From Diplonema japonicum (lineage: Eukaryota; Protista; Euglenozoa: Diplonemea), in NCBI GenBank assembly GCA_964019335.1, contig OZ025723.1, positions 402,626-466,625 on the forward strand: DNA of 64,000 bases, read 5' to 3'. The translations under genes were made by a program, and so were the position numbers. Shown here piece by piece: positions 1 through 64,000 of this stretch. Each line of letters begins with the position of its first letter. Within the stretch, counting starts at the first letter, position 1. The notes beneath the pieces are model-generated. The model was given only the letters and a program-made list of their open reading frames with translations, had not been told where the DNA came from and did not search any database.

Positions 1-70
1 GTTCTTTTTAGATTCATTCCTTTTAATACGTACTTCCTCAACACAAAGCATTACAGGGTGGCGTACTAGT

Positions 71-3000
71 ATGTCACTGCTCGCATCAGGGATGCAGAGT
101 AGGTGGGGCAGGCTGTTGGAAAAGAAGAAATGTAAGCAGCCATTGGAAGGAGCACCCGATAGAAAGGAAAAGAAGGCGGTAGTAACGAAGATCGTGGCGT
201 TGTCGTCGTCTGCAAGCAACGCTGTGTGTCCTGAGTGCAAAGAGGGCGCTCGGCGTTTGGCGGTGGACACACAAGAGGAGTTCAAGATGCATGTCTTCAA
301 GTGCAGGCTCAAACACGGAACTGACCCGCGTCTCCCAGTCGTTTCTCTCGTACCACGCCCTCCCGTGATCGAAAAGGTACAATGGAACAGCAGTTCAAGC
401 AGAACCCCAACACCAGTCAAGGTCCCAGTTCCTCCTGCTGCTCTGCGTCCTGTGTGCTGCCCTCCCATTTCGATTATGATGAAGCCCAAAGGACAGCAAA
501 GAGACATCACCCCATCCGAGATATGCACTAGGGCAAACATACTAGCCATGAAGCGGCTTATTAAGGCACACAAAGGCCCTTCAAACCTTGTTAGCATTCT
601 GAAAGCAGCACAGCAGGAGACAGAGCTAGATTTGAGCGACATCGAGATCACGCCTGACGATGCAACAGCATTGGCGGTGCTTCTCGCAGACCACCCTTCT
701 GCTACTGTGGTGGATCTCGGCACCCTCAAGCCGGAGACGAAGCGGTTCATCGCACCCTTGCTGCTGGATGTGCTGCAAAAGAACAAGAACGTGGTGCACA
801 TCAACCACACCTCCTCGTTCGACGACAGAAGCAACGCTGTGATTGAGGACCGCCTCGAGAAGTCGATCAACGCCAAGTCGCTGAGCATGCAACACGACGA
901 GGTCAACAGGCTCACGCAGCAGTACGAAGTGTGGGCTAGCATCAGGGAGTCCCACCAGCAGCAATTCTCAGAGTCAGAGGAGATCATCAGAAAGGAAATC
1001 ATGCATCTGCACAGCACAGAGCGTGCGAAGCTCAGGAATGTGTTCAAAACGAATCTCGCTATGCTAGTTAAGAGGAGGCATCGCGTTGAGGGGCTGCTCC
1101 TGAGGCAAGTGCAGAGGAACGATTTAATGCTGGATGAAGAGCACAGAAGGCGGGAGATACACGTGATCGAGATGGGCGGCTTGCTCTGGCTCGTCATCAA
1201 TCACGAGGTGCTCTCGAGGGCGTACTTATTAGAGGTGCAGATCTACTACAGGAGGCAGCTGAAGATAGCAGAGGAGAAAGGTTTCAAAGCAAGCAAAGTG
1301 AAGGAAAAAACAAGGTTCGAGAGGGAGAGGCAGACGCGAGCGAGAATGGAAGAGCAGGAGAGTTGCAGCCGAGAGAGTGCGGACGACTGTCAGTGGTTCG
1401 AGAGATGCAAGCTGTACAGCCACTCCGAAGCGGGAAGGTCACACATCTTGTACAAAGAGTCGCAGGCGCAGATGAGGTCCGAAATGATGACACTGTGCGT
1501 GTCTATGCGTTGTGGTATCGAGAAGGAGGAGGAAGCTTCTCGGCAGTGGATTTACGAGCGCAAGCAGAACTACTTGATTCTCAAAGAGCAGGAGCGAACC
1601 CGTGCCCGTGAGCTCGTGGCGATTGAAGAAGTGTCTGCCAGGGTTGATATCGGGGGTGACTTCGTGAAGCTGATGAACATCTTAGGCGAAGAGATGAAGT
1701 ACTCGCTCGAGTGGCTCGACGAATGCGTCACGCTTCAGAACATCGAGATGGAGAAGGACAGGCTCCTCAACCATATGCCCGAAATCGTCATGTCTTCCTG
1801 TCTGGAGTTCAACACAAAGCCTTTCATCTATTTTGTACACTCATACAGCGGGATGGAACCCCCTGTCTTCATCACTACCTCGGCAAAGCTCAGCATCTCT
1901 CTGTCCCCCACGTGGGAGGACAATTACATGGAAATCATTGCTTCTAGGAACAAACAGATCAAGGTGGAGCGCAACTCAAACAACATACTGCTGAAAACAA
2001 GGGCAAAGAACTCAAAGGTGTTGAAGGGCATCTTCATGGAAGGCGACGAAAAGGTTGCTGTGGAACCGCCCATGGGTTTAGTGAAGGGAACGAACAAAAA
2101 GAAAGCTATGAAGACACTGCAGGCAGCAGTGAAGATAGGAATGCGGTTGTCGGAGAGTCTGCCTGCGTGTGAGATTGCTGAAGAGAAGACAAAAATCAAA
2201 GGAGGCAGCCTTACGTTGCGCCTGCAGCCGTCGGATACAGACCCGCCTTGGTTAGAAGATACTGTGATGCTGTCGTGCATTACGAGCTGGGATATGGAGG
2301 TGGACGGGGTCTCCCACGAAGGACGCGATGAGGTGAAGCTGCCGGCATCATGTTGGGACACCAGCTACGACGATGAAAGGCTGCAGGAAATCCCTTCTGG
2401 TAAGGTGCTGAAGATCTACGTGCCAAACGGCACGGAAGCCACAACAGCAATGCTGACAAATATCATGCGTAGTTGCCGATTCCAGACACCAGGGCATGGC
2501 ATCACAGGGCCCGTTGTTATAAGGATCCTGTTGGAGTCAAACCTGGTGTTCTCAAACTGCGATGGAGGCACCGTGGAGAGCTCAGCGGAGCTGTTGTGCG
2601 ATGTTGTGCTTGCAGCGCCCTTCATCTCGTACAGCCATGCTGATTACGAAACCGTGCAGTATTTAGAAGGCATGAAATCCGACGAGCTTCAGCTTGTCCC
2701 TGAGTCCTTTATCCTGACCGACCCGCCCACTATCACAAAAAAGAAAGGTCAGGACAATTTCACTGTGATGAGCGGCGGCCTCCAAGGCGGCGGCCTCTCG
2801 CTCACAAACTTTCACGATTCGTACCTCATCTTCGAGATCACGAAGGACTACACCCCAGACGACGTCATCGCCTTCAGAAACACTGCAAAGCTCTTCGTCG
2901 AAGACGACACGATTCACTTCAAAGACAAAGATGGCGACAATACCATTGGAAGGGTCACAAAGGGTGTCTTACTTCCCTGTTCAGAAGTTGTTGAAGGGGT

Positions 3001-5723
3001 GTCCTGCCAACCGAAATGCGTGTTGCATCTGTTCCATGAATCGAACCCTGGTCTCCTTGCTGCTGAACATGTAAGACAGCTTATCAGAGCTTTTAGGTTC
3101 ACTAATACATCACTTGCACCAGTTGAAGGTGTGCGGCAGGTGATACTAACAGTGGTGGACATCAACAGGTTCAGCAGCCAGATACAAATAGACGTTGAGG
3201 TCACCGGCGAGGACAACCCGACTGAGATGCACATCCCTAACCTTAAACTCATTGTAAGACCTTCGCAGGTCCCCGCCTCGCTGAAGCAACACGTCACCCC
3301 CAGCATCTACCCGCTGGCAGAGGGCGCCATCGTGCAGGACGTCGACACTGACAGGTTCACCGGCGGGTCGCTCTTTGTTCAGCTTTTCAACACAACAAAA
3401 AGCGAGGGCATATCTTTATGTACCTCGGAGCATCTGCTGGCTAGCATCATCCACCAGCACAACTTGAAAAGCGAAGCAGAGACGGAAGGGGAGGCGACCT
3501 TGATCGGAAGGGGACGCACCATTTCGATGACGTCCTTGAAGAGTGCGGTTGCAAGTTCTGTAGCTGGGGGAACTGCAGAAGTTGCGGTGGAGGGGAAAAC
3601 GGTTTTCTACAAAGGAAGAGAGGTGGGTGTTATCGAGAAAGGGGAGGTGACGGCAGAGGGGCATCTCGACCACGTTGACGGCGTCACGGAGCTGCTGATC
3701 AGGTTCAACAACAATGGGCTAATGTCCATCAGTGGATGTCAGGCATTACTGCGGCGTGTCGCACTGTCGACCTACGGAGCAAAGCAGGGGCTGCGAAACA
3801 TTGAAGTGACACTAACCATAGGGCCTACTGTAAACGGAGAACCTGAGACTGACTGTGAAGTGGTGATCCCCGAGTTCGACGAAGAGAAAAGCTGTGTGCT
3901 GACCGAGAAGATCACTGTGCGGCACACATTGCCTATGCTTACCATCCCTGAGAAGTACACACTTGCCGAGTATCGAGAAGGTACAGGCCCCCAGCGTCTG
4001 GCGCCCTTTGACCTCATCCACGACAAGCCTGGCTTCATCGAGAATTACACAAATGGTTTCATTGCTGTAGAGATCATAGAGGGAGGGTGTGCAGATGACT
4101 CCCTGGCTCTGCGGGAGGACGAGACCATCAAGTTGGTGGAGTCGAAGAAGCGTGCGTACACGAGATTCAAAGAAATCCGAAAGGATAAAATCAAAGAAAA
4201 GGAGCAGAACGCAGAAGAACAGGAGTCGCTTCCCCAGGTGACACCGCCTCCGAAGGTGATTGAGAGATGTTTTTCGGATGAGAAGTTGTCGATATTGCAG
4301 TCGACTCGGATGTCAGAGCTGAAGGATAGGATGCGCGACCACGTGAAAGAAGAGGCAAAAGAGAGACGAGAAAGACGGGAAAGCTTAATCCAAGCAGCGC
4401 AGGCGGAAATGAAGAACCTAGTGAAGGACCTGTCGAAGGCAAAGGACAAGGACATGCTGGCAGATGTGATGTTTAGCGACAAGCAGGTGGGCGTGCTGAG
4501 GAAGGCGCCCAACGGGTTATTCATCACATTCAAAGGGGAAGGTACAGCACGGCGGCATGCACTGGCCGTGTTGAAGAACCTCACTTATGCGAACACTTCA
4601 TCGGACCCGACGTCGCTGAAAAAACTGATGAGAGTCACCATCTCCGACAGCCCTCCCTCGTACAGTCAGTGCGTGTACGAGCTACAGGTGATACCGGTAT
4701 GTGCCATTCAACGCGAAACATCACACGCTGCAGGTGGACGACGTGACTGAAATCACGTTGCGCACAACTAAGCTAAAGTACACATCACAGGGAAGCAGCT
4801 CAGTTCCATGCTACTTATGCCCCTATGGAACAGCTTGTCTTACGGATGCGGACACAGAGTATTTTGACGGGGGACATCTGACGCTCCAACTGTCTACCGG
4901 CGGCACAAAAGGAGACCAGCTTGGCTTCGTTCCTTTGAAGCTCACAGATCAGCTACGAAAAATCACACCCTCCACGACTTGTACAGGTGAAGTGTTTGAT
5001 CTGAAGGTCACTGAGGACAGGAAGGTGCTGGCAACTGTCGGGGACACCGAGTTGCACGTCGCCACACTGAGCTTCGAATCTGACAAGAACATATTGAAGA
5101 TACTCTTTGTGAAGCTTGACGAAGAGTGCGTGTCACTTGCAATGGCATCCTTCATGCTGAACTGCGTTACCTTCAGCAACATGCAGGACACCAGGAAGAC
5201 CTCTACACGGACGTATCAGGTGAAGATAGCAGACGGTGGCAATCCTGTGGAAGGAAAAGCGAAGATGACCGTTGAGGTGGCTCCTCCGCTGTGCTGCTTC
5301 CTGCCTTTTTCGTATCTAATGGAGGCGAAGTACGAGGCTGAGATGTGCTTCAATGAACTGGCAAAGACAAAACTTACCATTGTCGCTGACAAGCTCGACA
5401 AACCGTACATAACTGGGACAGCCTTGGTTGAGGTGGACCTTGGGGAGGAACACGAGCCGATGCTGACGATACCCTCACAGTACAGTGTGAAGGAGGGAGG
5501 GCTGTATAAGGACCAGATGTATTATAGCAAGCTGGTTGCAACACCCTCTGCAATTAAGATGACTTTCACGTGGGCCTCGAAGGTCACAGCAAAGACACTG
5601 CAGCAGTTGCTACGTTCGATAACCTTTTCCTGCACACCTCAAGAGGTGAAGACAGCACACATTACCACAACCATCACATCGGAAACGGCCAGCACTTCCT
5701 GCACTGCAGTCGTCAAGTTCTGA
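71..5723 (+). CDS. Giant protein: coiled-coil N-terminal half plus ~6 cadherin/adhesin-like beta-sandwich repeats
   Basis: ORFs 71..4750 and 4701..5723 join in frame across a 37-nt GTATG..CAG intron (4697-4733; LQVIP|VDDVTE). Recurrent motifs D(V/A)DT..F.GG.L and [VL]..L[IL]R.[IF].F.N (e.g. AEHVRQLIRAFRFTNTSLAP, ALAVLKNLTYANTSSDP, LQQLLRSITFS). Confidence 0.7.
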
Positions 5724-5865
5724 GTTCTGTTCACCTCAATTTCCTTTCTTTTTTTCCAAAAAGAAAAAAAAAAAAAAAGAGGATCCTACTTCGGTCCTTT
5801 CTGATCTGTACCAAGTTATCGCGCTTACACTGCTTTGTCATCACTGCTCACCTCAGCATAAGAAA

Positions 5866-6964
5866 ATGGGTAAGAAAGGAGGAGTCCTGCTCGACAATGG
5901 GAAGACGGCGAAGCATTTGTATGTCCGCAATAAATATAAGGCCATACCATTATGAACACACAGGAGCCCCTTAGAAGCTCAGAAACAGGCTTTGAAGAAA
6001 AAGAGAGTACAGCAGAATGAAGAAATCAGGAGGAAGAAGAAGTTCATCGAGGCGATCAAGAATGACCCGGAGAGCATAAGACGAAAAGTAGCCTCGCTTG
6101 AAAAACAGGCAAAATCAGGGACGCTTTCGTTTCGGCAGAGGTGTGTTCTTGTTAACAAAACAAACAACAAGCAGGAATGAGAAGAATGAGATGAAGGAAC
6201 TGCTCGCGGAGTACGAGCCGAAGTTCAAAAAGGAAGCTGCCCTTCAGGCAAAGGGGTCCATGCTGGTATCAATGCAGAGCGCTTTTAAGCATGAGATGGC
6301 TGTTGAGGGTGGGGCACCCGACGGTGTCACAATGCAAGGCGTGCTAGTGAACGATGAGGTCCTTGCACCTGTTGCGGCACCGCCTTCAGCGCCTGTTGCT
6401 GAAAACCCAACCACCGAGTACCTGCCTCAGGTAGGGGGCACGCCCTTCCCTGTTGAGTCTGTGGTGGAAGGCGATATTGTGTCAGCTGCCTCTAACGTGG
6501 ATATGTCCCTCCTCCAGAAGAAGAAGGCCGAGGAAGCAGAGGAGTCTGAAATGAAGTGGAACCCCAACCTCATGGCATCCCTTGTCCCCAGCTCCGTCCT
6601 CAGGAGGAAGACTACCACTGCGGTGCAGTCGAAGATCCGTGCGCAGCAGTCCGCCTCGCTTTCCTCGACCATGGCGCCCGTCGAACCTGCCAAACCTGCA
6701 CAGCCCGCACCACAACCGAAACCAAAACAAACCAACAACTTCCGCACTGTGAACCTCGTCCCTGACTATGACGATGAGGACGACGACGACGACGACCTCA
6801 GCCTAGACGAGCCCACCTACACACCCGCGGCGGCATCGTCTTCTATGTTTTTCAACTCGAGCGGTGCCCTGAGCACAGCTACCGCAGCCTCATCAAAGCC
6901 TGAGCCCCAGGCGCCGGCTGCAGACCTTGACGAGGAATACAAGAAGTTCCTGGCAGGAATGTAG
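5866..6964 (+). CDS. WBP11: WW-domain-binding protein 11 (Wbp11/Saf1 family) splicing factor
   Basis: Introns 5919-5963 and 6141-6174 give MGKKGG..LSPLEAQKQALKKKRVQQNEEIRRKKK..KNDPESI, matching the Wbp11 N-terminal domain. C-terminal DLDEEYKKFLAGM resembles the WBP11 end motif. Confidence 0.7.
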
Positions 6965-7006
6965 TTAATAGTTCAGATTGTAGCCACCCTAAGACCCACC
7001 CAAAGG

Positions 7007-7492
7007 ATGGGGGTTTCAAGATGGTTGGCCGGAGCGGTGGGATGTGGAGGGGCCGCTGCTGCTTATGACTACACCACGCAGCACAAGATGCGAAAGCTGC
7101 ACAGGCAGTGGGATCCGTACCTGGCGTGGGTAAGGTATGGGAACATGGTACGGAAGCCCTGTGCCCGCAGCATGGGTGTGGACGAGCTTTCGAAGCACGA
7201 CGGAAGGGATGGAGTGGTGTACTTCGCTGCGGGCGGGTGGGTGTATGATGTGTCATGCAGCGAGGCCTTCAAGAAGGTGTACCCCGGATGGGCAGGGCAA
7301 GACGCATCAATGTCGCTGTGCAGGCTGTCGATGAAAAAGCTCGACACCCGAACGGAGATGCTGGAGTGGGGGCGGCTGACGGCAACGGACAAGAAGGTGC
7401 TGACAGACTGGGTGGCGTACTTCGATCAGAAGTACCAGTGCGTGGGCACCTTGCGAGAATGGAACGACGCGACACAACAAAAAAAAGCCTAA
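7007..7492 (+). CDS. Cytochrome b5-like heme/steroid-binding (MAPR-type) protein
   Basis: ELSKHDG..VYFAAGGWVYDVS..Y..WAGQDAS..L.DW..YF..KY..VG motif series. Confidence 0.85.
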   Translation: MGVSRWLAGAVGCGGAAAAYDYTTQHKMRKLHRQWDPYLAWVRYGNMVRKPCARSMGVDELSKHDGRDGVVYFAAGGWVYDVSCSEAFKKVYPGWAGQDASMSLCRLSMKKLDTRTEMLEWGRLTATDKKVLTDWVAYFDQKYQCVGTLREWNDATQQKKA

Positions 7493-7547
7493 CAAAAAGA
7501 TATCTTTTTACCACCCCCTGTTCCCCATAAACACCCTACAGGTTGGG

Positions 7548-8015
7548 ATGCGGGTGCTATGGTGTCTGCTGCTGACGCAAGTAGGACATGCTCTGGGCGA
7601 AACGTGCATCAATGAGAACACGACCATAGTAGTACAGGAAGGGTGTGTGCACGGATGTTGCACAGGAGGGAAGTGTGGGACATATGCAGAATGCAACCTG
7701 CCGTATCTCTTCGCAGGGCTGGCGGCGGTGTTGGGGGTGTGCTGCTGTATCGCTGTAGCTTGCTTGTGCAACAGCAAGAGAAAGCCTGAAGATGAGATGC
7801 CAAGCCCGCAGGTGGGCTACGCATGCAGCCCTCGCTCATCCGTCGTTTTCAAGCCCCCGCAGCGTCAGATGCAATCCATCACCCCCCCTCCCCCTCCCAC
7901 TCTGCAACCTGTCCAGAGCGCAGACGTGCGTGACGTCCAGAGCGCAGCAGACGTGCACGTGGCTGTCGAGATCAGTGATGCCGACGAGCCGCTCCCACCT
8001 CATGCTCAAGATTAA
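7548..8015 (+). CDS. Small type I membrane protein with Cys-rich ectodomain
   Basis: Signal-peptide-like N-terminus, CVHGCCTGGKC, hydrophobic LFAGLAAVLGVCCCIAVACLC, Pro-rich tail. Confidence 0.6.
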   Translation: MRVLWCLLLTQVGHALGETCINENTTIVVQEGCVHGCCTGGKCGTYAECNLPYLFAGLAAVLGVCCCIAVACLCNSKRKPEDEMPSPQVGYACSPRSSVVFKPPQRQMQSITPPPPPTLQPVQSADVRDVQSAADVHVAVEISDADEPLPPHAQD

Positions 8016-9964
8016 GAATGATTTTATCTTTGTTACTCTCTTCTCTCTGTACTATCCCTCCCCTCCCCTAGATGTATCATAAGGTGGGCCTGACATGGGC
8101 TCTCCCTCTTCGGAAAAATAGTGAGGCGGAACTTTTTTTTTCTCCTTTGCACGGGCGAAAATATTCCCGCTTTTTTTTTTTAATTTTTTTAAAAATAGGG
8201 TTTCGTTATTGCACGAGAGTGTGATAATAAAGCCCCATACGACACGAAGAATTTAAAAAAAAAAAAAAAAAGGGAAATGCAAAAAAGAGCATTCGTGTTC
8301 TCGAAATCGAACTTGGTCGTCCGAAATGCCTATCAGCCATTTTTGTCGCAGATTAAATAGCAATTCAAAATGACGATGAAAAGGGTACAACACAAACGAA
8401 TTTTTCCTTACCACCAAGATGAGCCCATGATTCAAACTGCGAGTTTCCGATTTTTTTGTAACGAGAGTTAAAAACTGCGGCTCACTTGTCGGTAAAGAAA
8501 TGTCTATATTTTTTCTTTCTTTTCCTTTTTTTTTTTTTTTTTTGAACGTCATGTGAAACACAAAAATTGTATTTACTTGCATTTACTTATTTGCACACCT
8601 TTTTTGTTTTGAAACAAAGGGGGGTGGGGGCACACAGACTAAATGAACAGAGATCTTGAAACTCAGATAGAAATGTGCACTCCGATCTTTGCTGGGTTAT
8701 TAATGGGGCGTTTAAAGATAGAATATTCTTCCCCCCTCTTTCACTTACCTTAATTTCCCTCCCCGCCCCGTTTTTTTCCATGATCAATGGCTTGTCAAAA
8801 AAAGCGAGAAAAAAAAGAAGAAAAAAAAAAAACAATACAAAAAAAAAAACAACCATCCCTAACTCAGCTGGGTGCCTTTATGTGTCTGTCGTGTTGTGTT
8901 TATTGGCCTGAAAAAAAAGAGGGTGGTGTGTGTAGACGCATTGTGCTCACACACACACCCGATGGCAAAAAAAGAATTTGACTTGTTATGTCAAAAAAAA
9001 GGCAATATTCTCTTCACTAATACCCCTTATCATTTTTTTTTTTTGGTGGGCCGTAGCTAACATTTTGCCCTTCCCCCCCCCCCCCCCCCCATCATAGTGA
9101 ATTGTATTTTTTTTCTCCCTTCTCTCTTCTCTTCAACCCTCTAAGCCTAGTAGATCGTACCAAAAAAAAAAAGAAAAAAAACACACAACGCCCCCCTCCC
9201 CCCCTTCGTGCCATTACTGTTGTTTTTTTTTGATGATAAAAAACTTATAAAGAAAGAAGAAGCCCAACTTATTTATTTTTTCTTGGGGTGGGACACGCAC
9301 GTGTGTGTATTTTGTGTATCTTTTTTCGGGCAATTACTTAAGCGAGATGTTGACACGGTGGGGGACCCTTCGCCTATCCTGAATGAGTCTTCTTTCTTTT
9401 TTTCTTCTTTTTTTCTTCCCGCTTTTTTCCCCCCTTCTTGGTTGCTCCATTTAAGTAAAGAGCTCCACGGCATATTAGGTCTCCTTGATATAAGGTTATT
9501 TCCACTTCTTTTCACTTTTCACCCATTTTCCCTGTTACCGCCTTGTGCTTAACACGGGCCTGCGAGCATGTTGCAAGTCAAAAATTCTTCTCTTTTCCCC
9601 CGCGTGAACCCCCAAACGCTTTTTTTTTTTTTTTTTTTTTTTACTTCGTGAGCAAAAGCTCTTTTACAATTTTCTTTTCCCCCCCTCTCCTTTTCTTGGT
9701 TCCTTTCTCAGGGGTTTTTTTTTTTTTGCGTCGAGTTAGTTGCTATTCTGTTGCATGACTGGACACCGTGAACAGACCGATCATGTATGTGGTGTGCAAT
9801 GTTCTTTCCCGTCACACGTTCTGTTCGTGACTTCCTGTTCACAACATCCTCCTCGGCCGTCCTAGCCAAGCGTGTTGAGGAGGGATAAGTCGATTAAGAA
9901 CATAACAAAAACACAATCAGGACAAACAACCAAAGAAGAAGAAAAAGAAAAGAAACCGAACACC

Positions 9965-10732
9965 ATGCCTGGTAGGAAAGGGAATGCCTTGGGGCTGCTG
10001 CAGGGTGCACTGGTGGGGCACCACTCCGATTGGCAGTCTAAGCAGGAAGAGAAGATGCGGACCTTTGTCGACGGTGTGCTCATGAAAGGGCTGTTGGACC
10101 TGCACCACCCCATGATGTGGGGGCAGGCATCTGTGAAGTTCCTGACGACAGACGACAGGCAGCCGAAGTGGATGACGGAGGACGAGGCCATAGAGTCTCT
10201 GTATGCTACAGCAGAGAAGATCCTCGAGGCAAGGGGTGTAGACAGCTACTATCTTGACCATGGAAAGCGTGACTTTGCAGGAGGCAAGTCCTTTGTGTTC
10301 TTCAGGCTGTGCAACGACGCGCAGACTTCACTGAAGAACTGGCGTGCCGAAATGAAGGTCAAGACACGAGAGTACATCAACGACGCAGTGCAGTGCATGG
10401 TGGACTCTGCTGCCAACGGTGATGCTGACGTATGGGCAAAGCTCCCCTCCGGCAGGTTCTCGAACTATCTCATCAAAGACGAGGTGATGCCTGTCGGGCA
10501 CACCCGCGAACACTGCATCGGTGACATCAAAGCCATCATCTGTCACGTGCTCCACGAGGAGCACGACCTCTACGGCGTTGAGGTCCTCGAGCAAGGCACA
10601 CAAATGAGCGGAACTTGGTTCAAGCTCACCTACCACATTCCCCGCCCCGCAATTCCGACCTCCACATCTCTTCCCAGGGCCTCACGGTCTTCTCATACCC
10701 CCGTTCGTTCTTCACCTGGTCCTAGGAGGTGA
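9965..10732 (+). CDS. Hypothetical protein
   Basis: Coding-like GC/codon composition from ATG 9965 (MPGRKG) within ORF 9872..10732; no family recognised. Confidence 0.65.
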   Translation: MPGRKGNALGLLQGALVGHHSDWQSKQEEKMRTFVDGVLMKGLLDLHHPMMWGQASVKFLTTDDRQPKWMTEDEAIESLYATAEKILEARGVDSYYLDHGKRDFAGGKSFVFFRLCNDAQTSLKNWRAEMKVKTREYINDAVQCMVDSAANGDADVWAKLPSGRFSNYLIKDEVMPVGHTREHCIGDIKAIICHVLHEEHDLYGVEVLEQGTQMSGTWFKLTYHIPRPAIPTSTSLPRASRSSHTPVRSSPGPRR

Positions 10733-10836
10733 GTGTGACACAGTTTTGTTTTTGTAGTATTGTACTTGTTTTCTTTTTTTTCCTCCCCCTCCTGGTTCTT
10801 ATTTCAATCATACCCCAGAGACGAACGGAAGGCAAG

Positions 10837-13416
10837 ATGGTGACGTCGGGTGGGGGTGGGGGTGCACAAGTGCTCCCACCTACCCAACAGCTGCCACAGC
10901 ACTTGGACGAAGAGATTGCATGTCTGCGGACGGTCGTCCAGTGCTTGCTGCTGAGTCTGCGGTCTTTGAAGAATGAGGAGGCTGCGACGGACGACCAGCA
11001 GCTGTCCCTGCCCGACACCAGGGAATTTCTGAATCTTATTTCAAGCCTAGTGGAGTCAGACGTGAACCCGCACAGGCTCAAGGTACTGCTGTTGGACGAA
11101 AGCACCACACCCATCCACACGCTGCTGTCGTACGCGACTACCGACAGCAAGCTACTCCAGCCAGCTATTCAGAACAGAGACACATTCACAGAAGTGGGTT
11201 TCATCAACATACAGGTCCAATGCCTGCAGACATTGACACGGATTACCAGCACTTGCTGCAAGTGCAGCACCCCTCTAGATGCTTTGGAGTCCACGTTGTT
11301 CCAGCTCCTTACATCGACAGGTGTCGTGGATATTTTACTTAAGTTTCTTGCGAGCCAAGACTTCCACGAGTCACTGCGAACTGCCGCTGCGGAGTGTCTT
11401 TATGTGTTCATTTCTAAGATTGACGAGGCGAAGGAGGCAGTGGTGCGACTCCACGCAGTGCCCTTCTTCTTCGACGTTTTGTGGAAGGAGCCCACAAAGA
11501 TGGTAAGAAACTACTTGTGCGCGATGCTCAAGGTGGTGGCTGAGAAGTACAGCGAGCAGTTGCTGGACACAATGATGGTGGAGAAGGCGGTTGTAATGCT
11601 GCAGCACGAGGCGTCGAAGCACGTGGCAATCATGCTGCTAGACATCATCGCGATGGTGTTCAAGAAGTACAACACGTTCTACATCACGAGAATACACTCG
11701 AACCTAGACATCTTGACATCTTTGTGCAACCTGTGTGAGGCAGTGCTACACAAGAACCAGCAACCCGACATCGTGACAGCGATCACAAGGCTGGTGGAGA
11801 CCATCACCACGATAGAAGGCGACGACAGGGAGCACACGGAGTTCACAGCGCTGCTGTTGTCATCAGGCTGCTGGAAGGTCCTCATTGCAATGGACGTACA
11901 GAGAGCTGTTTCAAGTGAGTGGGACTCCGGCACCACGGAGTCAGCACTACACAAAATGCAGTGTCTTAAGACCATCATCCTGAACTGCACCACGAAGAAC
12001 CTCGTCGAGAGCGTTGCTTCACAGGTTACAAACTTCTTCCCTGCAGTTTCTGCTCTGCTCAACATACCACTCGATGAGGGACATACCCCCCAACTGGTGC
12101 AGGAGGTCACACTATGCCTCGGCCTTCTCATGATCAAGCATCCTGATGCCCGAAAGTATGATCTACACTGTTTTTTCTTTTTGTAACTAATGCCGCAGAT
12201 TCTTCAAATCCACCTTAGTGCAGTACACTTCGTGGGCCAAGGCCCTGCACGACAAAATGCACGACGTCCTAACGATGACAGACCCTTCCGTGTACGAGAA
12301 GATGTACATCGTGGACTGCAACATGTCGTATATTAACAACCCCGCTGTTGTGAATCCTGACTTTTCAGACATGGGCTCGGTATGTGTAGCGAATCATGAT
12401 GTACTCTCATCAAGGTGCTGCTTTGTGTCAGGGATCTTTTTGTTGAGCAGGGGAAAGGTGTCAAGAACGCGGAACAGTGCCTGTCGCCAATGACCTTTGC
12501 AAAGACACGGTGCTTTGAATCTCTAGACCAGCGTGTGGCCCTCACCACGGTGCAGAAGAAACAGAGACTCACTGCCGCCATGTTCAACTATGTAGTGACT
12601 GATGTGATGGGGGAAGGCTTCATGTCACCGGGACAACCCTCGCAATTGTCCCCCAGGAACGTGTCCCCAAGGCAGTCCCCACGGTCAAGGCAGGCTTCGC
12701 CTTATAGAAGTACGAGCCCTGTGAACAGGATTGCAGATGAGGTCGGGACAGACTTTAGGAAACCTGAGCTCAGTCAGATGAAGCAGCAGCATTCGCTGCC
12801 AAGTTACATGGTCCCGCCTAGCCATGTCCAGCCCTCTCAGCATCCTGTTGCTGAGTTACCCATTCACGCACCGGCGATGCACGCAGAAACAGCCCCATCA
12901 GGGCCATTCGTCCCTCACTACGAGCAAAGCCCTCCACATCAGCAGCCTCATGAGCAGCCAGCGTACCACCAGGAACAGGCCCCGTACCAGCAGGAGGCAC
13001 CATACCAGAAAGAGGCTCCATACCAGCAGGAGCAGCCATATCAGCAAGAACAACATGTGCAGTTTCAAATGCCACAGCCACCGCTACCACTACCACCACA
13101 ACAACAACAACAACAACAACAACAGACCCACGACCCTCTCAGTAATAGACCAGCGTGGCCACCATGGCCGCCTCCGACTGACTGGCAACCTCCCCCAGCC
13201 AACCCCACGCAGGCGCCCTTCACCCGTGAGACGACACCGTCATCTTTGCAGAGATCACGCACAATGTTCCAGCAACCCAACCATCAAGGTTGGACCCCTG
13301 GACAGCCTACAGGCTGGTCCCATCTTTCGCATGACCCACCCTCTAGGTCGTCCACACCTGCCTCCTCGACTCAGAGGAAGAGACAGAAAGCACCGCAGCA
13401 AAGGCGGTGGAGGTGA
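10837..13416 (+). CDS. ARM/HEAT-like helical repeat protein with Gln/Pro-rich tail
   Basis: Three ORFs join in frame via introns 12156-12198 and 12380-12414; Leu-rich helical repeats followed by PYQQE repeats and polyQ. Confidence 0.65.
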
Positions 13417-13518
13417 TGTATAGATTTAGATTAGACTTTCTTTTTTATTTCTTTTTGTTATTTTAGTTAACTTGCTATTTTGTGTTCTCATGGGCTGCTC
13501 CTCTTCAACCCGGCAGGA

Positions 13519-14139
13519 ATGGAAGAGTGCATCAAGGCACTGTATGATGAAAACAAGCTGTGGAATGCGGCGGCAGTAGACCGGTTGCTAAGAAAATGTC
13601 AAGAAGGACACATGAGAGAAGTACTAAAGGCAATCGATACAGGTGTAGTAGGGAGGGTAGTGGATCTGGCACAAGAGGGTGAGGAGCTTTGTTTTACATA
13701 CGTTGCATTCCTTGCGTATGTTGCTTGTGACAGTAGGTATAAAGCGTGGCTCTTGGAAGGAGACATGGGGGAGAAGGTGGCTAGCGTTTGTGTAGGCCTC
13801 ATAAAGGCCAACAACATGTTTATCACTTACGAGGTGATACGACTGTTCACAGCTCTATCCATCGGTACCCCCAGCACCCGTAGACTCTCTTTCCTCCTTG
13901 CTGACCAACAAGGGATCATCCCCTTGCTTATCACAGCAGCCACAAGCCCCCCAACATCCAAAGAGAGCGTGCGCCTACTCTCTGTTTTTGTTTACACACC
14001 AGAAGGCATCAAGGCCCTCAAGCCTTACACACAGCGGATCACCGACATGCTTCACACCATTCCACCTTCAAGTGCAGTCCTGGCCCCTCTCAAAGAGCTG
14101 CAGGATAATATGTTGGCTCTCCAGTTTAATTGTGAATAA
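13519..14139 (+). CDS. Hypothetical helical-repeat (ARM-like) protein
   Basis: ATG follows a CAG acceptor-like site; amphipathic helical pattern. Confidence 0.55.
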   Translation: MEECIKALYDENKLWNAAAVDRLLRKCQEGHMREVLKAIDTGVVGRVVDLAQEGEELCFTYVAFLAYVACDSRYKAWLLEGDMGEKVASVCVGLIKANNMFITYEVIRLFTALSIGTPSTRRLSFLLADQQGIIPLLITAATSPPTSKESVRLLSVFVYTPEGIKALKPYTQRITDMLHTIPPSSAVLAPLKELQDNMLALQFNCE

Positions 14140-14198
14140 AGTACTAGTAGTTGCGCAATGAATACTGCATGCATGTTAAACACAGGAAACAAAGAAAA

Positions 14199-15724
14199 AT
14201 GGATGAGGAAGGTTTGAAGCTGGCAACAGGGGTGATCAGCGATGTGTACCTGAAGAACTCGCGGAGTGCGCTGCAGCGTGTTGAGAGCACGGTGCACAGC
14301 TTGCTGGCGCAGAGAAAGATCCCAGAAGAGGGTCTCAGGGACGAGTTCATCGAGCATCTTTTGCATCACATAGCACTCATGGACAGCAACAACTACATGG
14401 GGAATGTTGGTGTAGGTGAGCGGGAGGGCAGGGTGCACTCCTCACTGGTGAAGCGCAGGCACTATGGAATGTCCCACGGCATCGGCAGGAGCGGCGACCT
14501 CACTGCAAACCAACCAAAAGCGGCTGGTTCCTCTCTCATCTACTCCCTCTGTAACATGCTTGTTGCAGACGCCCTCAGAATGGCAGGTGCCAAGCGCACC
14601 ACGAACGCCATTGTTGTCCCAATGGCCACGGGGATGGCGCTGACTCTTGTCCTCCAAAGCTTGCAGTCAAGGAAAGAGACGCCTTCCGGTGACGCGAAGG
14701 AGGGGGTGGTGAAGAAGCGCTGGATCATTTGGAGTAGAATTGATCAGAAGACGTGTCTGAAATGCATCTATACAGCAGGTTACGAGGCGAAGGTGGTGCC
14801 CTTAGTGCGCGAAGGAGACTTCTTCATCACCAACGTGAAGGGCATTGAGGAGGCCATTGAGGAGTGCGGTGCTGACAACGTGTGCTGCGTGCTGAGTACT
14901 ACGTCATGCTTTGCACCTAGGCTCCCAGATAAGATCTTGGACATCGCGAGGTTGTGCAAGAAGCACGGCATGGCACACGTTGTGAACAATGCGTACGGTG
15001 TACAGAGCACGAAGATCATGCGCCAGCTGGACGCTGCGATGGAGCACGGGCGGGTTGATGCGTACGTGCAGTCGGGTGACAAGAACTTCATGGTGCCTGT
15101 GGGTGGATCTGTTGTGGCGACCAACAACGCCGACTTCCTGAAGCGTGTGGGTGCTATTTATGCTGGGAGGGCCTCCTGCAGCTCTGTCCTCGACATCTTC
15201 ATCACACTTCTCTCCATGGGCCGATCGGGCTTCATGGGCCTTTTGAAGGAACGTACTGACACCCTTTCCTATTTTCATGAGGCTATGAAGTCCTTTGCGG
15301 ATAGCAAAGGAGAGCGTCTCGTTGCGTCACCTGCAAACGACATCTCGTTCTGCTTGACAATTAACAGTATCAAGGGAACGCCTGCCTTAGGATCCGCCCT
15401 CTTCAACCACTGCGTCTCTGGGCCTCGGGTCGTCCAAGTGGGTACAAAGTATGTAGCAAATGCGTTTTGTCACACTTCCACAGAAAAGAGATCTGCGGGC
15501 TGGCTTTCAACAACTACGGTTCTCACTCCGATGAGACTGATTACTCGTACCTTACCCTGGCTTGCGCCATAGGAATCAAGAGGTGTGTTGAATATTAAAA
15601 CCGGTATCCAAAACACACCCCGCACAGGGACGACATCGACACTTTCATGAAGCGCCTTGACAAAGAGTGGACCAAAATGGTAAAAAAAGAGAAGAAACAA
15701 GCGTCCAAGGATGTTCCCCAGTGA
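14199..15724 (+). CDS. SEPSECS: O-phosphoseryl-tRNA(Sec) selenium transferase (SepSecS)
   Basis: MDSNN..GVGEREGR, HGIGRSGDL...QPKAAGSS, RIDQKTC, HVVNNAYG, QSGDKNFMVPVGG (PLP Lys). Introns 15449-15483 and 15583-15627 restore the C-terminus (YGSH..YLTLACAIG..DIDTFMKRLD). Confidence 0.95.
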
Positions 15725-15864
15725 GGCTATGTTCAACAGTAGAAGCTTAGTGCTCGTGTCCGTGTTTACTGTCTCTATGCGTTGCACTGCCGATGCATGT
15801 CACGTGTGTACTGCAGGCTGTTATTGGGATCGCCTTACCTCAACCATCACACACATAGGACAAA

Positions 15865-17226
15865 ATGTTGGTTGTACTTAGCTTGGGGTTGGCCATGTTG
15901 AGCAACTTTGGAATACCACCAGTGCGGGATGAGGTCTTCAAGGCTGCGGGGGTTGATCTGGGGAAGCCGCTGTTCTCCTTCGGGCTGTTCAGCGACACGC
16001 AGTACGGGAACCTGAAGACCAGCGGGATGCGGCATTACAAGTTGTCGCTTGCAAAGATGAAGGAGATGTCTCAATATTTAGAGGAAAACGAAGAAGTAGA
16101 CTTCCTGATGCACCTAGGGGACCTCACGCAGGACAAAGGGACGGCCCACAGGGAGCTGACGCTGAGCCAGGTGAGCAAGAAAATACCGATGTACCATGTG
16201 CTTGGGAATCATGATTTTATGGGGGTGAAGTCCATGACAGAGGTTATGCAAGGATTCAAGATGACTTCGCGAAATTATGTAGTGGAGAGGGACGCCGTAA
16301 GGAAAGCAGGGTACAAGCTAATAGTCGTGGACGCGACTAGGATATCCACCTTTGCCAATGAAATGGGGAGCAGCGACTACAACAAGGCTGCCGATATGTC
16401 GGGTAAATTGAAGAAAATCGGCGAGGTGCACTACAAGAACCACAACGGGGGTGTAGGCACTGAGCAACTGAACTGGCTGGACGGCGAACTGGAAAAGGCA
16501 TGCAAGGAAGGGGAGAAGGTGATCCTTTTTGCCCACTCCCCGCTACTCACAGGCAGACGCAACAACGACATGCACACATGGGACAGGAACGAGGTGCTTG
16601 AAGTCGTGACTAAGCATAAGTGTGCCAAGATATGGATCAACGGCCATGTCCACGTGCACAGGCACGTAACGTACGCAGTCAACGACGATCACTTCGTCCA
16701 CCTTTGGACCACGTCTGGGATGGTCCAGACAAGCGGGAACTCGTTCGTTGTGGCAGATGTGTATCCTGAGATGCTGTTGGTAAGGGGAGTCTCGTGGGGA
16801 TGTTCATTTGCAAAGTTTTTTAACTTCTCAGCGCCGCTCTCAATGCAGCGGTACGATTACAACTTCAGCTCGCACTACCTGAGCATGGCACACCTGGCCA
16901 CCACTAAGGACCGCAATGCAAAGATCGATGCTTTATACCCAACTGGTGTCACGCCGCCCCCTGTCAAAGCCTTCACCTTCTCACCGTCCGGAAAGATCAT
17001 CACAGTTGCGGGCACCTCCACCGATGCAGTTCCTGTTGTCTCGTCGCCGCCCGTCGTGCTTCTCAAATCCCCTTCGCCCACCACGAGAGACCCCGTGACG
17101 GACTCGCCTGACACGATGGCATCGCTCATGATACACTTCCTCGCTGTGGGAACGATCGTGGTCCCCATCCTCTGCACGCTCATCGTGATTTACAGAAAGA
17201 AGAAATGGTACACACGACTGAAGTAG
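15865..17226 (+). CDS. Metallophosphoesterase, ADP-ribose/CDP-alcohol diphosphatase (ADPRM)-like, membrane-anchored
   Basis: FSFGLFSDTQY, HLGDL, HVLGNHDF, NGGVGTEQLNWL, FAHSP, NGHVH motifs; N-terminal hydrophobic segment and C-terminal TM followed by RKKK. Confidence 0.8.
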   Translation: MLVVLSLGLAMLSNFGIPPVRDEVFKAAGVDLGKPLFSFGLFSDTQYGNLKTSGMRHYKLSLAKMKEMSQYLEENEEVDFLMHLGDLTQDKGTAHRELTLSQVSKKIPMYHVLGNHDFMGVKSMTEVMQGFKMTSRNYVVERDAVRKAGYKLIVVDATRISTFANEMGSSDYNKAADMSGKLKKIGEVHYKNHNGGVGTEQLNWLDGELEKACKEGEKVILFAHSPLLTGRRNNDMHTWDRNEVLEVVTKHKCAKIWINGHVHVHRHVTYAVNDDHFVHLWTTSGMVQTSGNSFVVADVYPEMLLVRGVSWGCSFAKFFNFSAPLSMQRYDYNFSSHYLSMAHLATTKDRNAKIDALYPTGVTPPPVKAFTFSPSGKIITVAGTSTDAVPVVSSPPVVLLKSPSPTTRDPVTDSPDTMASLMIHFLAVGTIVVPILCTLIVIYRKKKWYTRLK

Positions 17227-17502
17227 TCATGATTGCGGTGTTCGTTTGGCGCTCGTCTTGCAGTGGTACGGCTCCGTGAAGGAAGCAGGTGCTCGGCGTG
17301 CAGCTGTCTCTTATGACGGACAAGCCCCGCTGCACAATCTTAACTTAATGTTTTTTTTTATTGAGAAGAAGTGAGAAGAAATGCTTTAAATTCTTTTTTC
17401 CTTCTCGTAGCCGGGATTATTGCGCGTTGGATTTTTTTCAAAAGGAAAAGAACAAAAAAAAAAAAAAAAAGAAACCATCCCCAGACATACAGCACAGATA
17501 AG

Positions 17503-17847
17503 ATGCAAGGGCTTCCTGATGGTATTGGGGCAAGGGAGGTGGAGATGATTCAGACTAGCCAGTTTTTCACGCAGCTGTACGCGGTGAGGCACTCAAAACA
17601 CACGGCCCTGGAGGCGTGCTTCGATAAATGCATGGACCCTGAAGATCTGAGAACGGCACACAGGAGGGATCTGGACGAGAGGAAGAGGAACACAGAGTAC
17701 GCTAAGGAAAAAACGTGTGTCAAAATGTGCCATCAAAAATACCAAAAAGCCTTCTCCATGGCAGTGGACGGCTACCGGACATCAGAACTGCAGCAGCAGC
17801 TGATGGAACAAATGGGAGCGGGACCTATTCAGCTGCAACAAGCCTGA
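17503..17847 (+). CDS. Small Tim (Tim9/10-like twin CX3C) protein
   Basis: ACFDKCM ... EKTCVKMCHQKY twin CX3C motif. Confidence 0.7.
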   Translation: MQGLPDGIGAREVEMIQTSQFFTQLYAVRHSKHTALEACFDKCMDPEDLRTAHRRDLDERKRNTEYAKEKTCVKMCHQKYQKAFSMAVDGYRTSELQQQLMEQMGAGPIQLQQA

Positions 17848-18011
17848 GATGCTTGATAATTCCTTTAAATTCATCATATACCCTTTTTTTTTTTTTTTTT
17901 TTTTCCTCTGTTTTTTTTTTTTTCGTTTTCTTGAGTTCCTTTCCCCCCCTCTCCCTTCATTTCTTGCTTCCCCCTCCCTCCTCCCTCTTCGGAGTGTCAC
18001 ACCTATCAGGC

Positions 18012-18785
18012 ATGGCGTTGAGGGCGACAAGATGTGTGTTGTCGGTGAAGGTAGTGGCGGATGACATGATAAGAGTGTGGAGGAGCTATGGGCACAGGGT
18101 TGGAGAGGTGCACGCACAGTTGGATAATGTCCACTGGTCCGTGAACGATCAGATGCTGAGGGATTACTTGGAAAGGTTCGCAATGGTGAGGGAGGTTAAG
18201 GTGGCGAAGTACAAGGAGACGCGACGGAACGTTCTGGACCAGGAGCGCAAGTGGGGCAAGTCGCTGTGCCACGCTTATGTGGTGTTCAACAACAATCAGG
18301 AGGCAGCGTTAGCAAGGCTGTTCAAGACACGACATGTGCTGAATGGGAAGGAGCTGCTCATCACCACTAGCGATAAGCAGCCCGAGTTCAACTTCTACAT
18401 CCCCCACACGCACGAGTCAGACTCGGAGGGCATGGACCCCTCTGTTGTCTACAAAATGTCCAATCAAATCGTCAACCTCAACCTTGCTGTCTCTGGCAAG
18501 TTCTTCCACCCCAAGCTGGCTGCTGTCCAGCGAGTCAAGGACCAAGCCAAGAGGAGCAACCCCGACCCCCAACCTGCTTCCCACGAACAACCGTGGTACT
18601 ACGGAATGGGCGAAGAGAAGTGGAGTGATGAGGGTGAGCAAGCTGATGCAGAACCTGTCACCAGACCACAACCCGCAACCAGCTCCGTCTCCAGGTTCAT
18701 CGACGTCGCCTCAGAGGAGCCGCTTAAATCAGACAGAGTCACGACAGAAGATACGCGGGTGTCGAAGCACAGGACGCTGTATTAG
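18012..18785 (+). CDS. RRM RNA-binding protein, probably mitochondrial
   Basis: LDNVHWSVNDQMLRDYLERF..V and SLCHAYVVF (RNP1-like); Arg-rich MALRATRCVL presequence. Confidence 0.7.
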   Translation: MALRATRCVLSVKVVADDMIRVWRSYGHRVGEVHAQLDNVHWSVNDQMLRDYLERFAMVREVKVAKYKETRRNVLDQERKWGKSLCHAYVVFNNNQEAALARLFKTRHVLNGKELLITTSDKQPEFNFYIPHTHESDSEGMDPSVVYKMSNQIVNLNLAVSGKFFHPKLAAVQRVKDQAKRSNPDPQPASHEQPWYYGMGEEKWSDEGEQADAEPVTRPQPATSSVSRFIDVASEEPLKSDRVTTEDTRVSKHRTLY

Positions 18786-18883
18786 GAAAGGGTGTTATAA
18801 TTTTCTTTTCTTGGAAGTTTAAAGCATCGAATTTAAATAAATAATTTATAATTAAAAAAAAAAAGATTACATCTACACGTTAA

Positions 18884-19339
18884 ATGCAAGGCAGGATTGC
18901 GATTGAGACAACGAGGCTGCAGAGGGAAAAAATCCCGGGGATAGAAGCTGTGCCAGTGGCGGACAACGAAAGGTATTTCATGATCAACATGCAAGGGCCG
19001 AAGGGGTCACCATATGAAGCAGGGATGTTTAGGCTGGAAATGTTCCTGCCTGTGGAGTACCCCATGGTGCCACCTAAGGCGAGATTTGTCACCCCAATTT
19101 ACCACCCAAACATCGACAAGCTGGGCAGGATATGCTTGGACACATTGCGTGACAGGTGGTCCCCTGCACTGCAGGTCCGCACTTTGCTTCTTACCATCCA
19201 GGCACTTCTCTCTGCTCCGAACCCTGAGGATCCCCTCAACTCGAATGCTGCAGAACTTTGGCTTTCTGATGAACCCAAGGCACTTGTTACAGCACGACAG
19301 CACACCCTCGCTCATGCCGTTTCCTGGCAAGACGGTTAA
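18884..19339 (+). CDS. UBC13: Ubiquitin-conjugating enzyme E2, Ubc13/UBE2N-like
   Basis: [60 protein letters not shown], with catalytic Cys. Confidence 0.9.
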
Positions 19340-19787
19340 GTCCTCCGATTCGGGGTCAGGGGTTCGGGGAAAAAAAGAAAAAGAAAGAAAAAGAAAATAA
19401 AAAAAAAGGTTTCCTTTTTTATTGTTGTCTGGTAATATGGTTCCGCTAGTCTGCTAACTTAGTTCCTCTCTTCCAGCAACAACGGGACCCAGCCACGTTT
19501 TTTTTTTACAAAGAAGAACATGTTTTGTGGCTGGCATTTCTTTACTTTAAACATGCAAAATCGTTTTTTCCCGCAAGCTAAGAAAAAGAAAAAAGAAAAG
19601 AAAAATTAGCGCTGGAAAGAAAAAAAGATAAACACAAATTCAACAAAAAGAAAAAAGCAAAATAAAATAGGGCGAATGCCTTTTTCATTATTTTCCCCCA
19701 GTTCCATCTAGCTCCTTTTCTTTTCCCATGTTTTTCGTGGACTCCTCCCTTCCCCTCTCTTTTGTTTCCCATCAATAGCAAGGTGCA

Positions 19788-21014
19788 ATGTCTGGTATGC
19801 GACAAGTGATGACGCAGTTGAAGACTGACTCGAGGAGTGCAAAGTTGATGAAAGAAAAGTTTGCTTACGTACAGGGAATGAAGAATGTACAAGTGCCGAA
19901 GGCACTCAGTATAAAATCAGGAGTGATCCGAGCAATGCAGGAGCTTAAAGATCAGCAATACCCTGTAGGCCCGAGAACATATGGGGCCGCCATATCAATC
20001 GTAGGCAAGGTGGGGTTGCTAGACACCGCGGAGCAGCTGTGGAAGGAAACGGAAATGATTCGAAAGAAGAACAAAGACCCCATCAGCAGCTCGCTGCACA
20101 ACGCGATGCTGTACACAAGATTGCGGAAGGTCTCCAATCGGCCGCTGGCTACACGCATCATCAAAGGCATCTTTCGCGACATGCGGACCTCACGGATATA
20201 CCGCGACAGGTACACCTACAACACTGCTTTGAAAGGTCTTGCACAATGCAAGGCCCACGCAGCCTGCAGAGACATCATTCAGCAAATGTGCAAGGAGAAG
20301 ATCTCTCCTGACACTGTGACCTACAACACGCTGATCACTTCCTGCACTACAGATGAGAGCATCCAGAAGGTAGCCGACGAGATGAAACACTCCGGCGTGA
20401 CACCCAACACCAGCAGCTACACATCCATGATTAGCGTGATGGTGGCGCTTGGTAAAATGGAGGAAGCTGCAAAATGGTTCATCAAAGCTACCCGAGACGG
20501 GATGACAGGTGCTGGTCAGGCCAGGACCCTAGCGCTTGGGTGGGAAAAACAAAGTAACGGCCACGAAATTCTGAAGCTGATCCAGTTCTTAAAAGACAAC
20601 AAACAGCATGTCGGCAGTGAGATGTACCACTGTGCCATGTTGGCCTTCCATGACACATCCTTCAAAAAGGTTGCTGCTGTGTACCAAGCGATGGTCCATG
20701 ACGACGTGATGCGGTGCTGCAGGACGTACTCCATCTTCATCGACGCCATCTGCAAGAAGCTGTCCCGCCTGCCCCCCAACCACCCCAGCACTGGCGACTA
20801 CGTTAAAGCGGCAAAGCTTGCACTTACTAGTGCTCTACAAAACCCCCTGTGCACTAATAAGCCTTTCATATCCATGGCAAGGGTGTACCACGCTGCAGGT
20901 GACGCAGATGCCATAGTGAGCTTGTGCAACAAGTACGATACCGTCAAGAGCTTTCCTGTGTCAGAAGAGATGTTGGAGCTGCGTCGCTCGTGCGTCAAGA
21001 AGAAGGCGAACTAA
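19788..21014 (+). CDS. Pentatricopeptide repeat (PPR) protein
   Basis: 35-aa repeats: RDRYTYNTALKGL, SPDTVTYNTLITSC, TPNTSSYTSMISV. Confidence 0.85.
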   Translation: MSGMRQVMTQLKTDSRSAKLMKEKFAYVQGMKNVQVPKALSIKSGVIRAMQELKDQQYPVGPRTYGAAISIVGKVGLLDTAEQLWKETEMIRKKNKDPISSSLHNAMLYTRLRKVSNRPLATRIIKGIFRDMRTSRIYRDRYTYNTALKGLAQCKAHAACRDIIQQMCKEKISPDTVTYNTLITSCTTDESIQKVADEMKHSGVTPNTSSYTSMISVMVALGKMEEAAKWFIKATRDGMTGAGQARTLALGWEKQSNGHEILKLIQFLKDNKQHVGSEMYHCAMLAFHDTSFKKVAAVYQAMVHDDVMRCCRTYSIFIDAICKKLSRLPPNHPSTGDYVKAAKLALTSALQNPLCTNKPFISMARVYHAAGDADAIVSLCNKYDTVKSFPVSEEMLELRRSCVKKKAN

Positions 21015-21071
21015 ATATATTTTTTGATCTGTCATCCTACGACAAGCCCTTCTAGGTAATCACAGCATGCA

Positions 21072-23597
21072 ATGGTAGCTAAGGAACTTGGATTTCGAAG
21101 AGCCATGGGGAAGTACAAGGAGTTCGAGCTCCCTGTGCTTTCCCCTGCGCCTCCTGAGACGCCTAATAAGAAGCCGATGATGCGGAAAAGCTGCAGTGTG
21201 CGGTCGAAGCAGTACATGCAGTACGAAGCAAAGAAGGGAGGGAGCGTTACGCACGAGAACAATTGGGCGTCTGTAGTCGAGGAAGCCACATCGCCTAAGT
21301 GCGACAAAAGATTTCTAAACAAGATCATGTTGAAGCCCGCGCTGCTGGACTACGAGCCTAGCGGAGACGAGACATACTGCAGACTAGGTGTCATGAAAGG
21401 GCAGGCCGTCAGCGACAGCGACAGCAGCGAGGACCCGATAAAGGTTGTGATGCGATCACTGCACATTGAAGAGAGCAGCGACTCATCTGTCACCTCGTCA
21501 TGTCTGTCATCGTCGTTCGCTTCTGAAAAGGTTGCAAAGCTGAGCGAGCTGTACTGCGATCACCAGCTGCTGAGCACCACAGCAGGGAATTACGCCAAGC
21601 TTGTCTCAATGTTTGCAGGTGACACAATCAAGGATGAGTGGTGCGAGGGCAGCGCGAACGAGGAAAGCCCCAACGAGGACACAGCGACACAGGAAGACTC
21701 CATGACCGACAGCTGGAGCCTCGTGAAGCCACCTCAATGGAACGCAACTCCGAGTTACTGCCACAGTGCACCCCGGAAGTCCCAGGCAAACTATGAAAGA
21801 AGTTCCCGCGTGTCCTGGAGTCCTGACCTCGGTGTCCCGTGTATGTCAACGACTTTGTTCACAGTGGTAGCGGACCTCGGCACCACGGGCATAGCGGAGG
21901 TATCAGAAGAACCGGAAGCAGTGGGCGGATATGGGCAGCTGCAGATAAAGAGAGCGATGAAGCATGCTGAAGGGGTCACAGAGACCGACGAATTGCGCAA
22001 AAGTGTTTCATCTGTAATGATCAGGCAGGCAAATGAAAGTGCAATGGAAGAGATTATGAATATGCAAAGCCAAAGAGAGCAGCAGCTTGAGCACCTAGAA
22101 ACGGCAAGGGTGGCGGTGACAGGCAGCACTGCGGATGAGAACGTGAGTAGCGTGTGCACCCTCTTAGGAAGCAGTCGGGCCGCAAAGCTGCGCACCCCGT
22201 CCCCTAATGACAAAGCAACAAATTTGATTCAAAACAAATGGGAGGGGAAGCCGAGGCGCGGACGCTTGGGAGGCAAAGTAAAAACTAACAGCGGAAGTGA
22301 GCCAACAAGCAAGAAGACTAGCCTTGCTACTGCAGTAGCAGTAAAGAGAACTGTTCAAATTTTGAGAAGAAGTAGATCTAGCAAGGGAAGAAGCTCCGAC
22401 GATATGGAGGAAAAGATCACACAGAATATGAGGAAATTAACAGATAAGCCTGGGGAACTGACGGCATGTGCAAGGTGCAAACAGCAAGCCAAAATCGTTA
22501 GAAATCTAGAAACGGGACTCAAAGAAATGTTCAACTTTAAGAAAGATTCAGCGAGAAAGCTCATGCTGCTGGAGCAACAGTACAGAAAGGTAACTGAGGA
22601 CGTTTGCAACCAGCGTGCTGCGTTGGCACAGGCACGGGAGTCCCATAAGAGCTTCATGAACGAAGTCAAGAATGAAAAGAAAGAACTGCAAAAAGCGCTA
22701 AAGAGCGAGCGGGAGACTATCAAAGAGCTGAACGAGAAGCTAGAGGAGAGGGGTTTTGAGAACGATGTGCTGCTTGAAGAGATTGTAAAACTGACAAAAG
22801 AGTCACAGGGCAGGAGGGCAGTAGGAGATATGAAGGATCTGAGATCGCTGTCCCAGAAGATCTTGCAGCAGGAGAGAAAGTACGCAAAGCTGAAAACCAG
22901 GACAACAGCACATACACTGGTGATGCAGCGATGCGAGGAACTATTGATGCTGTCTAATGCAGAAGAAGGACACCGCAACCCTCCTTTAGACATAGAAATG
23001 GTGGTTGACAAGTTCTTCCTTACCATGGGGGAGAAGATAAGGGATAAGAAGTCGTCCGATGAACATGTGTTGCTAAAGCGAGACGTGACGGGCTTTTTTC
23101 GAGACGGCTTAAAGCATGTGCTTCACTGCACAGATGCTTCGCAGCGGACAGCACATGAGCTCGTGCAGCACTTCACTACGATGTGCAGCGCCGTCTTCTC
23201 GGTGGTCGGTCCGCTCGTGACCTCTTGCAACGCGGTGACGTCACACTTCTACAAACTGCACAAAGCCTTTCAGAACCTTATTTGGCGGGCCACAGGCATC
23301 ACCGCTAAGCAGGTCCAGACAGACGACACAGCTGCCATCCTTGCCGCCGACCTTATCGCCGTTGCCACCATCACTATCCAACCGCCGCCTGCCAAAGCCA
23401 AGCTAATCACAAACGTCAGAAAGCTACGGCAATCTAAAAATTCTTTGAAAGGAACAGAAAAAGTGGCAAGAAAGAGCTCCGAAAACACAAGCACCGTCCT
23501 CATGACATCTTCACTCGAGGAAGAAGAGAAGAAGTCAAATCCGTACGTTGACAAACTCCTGAGCAGAATTAGAAACAAAAACGGAAACAAACCCTAG
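21072..23597 (+). CDS. Hypothetical coiled-coil protein
   Basis: 841-aa ORF, Ser-rich N-terminus, central heptad E/K/L-rich region. Confidence 0.65.
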   Translation: MVAKELGFRRAMGKYKEFELPVLSPAPPETPNKKPMMRKSCSVRSKQYMQYEAKKGGSVTHENNWASVVEEATSPKCDKRFLNKIMLKPALLDYEPSGDETYCRLGVMKGQAVSDSDSSEDPIKVVMRSLHIEESSDSSVTSSCLSSSFASEKVAKLSELYCDHQLLSTTAGNYAKLVSMFAGDTIKDEWCEGSANEESPNEDTATQEDSMTDSWSLVKPPQWNATPSYCHSAPRKSQANYERSSRVSWSPDLGVPCMSTTLFTVVADLGTTGIAEVSEEPEAVGGYGQLQIKRAMKHAEGVTETDELRKSVSSVMIRQANESAMEEIMNMQSQREQQLEHLETARVAVTGSTADENVSSVCTLLGSSRAAKLRTPSPNDKATNLIQNKWEGKPRRGRLGGKVKTNSGSEPTSKKTSLATAVAVKRTVQILRRSRSSKGRSSDDMEEKITQNMRKLTDKPGELTACARCKQQAKIVRNLETGLKEMFNFKKDSARKLMLLEQQYRKVTEDVCNQRAALAQARESHKSFMNEVKNEKKELQKALKSERETIKELNEKLEERGFENDVLLEEIVKLTKESQGRRAVGDMKDLRSLSQKILQQERKYAKLKTRTTAHTLVMQRCEELLMLSNAEEGHRNPPLDIEMVVDKFFLTMGEKIRDKKSSDEHVLLKRDVTGFFRDGLKHVLHCTDASQRTAHELVQHFTTMCSAVFSVVGPLVTSCNAVTSHFYKLHKAFQNLIWRATGITAKQVQTDDTAAILAADLIAVATITIQPPPAKAKLITNVRKLRQSKNSLKGTEKVARKSSENTSTVLMTSSLEEEEKKSNPYVDKLLSRIRNKNGNKP

Positions 23598-23711
23598 AAT
23601 GAAGAGAAGAAAAAGAAAATGCCAATTCTTTTAACAAAGATGTTTAGGGCAGTTACTCATTTTCCCCCTCTGTCCCCCATCTTTGAAGGCACGCAGAGTT
23701 GTTATCGATAG

Positions 23712-24389
23712 ATGAGACTGTTGAGTCCTGCGCGTGATGCGTCAAAAAAGACGGTGGTGTTGGACATGGACGAAACACTGCTGCACTCAGTGAAGGTGGC
23801 TGACAGGAGCAAGGGTGACATAATTCGGAGAAAGAGGATTGGTGACATGATAGAAGTTGTATGGCCGGATGGGTTTGCTCTGAATGTGTATTTGAGGCCT
23901 GGAGTTGATGAGCTACTGCGAGAGCTGTCGAGCTTGTTTGAGGTTGTGCTATGGACTGCTGGCACAGCCCCGTACGCACAAGAAATCGTGAATGTGTTGG
24001 ACTCCGAGGGGACCATCTTCAGCTCGGTTATCGCAAGGGACAGGAGGTGGTTCAAGCCTGCGAGCGACGGGTTTGGGTACGCCAAGGACCTCAAAGCATT
24101 GGGGCGTCCGATGGACAAAATACTCATAGTCGAAAACAACCTGTCTGTCTGCAGGTACAACTACTCCCGCACCATTCTGGTACCCGATTGGGACACATCG
24201 TCCTTCTCCAAGAAAGACCAAGACACCTCCCTCTCCACAGTCCTACAGGCACTCAAGGAATGGTCAGACAGCGACACTTCCGCGTCAGAATTCCTCGAAT
24301 CGTGCAACGTCCTCCACCGTCACAACGCACCTGACAAGAGGTCCTTCTTCCACGCCACGTTCCCTTACAAGACTGTGAGCAAGCTGTGA
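23712..24389 (+). CDS. NIF/FCP1-SCP family HAD phosphatase
   Basis: TVVLDMDETLLHS (DxDxT), RPGVDELL, WTAG..YA, YAKDLKALGR. Confidence 0.9.
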   Translation: MRLLSPARDASKKTVVLDMDETLLHSVKVADRSKGDIIRRKRIGDMIEVVWPDGFALNVYLRPGVDELLRELSSLFEVVLWTAGTAPYAQEIVNVLDSEGTIFSSVIARDRRWFKPASDGFGYAKDLKALGRPMDKILIVENNLSVCRYNYSRTILVPDWDTSSFSKKDQDTSLSTVLQALKEWSDSDTSASEFLESCNVLHRHNAPDKRSFFHATFPYKTVSKL

Positions 24390-24486
24390 TTTTCTTTTTT
24401 GCGGCCTTTAATTGTGTAGTAACAAATCTGATTTTTTTTTTTCCTCGTTCCATTTCTTCGGGTTGGTCCCTTTCTTAGTTGAAATA

Positions 24487-24518
<32 letters not shown>

Positions 24519-24685
24519 GGAAAAAAGAAAGAATACAGAGGAAAGCATCGATATTTTCCATCTACCTTTTTATGTTCATCACTCTAGGGTCCGCACAAGA
24601 GATCCTGTGGCATGATCACGTTGTTTCTCAATATTACTAGTTGGCGTGGTGCTTTTTCTTGTAGGTGTACTGCTCAGGTACAAAT

Positions 24686-27677
24686 ATGGACAAAGAAGTT
24701 AAGCTTGTGAACAGGCAGTTCGACAGGTTGTGCTGGAGCAGCCCCTTGATGCTGACGGATGTCGGAGGCAACGAGAAAATGGTGCACACATCGACGGACA
24801 TGAAGCAGGGCATGGTGTATCGCACAGTTCGGGGGTGCACAGTGAAGCGGCAGGACGGTGTGGTCGTTGTAGGCGGTGCTGCACGGCAAGGTGGGGAAAT
24901 ACGCAGCATTTTCGAAGCACGAACCGAGCTTCCCGAAAGCCTGCGGAAAGCGTTGCACTCCTTCCAAAGTAGAGGGAAATGCCGCAGACGCCTCGGGCGC
25001 AGAACAGATCCTCCTGTTGTGGTAGTTTCTTGCAACGACTTCAGTACAGATGACGAGACTGCTACATTGAACAGCACACGGTCGGTGCGGTCTTTGAAGC
25101 AGATCAAGCAAGCTCAAACACCCATCACATCGCCGCCAAAGCAGGCTTCCGAGATGGTTGTCATCATGCAGCGGCAGCAAGAGCTCCTCCGCAAGATCAA
25201 GAGCAGCAGCAACGCTGATGGTATAGACGATTCCATCCAGACAGGAGACAAGCTCCTCTCGTACTACACACAGCGCGCGGCTTCAGAGGCCAGCAACGAC
25301 CTATCGCCGCGACTGCGTGCAGGCTTACCCCTGAGTCCCGCACGAGATAGCACGTTGGGAGGAATTGGGTCGCCAGTCGCATTCATTGGGAACTGCGAGC
25401 CGACACAGACAGCTGATGGCACACAAGAAGAGAAGTCCTCACATATCCCGAGCTCGTCCGTAAATTACCATCTTGTGACAGGTACTCCTGTGCTCTTTAA
25501 TTGCACAAGTGCCACGCCCGGTGGACCCGAACAGTTAATCGCGAGTCCATCAGCTAATGGTGCAGTACTTACAGGAGCGGTGAACGATTCACGTGCTTCT
25601 GCAGGTCCCTCTGGCATGCAGAAAGGCGTGATGATGCCGTCTCATCATGTCTCTCCAAGCAACGTGGGACAGATACTACCTTATTCTCTGGAACAAGAAG
25701 GGCAAACCGATGGACTGATCCAACGACCCCCGGGGGGACCATCTACACATCAAGCACTTATTCCATCCCCGGCCCTACAAGGAAGCGTACCTTCCTCCCC
25801 ACCGCCACCAAAGGGGACTCCGGCATCTGAAGTGATTCCCGAAATGAAAACGTCAGGATCGCCGCTCCCACCCCAAAGCAAGGGGCCTCCTCCTCCCCCG
25901 TCTGCACCATCTGGGGGAAACGAAATACCACCCCCCGGGATGCCGCCGCTCCCACCCCAAAGCAAGGGGCCTCCTCCTCCTCCTCCTCCGCCTGCACCAT
26001 CTGGGAGCAAAATACCACCGCCACCGTCTGGGGGAGCACCTCCACCACCTGCAGGGAAGGGGATCCCGCCTCCTCCAGGAAGCAAGGGTGCACCCCCCCC
26101 GCCACCGCCGGTTCGCAAAGGTCCCAGGATGAGAACAGTCTCGTGGAACAAGCTCACGGCACACCAAGTCGAGCGCTCGATGTGGTGCAACGTTGGGAAG
26201 GGCGAGCTGGAGAGCAGCGTTGAAACTAAACTGCGCGAGTCCTTTACAATAAATACAAAAGGCAAGAAGGTTGTGAAGAAGGAAGTAGTACAAAAGAGGG
26301 TGCTAGAAAGCAACAGGCAGCAGCAATTGGGAATTGTACTTTCTGTAGTGAAGGTCGCGCCGATGGCCCTTGTGGCCGCCATGCAGGAGCTGGACGACGA
26401 CACGCTGTGCTGCGAGAGTCTTGCAAAGATAGCAACCGTCCTACCTTCTGCAGAAGAGGAGAAGAAGTTTCAAAGGATTAATGAGGCAGAGATAGGTGAA
26501 TACTTGCCTGTGGAACAGTTTTGCTGGAATGTGCTTCGTATCGGCAATGCAAAGGCACGTTTACAGTGCTGGCTGTACTCAAGCAGACACAAGGCACTAG
26601 TCAAAGAACTGAAAAGCCTTCATGTAATGTCACTCGATGCCTGCGAGGCAGCACTGAGGAATAAAGGGCTGCAAACTATACTGTTGACAGTGTTAGCAAT
26701 GGGGAACGTATTGAACAACAACTCAGCACAGGTACACTCACCGCCCTTCACACACACCACAGGGGTCCGCATGTGGTTTCCGTTTAGGTAATTTATCTGA
26801 AACACTGAATTCGGTGAAGAGCACTGATGGCAGGACCACTTTGTTCAAGTTGCTTGTGGAGGTAGTGTGGTATCTGCACTTATTAACATCACACAGCATT
26901 TGCATGACAACGAGCAGCTAGCGGGCCTTTCCGCCTCGTTGATACCGCAGCTGGACCCAGCGACGCAGCACAGCTTACCGGAGTTCGTAGCAATGGGGAA
27001 CGAGATCAAAGAAGGAGTGGGGGCCATTACAAACATGCTTGGAAAAGGTGACAGAGCCTTTGACGAGAGGTTGACGCCCTTTGCAGAGAGCGCTGCGGAA
27101 GATGTGGCGATGATAGAAACAATGCAAAGCAAGCTGTCCGCAAAGCTAACTGAAGTAGCAGAGTGGTATGTGTAGTGTTGCATTCCATGTCAGCAGGTTT
27201 GGCGAGAGTCCGAAAGACTTCGATGACACAGGTTTTATGAAGAATGTTGTTCTGTTCTTGAGGTCCTTCGACACCCACGTCGCGGAGTACAAAGCCTGCA
27301 AAGCAAGGGCGCTAAAAAAAATGCTGCACACGTACAGTGCAGCTGCTCTGGTGGTTGCATGCATAAGCACTGGGGCGCACGAGAATGCGTACCCGTGTTG
27401 CAGCACAGCCAGCTCTGTGTCGCTGTACGACAACGTGGTGTCGAAGGACGTCCACAAGGAGGTGAACATGCTGGAGAGTGAGTTGGCTCGCTTGAGGTAC
27501 ATGAGGAAAAACATCGAAGGCATGTCATTGGCATCTGACAGCCCTCTTGAAGGGGACGAGAGAGAAGAAGAAGCCCACCTCCAAAGCATGAAGGACCAGA
27601 CTGTGGCATATCTGTGCGACGAGTGGCTTAAGTCCGTCTCGACGGAAGACCTAGAAACCATCTCACTTCCGTGCTGA
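24686..27677 (+). CDS. Formin (FH1 polyproline + FH2)
   Basis: Polyproline FH1, MRTVSWNKL, VLAMGNVLN. Introns 26732-26762, 26862-26896 and 27166-27196 restore GSACGFRL..VKSTDGRTTL and WFGESP. Confidence 0.9.
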
Positions 27678-27754
27678 TTTTCTTACACGCCTTTCGATAA
27701 GTTAGATGAGTAGAGTTTTCATTATTCCCCCTCCTTCACAAAAGCTCACACAGG

Positions 27755-29881
27755 ATGGGTATGACAGCCACTCGACCTGCAAGTGGTGTGTCGAATCACA
27801 AGGCAGTGGCAATATGTACTCTGCTGAGCAGTGCCCTGACTGCTGGATTGAGTGGCGCCATAGTCTACAAAGCATCAGCCGATGAGATAGTTATCGCACT
27901 GGCTGTCCTGCAGCTCGTTGTCACCGCGGCTTTCACGGTAATCCCTGCGATGTACATTTTGTCGCAGTTTAAGGCCTCTTTGGTAGGTTTTAATGAGACG
28001 TGGCAGCTCGTTAGCGCACTGCAGATACGCGACGCAAGTGATTCGTGGAACAGCTTCATCACCAGGAACCCCCCTCCGGAAGAACTCGATATGTCAGCCA
28101 AAGCGATGAAGGAGGCACTCTTTGCACTTCTAAGAATCGCTAGGCACATACCACGGGCAGCGATTGAAGAACAGGGCGTTGCATCAGAGTACTCTGACGG
28201 AGGGATAGAGAAGCAGCCCAGCAGCACCCAGTTCGTCGACCTCGGGGACTACCCATACTCACCCCATGCTGTCCCGCAAGTGCAGCCTGACTGGGATGGC
28301 GACGCACACACGCAAATCTCCAGGACGGTTTCACACCACACACTCCACCATGTCCTCTCCCAGGGTGCCCTCTTGGCCTCGACTCAGGAAGATTCCGAAG
28401 AAGTGTGTGACGAAGAATCTGAAGAAGATGCAGGAACAGACGAAGAAGGGGGGAGCCACAGTAGTTCCTCGGGAATGTCGGGCAGAAAGCCCAGCCAAAC
28501 AAAGTCGCACAAATCAGCCTCAACACCTACCGCCGAAGACACCGCACAGAGCCCCCCCTCGTCGATGAGGGGCCTCACCACAGTCATCGCAGCGAAGAAT
28601 GTCTTCCTGCGTGCCGGTAAAATACCGTGCTCCGAGCTCACGGCAAGACGTGTTACGACAGAGGTCATTTTAAACACGAAAGGCTTCAATGAGTTCTCCA
28701 GAAGCTACGAGCTGGAAACAGTCATGAAATTCCACAGCAGATGGCTTGAGGCGTGTATCACGGACGCCAAGAAAGACTTTGCCTTTGTGGAACGATTCAT
28801 CGGTGACGAGGTGCAGGTGAACTTCGGCGGCTTTGTCCAATGTAGCGTGCCCGGACAAAAGGCAGGGAGATATCTGCTGAAGGTTCGCGAGCGACTCGAG
28901 CAGCTTCACCAGTCAGGGGATGCCGATCTAGGAGGCGATAACATGCCTGCCACGTATATGGGGGCTGCGCAAGGCCCAGCCATTTGTGGCAATCTAGGTT
29001 GGGAGAACGTGAAAGGCACTGCCGTGTTGGGGAGGATTGTCGGGGGAGCAAAAGCGTTGCAAGCCGTGGCAAGAGATACGGGGTTTGACATCATCGTGGA
29101 CAGGAGGATCTCAGATGAGTGCCAAGGTCATATCTCGTCAGTCCCTGTTGATGTCATCCAGGTGGGTGTCGACGGTACCCCGCAGGAGGTGTGCTACCTC
29201 ATTGGAAGAGTGGGCGCCGAGCAGAACGAGTGGCTCTACAGCATCACGACGGATGTGAACTACGACAGGGCATGGAAGATCCTTAGAAACGGTGACGTGG
29301 CTTATGCTGCGGAGCTGCTTACTCAGTATGTGCAACAGTCGCGGAACCACACTGCTGCTTTGGTGTGCGCCAGGATACAGCGGTTTGTCGCAGAAGTGAA
29401 ACGGGCGACAGGGGAACCCCCGAAGGAGTACTGCAGGACGGTTCGGATGATGACCTTCACACCGCGGCCACTCTTGTCAAGAATACCAAGAGCTAGCATA
29501 GCAAACACACAGATAGTGCTCCCGATACCAAGGGGTGGCACGCCGAACGCCCCCAACCCTGCCTTCCACGCGAATCGAAGAAGGAAAGCATCTATCACAT
29601 CCCCGCCAAATCTCGTCTCCCCACGCGCGCAGTTCGCGTCCTCGAAGACTGCCAGCAAAGGCTCCCTTGATGCTAGTTCCCCAACTGCGCTCACGTCAAA
29701 TCCTTCACCCGTATTGCAGTACCGTCTGGCTGCGTATCGATTGGGCAGCTCGCCAACTAGTAACCCTTTAGGTATGTGTCGTGTGGAGAGTGCGAAAACA
29801 AAGAACCTACATACAGATAAATCGGAAAGCTCCTGCGTGGAGACCGCTGCGGTTGACAAGGATGAGGTGCTCACTCCATAA
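27755..29881 (+). CDS. Membrane class III nucleotide cyclase-like protein (degenerate active site)
   Basis: Two N-terminal TM segments; VERFIGDEVQVNFG, GAAQGPAICGNLG, AVLGRIVGGAKALQ follow the class III cyclase pattern. Confidence 0.75.
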   Translation: MGMTATRPASGVSNHKAVAICTLLSSALTAGLSGAIVYKASADEIVIALAVLQLVVTAAFTVIPAMYILSQFKASLVGFNETWQLVSALQIRDASDSWNSFITRNPPPEELDMSAKAMKEALFALLRIARHIPRAAIEEQGVASEYSDGGIEKQPSSTQFVDLGDYPYSPHAVPQVQPDWDGDAHTQISRTVSHHTLHHVLSQGALLASTQEDSEEVCDEESEEDAGTDEEGGSHSSSSGMSGRKPSQTKSHKSASTPTAEDTAQSPPSSMRGLTTVIAAKNVFLRAGKIPCSELTARRVTTEVILNTKGFNEFSRSYELETVMKFHSRWLEACITDAKKDFAFVERFIGDEVQVNFGGFVQCSVPGQKAGRYLLKVRERLEQLHQSGDADLGGDNMPATYMGAAQGPAICGNLGWENVKGTAVLGRIVGGAKALQAVARDTGFDIIVDRRISDECQGHISSVPVDVIQVGVDGTPQEVCYLIGRVGAEQNEWLYSITTDVNYDRAWKILRNGDVAYAAELLTQYVQQSRNHTAALVCARIQRFVAEVKRATGEPPKEYCRTVRMMTFTPRPLLSRIPRASIANTQIVLPIPRGGTPNAPNPAFHANRRRKASITSPPNLVSPRAQFASSKTASKGSLDASSPTALTSNPSPVLQYRLAAYRLGSSPTSNPLGMCRVESAKTKNLHTDKSESSCVETAAVDKDEVLTP

Positions 29882-31557
29882 TACAAGGCTTGAGGCACAA
29901 AGAGGAAAAAAAGAAAAGATAGTACACAGGGGGTGTTATCTCCGTTCTGGTTCGTTTTAGTTCCCCCTTTCACTTCTGTTCATCAGGTTGCTGTTTAAAA
30001 GAAACGGTCAAGCCGTCGGCAACCAGTTATTTAGAAATAAGAAAAGAAGAAGAAAAAAAAAAGGAAAAGAGCCAGCATGATTTCTTGTTGTTTTTATCAA
30101 GATAAAGTTGGTACTCCTCACGACTTGACCCTTTAACTAGGACGAACTGCCATCACCCCCCAGATGTAGACCAAGCAGTGAATGTGTGTAAACTACCTAA
30201 AAATCTATTGATCTTTTTTTCGTCCCGATAAACTCAGCTCCCTGTGGGGCTATTCAAGTTATATATCCCTTGGTCGTTCTGTGCTAAAAAGAAAACAGCA
30301 ACACAATTAACAAAAGTAAAAAAAAGAAATAAGAAAAAAGAAAAAGGAAAAGAAATGATAAGATCAATCTAATAAATAGAAGAAAGAAAATAAGGGTTTA
30401 GAGAGTATCTTTTGGTGTGCCAAAGAACAGCGAAAGAGGGAGGGTAAAGGAAAAAAACATAATTTTTTCCTCTTTCTCTCTTTTTTTTTTATAGGTGGTG
30501 GGGATAACATGGAAATATAAGAAGTACATCAGATGTGTCGTTCGCTGTTGACCTCCTCGTCGGTCATCACCGGTAGCGCCCGAGTGGAAGAACGTAACGC
30601 AGATGCTCAGGGTGACGAACAGGCAGCAAACTGCACGAGCGCAGAATCTTGGTTACCCGGGACGCCCCGGCTAGGGTTGAGCACACCGCACGCATTAAGG
30701 ACACGACGCGGAACGCAGAGAAGCTACTGCTCGGTCGAGGAACGCCCCCTGTAATCAAGTAGGTAGTTCGTGCTTCATTGCACGCTTAACGCCACCTAGT
30801 GTTGCAATCAAAGCCCCATTTTTTTTTTCTTTCTCTCAGATATTTGAGCTTCAAGGAGCAGTTAGAAAAGAAGAAACAAAAAAAAAAAGACCAACAAAAA
30901 AAAAAAAAGAAAGAAAAAGAAAATCGCTATCCTCTTCCCATTCATTTCATTATTTTTTAACCCTCAAAATAATTTGAAGGGAAATGTATTCAAATGTTGC
31001 AGGTCTAATTTCCGACAGTGGTTGTTGTGCTTAGACTCTTTACATCTTCATTTTCCTTTTTCATAGTTTTGATTATGTTTCAAGGCGTGCCGCCTTCCCC
31101 CGTAAATACAATTGTGGCCCAGAGTGGCCACAGGAGTGCTTCGGTTGCTTGCTTTCTTCCCCGCTTCGAAAGGCTGTTGTGCGTGGTCCCATGCCCCCCG
31201 TGCCCTCTCCCTGCAAGGTTGCGGTTAATCGGTTCTGTTTTTTACCTATAAGAAATCTATTGATGAAAGTGCCCCTCCCCGCCCCTTCCTAGCTCCTTCA
31301 AAGAGCTACATATGTTATGTCATATCCGGTACCAACTTGCTGTCAATAGCCACCCCACCTTTTCCTGCAGTAGTTTCCCCACTCCTTTCAAGAGCCTTCG
31401 TTTGTTATTGTTTACTATGACTATTCTTTGGGTGCACCACCCCTTTTCCCCCCCTTTTCCTCTTTGTTGATTTGTCGCAGCTCAGTTAAGTGTTTTTTTT
31501 TTTGTCTCAATTCTTTTTCGTTTCCGGAGAATCATTACCCACTACCCACACCTAGGC

Positions 31558-32562
31558 ATGACCAACATAAAGACCCTTTCAAGGTCTTTTTCAAAAGGGC
31601 TGGAAGCATGCATTAGTGGAAAAGGGAATGTGGTGGTGCTCGTTGGAGAGGGAGCAGCACGAGAAGCAGGAGTGGGGAAGCCAAAGGACTGGATGATCGG
31701 GGACACGAGATATGCAGCAGACATATTGCGAACGGAAGTGAGTTTTAAGAGGATGTGGTGGGAGGTGTGGGCGTGGTACGCAGCGAGGGCTGCAATAGCC
31801 TTGCATGCTGAGCCGTGCAGCGCACAACACGGTGTGGTGGACCTTCTAGTGCTGTTGGGGAGGATTTGTACAGCAGTCAGCCTCACTTCCGATGGCCTTC
31901 TGAGGAGAGCAGCTGTGGATGCCGTGGACAACGGGTGCTCCCTGATGTCCTCGCAGGTGGTTGAGACGCAGGGCAACATTACAACCATGAGGTGCAACAA
32001 CCCGCAGTCGCCACACCCGCATGAAGAATTTCCACTACCTGAACTGGATTCCATACCAGACTGGAAGGACTTCACAAAACGAAAACTATCACAAGAGGAA
32101 TCCGAGCTCCTGCGGTGTCCGCTGTGCATGTCGCCAGCCAAGCCGTCCGAACCCTTTCATGACGCGCCTCAAACTACTTTAGCTGCGTCGCAGTACTTTC
32201 CGTACCTCGCCACAAACACACGCTTGTTGCTGCTGTTGGGGTGCGACAACAGCGCCGACGACCCGTTCCAGCAGTCGATCATCAAATCCACTTATGACAA
32301 CGACGGCTGGGTGCTGCGTGCAGGGTCGCCTGCCAAAAAGGCTGCTGGCGATGTAGCTAATGCTTTGGGGCAGACTGGGATCCGTGCAAAGGACGGTGTT
32401 CAATACACCCCCACGCAAGTTATCACTGACGTTCAGGGAATTGAAGAAAAGCAAGAGGCCGTGCACCTTGGTCTGCTGATGTCAGCACTCGTCGACGTGG
32501 CCGAGGAAGTCGTTGCGGCTCAGGGCAAAATGCCTCAGGTATATCATAGAATGTGTATCTAA
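31558..32562 (+). CDS. Sirtuin (Sir2)-fold protein, catalytic residues substituted
   Basis: VVVLVGEGAAREAGV, SLTSDGLLRRA, VVETQGNITTMRC, RCPLCMSPAKP and LLLLLGC follow the order of the Sir2 motifs. Confidence 0.7.
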   Translation: MTNIKTLSRSFSKGLEACISGKGNVVVLVGEGAAREAGVGKPKDWMIGDTRYAADILRTEVSFKRMWWEVWAWYAARAAIALHAEPCSAQHGVVDLLVLLGRICTAVSLTSDGLLRRAAVDAVDNGCSLMSSQVVETQGNITTMRCNNPQSPHPHEEFPLPELDSIPDWKDFTKRKLSQEESELLRCPLCMSPAKPSEPFHDAPQTTLAASQYFPYLATNTRLLLLLGCDNSADDPFQQSIIKSTYDNDGWVLRAGSPAKKAAGDVANALGQTGIRAKDGVQYTPTQVITDVQGIEEKQEAVHLGLLMSALVDVAEEVVAAQGKMPQVYHRMCI

Positions 32563-32611
32563 GTAGTATTTTTTAAAATGTTTCTTGCGTGTCTTAACTC
32601 CTCAGGTTCCT

Positions 32612-33745
32612 ATGTCAAGATGCGTGCTACGTGTGCAGAAGAGGTTTTCCAGCTGGGGATACGCACCATCGTCATTTGACTTGGGGCCCAGGAAGCTGCC
32701 TGACGGCATGCTTGACAAGGATGTGGCAGACTTCTTGCGGTGGACATTGGGAACGGTGCAGCACGTGCGTGTAGGTCAGCAGAGGAGTGCGGCACTGGCT
32801 GCGGCGTTGAAAGCGGAGTTGAAGCGCTTGCGAGATGCGAACTACGAGACAGGACCACAGGCATACACGCAAGCTATAACGCTCCTCGCAAGATGGGGCA
32901 GGACCGCAGAAGCAAGAGCCTTGCTTGAGGAAATGAAGTCGAGGGGCTTGGTGATCAATGCAGAGCCTTATGAGGAGCTGATGAAAGGCCATGCCATGTG
33001 CGGCGACCTTCATGGGATTCAGCAGGTGCTGCGGGAGATGAACCAGGGGGGATGGGCAATCACGAAGCAGGCCTATAACTACCTTTTGATGGGGTTCTCA
33101 AAAAGAGGTGAGCAGTCACACGCCATTAAAATGTTAGAAGCCATGAAAGAGTCAGGCCTGCAGCCCGACAGGATGTCGTACCACTGGGCCATCATGGCAT
33201 GCAACAACTACACGGCCGCTCGGAAGATCTTCGACGACATGGTGGCAAGGGGCATACAGTACAATGACCAAACCTTCTCGGCGCTACTCAAGACGTGTAT
33301 GAAGGCTGGGGATGCAAAGAACGGGATGACCATCTTGATGGAGAGCATCGAGGACGGGTTGAAACCCTCGAGCACTGTCTTCAACCAGGTGATGAGGTTG
33401 CACCTCAAGCCGTTGGACATGAATGCCGTGGCTGTCATCTATCGTAAGATGCGTGACATTGGCATGATGCCTGACTTCGTTACATATTGCATCTTCGTAC
33501 GCGCGTGCAAGCTAGAATGCCGTGGGGGTGTCAAAGTCGATGCCAGGAGCATTGCACTGGCGGAGGCAGGCTTGGAGCAGGCAAGGAGGGACGGCTGTGA
33601 TCATCGTGAGGTGTACCGCGAGTTGCTATCACTCTACAACAAAGTTGGAGACAGGAAGAAAGCTGAAGACATCGCCACCCTGATGCTTAAGGCACTCCCT
33701 GGCGATAACAGGCAGGTCGATGTGGCACCAACTGTGTGGGCGTGA
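32612..33745 (+). CDS. PPR protein, probably mitochondrial
   Basis: Multiple PPR repeats (QPDRMSYHWAIMAC, KPSSTVFNQVM, MPDFVTYCIFV); presequence MSRCVLRVQKRFSS. Confidence 0.88.
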   Translation: MSRCVLRVQKRFSSWGYAPSSFDLGPRKLPDGMLDKDVADFLRWTLGTVQHVRVGQQRSAALAAALKAELKRLRDANYETGPQAYTQAITLLARWGRTAEARALLEEMKSRGLVINAEPYEELMKGHAMCGDLHGIQQVLREMNQGGWAITKQAYNYLLMGFSKRGEQSHAIKMLEAMKESGLQPDRMSYHWAIMACNNYTAARKIFDDMVARGIQYNDQTFSALLKTCMKAGDAKNGMTILMESIEDGLKPSSTVFNQVMRLHLKPLDMNAVAVIYRKMRDIGMMPDFVTYCIFVRACKLECRGGVKVDARSIALAEAGLEQARRDGCDHREVYRELLSLYNKVGDRKKAEDIATLMLKALPGDNRQVDVAPTVWA

Positions 33746-33813
33746 ATCTCATAACCAGTGGTGCCAAATTCAGTATTGTTGCAATGCTCCCTCACATATA
33801 TTCAGGATACACT

Positions 33814-36036
33814 ATGTACAATAGCCAATGGCCAAAGAGGAAGGTATTAAAAAAACGGGCGCCGAAGCTCCAATTCGTCGGTGAGCTTGCCCTGAATAAG
33901 ATCGTCTTAGAAGAGCAGGATGGAGTCATAAGGGGTCTGAAGGCACTGGTTTCTGACCAGCACCGCAATGGACTGGCAGGCATGCTGACAGAAGAAGAAG
34001 TGTCGGAGCGCCGCATGTTAGAGAGACAGGAGGGCAGCAGCTGGTGTGCATTGTTACTGCAGTTCGGGCATGATGGAATTGCGACCGAGGCTGCTAACGA
34101 GAGACAGAAGGGCGCTGAAGCATTACGGAAAGAAAGAATAAAATACGAGAAGCAAGCAAAGGAGGAGCAATCCGAACATCGGAAGGCCTTGAGGGACAAA
34201 GACAGAGAGGAGAGGGAAGATCTACAGCGCATGGTGTACAATGAGCGCAGCACGTGGTTAGAATGGCGTGCCAATGCGGAACACACGTGGCGGGAACAGC
34301 TGCACACGTTGGAGGATCAGCTGCGGCACGCTAATATGGTAGACGACACAGCACAACAACGCATGGAGTTCGAGAATAAAAAGCTCAAACAGCAGCTAGT
34401 TGACGCTAAGGCGCATGCCGTGACACTCGAGACGCAGCTTAGCACTTGTGAGGCAACGATGCGGTCACATGAAGCATTCAGGACCAAAGCCACGCAGATG
34501 CAGGTGGAAGTTGAGAGCATGCGAAGCGAGCTGACGATTGCACGTACCGAGAAGGAAGCAATGTATAAAAGGTTGGTGGACGGCGAAATGTCACACTCTG
34601 CTGAGACGGCACGGCTCCAAGCAGACGTTGTGCGGCAGCAGGAACTGATAGCACCGCTGCAGACCGAGATCACGAGGCTTAAACTAAGCGCTTCTCAAAC
34701 TGCCGCAAAAAAAGATGCTGCTATAGAGCTTGAAAGGGGTAATAGTAATTTGCGAGCAGATCTGATGAGCAAGGCCGCCGAGGTGGCAGCTCTGCAGACA
34801 CGAGTAGGACAGCTAGAGGCCGACTTACATCAAAAGACTCTCGAGTGCATCAGCTTCGAGGAGCAGACAATGCGTTTAACTCAGCGGGGGGTAACAATAA
34901 ACGAGGAGCTTCAGCGCGTGAAAAGCGTAAACACGCATATCGCAGCAGAGATGCAGCATAAAGACCTTGAATTTGAGAGGTTGCGCAGCAACGATGTACA
35001 GTTGAAGCAGGCTTTGCAGAACAAAGAGCTAGAGGCGGACACCTTGAAGCACATCATATTGAAAAATGAAGAGCTCTCTAATGCCCTCAACATGCATGCT
35101 CACAGGCACACGCCCTCAACAGAAGCTGTCAAGTTGCAAACTCCCATTACTACACCCGCAAGGGCAGATGTACCAGAAGAACCAGCACGGCCTATAACAC
35201 GGGTCATGCAGATGTCTACCCCAATCTCTGCGTCTGCCAACCCCATCGTGACCCCGACTCCTACTTCTGCATACCCTGCTTACAGAGAGCCGCCCCACCC
35301 GGTAGGTGAAGAGCAGACACCACAGCAAAAGGGGACAGCCAAAGAACGGGAAAGGGGCGTCCTGTCTTCCATCAAGAAGAAGTTCTCTAAGTCCGTTGAC
35401 CGAGGTGCCGCGGTAGAAAAATGGACAAAAAAGGAGACTGCTGCAAGAAAGCTGGTGGAGGAAAAGGAACATAGCTCTTTCAAGAAAAAACAAAGCAAGG
35501 AGAAAAAGGCACGGGCAGCAGTGGTGAAACAAGTGAAGAAGAACAAAGGGAAATCAGTTGCTGTGACTATGCCGCTACCAACAAGTGACCAACGTGAGCC
35601 TGGGATGGAACCTGAGGAGGTGTCGATGGGGTCAAACTCGCCGCAAGGGTTAGCTCGGATGTCGTCGTTGGGGTCCTGTGTGTCTGTGGGTGACTCAGTG
35701 CGGCAGATAGACTTCATGGACGACAAGAGCAACGAGGGGGGAACAGGTACTCTTTTCAGCTCGAAACTAGAAGGCATACTAGGCAAACCATCACCCGCAG
35801 CCGCTCCAGCTCCTGCACCTGCACCTGCCCCCCTCAACGACATCGGCTCACCGCAGAGCGACAGCACCCTTACACTTGACAGCATCGAAGGTTCTCCCGC
35901 TTCGTCACCTGTTGCAAAGGCTCAGGGCAGCAGGGCCGCTTTGCCCCCGACACCCTCCCCCTCTTCAACAGCCTCGCCTAGGATCGTCTCCCCGCACAAG
36001 GGACCTGTTAGACATCACTTTGATGACAGTGAGTAG
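33814..36036 (+). CDS. Long coiled-coil protein
   Basis: Extended heptad region followed by a Pro/Ser-rich tail. Confidence 0.65.
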   Translation: MYNSQWPKRKVLKKRAPKLQFVGELALNKIVLEEQDGVIRGLKALVSDQHRNGLAGMLTEEEVSERRMLERQEGSSWCALLLQFGHDGIATEAANERQKGAEALRKERIKYEKQAKEEQSEHRKALRDKDREEREDLQRMVYNERSTWLEWRANAEHTWREQLHTLEDQLRHANMVDDTAQQRMEFENKKLKQQLVDAKAHAVTLETQLSTCEATMRSHEAFRTKATQMQVEVESMRSELTIARTEKEAMYKRLVDGEMSHSAETARLQADVVRQQELIAPLQTEITRLKLSASQTAAKKDAAIELERGNSNLRADLMSKAAEVAALQTRVGQLEADLHQKTLECISFEEQTMRLTQRGVTINEELQRVKSVNTHIAAEMQHKDLEFERLRSNDVQLKQALQNKELEADTLKHIILKNEELSNALNMHAHRHTPSTEAVKLQTPITTPARADVPEEPARPITRVMQMSTPISASANPIVTPTPTSAYPAYREPPHPVGEEQTPQQKGTAKERERGVLSSIKKKFSKSVDRGAAVEKWTKKETAARKLVEEKEHSSFKKKQSKEKKARAAVVKQVKKNKGKSVAVTMPLPTSDQREPGMEPEEVSMGSNSPQGLARMSSLGSCVSVGDSVRQIDFMDDKSNEGGTGTLFSSKLEGILGKPSPAAAPAPAPAPAPLNDIGSPQSDSTLTLDSIEGSPASSPVAKAQGSRAALPPTPSPSSTASPRIVSPHKGPVRHHFDDSE

Positions 36037-36085
36037 ACTTGTTATTCCACTTTGTAGCACAACCCATTACATCTACAGGAATGAA

Positions 36086-37447
36086 ATGAGCACATCCGAA
36101 GATGACCATGATGAGGATGCCCCGCTTGTCGCAGGGGGCATCGAGGCCATCGAGAGCCAGGACGAAGAAGAGATTATTCAAAAAGAAGGACTCTTGCAGG
36201 TAGCCGAAGACCTCAGACAAGATTGGCGGCTGCTGCTGAGTTTATGTTGCGTCGGGTTTTTTATCAACTGCCAACCGTCGGAGCCTTACCTCAGTAAGTA
36301 TTTGACGGATGAGAAGAACGTGACCGAGACACAGCAAGAGTGTTGTGTGTGGCCTTATGATACTTACGGGTCTTTTGTGTTCCTGCTGCCTCTAGGAGTA
36401 GCTACTGAGATATGGGGGTATAGAGCAGTGATATTGTTCGGGTTGTTGTGCAGGCAGGCAACACGAGTCATCCTGTTATACGGCAATGGTCTCACGATGA
36501 TGGCGACAATGCAGGTAACCTATGCAGCAGCAACGGGTGTCAACACTGTGTACTACGCATATGCCTTCATCGCATGCCCTGCGCGAATTGCGCCCCTTGC
36601 AGTGTCCCTTATCAACGGATCCTACCACTTAGGGAACGTGCTGGGCTCCTTGCTCTCAGAGTGGCTCGTGGACATCATGCCCTTGCGGAACTTATTCTAT
36701 GTGTCGTGGGGGTTTACATCTATAGGGTGCCTGCTCTTCCTGACAGTCTTCCCAGCTCCTATGAAAGACTTCAAGAAGCCTGAATCAGTTTTCTCAATGT
36801 TGCGGCATGAAGGAACCTCAGCTGTGCTGAAGGAACTCCAGATGCTTTACAGCAGCAGGCCCGTGCGTCTGTGGAGTATGTGGTGGGTGCTGGGCTACGG
36901 CGCCTTCAACATCGTCGGGAATTATTACCAGAATCAGTTTTTTGACCTTAGCCCTGACGGGGATTTTGGTTATGCTGAGGCAGGCATCGAAGCCAGTCTA
37001 GCACTAGGAGCTTTTTTGCCGGCTGTGTCTCCGAGGGATACGAGGCAGAAAGGCCCTCTGTTGCTTTTGGTTGGCAGTGCTGTGATAGGCGTCGCGTTGC
37101 TAGTTGCGACAAAGGCAACAGTGCTGTATCAAGCAGTGCTGATCATGTGTCTTGTAAACGGAGTGTTCGCGATGCACCAGTCAGCTGCCGAGATTAATAT
37201 ATCACACACTATATCGAAGTCCAGGCGGTACGCTTTCGTATTCACTAGCAACTCATTTGTTGGCCTAGGCCTGGCTGTTGTCATTCAGAAAACCCTTTCG
37301 CACCTTCATGCTAACACTGACAAATACTACTACGTGTGCTCCGCAGAAACGTTCTGCGTTGCCTTTTTCACTGTCATCTACGCTACACTGTACGCTAAAC
37401 CTTGCCGCAACATCACCCCAGACAACCTCACCGACAACGACCTTTAA
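36086..37447 (+). CDS. SLC19 family (reduced folate/thiamine) transporter
   Basis: LCCVGFFINCQPSEPYLSKYL..VWPYDTY..YRAVI matches the RFC/THTR N-terminus; many TM segments; WSMWW motif. Confidence 0.85.
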   Translation: MSTSEDDHDEDAPLVAGGIEAIESQDEEEIIQKEGLLQVAEDLRQDWRLLLSLCCVGFFINCQPSEPYLSKYLTDEKNVTETQQECCVWPYDTYGSFVFLLPLGVATEIWGYRAVILFGLLCRQATRVILLYGNGLTMMATMQVTYAAATGVNTVYYAYAFIACPARIAPLAVSLINGSYHLGNVLGSLLSEWLVDIMPLRNLFYVSWGFTSIGCLLFLTVFPAPMKDFKKPESVFSMLRHEGTSAVLKELQMLYSSRPVRLWSMWWVLGYGAFNIVGNYYQNQFFDLSPDGDFGYAEAGIEASLALGAFLPAVSPRDTRQKGPLLLLVGSAVIGVALLVATKATVLYQAVLIMCLVNGVFAMHQSAAEINISHTISKSRRYAFVFTSNSFVGLGLAVVIQKTLSHLHANTDKYYYVCSAETFCVAFFTVIYATLYAKPCRNITPDNLTDNDL

Positions 37448-37576
37448 GCTTTAATGCTCTGTCCGCACGACACTCGTGCGGCATTATATTTCATTTCCCC
37501 CTCTGCACTCTCACAAGCCTTATCACAGCTAAGTACACTACGATACACACTCACATTAATTAGCAAGGTTGCTTCG

Positions 37577-38501
37577 ATGGGGGTATGTGCCACACTACTC
37601 TTTACCTTTCCTAGGACCAGGACGGCAATCTCGCGGACAAGATCCTGAAGCAGGTTGAGTATTATTTTGGTCCTCAGAACCTTCCGAAAGATGCCTTTTT
37701 GCATTCTAAAATGAACGCCAACTTGGAGGTATGTTGTTTGCTTCTATCTGACCCACACAGGTGCCGCTTGACATCATAGCTGGATTTAGAAAACTGACGC
37801 AGCTCACGACGGATAGGTCTGTACTGATCGGCGCTCTGAAGGGTTCCGAGGTTCTGGAGGTGAGGGGTGACAAGGACCACGAGGTGGTCGCCAACAAATA
37901 CGTGGTGGTGGAGCATGGCAAGCTGCTCGTAGATGCGAAGGGGGGGATTGACGAGGTGCAGGGATTGGTTAAGGACCTTGCAGTTTGCGACGTGAACCCG
38001 GATGGCACCTCGTTCCTTGTCAGTTTGGAGGACAACACGAGTGAGGCCACGACAAACGCCATGGAGGTACTGGAGGGACACCGCGTGAGGAGGGTCATCT
38101 CATACACGAGGGAAGAAGACGAAGCGCTTCGAAGCCAGCCAAACAAGACGAATAAGGTCAAGAGAGTACATAAGTTCTCGCCTGCCCTCAGACCGCTTTT
38201 GGTGGGCAAGGGTGGGTCGAACATAAGAAAGCTCCAGGAACAGTTCCCCTCCCTCAGCATCGACACCAGGTACGACGACACGTGCATCGAGATTACAGCT
38301 GCCTCCGATGAGGTCGTCAACAGCGTCATCAAGGAGATCGAGAAGTACCAGCATACCGATGAGGACGACGAGGCCGTATCGCCGCAGAGCGCGAAGCAGG
38401 AGATGGTGCAGCGGATCCACCAGCAGCAGCAATTACACCAACAGCAATTGCACCAGCAGCAGCTCCAGCAGCAAATAATGATGCAGAAATACCTCCAGCA
38501 C

Positions 38502-38545
<44 letters not shown>

Positions 38546-39426
38546 GCAGGCTGCTTTGCTCCATGCACTCATGCAACAGCAGCAGCAGCAGCAACAGCAG
38601 CAGCAGATGCTCAACATGCAGTCTCTGCCGATGCCCAGGATGTCGATGGGGTTGCCCGACTTCCACCAGCCACCTTCCATCGACAAAGACGGGAAGTACA
38701 TCAAGGAATTCAAGCTGCCTGCCACGAGGGCGGCGACCCTCACTGGGAAGAGGGGTGCACAGAAGGCCAAGGTCGAGCAGATGTATCCATCACTCTCCAT
38801 CAGAGTGACACCCATGGAACACGACGGCATTGTTAAGGTATCGCTGAGCGCCAACGATGCCTTCACGGTGATGCAGGCTGCTGCGTACATTATGCACACA
38901 TTTGGGGGACACAAATCCCCGGAGAGCCCGAACACCATCCCTTCAGGTATGCATGGGGCGTCTTTACAGACCGTGCAGGTTCCCCGAACATGATGTCCAA
39001 GGGTCAGGCAAAGTTGCCTGGTATGCAGGGTATCAACCTCCCGATGCCAGGTGGCGTGCCGTCGCCGCCGCCGCCCAACCCGAACACTCCGATCAACATC
39101 CCACTTGGAGGGCCGTTAAACATGATGCCGGGGCAAGGTGCACCCATGCAGGGCATGAACAGCGGTTTGAACATCCCTGGAGGTGTTCAAAGCATGCCAG
39201 GGCACATGCCAGGTTCTATGCCAGGCAACATGCCTGGTGTCATGCCTCAACCGTTGATGTCGAACACACCGCCCAATATGCAGCTTCATGGCCGCATGAA
39301 GGCACCGCATGCTGATATCTACGGCAACAGGTATATGCTAAACAAGGCATTACAATATACTGCAGGTCCCCGAAGCAACCTGGTTTGGGAGACATCCTGA
39401 ACAACTCCTCGTTCCCTGTAATGTGA
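37577..39426 (+). CDS. La-motif protein with two KH domains and polyQ
   Basis: Introns 37583-37614, 37729-37760, 38947-38978 and 39331-39365. Spliced N-terminus ILKQVEYYFGPQNLPKDAFL..VPLDIIAGFRKLTQLTTD is a La motif; KH GxxG loops LVGKGGSNIRKL and LTGKRGAQ. Confidence 0.85.
38421..38606 (+). repeat. CAG/CAA polyglutamine tracts inside the La/KH gene
   Basis: Directly visible (CAG)n/(CAA) runs. Confidence 0.9.
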
Positions 39427-39945
39427 GTGTCGGCGCTGTGCAGGGCTTGTTTGCGTCTCCGTACATTCTTGGGTCTTTGCTTTTAGTTTTCTTGTCGATG
39501 TGCGGGGGGAGGGGGATTTTTTTCTTCTTTCTTTTATTTGGAAACGCCCTGTTCATTGTGCGATAAGTTTATCCTAAAGGTGGTCGGTGGGTAGCATCCT
39601 TCGCGATGGGAGTTCACAAGGCGGAGCCCCACAGCAGGCTGTGACCTTCTAGTAATGTTCATTATGGTTATGTTAAGTGATGTCCACAAAGGGCAAGACT
39701 CACCTGTGAGTGGTGGGGCTGGGACACATGGAGAATTGCATTTGCGCAAAACTACTCTGGTTGGAAAAGGGGGAAGAGAAAAAAAAGGGGGGGGGTGGGA
39801 AATAACGTACACTGAGTCTCTCTCTGCTTTTTTTTTATCCCCCCTTTTTTTTGTGTTCTATTTATTTTTTATTTCCCTCCCACCCACCCCCCAGTGAATT
39901 TTTTTCTTTTCTTCTACTTCGGGGCAGAATGCAAAATCTCAATAA

Positions 39946-40637
39946 CCCCTAAACGCCCGGAGCCTATCTACGGTTTTCGTTGTTGCTTTGAATACTCAAA
40001 AAAAGGGCAGCATGCAACCATAGGAAGGTGCAAGGAAAGGGTAAACGGTACTAAAATTTTCAATTCCAGGTGCCAGATTCAGATGAGAACACTTAACTTT
40101 GTGTGTAAGAGGGGGGTTGAGGGGGTACTTTTTATGTCCGATTTTGGGGGGTCTTGTCGTGGGGTCCGTGGAGTTATGGCTGGGGTAAATAGGGCAGCAT
40201 TCAGCCCTATTTGGTGCCCTGAACTCTAGGATTGAGGTCAGTCTGGAGACTTTTTGGGGCTGTGGGATGAAAAAAGCAACTTGTAAGTTTTTTTCCAGCT
40301 GAACAGCACAGAGCACCCTCCTCACCTTCGTTCCGTTCATCATGGTCTCGGAGGTGTGATTTAGGGTCAAATCGAGACGTTTTGCGTATTTCTGAGTGAG
40401 GGAATCCTCATTGCTAGCGTGTTTGCGCTTGGGGGTCGGTGACGGTGTTGTCGGGGTGTGTGTTATCGGCTTTGGGGCATGGGTGAGAAGCTTTCCAACA
40501 AGTTCTTCTTTGAAGCTCGGGAAGCCATAATTTTTGCCCCATATTTTGAAGTCCAGGGGCCGTGTTCAAAAAAAAGTACTTAGCGAAAAAGCAAATTTTG
40601 AAATAAGGACAAAAACGTCCGCGCGGGCGTTTAGGGG
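39946..40637 (-). mobile_element. piggyBac-like non-autonomous deletion derivative
   Basis: Perfect 14-bp TIRs CCCCTAAACGCCCG (39946-39959) / CGGGCGTTTAGGGG (40624-40637), ATAA on both flanks. Minus-strand open frame SFKEELVGKLL..KRLDLTLNH..RRVLCAV resembles a piggyBac transposase C-terminus. Confidence 0.65.
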
Positions 40638-42325
40638 ATAAGGTAGTTTAAGCTTGACCCTAGAAACCCAGCTCAAAAGAAAAAAAGGGGGAAATGAGCG
40701 TTTTGCGTCAGAAGATTCCCCTTTGTTCTACACCTTGCGTATGAGAAAAGTTTTTGTTTTTCCTGGGTTTACTAATAACAAGAGTTAAAAAGTGCCTGAG
40801 AATTTAAAAAAAAAAAAAGAAGACTTGCATTTTTATTCTTTCAAGATGGCATATGACATGGGTTTTTTTTCCGGGGTTGAGTTGGAAATGTGGAGAGGAG
40901 GGAAAATAAGCTTACAAACTACTCCATTTGTTCTCCCGTTCTTTTATCCCCCCCCCCTCCCGTTGTGCCGTCGTACCTATATAAGTGGAAAAAACCTTTG
41001 ACGGCTCCTTAGGCCAGCTTTTTTTTTATATGAGGTTTATTTTTTTTTCTTCATGAGTCACCGATTCGTCACGCCTTGTTTCTTCGCATTAAGGACAGGA
41101 CGCGGAATGCAGAAGAGGCTACAGACAGCGCTTGTGCAGGGCGCCGCCAACACTGGCCTCATTTTATCTCTTATATTTCTTCTTCATATCTCTTTGGTTT
41201 TTACCAAATAAAAAAAAAGAGAAGAGATGAGAAGGAAAAGCGCGGTTTTGGAAAGAAAGAGAAGAGGTGTCCTCCCAAGGGGAAAAAAAAAAGGGAAAAA
41301 AAAGATTTTTTTTTTTTTTAGATGTAAAAGTACAAACAATAGCTCTTCACCTCCTATCTCCCTTTGCTTCCCATCCCCTTTTTTTTTTATATTTTTTTTT
41401 CTTCCTCCCTCACCCGATTTCCCAACCTTTGATGTTTTTTTTATTTTTATTTTTGCTTTTAAGGAAATTGCTTCGTGAACAATCGAAAACTTTGCGAAGC
41501 ATTCTTTTTTTTTTTCTTCCTGTTAAACAATTGGGCCAAGGGCGGGGGGAAGAATAAAAAGAAGGGAAAAAAAAAAAAAAAAACCAAACAAACAACAAAG
41601 AAAATTTAATTTAAAAAAAGAAAATAACTTCGACTGATTTGTGTTACCGAGTTTATGTTGAACATGCTTACGTGCAGGGGTTTAGACTTTGAATCTCTTT
41701 TTCCTTTTGGCCGCCCTTCGGTCCTGAGGCAATCCGAACATTATCACAGGGGAGGACCGATGTGGTTTACTTTCCTCTTTTTTGCTTTGAACAAAGAAGA
41801 ACCGATTGTAAAATGAGTTACTGCCGACTTTTGCACATGGGAAAAAAAAAAAAAAAAAAAGAAAAAAAGGGAAATCACCAACCCTTTTTATTTTAACGAC
41901 ATGATGATTTCTTTTTTTGGGGGATGCGTTGGTTCATTCGCCAAAATAAGTAATGGATTTAATGCGCTCAAGAGGGGGGGGGAGAGGGGGGGGGGAGAAA
42001 AAGATCTCTGAGGTCGTGAAGGCATCGAATGAATTACTTTTTTCCAAGACTTACATTCATTAAAGGCGTGGTGATTTTATTATTATTTGCACGTTTTCTC
42101 AGTTTTTTTACCTCTTGAAGTATTGAGAGCCAGGTGCAAGAAGAAAGAAGGGGGGGGGGGGGGGAGCAGAACGAAAAGAAAAAAAAGGAAAAGAAGAAAC
42201 AAAGAGTTTTTTTTTATCTTCACCCACAGTCTCACTCGTGCTATTTTTTTTTTTTTACTATCGCCTCCCATCTTTTTTTCAAATCACACCTCTTTTCAGG
42301 GTTAACATGGTAGAGGGCACAGCAC

Positions 42326-43703
42326 ATGCAAACCACTGATGACCAAACACTTCAGACACTCAGAGCACTCAAGCAAAGCGGGGCTCTGAGGGCAAAGGAT
42401 GGTAACGGTACCCCTTTGAAACTAAACCCCCAGGTGTGAGCCTTCACTAGCTTCATGTCAACATCACCACAGATAGCTTCGGATTTATTGAATGCCGAGA
42501 AGCTCTCTATCACCAATGGGGCTTCGGTATGTACTGAGTGCCTTGACAACAACACAACAACAACAACAGCTGGGCAGCAACCCGTTAGATGTCAAGCGCC
42601 GGCACAGCCCTCTCCCCGTCCTGAAGAAGGAGCCTGAGAAGCAGCACCGCTCGAACAGCATTGACCTCTATGCCACGGATGAGCTTATCAAAAAGCTCGC
42701 ACGGGATTGCGAAGCCTTCAACCAAAACCTAGTGACGAACTTCAACACTGCAAAGGAGAACATACAAAAGGACTTCCTTGAGCTCTTCAAGACGACCAGC
42801 CGTGAGAAGCTCCCCGACAGCTTCCTGCGGTCCTTACCCAAGTGGGGCAAGGGGGCTACTAAGCTACACCAAGTCTTCAACAAGTCCATGCACCGCAAGA
42901 AGACTGACTCATCCGTCGACCAAAAGGAAGTCCCCTTCGAGCTCGTGATACAGCCCGAGATCCTAGAGGAGGTGGACCAGGACATCCAACGCCTTATTGA
43001 TAACGAGCTGCAGCTGTGCATAGGGGAGAACGGCGTCATCATCACTGACATGCAACGTATCTTGGTGAAGGTCACCGTTGTGATGGAGAGACTGAAGCAG
43101 CTTGAAGAGAAGCTTGAGAAAGAAGAAACTGAATGCAGGATGCTGCAGGAGAGGCTGCACGACGAGGCTGCCTTGAACAAGGAGCTGACGGAGAAGATAG
43201 ACGTATTGCATACTGAGGCAAAAGATAAAGAGCTGCAGATGGATATCTTACGGGACCAAGTGCAACGGGAGAGAGAACATGGCAGGAACAAGAAGTCGGA
43301 GTTCGTGAGAGAGATCTGCAGGTACAAAGCACAGCTCCTGCTTGCCACAAACAGCGACGACCAGCATGACAGGTTCTCGTCACCCAGGAGGCGCGACAGC
43401 CAGAATGAGAAAGGCGATGACCTTGGATACGCCTTGGGGCCCGATCAGGGTGAAGTGCAGCAGCTTGTGGAACACAGAGAAAAAGAGTTGAGAACAGAAT
43501 TTCAAGAACAGATAAAAGCACTCAAAGCACAGCACCTTGAACAGATGAAGCAAGTACAGCAGCAGAAGAAAATAGCTTGCGATGAACGCGAGGAGAGCAA
43601 TGCGCAGCTGCACAAGCGCATCAAGAAGTTGGAGTTTGAGCTTGTCGAAGAGAAGAGGAAGATGCGGAGGTTCTTGAGCTCCATCGAGAAGGACCAGGAG
43701 TGA
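42326..43703 (+). CDS. Coiled-coil protein (3' end may continue by splicing)
   Basis: Introns 42434-42472 and 42527-42569 join MQTTDDQ.. to ORF 42492..43703. Confidence 0.65.
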
Positions 43704-44379
43704 TGTCCTCGGCTTTATGTGAATATTCCTTTGTTGCTGTCCTACCAACATAGCAGCACTTAAGGTTACACATATGCTCGTAGAGATGAGAAAGAAGGCG
43801 AAGTGCGCAGCTGGGAAAAAGAGTTGAAGCAGAGCTTCTTGAGGTGGACGACGGCCAGCCACAGCGCATGATTCGAAGGAACAGGAAAATGCTGTCTTGG
43901 ATAAAGAAAGAAGAAGTTTAATCTGAATACTCCTTTCCAGTCCTGTCAGTGTCATAATGCACTTGAATAACGTGCCGCTGTCAACTAACATAGACCCAAG
44001 GTTACACATATGCCACTAGTAGAGGGTGCCTACAGAGGTGAGCCTTCGATGGCCTCGTATGTCTTGAGCTTGTATTTACATTAATAAAAGGTTATTCGGC
44101 CACCAACCCGCAGCAGCGCCACCCCCTCCGCCTGCTCAAACAGCCCGCCCTGTAGTAAGCCAGCGGCCTTCGCCGCGGGATAGCACTCAAATGTGGCCGC
44201 CTGCCTCGGGGTACAACAGAAGGCGCTACACTGCCACAAACAGAAATTCCTGGACGATCTCAGGACTGTCGAAGGCGGAGGTGAGTCAAATCATTACTTC
44301 TTGATGAACATGTTTACACATGATATAGATATTCTCGATCCAAGTGGACCATTAGAGACATCCTAGGACTCTACTGAAA

Positions 44380-45368
44380 ATGGCAGACCGCGAGATAAGC
44401 ATAGTACACGAGATGGTATGCACCACCACAACCACCACCATCACCACAGGGGTCGCGTATTAAGGCCGATAAGCTAGATATCGGTGCGTACGGTGAGCAA
44501 GGGCAAGCGTACTTCAGGTATGACCTTGTTGCGAAGAAGCACCGCCAACAGGATGGGCGAGTACCAAGCGGCGGACGATGTGTTCAGCTCTGCTATCAAA
44601 GAGGCCGAGGAAGCAGTTAAGATGTTAAAGAGGTGGAAGAGGAAATGCGAGACCCATCTCACTACAAGCAATGTTGTTGTGAAAGAGGAACGAAAGGCAG
44701 AGCAGGAAGCTCAGGTGGCAGCACAGCCGCCGGTTGAGAAGGCCGACACGGCATCGACATCGACATCGACGGTGCCAAACGTGAGAGTGGATTGGTTCCA
44801 GACACAGACTAGTGTGACTGTGAATTTGTTTATCCACTCCTCGCAGCAGATCAAGGGGTCTACTTCACATGCTGAGGTGGACATTAGTGAGAACGGTGCC
44901 TCGGCGAAGGTGACGCTTAAGTCAGGGGACACGTTTACTTGGTCGGCACAGCCGTTGTTCAGCTCCATAGACGTGGCTACCTCTTCGTACTCTGTGAAGC
45001 ACATGAAGGTGGAGATTGTTTTGGCTAAGAAGATGCAAGGCCTGCAGTGGGACGCTCTTGTCGGTGAGAAGAAGCCCTTCCCAGAGGCACCAGGTGCCTA
45101 CCCCACATCCAATACGAAGCAGAAGGATTGGACCAAGTACACAGTAGTCGATGAGGAAGAGGAGGTGAAGCCAGAGGGCAACGATGCCCTAAACAAGCTG
45201 TTTCGGGACATCTATTCCAAAGGTGACCAGGCCACACAAATGGCAATGAACAAGTCCTTCCAGGAGAGCAATGGGACAGTGCTGTCTACAAACTGGAAAG
45301 AAGTGGGTGAAAAGAAGGTAGTAGGCCAACCGCCAGCAGGCATGGAAGAGAAGAAATGGAATGAGTAG
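44380..45368 (+). CDS. SGT1: SGT1 co-chaperone (TPR-CS-SGS)
   Basis: Introns 44416-44449 and 44518-44551; CS domain RVDWFQT..V; SGS motif ALNKLFRDIY..AMNKSFQESNGTVLSTNW.EVG..PP.GME.KKW. Confidence 0.93.
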
Positions 45369-45958
45369 AGCAGCATAGATTTTTGTTTTTCTGTTTTCTT
45401 ATATTTTTTTTTGGTCGTTTTCTATGGATTTCGTTGCACTTCACCCCCGAGGACAGGGAATGTGAAGTAATTCAGGCTGTCGTGAAATGAAACAACTTTC
45501 TACCTGCCAAAGGTATAAGAAAAAAACCCCTCTAATTGATGCGACGGTTAAAAACATCATCAGGAAGTTGCAAAATTATTCCTTAGTTTCATTAACAAAA
45601 TGCTTTTTTTTTGGGGGGTTCACTTATTTCCCATCATAGTTATTATTTTTTAGAGCACGTCGGTACTTCCATCTTTGCCAGATGTACGCGGGGTCGCTGG
45701 ACAGGCTGAAGGAAAGGGTAGTCCTCAAGTGGGATATGCAGAGAAAAGAAGTTGCTCAAAAAGTTTTTTAGAGGCCACTAAAGATATTTCTCCCCCCCCC
45801 TTTTTTTTGGTTTCCTAAAACTCTTTAATTTTTTTTTTAAAAGAAAATGCAATAAAACTGCCCTAACTATTTTTATTTTTGTCTTACTTTTTCCTGTTCG
45901 CAACAGTGTCGCAACATACCCCCCACCAGTTATCTTTAAAAAAAAAAAAGAAGTTATT

Positions 45959-46846
45959 ATGGAGAACGTGCAGCATGTTGTGGCGACGCTCAGCGAGAAG
46001 GTGGAGTATGTGAGGGAAAACATGGACTGGGATAGTTTTACTGAGGATGTCAAGTATGTTTTTTTTTTTTTTTTTTAAAATAAAATATACAATAAAAATA
46101 CAATCAGGAATGACCCTATTGTGTACCTTAGTGTGATGTTCTTGGTGTCGAAGTTGGTCGTGAGGCGTATTCCCGAGAACATCCGGAAGAGCGTGCTGAA
46201 CCCGTTCCTGAAGCTTTACAACTTCGGGATGGTTGTGTTTTCCTTTGGGTGTTTCCTGGCAATGGCGAAATCTCTCTCGGAGATGACACTCTACACCAAC
46301 GACTGCAATATGGCCTTCAACCACGACCTTTTCAAGCTCACCTCTAAGCTGTTCTACTTGAGCAAGTTCGTGGAGTACATCGACAGCTGGTCCCTCGCCA
46401 TGGCGGGGAAGCCAGTGTCATTCCTGCAAAGCTTCCACCACTTCGGCGCGCCGTGGGACATGTTCCTCTTTTACTACGCCAAGAACGAGGCTGTTTGGAT
46501 TTTCGTGCTTTTGAACTCAGTTGTACACACTGTTATGTACTTCTACTATCTCATGACTTTGTGCAAAATTAGGTTCCCCGGTAAGGTTTTGATCACTATT
46601 ATGCAGATCACCCAGTTCAATGTATGATATTAAAAAAAAGTTTAAAAAAAAAAAAAAAAAAAAAAAAAGGTTGGTTTCTACCTTGTGTGGTGGTACAAGG
46701 ATGTTGAGTGCTACGCGAACTCCCCCATCAGGATGTTCGGGTGGGTGTTCAACTACATCTATGTTGGTGTCGTTCTCCTTCTGTTCCTTAACTTCTCCAT
46801 TTGGACGTACGTGTTCCCCAAGAAAAGCAAGACTAAGAAGGAGTAG
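45959..46846 (+). CDS. ELO fatty-acid elongase, delta-9 type (QxxHH box)
   Basis: Introns 46054-46107 and 46622-46669; FYLSKFVEYIDS, LQSFHHFGA, NSVVHTVMYFYY, MQITQF; ER-retrieval-like KKE end. Confidence 0.88.
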
Positions 46847-47641
46847 AGAACTTATTCCCCCTTCATTCCTTTCTATTTCTTTTCCCCCCCTTTTTTTTTA
46901 TTCTTCCCAATTTTCTTTTTTTTTTTTTGCGTTCTCCTCCTTTTTTATTTCCGGTTTTTTTTTGATCACGTTTTTTGTTCAGTAGCGGTGTTGTACTTTA
47001 TCCCCTATTATCAGGTTATTCAGCATGCTTTGCAAAAAAAAAAAAAAAAAAAAAAAAAAAGAATTTTTTAGTTTTTTTTTTTTTCTCCCTTAGATTTTTT
47101 TTTTCTTGAAGAGATGAAACGAGAGAAAAAAGGGAGGTGTCTTTGTAAGAAAGCCACCCTTTTATTTTTTCCTTGTCTCTTTTTCCTTCTTTTTCTTCCG
47201 GACTCTCATTACATACTCCGGAAAAAAAAATACAAAGAAAAAAAAAGGAATAAAGAAAACAGAAAAAAAAAAAAAAAGAAAAGAAAAACACACAAAAAAG
47301 TATAAAGAAAACAAAAAGCACATTCGTAGTACCCCAAGATCCTCCTCCGCTCGTTAAAACCAATAATACTGTGACAGCAAAATTATTATTTTTTATTTAT
47401 TTACCTGCCAGTTGTTTAATGGGGGGAAGAAGAAAAAAACAAAAAAAAGATAGAATTACCTTTTTTCCCTGTTTTTTTTTTTTCCTCCCAGTTTCTCTCC
47501 TCTCACCAATTTCGGTTCTTTTTTTTATTTATTTCTTATTTTTTTTTTTTTTTTTTTTTTTTTTACATTTTATTTTTTTTTATGACACCCTTCCCATTTT
47601 TTTAAAATTTAAAAACACCACCACAAAGGAACAGGGTGAAC

Positions 47642-48566
47642 ATGCCTTACGGCCAGCTGGTGTTTGGACATCCAGGGTCAGGCAAAACCACCTACTGCAA
47701 TGGATTGCGCGAGTATTTGAGAGGAATCGGGAGGAGGGTATCTATTTACTTTTTTTTTTTGTTCTTTGTTTAAATGGTGTTTTGACCCACAGGCACTGAT
47801 AGTCAATTTAGACCCTGCTAATGACGCACTGCCATATGAGGCAGCGGTAGATGTACGAGATTTGATCGATCATGAAGTAGCGATGAAAGAAGAGGGGCTA
47901 GGTCCTAACGGAGCATTTCTGTTTTGTTTAGAATACCTGAAGAACAATCAAGATTGGCTGCAAGAAGAGCTAGAGAGGGAAGGAGGCGATGCATATTTGC
48001 TGTTTGACTGCCCTGGGCAGATCGAACTGTACACCAACCACGACGCTTTCAAGTCGCTTGTTGAATGGATGCAGAAGTCGGCCAATGTGCGGCTGTGCGC
48101 AGTGCACCTAGTCGACTCTTTGTACTGCAGGAGTGGGCCGCATTTCATTTCAGCGCTCCTTGTGTCACTCAGTTCCATGCTGCAGCTTGAGCTCCCACAT
48201 GTCAACGTCTTGACAAAGATCGACCTTCTTAAGAACTACGAACTCGATTTCGGGTTAGACTTTTATACTGAAGTGCAGGATCTGACACATCTCACAACAT
48301 GCATGAGCACTGATCCTCAGATGCCGAAGCGCTTCACATCGCTCAACAACGCCCTCATACAGCTCGTGGAAGACTACCCTCATGTTGCCTTCCTCACACT
48401 CGACATCGAGGACAAGGACGCTGTGAAGGAGCTTATGACAGAAATCGACAAGGCAAACGGTTACGCTTTCACACCCATGCAGGGCCACAAGAATTCTGTG
48501 TCCCAGCTTGCATCATCTGCGGCATCAACGCTGCAGACAGACTATCTTGATAGGTTTTATAACTGA
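47642..48566 (+). CDS. GPN2: GPN-loop GTPase 2
   Basis: Exon 1 [17 protein letters not shown], intron 47738-47792, then [35 protein letters not shown]. Confidence 0.85.
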
Positions 48567-48621
48567 CCAGTCGTTTCTCTTCCACCTTTGCACCCCTTCA
48601 CACCATTGCAGGGCATACGAC

Positions 48622-50100
48622 ATGTCTCGCCGCACAGCACATGAGGAGCTAAGCCTCATGAAACAATCGCTAAATGAAAGGCTTAAAGAAACGAAATACA
48701 GAGTAGGTTGTGATTCAGAAGACGCAAGTACTGTTCCGTCCGGTTTCCGGACACCTAGACGTGAGGCACACGAGCAGAGCAAGCAGAACACCATCCACGC
48801 CGACCCCTTCATGCCGGTGTCAGACGGCCCCCCTCTCGATACAAGCACCTCTAGTGCAGAATTTAAGCAGTTTCTCCAAAGCTGTTCACACAATGCAGAG
48901 GCCGCACGGTCGCACCAGCCAACTACATCGCCTTCCGGCTTCCTCACTAGGCCTCCTAAAGGTGCTCAGACACCGCCGCCGGAAGAGAAGCAAAAGGAGT
49001 ATGTTCCCGATCAAAACCTCGTGCCTTGTGTGTACTGCGCACGGAGGTTCACATCTGATCGTGTAGCCAAGCACGAGAGTGTGTGTGACAAAGGAAAGTT
49101 GTGTGTAACACCGAAACGAGCAGCTTCTACCCACAGCACACGGACAAGCACTTTGAAATCTCCGAGACTCTCGACCAGAAGGCCTCTTGAAACGAAGGTC
49201 GAGCCGCAAAATCACGAAACGTTACTCAGGACCCCAACTAAATTTAGGTCGAGGTCGTCCGGCAACAGCATGATCAGGGTGCCGTCTCCTGCTGGGAGGG
49301 CATCGACAAAACCTGCTTATCAAGCAAGCAGTAGAGTGACTCGGACACCAAAAGCTCGACAGTCTCAGGCAGCACCACAAACGCCTCCACACAACACGCC
49401 TTGTCGGTCCACAACTCAGCCACATGCACATCGACAGCCTCTGCCCACATCACTGCCTCCTTCACCTCAAAAGCCCATGTTTACTACTCCGCAGCATGCT
49501 CCTGAACGTGACCCTACGGACCCCATGACACCCCCACAAGACAGGCACAACAGATTGGAGGAAGCAAGGCGGAAAAAAAAAGCAGGGTCGCGGCAGCCAG
49601 GGGCAGACTTTATGAGATACCAAGTCCTTCAACAAATCGAAGAGTCCCTTTCGACACCACGGAACAGGAAGGGCAGTAGGAGTCCGAAGGAAAGAAACAG
49701 GTCACCTATAGGAAGTTATAATGAGATGCGGAAAAGCAAAGATTCTAGCAGCCTAATAAGCACACCAGCCAAGCAAAAAGTAGTTTCTAGAACTAGGTGC
49801 CGAGAGGAGGGCACTCCATTGAGCCAATCTAGATCCACGACGCCGAAGGTTATGAATAATATTCCTGAGGTATGTAGTCATGCGGACATGCAACCCACAA
49901 CAGCCCTTAACCTCGGCTGCGCGATGCCTGGCCCTTCCTGACGAAGGGAAAGACACAACTGACAAGCTAGAGCGTGCCGCAAGGGCTAGGGCCTGCATAG
50001 AAGAGCTGAAGCGGTTAGGCCACAATGATGCCGCTGCCATTGTATGTTGTTGCAAAAAGTCAAGTAAACACAGGTGGAGAAGACGAACCTACACCTTTAG
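48622..50100 (+). CDS. C2HC zinc-finger (ZC2HC1-type) disordered protein
   Basis: LVPCVYCARRFTSDRVAKHESVC; introns 49870-49903 and 50042-50073. Confidence 0.7.
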
Positions 50101-50333
50101 AACAATATATATAAAAAAAGAAAATGTTTGTAGCCTGCTCGTTTAATAGATGCAGTTTCAGTTGCAATTTTCCATTATTATGCATCTCAGGAGAGACAAA
50201 TGAGGTCCTTACAGCCTGCCAATATGTGGGTGCTGTCTTGAAACTGTGCATCTCATGCATTAGTCTTGAAACTATGCATCTCATGCATGGCAAAAGTCAC
50301 GTTTCACAGGTTCGAATTTGGTTTGATTGCAAT

Positions 50334-51704
50334 ATGTCGCCTACACCGCGTGAATGCCTGGCGACGCAGCTCAGGAATGTAGCCTTACGTGTGATTCCTC
50401 AGGAAGAAGTTGTGCAGTTGGGAAATGCAGCGCTTAGGGAATTGACGGAAACCATCATAAAGCACACGAAGTGCCGCGTGAAGTCATGGGAGAAGGCAGG
50501 GTCAATGGGTAAGAATACTTCGATCTGCCTGAAGATAGACTACGACCTCGTGTTCTACATCGTAAACGGTGAGGAGGAGTCGGGGAGGTTCCTTGATGAC
50601 ACCGAAGATATTCTGAACCTGCACTTCCACGGCACCACGCCGGAAGACGTCAAGAAGAAAGGACGTTCTCTGGCATTTAACTTCAGAGGTTTCATGTTCG
50701 ATATTCTCCCAGCAACGTTTCTCCATGAAAACAGAGAAGAGCAGGTGAAGATTGCTATTAAAAAGAAGCGCGAGATGGCAGACAACACCACGTGGGGCCC
50801 GACCCTTGCACACGGAACTGTCATGTTTATGAAGGAGCAGGATGGGTTCTGCCATGAACTTGCCCGGCTCCTGAAGTTGTGGAGTAAAAGTGTGCTCATC
50901 CCGTCCTTCTTCAACGGCAGGTCGTTCATGCTGGAGCTCGTTGCTGCACTTGTGTCGGAAGAGATGCATGACACTGACATCCTGACCGGCTTATGCGCCG
51001 CCTTGGTGAAGCTGAGGGACTTCCGCAAGATCAACAAGATCTTCCAGACAAAGTTCTACAATGAAAGAGACGTGTCTGCCAAGCTGAAGAAGAGTACGCC
51101 ACTGCTGCTGGACCCAGTGGACCCTGCAAATAATTTGCTGTGCATACGCAGCCCAAAGAAGGAGGCGAACTTGGAATGCTTCGGGCAGTGTGCAGCACGG
51201 ACGCTAGAGGCAGTGGAATTGATCATGAAAGGGGCAAAACCGTGCATACTGGTAGAGATCTTCCGCCCTCAACCCAGCCCTGAGGTAGCGCTTTCCTTCA
51301 TTCCACACGAGTGGCTAGTTGGGAGTCCAGAGTCAGTGTCGGTGCTTCCTCAAGTGGTCCAGCCCTACGCAATAATCCGATCGTCAATCCAATTAAGAGA
51401 TCACAGCAAAGCTGCAGAGCTGACCAGTCACGTGCTTTGTGGACTCATTCATGCCGAACGTGAGATGGTGCCGGGTCGCGCTCCTCAAAAATCACTTGAA
51501 TCCGCGATTGACGTCTTCGAAAACAAAAAGAGAACCTGGACACCCAGCAAGGTCGCGACACATGAAAGCAAACACGTGACAATGTACATCCCCGTCGTGG
51601 AGGACAACACCTTGAAGCACATGCGCTCCAGTTTCAATATCAAAGAAAATCCTAGTGCTCCTGCGCAGAAAGACAGCAAAGCCGTGTACTGGCAAACAGA
51701 CTGA
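50334..51704 (+). CDS. 2'-5'-oligoadenylate synthetase (OAS)-like nucleotidyltransferase
   Basis: KAGSMGKNT..IDYDLVF, FDILPA, LARLLKLW, SFMLELV and PLLLDPVDPANNL parallel the OAS motifs GSxGKGT..DxDLV, FDVLPA, LIRLVKHW, YALELL and ILDPADP.GN; no introns. Confidence 0.85.
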   Translation: MSPTPRECLATQLRNVALRVIPQEEVVQLGNAALRELTETIIKHTKCRVKSWEKAGSMGKNTSICLKIDYDLVFYIVNGEEESGRFLDDTEDILNLHFHGTTPEDVKKKGRSLAFNFRGFMFDILPATFLHENREEQVKIAIKKKREMADNTTWGPTLAHGTVMFMKEQDGFCHELARLLKLWSKSVLIPSFFNGRSFMLELVAALVSEEMHDTDILTGLCAALVKLRDFRKINKIFQTKFYNERDVSAKLKKSTPLLLDPVDPANNLLCIRSPKKEANLECFGQCAARTLEAVELIMKGAKPCILVEIFRPQPSPEVALSFIPHEWLVGSPESVSVLPQVVQPYAIIRSSIQLRDHSKAAELTSHVLCGLIHAEREMVPGRAPQKSLESAIDVFENKKRTWTPSKVATHESKHVTMYIPVVEDNTLKHMRSSFNIKENPSAPAQKDSKAVYWQTD

Positions 51705-52968
51705 ACTGACCCCGTCCTCATGCCCGGCTCTGACCTGGTGCGCTCGTATCACATGTGGTTTTGCGATGATTAGCTGCCCATTTCAACAAACCTTGCTCCC
51801 TCTTTCATTTTTCTTTCCTTTTTCTGTTCCCTTGTTGCCTCTCTCTTTTGTTTTTCGATTGCCACATACCGCAGGTTGTCTCCGCCTTAAATGTTTCTTC
51901 TTTTTTTCCCCTTCTTTCTTGTTCTTACCTTTAATGGTGCGCAGGAATTTTAATTTAATCTTTTTCAGTCACGGCGTCAGTCGCGACTACAATTGAGTTT
52001 AGTACTGAAAACTTCTCTGATTATGCTCAGCATCATCAGTGTTGGTTCAGGAAAAATAAAAATCCTTTTCTTTCGTGTGTTTTTGTGATGTTCTGTTCGG
52101 CAGTAATTCCCATTGCATAAAACAGCGCAGATTTATTTTAATTATTACTCAAATGCAATTTGAGCAAAACGATAACAGGTTCTTGTTTGAAATATTTTAA
52201 ATTATTTCACGTGTTCCCGTCGAGTCCAGAAAATAGTTTTAAATTCTTTTTGTATTAACAATCTTGTTTGTCTGTAGACTAAATATTCGTTAGCAGCGCA
52301 GTTGGTTGATTTTATACAGGTTTCTTTAGAAAGAAGTCAACGCGTTCCGTGCCGCAACTTAAAATCGCTAGCGCACAAACAAACAAGCTGCAGAATAGTT
52401 TTTTCACAGTTTATTGGTTCATTAGTTTTCATCTCCTCGACAAACACGGGGCTACCAGACAGCGACCGCAGAACGGTGACCGACGAGTTTCTTCTTTCTT
52501 TTTCTTTTTCTTTTTCTATTTCCCGCTCCCTTTTTCCCCCTTTTTATTATTTTCTCAAGTCCCCCTTTTTTTATGCCAGATTTTTTTTTTCTCCCGCCTT
52601 GTTAGAAAAGTTTTAATATACTAATAAAAAAATAAAAAAAGTGAAAAGAGGAGTAGAAGACGATCCGGTGGGGGGCATGGGAACCATAAACCGTGTCTTC
52701 CATCGCGATCGGCAAGGCGGGGGCTTTTCCGTCCCATGGGTGAAAAGAGGCGGATAAAACCACTATTCCGGACCCCCCCCCAACACTGAGCATGCACTTT
52801 TTCCCCATACATACCTCTCTCGTTTATCAAAATATCACCATTTTTACGGCGGACGCCAAGAAAAAAAGCCAAGGAGAAGGAGTTTAGGGAGTAATTGAAA
52901 GACCTACGGCCCCAAAGAAGGCGGTGAAAACAGCCATGGTGGGCCAGCCCTGGCAGACAGGGAGCCTG

Positions 52969-53006
52969 ACCAACGATTCTAAAGCTACAGTTTCTGTACT
53001 TTATTG
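52969..53006 (+). other. Genomic spliced-leader exon copy 1
   Basis: ACCAACGATTCTAAAGCTACAGTTTCTGTACTTTATTG: conserved euglenozoan SL 3' end (CAGTTTCTGTACT.TATTG) and a diplonemid-like 5' end. Confidence 0.9.
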
Positions 53007-53045
53007 GTCGTTCGTGTTCTGCTGGTGCCTGAGTAACAGGTGCTT

Positions 53046-53252
53046 ATGGCCATGCCTGTCGTGTACTTGGGTGTTGTGTTCGCACTGAAGGCGTTCATGG
53101 TATGCAATTGTATATATATAATATTATATATATCCCCCCTTCCCCTAGAAAAACAGAGAGCCGATGGTGTTGAAAGGGCCCATGATGGTATACAACTGGA
53201 CACAAGTGGTGGTGAGTGCTGCAATGACCTACGAGTTGGGCAGGGTATGGGG

Positions 53253-53294
<42 letters not shown>

Positions 53295-53897
53295 CAGTAT
53301 TTCTCGATCCCCAACGTCTTTGCGCTTGGCCAAGACTTCACCGCGCACGCTGAGTTCTGGGTGTTCATCCATTTCCTGTCAAAGTCTCTGGACTGGTTCG
53401 ATACCATTTTCATCGTGCTTCGCAAGAAGGACAGACAGTTCAGTTTCCTTCACATCTACCACCACGCCTCCATCGGTGTGGTTTGGGGATGGCTGCTCCA
53501 GACTGGTTACGGGGGTGGTACGGGGTACTACGGTGCCTGGGTGAACTCCTTGGTGCACACCATCATGTACTTCCACTTCGGCTGGACCGCACTCGGGCTC
53601 AAAAACCCTTACAAGAAATTCATCACTACCTTCCAGATTTCACAGTTTTACAGCTGCATGCTCCACGCTGTCTTCGTACTTCTTTGGGACCAGGAGCACT
53701 TCCCCCTCAAGATTTGCATGATTCAGGTTGCCTACCACGTTACCATGATTTCGCTATTCACCGGGTTCTTCAAGGAGACCTACAAAAAGGTGCCGGAGAT
53801 CGCCAAGGCAATCCCTGCGGAAGATATTACGGCTCACGACGTGTCGAAGCCGGGGTTGAAGAAGAGGGACACACCCCTCCCAGAGTTCACTGAATGA
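53046..53897 (+). CDS. ELO fatty-acid (PUFA-type) elongase, HxxHH box; start uncertain (possible exon 52677-52739)
   Basis: Introns 53100-53148 and 53245-53297 give KNREPMVLKGPMMVYN; KSLDWFDT, FLHIYHH, NSLVHTIMY, TTFQISQF. Confidence 0.88.
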
Positions 53898-55061
53898 TTT
53901 TTTTTCTCTTTTTTTTTTTTCTCATTCGTAGGGGGGGTTTTTTTTTTTGAAGAAAAAAAAGTTTTTTTTTTTTTTCGCCCTCTCTTATTCGCGTGTGTAT
54001 GGGTGAGGGTAAAAAAAAAAAAAAAAAAAAATGGAGATTTTTTTCTTTGTTCTTTTTTTTTTAATGCTGCAACTGATTTGTTCATCATCTCCCCCCCCCC
54101 CCCCCCCTCTTCTCTTCCTCCTTTTTTGGTATCTGCATGTGTACCCCCTTTTTTCTTACTGTCCCCCCCCCCCCCCTTCTTCTTCTTTTGTTTCTCTAAA
54201 AGTTCGAGCCCTTCTGTTCCTCACTACATCGCTGTTTTGTGGTTGGTTTTTTTTCTAAAAAGAAAATTGCTGTTGATAAGCAAGAACGGTATAAAAAAAA
54301 AGAGAGAGGAAAAACAAGTAGTAAACCAATAGAAAAAAGACGGGGGGGGGGGGGGGGGGACAGGAGAAAAAAGGGAATGAATTGCAGATACCGTTTTTCT
54401 TCTTATCCTCATTTATTTCACATTTACTTCCTCATCTTTAATATTTCTTTTTTATTTTCTCAATGCCCTTGGGTAATGGGGACTCTATCTTTTACTTTTG
54501 TGATATTCCTGATTCCAGGAAGAAAAACGAGGAGAAATACCGACGAAAAATAAAAAAGGAATGTTGGCACAAAAAAAAAAAATAAAAACTAAAAACTGAC
54601 CGCTGTGTCTGGTGTTGATGTTTCTTATGTAACTGTCCTGGGGGGGGGGGGGAAGAAAAACATGAAAATACTCTGTTTTTCATAGCCCTTTCCAATTTAT
54701 GGTATTTCTTCTTCATTTTTTTTAAAATCTTTTCATGTATGTGTTATTATTTACCCCCTTTTATTTATTTTTTTACCCCTGGTTTTTTGACTGGCGTTTT
54801 TTTATTTCCCTTTTTTTTTTGAATGAAACGAACCAAAAGAAAGTCAAAATTCGGTCGCAGCCTTTTCAAAATTTTCTTTTTTTTTTTTGCGATCGGAAAA
54901 AAGCAAAATAAAAACGGAGCATTCTTTTTTTTTTTTTTTTTTTCCTTCTTTTTTCCTCCTTTTTCCTTCATTCCATATCATCCCCATTCAAATACCCCCA
55001 ATAAAAAAAACACAGAGAGGAGGCGGGGAGGGAGAGGGGGGAGGGGGAACAAAAAAGAAAA

Positions 55062-57211
55062 ATGGCAAAAATTAAATATCTTCGTGTCGTGTTGATGACA
55101 CTAATGATGAGTTCGCAACTGATAGGTTGTGGGGCGCTGTCTGCAAAGGAGCTGCAGAAGGTTATAGCTGAGAATGACGGGGCCACCGGGGGGAGTATGC
55201 ATCCTAACCACATTGCTTTGGTGAAAAAATTACGGGAAGAGGGGAAACTGGCAGAACCCCAAGCCCCAGCAGGCGCCACCACAGGAATGGTGGTTCAAGA
55301 AGGCACAGTAAAGGACTCCTTAAACGTTCCCTGCCCTTCCGACACCCGCATTTGCCCCGGTGGGTCATCTGTGAAGCGGGACCCAACAAACAACTGCAAC
55401 TACCACCCCTGTCCAGAGCCTGAACCCGCGCAGGTCCTATGCACCACCGATGTCTTCACCTGCCCTGATGGGCGTAGTGTTCCAAGGGATCCTGCCAACA
55501 ACTGCGAGTTTGTCTGTACAGCAGCAGAATGCGAAAGATGAAGAAAAGCTGTGCACTGCCGATGTCTTCACCTGCCCTGATGGGCGTACTGTTGTCCCCA
55601 GGGATCCTGCCAACAACTGCGAGTTCAAACCTTGTCCTAAAAAGGAAGACCCCGTGCTGTGCACCACCGATGTCTTCACCTGCCCTGATGGGCGCACCGT
55701 TCCAAGGGATCCAGCTAACAATTGTGAGTTCAAGCCCTGCCTTGTCGAGGCGGAGCATAAAGAAGTGGCAGAACCCGAACAAGTGCTGTGCACCACCGAT
55801 GTCTTCACCTGCCCTGATGGAAACACTGTCCCCAGGGATCCACGAAACAACTGTGCCTTTGTTCCCTGCCCTTTGAAGGAGGAGCCAGTGTGCACCACCG
55901 ATGTCTTCACCTGCCCTGATGGGAGCTCTGTTCCAAGGGACCCCTCTAACAACTGCGAGTTCAGGCCCTGCCCTCCACAGGAGGAAGCAGAACCGGTACC
56001 GGAACCGGTGCTGTGCACCACCGATGTCTTCACCTGCCCTGATGGGCGTAGTGTTCCAAGGGATCCTGCCAACAACTGCGAGTTTGCACCCTGCCCTGTA
56101 CAGCAGCAGAATGCGAAAGATGAAGAGAAGCTGTGCACTGCCGATGTCTTCACCTGCCCTGATGGGCGTACTGTTGTCCCCAGGGATCCTGCCAACAACT
56201 GCGAGTTTAACCTTGTCCTCAAGAGGAAGACCCCGTGCTGTGCACCACCGATGTCTTCACCTGCCCTGATGGGCGCACCGTTCCAAGGGATCCCTCTAAC
56301 AACTGCGAGTTCAGGCCCTGCCTTGTCGAGGCGGAGCACAAAAAAGTGGCAGAACCCGAACAAGTGCTGTGCACCACTGATGTCTTCACCTGCCCTGATG
56401 GGAGCTCTGTTCCAAGGGACCCCTCTAACAACTGCGAGTTCAAGCTGCCCTGTACAGCAGGATGCTCAAGAAGAAGAGAAGCTGTGCACCACTGATGTCT
56501 TCACCTGTCCCGATGGAAAAAGTGTTGTTTCCAGGGACCCAAGCAACAACTGCGAGTTCAAGCCCTGTCCTATTGTGGAGGAGCAAGAAAAAGAAGTGGA
56601 AGAAGAAGAAGCCGCAGTTGCGGATCAAGTGCTGTGCACCACCGATGTCTTCACTTGCCCTGATGGGAGCGCTGTTCCAAGGGACCCGAGCAACGATTGC
56701 AACTTCAAGCCCTGCCCTCCACAGGAGGAAGCAGAACCGGTACCGGAACCGGTCATGTGCACCACTGATGTCTTCACCTGCCCTGATGGAAGTGCTGTTC
56801 CAAGGGACCCTGCCAACAACTGCGAGTTCAAGTCTTGCCCTGTTGAGGAAGAGGCGGTGCAACCGGATCTAGTGGAGCATCACCCCGTCCCCGTGATGTG
56901 CTCGACCGATGTCTTGACCTGCCCTGATGGGGTAACTGTTCCAAGGGATTTTACCAACAACTGCGAATTCAAACCTTGTCCCGCCAAAGAAGGTGTTGAA
57001 CAAGTGCTGTGCACCACCGATGTCTTCATCTGCCCTGATAAGAGTGCTGTTGCACGAGACCCTGCCAAAAACTGTGATTTTGTACCCTGTCCCGTCCAGC
57101 AGCAGCAGCAGCAGCAGCAGGAGGTACAAGAACAACAATGCGCCACAGATTTCTTCACCTGCCCTGATGGGCACACTGTCTTTAGGGACCCGATCCACAA
57201 CTGTGCCTTTG
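55062..57211 (+). pseudogene. Secreted Cys-rich tandem-repeat protein (16 x CTTDVFTCPDG..VPRDP.NNCEF.PCP), frameshifted and 3'-truncated by the retroelement
   Basis: Signal-peptide-like start, 16 four-Cys repeats. Frame breaks near 55511, 56208 and 56444 (decay or assembly error). The last repeat stops at NCAF, directly at the SL copy. Confidence 0.75.
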
Positions 57212-57248
57212 CCAACGATTCTAAAGCTACAGTTTCTGTACTTTATTG
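57212..57248 (+). other. Genomic spliced-leader exon copy 2, forming the 5' end of the retrotransposon
   Basis: CCAACGATTCTAAAGCTACAGTTTCTGTACTTTATTG; 57212-57273 is identical to 52970-53031 over 62 nt. Confidence 0.9.
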
Positions 57249-57908
57249 GTCGTTCGTGTTCTGCTGGTGCCTGCCGCCTCTGCCTGGGTTTGCTGCTGCG
57301 TCCGTCGTCCGTCGTCGCCGTCGTCCGGGGGGGTTGTTTTGCCTGTCGGCCTGCCCGCCGCTTACCGAAAGGATCCCCTCCCCCAACACACACTTTAAAA
57401 AAAAATAAAAAAAATAAAAAATGGATCCAAGACGGAACGCAAGAGGAGGTGACCGCGCAAACCGCAGGGAGAAGGAACCCCGACAGGCCGCCAGGCTGCA
57501 CACGACGCCAGGGCCGACCCAACCAGCCTATCTGGTTGGGCAGTATGAATCCCCACCCCCACCCCCTAGATCCCCCCACCCCCCTTTAGAAAAAAAAAAT
57601 AATAAAATAAAAAAATCACTAGCAGAGACCGCGGTTTTGACCGCCACTGCTACAGCCACGGCCGCCCCAGCCGCCCTGAACGCCGCAGCCGACCCTGCCG
57701 CCCTGATCGCCGCAACTGAGACCGCCGCAGCCGCCCCTGCCGCAGCCACGACCGCCGCGACCACGACCCCTGCAGCCGACCCTGCTATTGTTGAAGAGGG
57801 AAGAAAAGAGGGAGAAAAAAAGGGGTGGGTACTGGTGTATAGTGAACACCCTCCCGGGTTGAGGACGGGCCCGGCCCCTGCCTTCCCGAAAGCCCTGCTT
57901 TCAGGAAA

Positions 57909-60900
57909 GTGGCAAACCCGTGTGTGTGGAAGGGTCAGGGGTGCCACGACGAGTGCAAAAAGGCGGTGCGAAGGGAAGGGGAATACACGACCCCCCCGCC
58001 GGCCCCGACGAGGACCGAGTTACCCAGCCTGGAAGCCATAGCTGCCATGAACGTCACGACCATGGGGTCGATCCCGACGAGCCTTCAAAGACTGTGGGGG
58101 CTTACCCTTAAGCACACTCTGGGCCGGGCGGTGAAGGACAACACAGAGGAGGCTTGGCTGCTGGTGGCGATGCTCCCCAAAGCCTGCCTGTGGAAGAAGA
58201 GGGGAGGGAAGAAGCGGGACAAGGAGACGGAGCTGAGTGTCCAGGCCAGATTGGAGGAGTGGGAGAAGGGAAATTACATGGCCCTCTGGAATAAGCTGGA
58301 ATCAGGTGAGAAGGGGGAACCTAAGAACGACGAGGTCTCTAAGGTCGCCAGGGCCACGGAACTGTGCAGCAAAGGGAGGTTCTCGGCAGGAAACGCGGCG
58401 CTTGTAGCCCAGGGGCTGGCGGAAGACAATGAGGATTGTTGGAGAGCGCTGCAGAGCAAACATCCAGAGCCACTACACCCCCAATGGGACAACCCGGCGA
58501 AGACGAAGGAAGCGGTAGAAGTCTTGCCGGAAGAAGTGCTGGACGCAATCAGGGACTTCCCGAGGGGGACTGCTGCGGGACCGACTGGTCTGAGAGCCCA
58601 GCACATCAAGGACGCGGTGGACGGAGCTTTTGAGTCTCAAGGCTGTTTGATGTCGGTGACGAGGGCAGTCAACGCATTAGCTAGAGGCACGGCCCCTAGG
58701 GAGGTGGCTCCGCTGATGGCAGGGGCGAACCTTGTAGCCCTCAAGAAGAACGACAGGGACGTGCGGCCCATAGCCGTTGGGGATGTGCTGCGTCGGCTGG
58801 TGGGGAAATCCCTTGTGAAGAAGATCGCTCCGGAAGTGGCCTCTTCGTACCTGAAGAAAGGCGGCCAGGTGGGGGTATCGGTCCCTGCTGGAATGGAGGC
58901 GGCTATACACACCATCAGGCAGTATGTGGACAGGGAACGGGGCAACAAGCAGGAAAACAAGGTGATCCTCAAGATCGACTACGCCAACGCCTTCAACAGT
59001 GTTTGTCGGAGACAGCTGTGCTCACAGGCCTATGAGCAAGCGTCGGGGCTGTATGCGTGGGCCGATTGGTGCTACAGGGTGCCCTCCCAATTATACTACA
59101 ACGGAAAGGTGATTAAGTCCCAGGAAGGGGTGCAACAGGGGGACCCGATGGGACCACTGCTGTTCTCTCTGGCCATCCAACCCCTGGTGAACAAGATAAG
59201 TGAAGACTGCAACCTGGACATCCTCCAGTTCTACCTGGACGATGGCGTCCTTGTGGGGAATGTGGATGAAGTGAGAAAGGCGTACAACATCTTGTGTGAG
59301 CTGAGCGGAATGATAGGGCTGAAAGTGAAACCCCAGAAGTGCGAGCTCATATGGGTTAGTGGCGACCTCCCCCAGACAGTGGAGGACACAGGCTTCGATG
59401 GCCTGACAGAAGAGAATTTCCACAAAGAGAGGAACTTCATGCTCCTGGGGGCGCCGATAGGATCGCCGGAGTACACGCAAGCCTTTCTGAACAAACGCTT
59501 GGACGCGCTGGAAGAGAACTTCGACATGCTGACCAAGGTGGGGAGGCAGACAGGGTACACACTTCTCCGGTATTGCAGCTCATACAGCAAACTGGTGTTT
59601 TACATGAGAGTGGTCCCAGACTCGCATGTGGGAGGGGTCATGCACAGGTTCGACGAGATGGTGCGGAAGACGATGTCGAAGGTGTGCGGCATGCAGTTCG
59701 AGAACGGGTCGAAAGAATGGCAGCAGGCGAAACTGTCCGTAAAAGTCGGTGGGCTTGGGATGAGGAGCTGCCAGGAGCACCTGCGCGCGGCCAACATGGC
59801 TTCGAGGGCGTCGACGATGAAGCTGTGCAAGGAGCTGGATCCCAAATACGAACATGGGCTGGAAGGGGGTGTATGGGGGAGCTGGCTCGAGTGGTTCAAC
59901 AGGACGAAGGGCGGCATGCAGATTACACCCGACATGGTGGCCAAGGCCCCCCACATCTGCAGCCAGAGGTGGCTCTCTAGGGTGCTTGATGAGAAGGCTC
60001 TGGAGGACCTCTTGGCGAAAGCAGATGCACGCTCGAGAGCGAGGTTGATGTCGGAGTCAATGCACTATGCGGGGGCGTGGTTGACGGCGACGCCTGACTT
60101 CTACAACCAGCTGTCGGACAACGAGTTTGGGGCTCTGATCAAGTGGTGGTTGGGGGCTCCGGTCTACAAGCAGGGTGAGAGCTGCCACGACCCGAGGTGC
60201 AAGACTGAGGGGATGGACGTATGGGGTGACCATGCCCAGGGATGCGGCAACGCCAGGATTGCGAGGCACGACCGGGTGAAGGAGACCATCCACAGACACT
60301 GTCAGTGGGCCGGGGTGAGCGCAACGATGGAGAAGACGGGGCTGATCCCGGGGTCGTCCCAGCGCCCGGCGGACGTGTTCTTCCCAGGTGGGGTGGGGGG
60401 TTCCCGCCCAATGGCTATGGACGTGGTCATCGTGCACCCGAGGAACGAGTCTTGTGTCAACCAGGCGGCGAAGACTGCGGGGTACGCAGCGGCGAAGGCG
60501 GAACACTACAAGCGCCAGAAGTATGAGGCGGAGCTCGCCAAGACACGCGTGGCCTTTGTACCTTTCGCGATGGAGACCTTTGGGGGGTTCGGGGAGGCAG
60601 CAGTCTACCTCACGAAGAAACTGTCCAGGAGCATAGCTGCGCGGGCTCACGGGGACAGAGTCTCGATACACAGGCGTGTGGTCCAAGAGGTGTCAACGGC
60701 CATGATGAGATCGATAGCAGGGGCGCTGTTAGTCAAAGGGCCTGTACAGTTGGATCCCGGGCCCCCGGTACCGGACGGCGAAGAGGAAAAAAAGGACAAC
60801 GAGGAAGCGAACAACGAACCCAACACTGAATCCAACACTGACCTCACAGAGGACTCCTTCGGCAATGAAAAAACCACCGAAGCTGAGGAGTCGTCCGAGA

Positions 60901-62816
60901 GGGAAGTGAAGGGACAGGGAGGCGGACCCCCAATCACGGTGGCCCACCAGCTGGATGCCCTTCTGGAGCAGACGAAGAAGGACCTGGACGCCCGAATGCA
61001 GCAGCAGCGAAAGGCGGAACCGATGGAGGGTGGAACACAAGGGAAAGCGGGAGCAGGACTCGAAGCAGCCTCGCCGGGAGGAGAAGACACGGAGATGGCC
61101 GGAACAGGATCCAGCGAGAGGGCTGGGCAGGGAGGGGAGCTTGACCCGAAGGCCCAGGAAGATGGGAAGAGACAAGGGGCGACTGACGCTGCGGTGAACC
61201 AGACCTTGGACGAGTGTCCTAAGGGGGATACGGAGGCCCAGAGGGACTCGAACAAGGGGGACCAGAGTGCGACAACTGCTACGAGGAAGATGACCGTGAG
61301 CGAATTCTGTAGGGAACAAGCTGCGAAGAGACAGGGCGGTGGGAGGACTCTGAAGCCGCAGGCGGATGACGCCCCCGAAGGGACCAAAGAGGGCGGGAAC
61401 GCACCGAGCGGAGGCAGCCAGTCGGGGCCTGACACACCTAGGGGTGGGATCCAGACGCCGGAGGGAGATCAGCTGATGGGAGTCGGGGCACCGGAAAGGG
61501 AACAGCAGGTGGAAGTAGGGGGAGACTTCGTTCAGCTTGACCCGATTGATGTGGTGATGGGCATCCCAATTCCGAGAGCGATGGTGCCACTGAGGGCGAG
61601 GCCGGGGGACCTGCTCAAGTTCATCATCCAGTTCGAGGGCCGGGTGGAGATCATCCTTGAAGAAGGAACGGACCCTGGAAGGGAGAGGACTGAGGAGATG
61701 CTTCTTGCGAAGGCCGAGTCGCTGGGTGTTCCGCTGGAGGTGGCTATGGCTGGCCAGATTGGTATCGCTGGACTTGGATACATGATGGTAAAGCAGTACT
61801 TCGCAAGCTTGGAAGGTGGGTCGGACGGAGAGCGCCGCAGCCGCATTGTGGGTTGTGAGGTGCAGAAGTCGGAAACATACCGCGAGTTCGAGTTCCCGAG
61901 GACGGTCCAGGATTTCCAGATCACGTACGCGTGTGGGTGTTCGGCGGTGCAACCTGTTCGTTTCAAGGGTGGCGTGCTCAAGGGGACTCTGGAAACGGCA
62001 TGGAGGGTGGTCAAGTTGCAGACCCGGGGGTGCAGACACCACCCGACACCGGGGAAGGAAGGGGTAGTGGGCATTGCGGCGGGAGCCGGCGCTACCAAGG
62101 TGACACTACGTGAGTTCTTGGAGAGGTGCGACGCAAGGATAAGGGCCCCAGTGGGAAAGGTCAAGGACCTGATCAAAGTGAAGGCGTGGGTGAGGGATGG
62201 AAGGAAGGTCACCCTCGACGTCTACGAGGGGAGGGGGCCCTGCGAGAAGGAGACGAGGCGCACTGTCCAGGACCATCTGCGGAAGATGGGTGTTGAAGAG
62301 GTCGACCTGCAGTCAGCGGTGGTGACGGTCCCGGGGTTGTTCGAGGACGTCTCCTTTGAGAGGTACCTTGGGCTGTTGGCCCGGAAGAAGGAGGAAGACA
62401 GGGAGAGGCGGCCTGAGGTGGTTGCCACGGACCTCCCCACCCTGGAAGAGCTGAAGTGGAGCAAGAAGGACAAGAAGCGGGCCCGGGCCCGATCGGCCAG
62501 TACTGACTCGGATTGTGTGGAGGGTGGCTACATCTATCTGAAGGGTACGGGGGCGGATGGCACCGTGGTCGAAGCCAACATATGCAGGGGTGAGCTCAAG
62601 GGGATGACCGGGCCCCAGTTCAAGTTCTTGGCGGAGCACAGGTTGATGGAAGAGCTGGGGAGCGACGACCTGGTGCGGGACACGGTCAAGGTGCGCAACA
62701 AGGAGAACTGGGCCCCGGTGAACAGTGCGGTGGCTTGGCTGCAGCTCGAGTCGGGGAGGGCACGGGTGGGGCCCATACCCCACAAGAAGAGGTCCAAAGG
62801 CTCGCTGGCCAGATAG
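57909..62816 (+). CDS. Retrotransposon polyprotein: reverse transcriptase + CCHC finger + restriction-like endonuclease + C-terminal extension
   Basis: AAGPTGLRAQH, RPIAVG..RRLVGK, KIDYANAFNS, GVQQGDPMGP, FYLDDG, LLGAPIG; CHDPRC..HAQGC; RHD, RPADV, MDV, K..KY, PFAMETFGG. The true start is probably upstream (57421 frame, frameshifted). Confidence 0.92.
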   Translation: MANPCVWKGQGCHDECKKAVRREGEYTTPPPAPTRTELPSLEAIAAMNVTTMGSIPTSLQRLWGLTLKHTLGRAVKDNTEEAWLLVAMLPKACLWKKRGGKKRDKETELSVQARLEEWEKGNYMALWNKLESGEKGEPKNDEVSKVARATELCSKGRFSAGNAALVAQGLAEDNEDCWRALQSKHPEPLHPQWDNPAKTKEAVEVLPEEVLDAIRDFPRGTAAGPTGLRAQHIKDAVDGAFESQGCLMSVTRAVNALARGTAPREVAPLMAGANLVALKKNDRDVRPIAVGDVLRRLVGKSLVKKIAPEVASSYLKKGGQVGVSVPAGMEAAIHTIRQYVDRERGNKQENKVILKIDYANAFNSVCRRQLCSQAYEQASGLYAWADWCYRVPSQLYYNGKVIKSQEGVQQGDPMGPLLFSLAIQPLVNKISEDCNLDILQFYLDDGVLVGNVDEVRKAYNILCELSGMIGLKVKPQKCELIWVSGDLPQTVEDTGFDGLTEENFHKERNFMLLGAPIGSPEYTQAFLNKRLDALEENFDMLTKVGRQTGYTLLRYCSSYSKLVFYMRVVPDSHVGGVMHRFDEMVRKTMSKVCGMQFENGSKEWQQAKLSVKVGGLGMRSCQEHLRAANMASRASTMKLCKELDPKYEHGLEGGVWGSWLEWFNRTKGGMQITPDMVAKAPHICSQRWLSRVLDEKALEDLLAKADARSRARLMSESMHYAGAWLTATPDFYNQLSDNEFGALIKWWLGAPVYKQGESCHDPRCKTEGMDVWGDHAQGCGNARIARHDRVKETIHRHCQWAGVSATMEKTGLIPGSSQRPADVFFPGGVGGSRPMAMDVVIVHPRNESCVNQAAKTAGYAAAKAEHYKRQKYEAELAKTRVAFVPFAMETFGGFGEAAVYLTKKLSRSIAARAHGDRVSIHRRVVQEVSTAMMRSIAGALLVKGPVQLDPGPPVPDGEEEKKDNEEANNEPNTESNTDLTEDSFGNEKTTEAEESSEREVKGQGGGPPITVAHQLDALLEQTKKDLDARMQQQRKAEPMEGGTQGKAGAGLEAASPGGEDTEMAGTGSSERAGQGGELDPKAQEDGKRQGATDAAVNQTLDECPKGDTEAQRDSNKGDQSATTATRKMTVSEFCREQAAKRQGGGRTLKPQADDAPEGTKEGGNAPSGGSQSGPDTPRGGIQTPEGDQLMGVGAPEREQQVEVGGDFVQLDPIDVVMGIPIPRAMVPLRARPGDLLKFIIQFEGRVEIILEEGTDPGRERTEEMLLAKAESLGVPLEVAMAGQIGIAGLGYMMVKQYFASLEGGSDGERRSRIVGCEVQKSETYREFEFPRTVQDFQITYACGCSAVQPVRFKGGVLKGTLETAWRVVKLQTRGCRHHPTPGKEGVVGIAAGAGATKVTLREFLERCDARIRAPVGKVKDLIKVKAWVRDGRKVTLDVYEGRGPCEKETRRTVQDHLRKMGVEEVDLQSAVVTVPGLFEDVSFERYLGLLARKKEEDRERRPEVVATDLPTLEELKWSKKDKKRARARSASTDSDCVEGGYIYLKGTGADGTVVEANICRGELKGMTGPQFKFLAEHRLMEELGSDDLVRDTVKVRNKENWAPVNSAVAWLQLESGRARVGPIPHKKRSKGSLAR

Positions 62817-63072
62817 GCCAGCGGGGGTGTGGGGGGCTGTTCTCCCCCCCCCCCCCGCCATAGGAAGATGTGAAACTTTTTTTTTTTTTTTTCTGAGAAA
62901 AAAAAAAAAGGGAAAAATAAAAGAATAGGGAACAGGTGCTACAACGGCCAGGCTAGATAGAATCACTTAGATTTTTTTTTTTTTTTCCTTTTTTTTTTTC
63001 TTTTTGTTTTTCTTTTTTTTTTTATTTTTCTGTTTTTCTTTTTCTTTTTGAAGTGGAACCATCTCGGTCGAC

Positions 63073-63112
<40 letters not shown>

Positions 63113-63568
63113 CTTTTTTCTTTTTTCTTTTGTGGTGATGTGTTTTTCCTGTTTTTGATTTTCTTCTTCCCCCGCTCTATGCTTTTTCGCATGGACATTG
63201 GTCACTCTGCCCCTTTCCCCTTTTTTGATTCTCCCTCTTTCCCCCTCCTAAATTTTACCCCCTGCCCCACTCATTCCTCCCTAGTATGTTTTTGAATTTG
63301 CCTCTTCTTCTTTTAAGCCTTTTTTGAGATTTTTATTTTTGAATTTTTATCATTTGGAGTCTTCTTCTTCCCCTCTCCCTCCCATAAAGAAAAAGAGAAA
63401 CCCATGCCTTCCTCCCAGGTTGGAACTTGATTGTCTGTTTTGGAATATTTTTATTTTCTCTTAAGATTTATCGTGCCTTGTGTGTCTTTTGAAGAAAAAA
63501 AAAAAACTCGATAAAATTTCAGTGTGCATGGGGGTGCTCACTGTTTGAAAAAAAAAAAAAAACATTCT

Positions 63569-64000
63569 GCAAACCCGCAAACCCGCAAACCCGCAAACCC
63601 GCAAACCCGCAAACCCGCAAACCCGCAAACCCGCAAACCCGCAAACCCGCAAACCCGCAAACCCGCAAACCCGCAAACCCGCAAACCCGCAAACCCGCAA
63701 ACCCGCAAACCCGCAAACCCGCAAACCCGCAAACCCGCAAACCCGCAAACCCGCAAACCCGCAAACCCGCAAACCCGCAAACCCGCAAACCCGCAAACCC
63801 GCAAACCCGCAAACCCGCAAACCCGCAAACCCGCAAACCCGCAAACCCGCAAACCCGCAAACCCGCAAACCCGCAAACCCGCAAACCCGCAAACCCGCAA
63901 ACCCGCAAACCCGCAAACCCGCAAACCCGCAAACCCGCAAACCCGCAAACCCGCAAACCCGCAAACCCGCAAACCCGCAAACCCGCAAACCCGCAAACCC
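63569..64000. repeat. Perfect 8-bp tandem array (GCAAACCC)n = (TTTGCGGG)n on the minus strand, telomere-like
   Basis: 54 uninterrupted units running to the window edge. Confidence 0.95.

Follow-up and report, generated by a model that had tools for sequence, protein, structure and literature searches.

The stretch of DNA from the marine protist Diplonema japonicum analysed here (64,000 nucleotides, hereafter the window) ends at the right tip of chromosome 76, where pieces of retrotransposons headed by a spliced leader (SL) are stacked against the terminal repeat (57212–64000). All features described below lie on the forward strand. The stack adjoins a host gene (55062–57211) whose Cys-rich repeat product looks secreted and matches no Pfam family. 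The gene is cut mid-repeat (..HNCAF) at 57211; its remainder is absent downstream, and the broken reading frame runs on into the SL. Positions 57212–57248 are bases 3–39 of the 39-nt SL exon, encoded in the DNA and with the same sequence as the SL-RNA gene exon. This head, which we assign to family A, continues directly with GTCGTTCGTGTTCTGCTGG; the family-A leader, a 5' UTR that begins GTCGTTCG, occupies 57249–57420. An ATG at 57421 then opens the element's first reading frame, of which an N-terminal part is present (57421–57912); the frame is open for at least 452 aa in sister copies and here stops after ..GGAAAGTGG at element base 701. It is followed by a single unit of the terminal octamer, CAAACCCG (57913–57920), and by a 5'-truncated main reading frame (57921–62816) that encodes a reverse transcriptase (RT; YLDD at 59232), a CCHC finger with a PD-(D/E)XK restriction-like endonuclease (60183–60512) and an unassigned C-terminal region of ~600 aa. 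The 3' UTR and eroded tail (62817–63568) read ..GTGTGTCTTTTGAAG, A12, a 41-nt insert, A15 and CATTCT, and are without the 26-nt repeats and the poly(A) present in sister copies. Finally, a (CAAACCCG)n array fills 63569–64000 up to the contig end, which is the right end of the chromosome. A second family-A head lies further upstream (52970–53031). It consists of SL bases 2–39 and 25 nt of leader only, with the SL part at 52970–53006 starting from SL base 2, and it abuts a fatty-acid elongase gene (ELO) at the 5' UTR and ATG of that gene.

Composition of the terminal stack

The first-pass annotation had described an SL exon without its first 2 nt fused to an element leader, with the middle of a coding repeat upstream and neither an SL remnant nor a target-site duplication downstream, and all of this was confirmed. 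Its single element at 57212–62920 reads instead as a composite of two fragments joined by a terminal-repeat unit, and the 3' end has to be moved outward from 62920: homology to sister copies continues to ~63506, and the eroded tail stops at 63568 against the terminal array. Canonical copies read ..GGAAAGTGG|GAGGCCC, whereas the copy in the window has the terminal octamer there, precisely at the homology break, and this is the sole internal occurrence of the octamer in the 64-kb window. Compared with other copies, the main frame is without an upstream part of at least 500 aa, which includes an OTU protease. Because the homology break holds the terminal octamer and the body frame extends at least 500 aa further upstream in other copies, we read 57212–63568 as two fragments, a 701-nt SL-headed start and a 5'-truncated body (57921–63568), joined via one octamer.

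A single element that suffered an internal deletion of ~3 kb, and never bore a chromosome cap at this point, would also juxtapose the two parts. Indeed, head and body belong to one family, as the SL is found 3.6–3.9 kb upstream of the body on six other contigs (C42, C38, C58, C77, C118 and C75). We nevertheless consider such a deletion highly improbable, because the break is filled by 8 nt that match the terminal octamer exactly and recur at no other internal position of the 64 kb, and because four heads cut at other points (L005, L012, L024 and L057) are capped by the identical repeat. An assembly chimera appears scarcely credible. The region is highly repeated; against this, similar kinds of junctions recur at many ends with different flanks, and the assembly was built from HiFi reads at 102-fold coverage with a QV of 59 (PMC13598402).

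The element is a non-LTR retrotransposon (LINE) of ~9.3 kb, an estimate that spans a middle part of 0.7–0.9 kb read in no copy. The proteins of the family comprise the OTU protease, the RT and the CCHC finger with the restriction-like endonuclease, and its 3' UTR carries the 26-nt repeats, followed by poly(A) of variable length. The RT domain matches RVT_1 in Pfam (E=1.3e-16), and the endonuclease region holds ten residues that are invariant among 24 homologues (C759, C764, H775, C779, H787, E808, P820, D822, D838 and K868); both the endonuclease and the RT motifs are intact. Neither the first reading frame nor the C-terminal 635 aa matched a Pfam family. Among solved structures, the family profile matches R2 proteins best (E=1e-30). 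Bodies (at least 25) and upstream blocks (at least 41) are 97–100% identical, and this identity suggests that the family is young.

Spliced-leader heads across the genome

The 22-nt core of the SL occurs 228 times in the genome and not once in reversed-pattern controls. The leader of family A carries the SL in 76 of 79 cases (..TTATTG directly upstream), which bears out the earlier expectation that SL exons and GT donors are spread widely. The true SL-RNA genes are located elsewhere: they read SL+GTACCCAATC.., have the upstream flank ..GGGAGGTT, are spaced at 352 bp and have a 5S rRNA gene as neighbour. Six promoter-flanked genes of this type are present in the assembly. The window contains none of the features of an ordinary SL-RNA array (intron, conserved flank, tandem units, 5S gene), in agreement with the previous placement of the locus outside such arrays. 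The idea that GTCGTT is simply the normal SL-RNA intron was rejected, since all six promoter-flanked genes read SL+GTACCC.

The upstream borders of the heads point to an RNA intermediate. The 53 heads sampled are preceded by upstream flanks of more than 30 kinds. An A occupies SL base 2 in 43 of these heads, and the position of base 1 is evenly occupied (T15/C14/A13/G11; chi-square p=0.88). Copies hence nearly always stop at SL base 2, with a random nucleotide in place of base 1, and this pattern strengthens two earlier proposals, namely that the elements were copied from an RNA with the SL at its 5' end, and that the 5' loss of 1–2 nt fits an RT that stops at cap-modified bases. The SL is identical in families A and B, even though their first 720 nt are only 82% identical, and SL heads are also found on at least five other unrelated downstream sequences. 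The first nucleotide after the SL is G in 6/6 independent head families, mostly as GT.

How did the SL get onto these RNAs? One of the two sources proposed in the first-pass annotation was an interrupted SL gene, in the manner of CRE/SLACS: a master inside an SL-RNA gene just past the exon would be driven by the SL promoter, and its copies would land elsewhere. SL+GT preserves the exon/donor junction of the gene, the SL/5S arrays terminate two contigs (C15 and C59) and may be under-assembled, and relatives in Diplonema papillatum have been auto-named SLACS (PMC10161547). Yet no copy in the assembly has the SL-gene upstream flank followed by SL+GTCGT, so that the copies behind an SL-gene promoter predicted by this model did not turn up. 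GTCGTT.. is moreover unlike the real intron beyond GT, the SL sits on several unrelated downstream families and no copy is flanked by an SL-derived duplication. We therefore regard an escape from an SL-RNA gene as very unlikely.

The second proposed source, trans-splicing, fared better. We found eight tandem SL–SL junctions, seven of the type SL|TTTCTG.. and one SL|CTACAG... The SL contains just two AGs, and each of the eight junctions immediately follows one of them. This supports the trans-splicing model directly and shows that SLs are trans-spliced onto transcripts of the elements, including those with DNA-encoded heads. Not every expectation held: the trans-splicing model had predicted copies with AG instead of the SL before GTCGTT, and the assembly contains no such AG|GTCGTT copy. 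We count against our reading that a master from which single-SL heads could be renewed is missing, and that read-through trans-splicing should yield SL–SL forms, of which only the eight were found.

A rather unlikely competitor, though one with several observations on its side, is template switching. Having copied an element RNA without an SL up to its 5' end, the element's RT would jump to the exon/intron boundary of SL RNA, or to a free SL exon, which is the product of the first splicing step, and would copy it to base 2. Consistent with such a jump, all head families begin with G or GT and so share 1–3 nt with the true intron start GTA, whereas G follows the SL in only 22 of 117 (19%) bona fide trans-spliced transcripts of related species. 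The junctions are also heterogeneous (extra TG in L062; GGTGG vs GTGG, with an extra G); in L009 the junction with the SL lies ~110 nt inside the leader, at a site where sister copies have no AG; L004 consists of SL RNA bases 2 to ~121, with intron, fused to mRNA-like sequence; and stuttered partial SLs adjoin octamers. The G preference and these switch-like junctions and fusions weigh against our own explanation as well. Template switching, in turn, has to explain why exon-only heads (~219) far outnumber the intron-bearing SL sites (9, of which 6 are the real genes), although full SL RNA should be an abundant acceptor. It also requires element RNAs that start exactly 3' of the DNA-encoded SL, and the position of all eight SL–SL junctions right after AG is a signature of splicing. 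An odd SL variant in L013 was considered as a heritable marker and discarded, as only one copy has it and it resembles stutter.

Proposed insertion and erosion at chromosome ends

The earlier notion of an arbitrary ectopic integration does not describe the family, which lives at chromosome ends in one orientation. Of the 79 family-A heads, 67 lie within ~25 kb of a chromosome end and 66 of these 67 point outward; the first 100 SL hits comprise 50 outward and 4 inward ones. Other chromosome tips harbour dozens of sister copies, and the octamer array is also found at other contig ends in the same polarity. At every chromosome end examined, the SL head lies on the inner side and the poly(A) toward the tip. 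The tails carry 7–45 nt of poly(A), beyond which lies a CCCGCAAA.. array, other DNA or the next head. Intact tails, as in L067, L059 and L033, read poly(A)+CCCGCAAA; such intact tail/array junctions are few and some tails abut other DNA. The octamers adjoin sequences that are cut at arbitrary points, and do so in several phases.

The C/A-rich strand is the one with its 5'→3' direction toward the chromosome end, which is opposite to known telomeres and is a further point that we count against our explanation. Telomeres of the TTAGGG type were rejected, as none were found. Drosophila HeT-A/TART elements have their poly(A) toward the centromere and their 5' end toward the tip; the orientation in D. 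japonicum is opposite, and end priming of the Drosophila type was dismissed for this reason.

Taking these data together, we consider it probable, if well short of certain, that 57212–64000 is a terminal stack of SL-headed non-LTR elements that were copied from SL-bearing RNA, inserted at chromosome ends, eroded and capped anew. The DNA copies would begin with the host SL because they were reverse-transcribed from RNAs with the SL at the 5' end, and reverse transcription would halt at SL base 2, right before the cap-adjacent base. Since none of the copies has retained an acceptor site where the SL now stands, this leader may have become the element's own 5' module, carried in DNA. Target-primed reverse transcription would insert new copies into the terminal octamer array, with the G-rich strand nicked at GGGTTT^G and paired with the poly(A) tail; such pairing would make every copy point outward. 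Chromosome ends would then erode and gain new octamer caps. At the tip of chromosome 76, an SL-headed copy was presumably joined to the broken host gene, eroded to 701 nt and capped, after which a 5'-truncated copy would have landed one octamer further out, its tail being eroded and capped again. The octamer at 57913–57920 would thus be a fossil chromosome cap between the fragments.

Related elements and the possible role of the encoded leader

The label CRE/SLACS-type, given to the element before, holds only as regards the RT and the C-terminal CCHC/restriction-like endonuclease and fails for its target. CRE elements occupy a fixed position in the exon of SL-RNA genes, and of the SL they bear no more than the initial bases, which derive from the interrupted gene. 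The trypanosomatid elements CRE1/CRE2, SLACS and CZAR are, like the element described here, non-LTR elements of euglenozoans in which a C-terminal CCHC/restriction-like endonuclease accompanies the RT, and their RNA begins with SL sequence, as we propose for D. japonicum. The D. japonicum element differs in that it is headed by the whole exon, has an OTU protease and targets chromosome ends. Insertion in SL-RNA gene exons, the hallmark of the clade, is not seen in our copies, whose upstream flanks all differ and which have neither an SL-gene promoter flank nor a 3' SL remnant. Membership in the CRE clade is unproven; the hints to the affinity of the RT are the automatic SLACS annotation of the homologues in D. 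papillatum and R2 as the best solved relative. R2 shares the domain order RT, CCHC, endonuclease; it targets 28S rDNA and its 5' end is trimmed by a ribozyme. An Rfam search of the D. japonicum head, in contrast, detected no ribozyme family, and a ribozyme-defined 5' end was rejected on this basis.

We know of no TRAS/SART or MoTeR element that starts with a spliced leader. In their arrangement, however, TRAS/SART (Bombyx) and MoTeR (Magnaporthe, CRE group) resemble the elements described here: they have a fixed orientation in terminal arrays, a poly(A) or other tail that abuts the repeat and head-to-tail stacks with truncated members (PMC4640811, for MoTeR). The subtelomeric position in a single orientation that marks telomere-repeat-targeting LINEs is likewise found in D. 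japonicum (67/79 and 66/67, see above), where the repeat differs in being an octamer with inverted strand polarity. A DNA-encoded leader at the 5' end of retro-copies is known from the DinoSL relict retrogenes ("recycled cDNAs") of dinoflagellates, in which an AG within the encoded leader is used for renewed trans-splicing, so that tandem truncated leaders arise (PMC5585692, PMC6050394). We observe both traits (228 cores; 7+1 junctions), yet those relicts are scattered copies of host genes, while here we have autonomous retrotransposons with a stable leader module, mostly a single perfect copy, concentrated at chromosome ends. SL-headed retrotransposon stacks at chromosome tips appear not to have been described in the literature that we searched.

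Euglenozoan mRNAs all need a trans-spliced leader, and the genomes largely lack gene-specific promoters. A full leader in retrotransposon DNA raises the testable question of whether a leader-headed copy can make its own mature-looking mRNA. Joined to the idea that the elements build and repair chromosome ends, the reading of the DNA-encoded SL head as a working portable 5' module is a tentative one, which we think possible, though rather doubtful. If it is true, the head would direct or define an RNA start at SL base 1, and the element would make a "pre-spliced", correctly capped mRNA without trans-splicing, in a genome without ordinary gene promoters. The head would fold like stem I of SL RNA, with the G/GT after the SL restoring the pairs C3:G40 and A2:U41; the first 7 nt of the family-A leader can pair with SL bases 5–11 and extend an SL-RNA-like stem I in a predicted fold whose z-score is not significant. 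A set of 120 SL-bearing metatranscriptome contigs contained no transcript of a retro-element. For a 5' module that sets the RNA end of an element, the euglenozoan LINE L1Tc/ingi offers a precedent: its first bases (Pr77, which is not SL sequence) fix the point at which its own transcript begins, and no trans-splicing is involved (PMC1874656).

The 76 family-A SL+GT heads constitute ready-made splice donors and 5' ends beside genes, and truncated heads may lend a 5' end to neighbouring host genes, such as ELO next to the head at 52970, if the encoded leader works as a module. The near-invariant stop at SL base 2 may serve as an indirect readout of a cap modification that blocks base pairing in diplonemids. 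Finally, the residence of the family at chromosome tips, which bear scars suggestive of erosion and recapping and a non-TTAGGG octamer with its C/A-rich strand toward the end, ties transposon biology to end maintenance; under the tentative module reading, the elements and the inverted-polarity octamer would together build and repair the ends of the chromosomes.

Composite locus at the right end of chromosome 76

The window (G000:C76:402626-466625) ends together with its contig and forms the right end of chromosome 76 in the HiFi assembly peDipJapo1.1 of Diplonema japonicum YPF1604, which comprises 118 chromosomes and 62,535,345 bp; the genome note makes no mention of telomeres, transposons or spliced leaders (PMC13598402). 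Bases 3–39 of the spliced leader (SL; 39 nt) lie at 57212-57248 with GTCGTTCGTG.. immediately behind them, which confirms the near-complete SL exon without its first 2 nt, fused to an element leader, that the first-pass annotation had described. Its mid-repeat coding sequence upstream was found as well: the frame of a Cys-rich repeat protein is interrupted after ..HNCAF.

The reading of 57212-62920 as a single retrotransposon does not hold, because homology to the sister copies breaks at 57912/57921, where the window has one CAAACCCG in between. Used as a DNA query against the whole genome, 57212-63560 matches at least 25 copies at 97–100% identity, with the alignments confined to query bases 710-6295 (window 57921-63506). 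Upstream of this point, the sister copies carry a different, conserved, coding sequence, with an OTU protease domain in a frame that stays open over 2,132 codons. The 5' regions of 11 family-A elements (the SL-headed leader family beginning GTCGTT) agree with the window through ..GGAAAGTGG (57912) and then read GAGGCCCTGTC... The head and body blocks are separated in the window by precisely one terminal-array unit, CAAACCCG, which occurs nowhere else internally in the 64 kb; the same repeat caps heads cut at other points (L005, L012, L024, L057). The two homology blocks broken at a single octamer, together with the similarly capped heads, show that the locus is composite. Judged from these alignments, two pieces adjoin here: an SL-headed fragment that is eroded and apparently once-capped (57212-57912), and a separate copy, truncated at its 5' side, from 57921 on.

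In the body, the RT (YLDD) is intact, as are the CCHC/RHD/E/PD/D/K endonuclease motifs, and at least 500 N-terminal aa are missing. Sister 3' ends consist of ..GTGTGTCTTTTGAAG, A18-20, CATTCT-CAAGTCCCCCTTTTT, at least one 26-nt repeat and a poly(A) of 7–45 nt, while the window tail is worn down to CATTCT at 63568, where the terminal array follows. Position 62920, formerly taken as the end of the element, is an A-rich spot within the 3' UTR.

A second head at 52970 has the SL from base 2 and the identical 25 nt of leader, placed exactly at the 5' UTR of an ELO fatty-acid elongase gene (52970-53897; Pfam ELO, E=3e-36); comparable shortened heads precede other ATG-bearing sequences at L054 and L009. 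A single 26-nt tail repeat (..TTCTCAAGTCCCCCTTTTT; 52540-52972) lies at the border of the chromosome-specific sequence, and the block beyond it recurs in the subtelomeres L034, L046, L060 and L068. The last chromosome-specific gene ahead of the subtelomere is a 526-aa reading frame (50124-51701) with a weak match to the 2'-5'-oligoadenylate synthetase domain 2 (OAS1_C, E=8e-5).

Origin of the spliced leader heads

The SL core occurs 228 times in the genome. A genuine SL-RNA gene reads SL+GTACCCAATC..; its intron is ~92 nt long, a T-run is present, and the gene is accompanied by a conserved upstream flank, a tandem spacing of 352 bp and an adjoining 5S rRNA gene. The SL+GTACCC junction is present 9 times in the assembly, with the promoter flank in only 6 cases (C4, C15, C51, C59). 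Since the real intron begins GTACCCAATC, GTCGTT.. is not the ordinary SL-RNA intron at the edge of an SL array, the possibility that the first-pass annotation had raised against itself, and its observation is favoured. The SL stands directly upstream of 76 of the 79 family-A leaders, and at least five further downstream families are SL-headed; the one at L007 has a long reading frame, and some others appear to be non-coding. The proposed source copies with AG in place of the SL were searched for; no AG|GTCGTT copy and no promoter-flanked family-A copy was found in the assembly.

Eight heads carry SL-SL tandems, seven as SL+TTTCTGTACTTTATTG+leader and one as SL+CTACAG... They belong to families A and B, and one lies at the opposite end of chromosome 76. 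All eight junctions are located immediately 3' of an AG, of which the SL contains only two, showing that trans-splicing is real for these heads. By this sequence evidence they are transcripts of DNA-encoded heads, trans-spliced at the internal AG and then copied back, just as dinoflagellate relict leaders are re-trans-spliced at an AG inside the encoded leader and copied back. Trans-splicing of an SL-headed DNA copy can only give SL-SL forms, yet perfect single-SL heads outnumber them. From these counts it would appear that the RNA of perfect heads must begin at base 1 of the DNA-encoded SL, set there either by initiation or by processing. A search of the head for ribozyme families found none. 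In related species, the metatranscriptome contigs L076, L082 and L127 show the SL followed by SL bases 6–39; such double leaders are relicts in other diplonemids or else arose as library artefacts.

In all six independent head families (heads in L001-L027) a G, mostly GT, comes right after the SL, compared to only 22 of 117 (19%) distinct SL-bearing metatranscriptome transcripts of related species. G40/U41 would restore pairing with C3/A2 of SL-RNA stem I, and in family A GTCGTT pairs with SL bases 5–9, lengthening the helix; the predicted fold lacks statistical significance. The G/GT may instead be microhomology, left by a template switch at the boundary between SL-RNA exon and intron. Such switches do occur, as seen at L004:1484-1700 (C2:150.6 kb), where SL RNA from base 2 to ~121, including most of the intron, is fused to sequence that resembles mRNA and stays open for at least 471 aa. 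The upstream flank of this locus differs from the SL-gene promoter, and the whole resembles an RT template-switch chimera, akin to U6-L1 chimeras. The position of every SL-SL junction found right after an SL AG speaks against template switching as the source of the SL heads and for trans-splicing.

Among 53 sampled retro-heads, 43 have A at SL base 2, and base 1 is evenly spread over the nucleotides; the sampled promoter-flanked SL genes (L011, L029; n=2) begin AA. In kinetoplastids, SL base 1 is N6,N6,2'-O-trimethyladenosine, which is incapable of base-pairing. By analogy, a comparable block in diplonemids would account for a copying stop near the SL 5' end. Over 720 nt, the heads of families A and B share 82% identity (L018 vs window 57212-57931), yet their SLs are identical, so that the SL is either renewed or selected. 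An old head, L056 (C58:506.9-507.3 kb), has many CpG-to-TpG/CpA changes in its leader and none in its SL sequence (55 nt).

The element family and the chromosome ends

The distance from SL to body is 3.6–3.9 kb on at least six chromosomes, which would give a full-length element of about 9.3 kb, with sequence read for all but its middle 0.7–0.9 kb. The RT-endonuclease part matches 401 database proteins, the named ones being D. papillatum proteins auto-annotated as SLACS. With a profile of 24 sequences, solved R2 proteins match best (E=1e-30), ahead of LINE-1 ORF2 (E=1e-11). These matches place the element as a restriction-like-endonuclease LINE.

In the full-length frame, an OTU-like cysteine protease (L068:1-1500; PF02338, E=5e-13) lies upstream of the RT, a domain pair also present in one database relative (P0005). 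Close to a chromosome end, C99:342575-361810 holds at least three tandem units with a period of 6,021 bp, built from an element with an internal deletion that joins query 710-3669 to 5204-6295. On the minus strand of chromosome 24, close to its left end, SL matches ~10.66 kb apart (C24:7178, 17837, 28496, 39079) suggest that large SL-headed units are arrayed there in tandem. In family B as in family A, the head precedes the body by ~3.7 kb, and the bodies are 98–99% identical (including C9:683-9952), a pattern suggestive of mosaic or recombinant elements.

Within ~25 kb of an end we find 67 of the 79 family-A heads, 66 of these pointing outward; among the first 100 SL matches, 50 outward and 4 inward ones lie within 25 kb of an end. 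In intact tails the poly(A) is followed by CCCGCAAA... This would fit a nick of the G-rich strand at GGGTTT^G with use of the poly(A) for priming, a mechanism that would also explain the single orientation of the copies. Upstream, the 53 retro-heads are flanked by terminal octamers (7), a preceding element tail (5), preceding head fragments (2) or other DNA (39).

At each contig end examined (window 63569-64000; L012, L032, L033, L005, L024, L067, L070), (CAAACCCG)n is found on the strand running 5'->3' toward the end. The 3'-terminal strand would thereby be C/A-rich, opposite to known telomeres; a TTAGGG array was not found in the genome. Stuttered partial SLs (CCAACGATTCTAAAGCTACAGTTT x2-3) and SL fragments directly adjoin terminal octamers (L024:1700-1760, L018/L037, L044). 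The octamers adjoin arbitrarily truncated sequences in several phases, an arrangement that resembles de novo capping. For the Cys-rich repeat gene, no remainder was found downstream of the element, and the joining of the 57212 head to a broken gene without its distal part fits a terminal deletion that was closed by the element.
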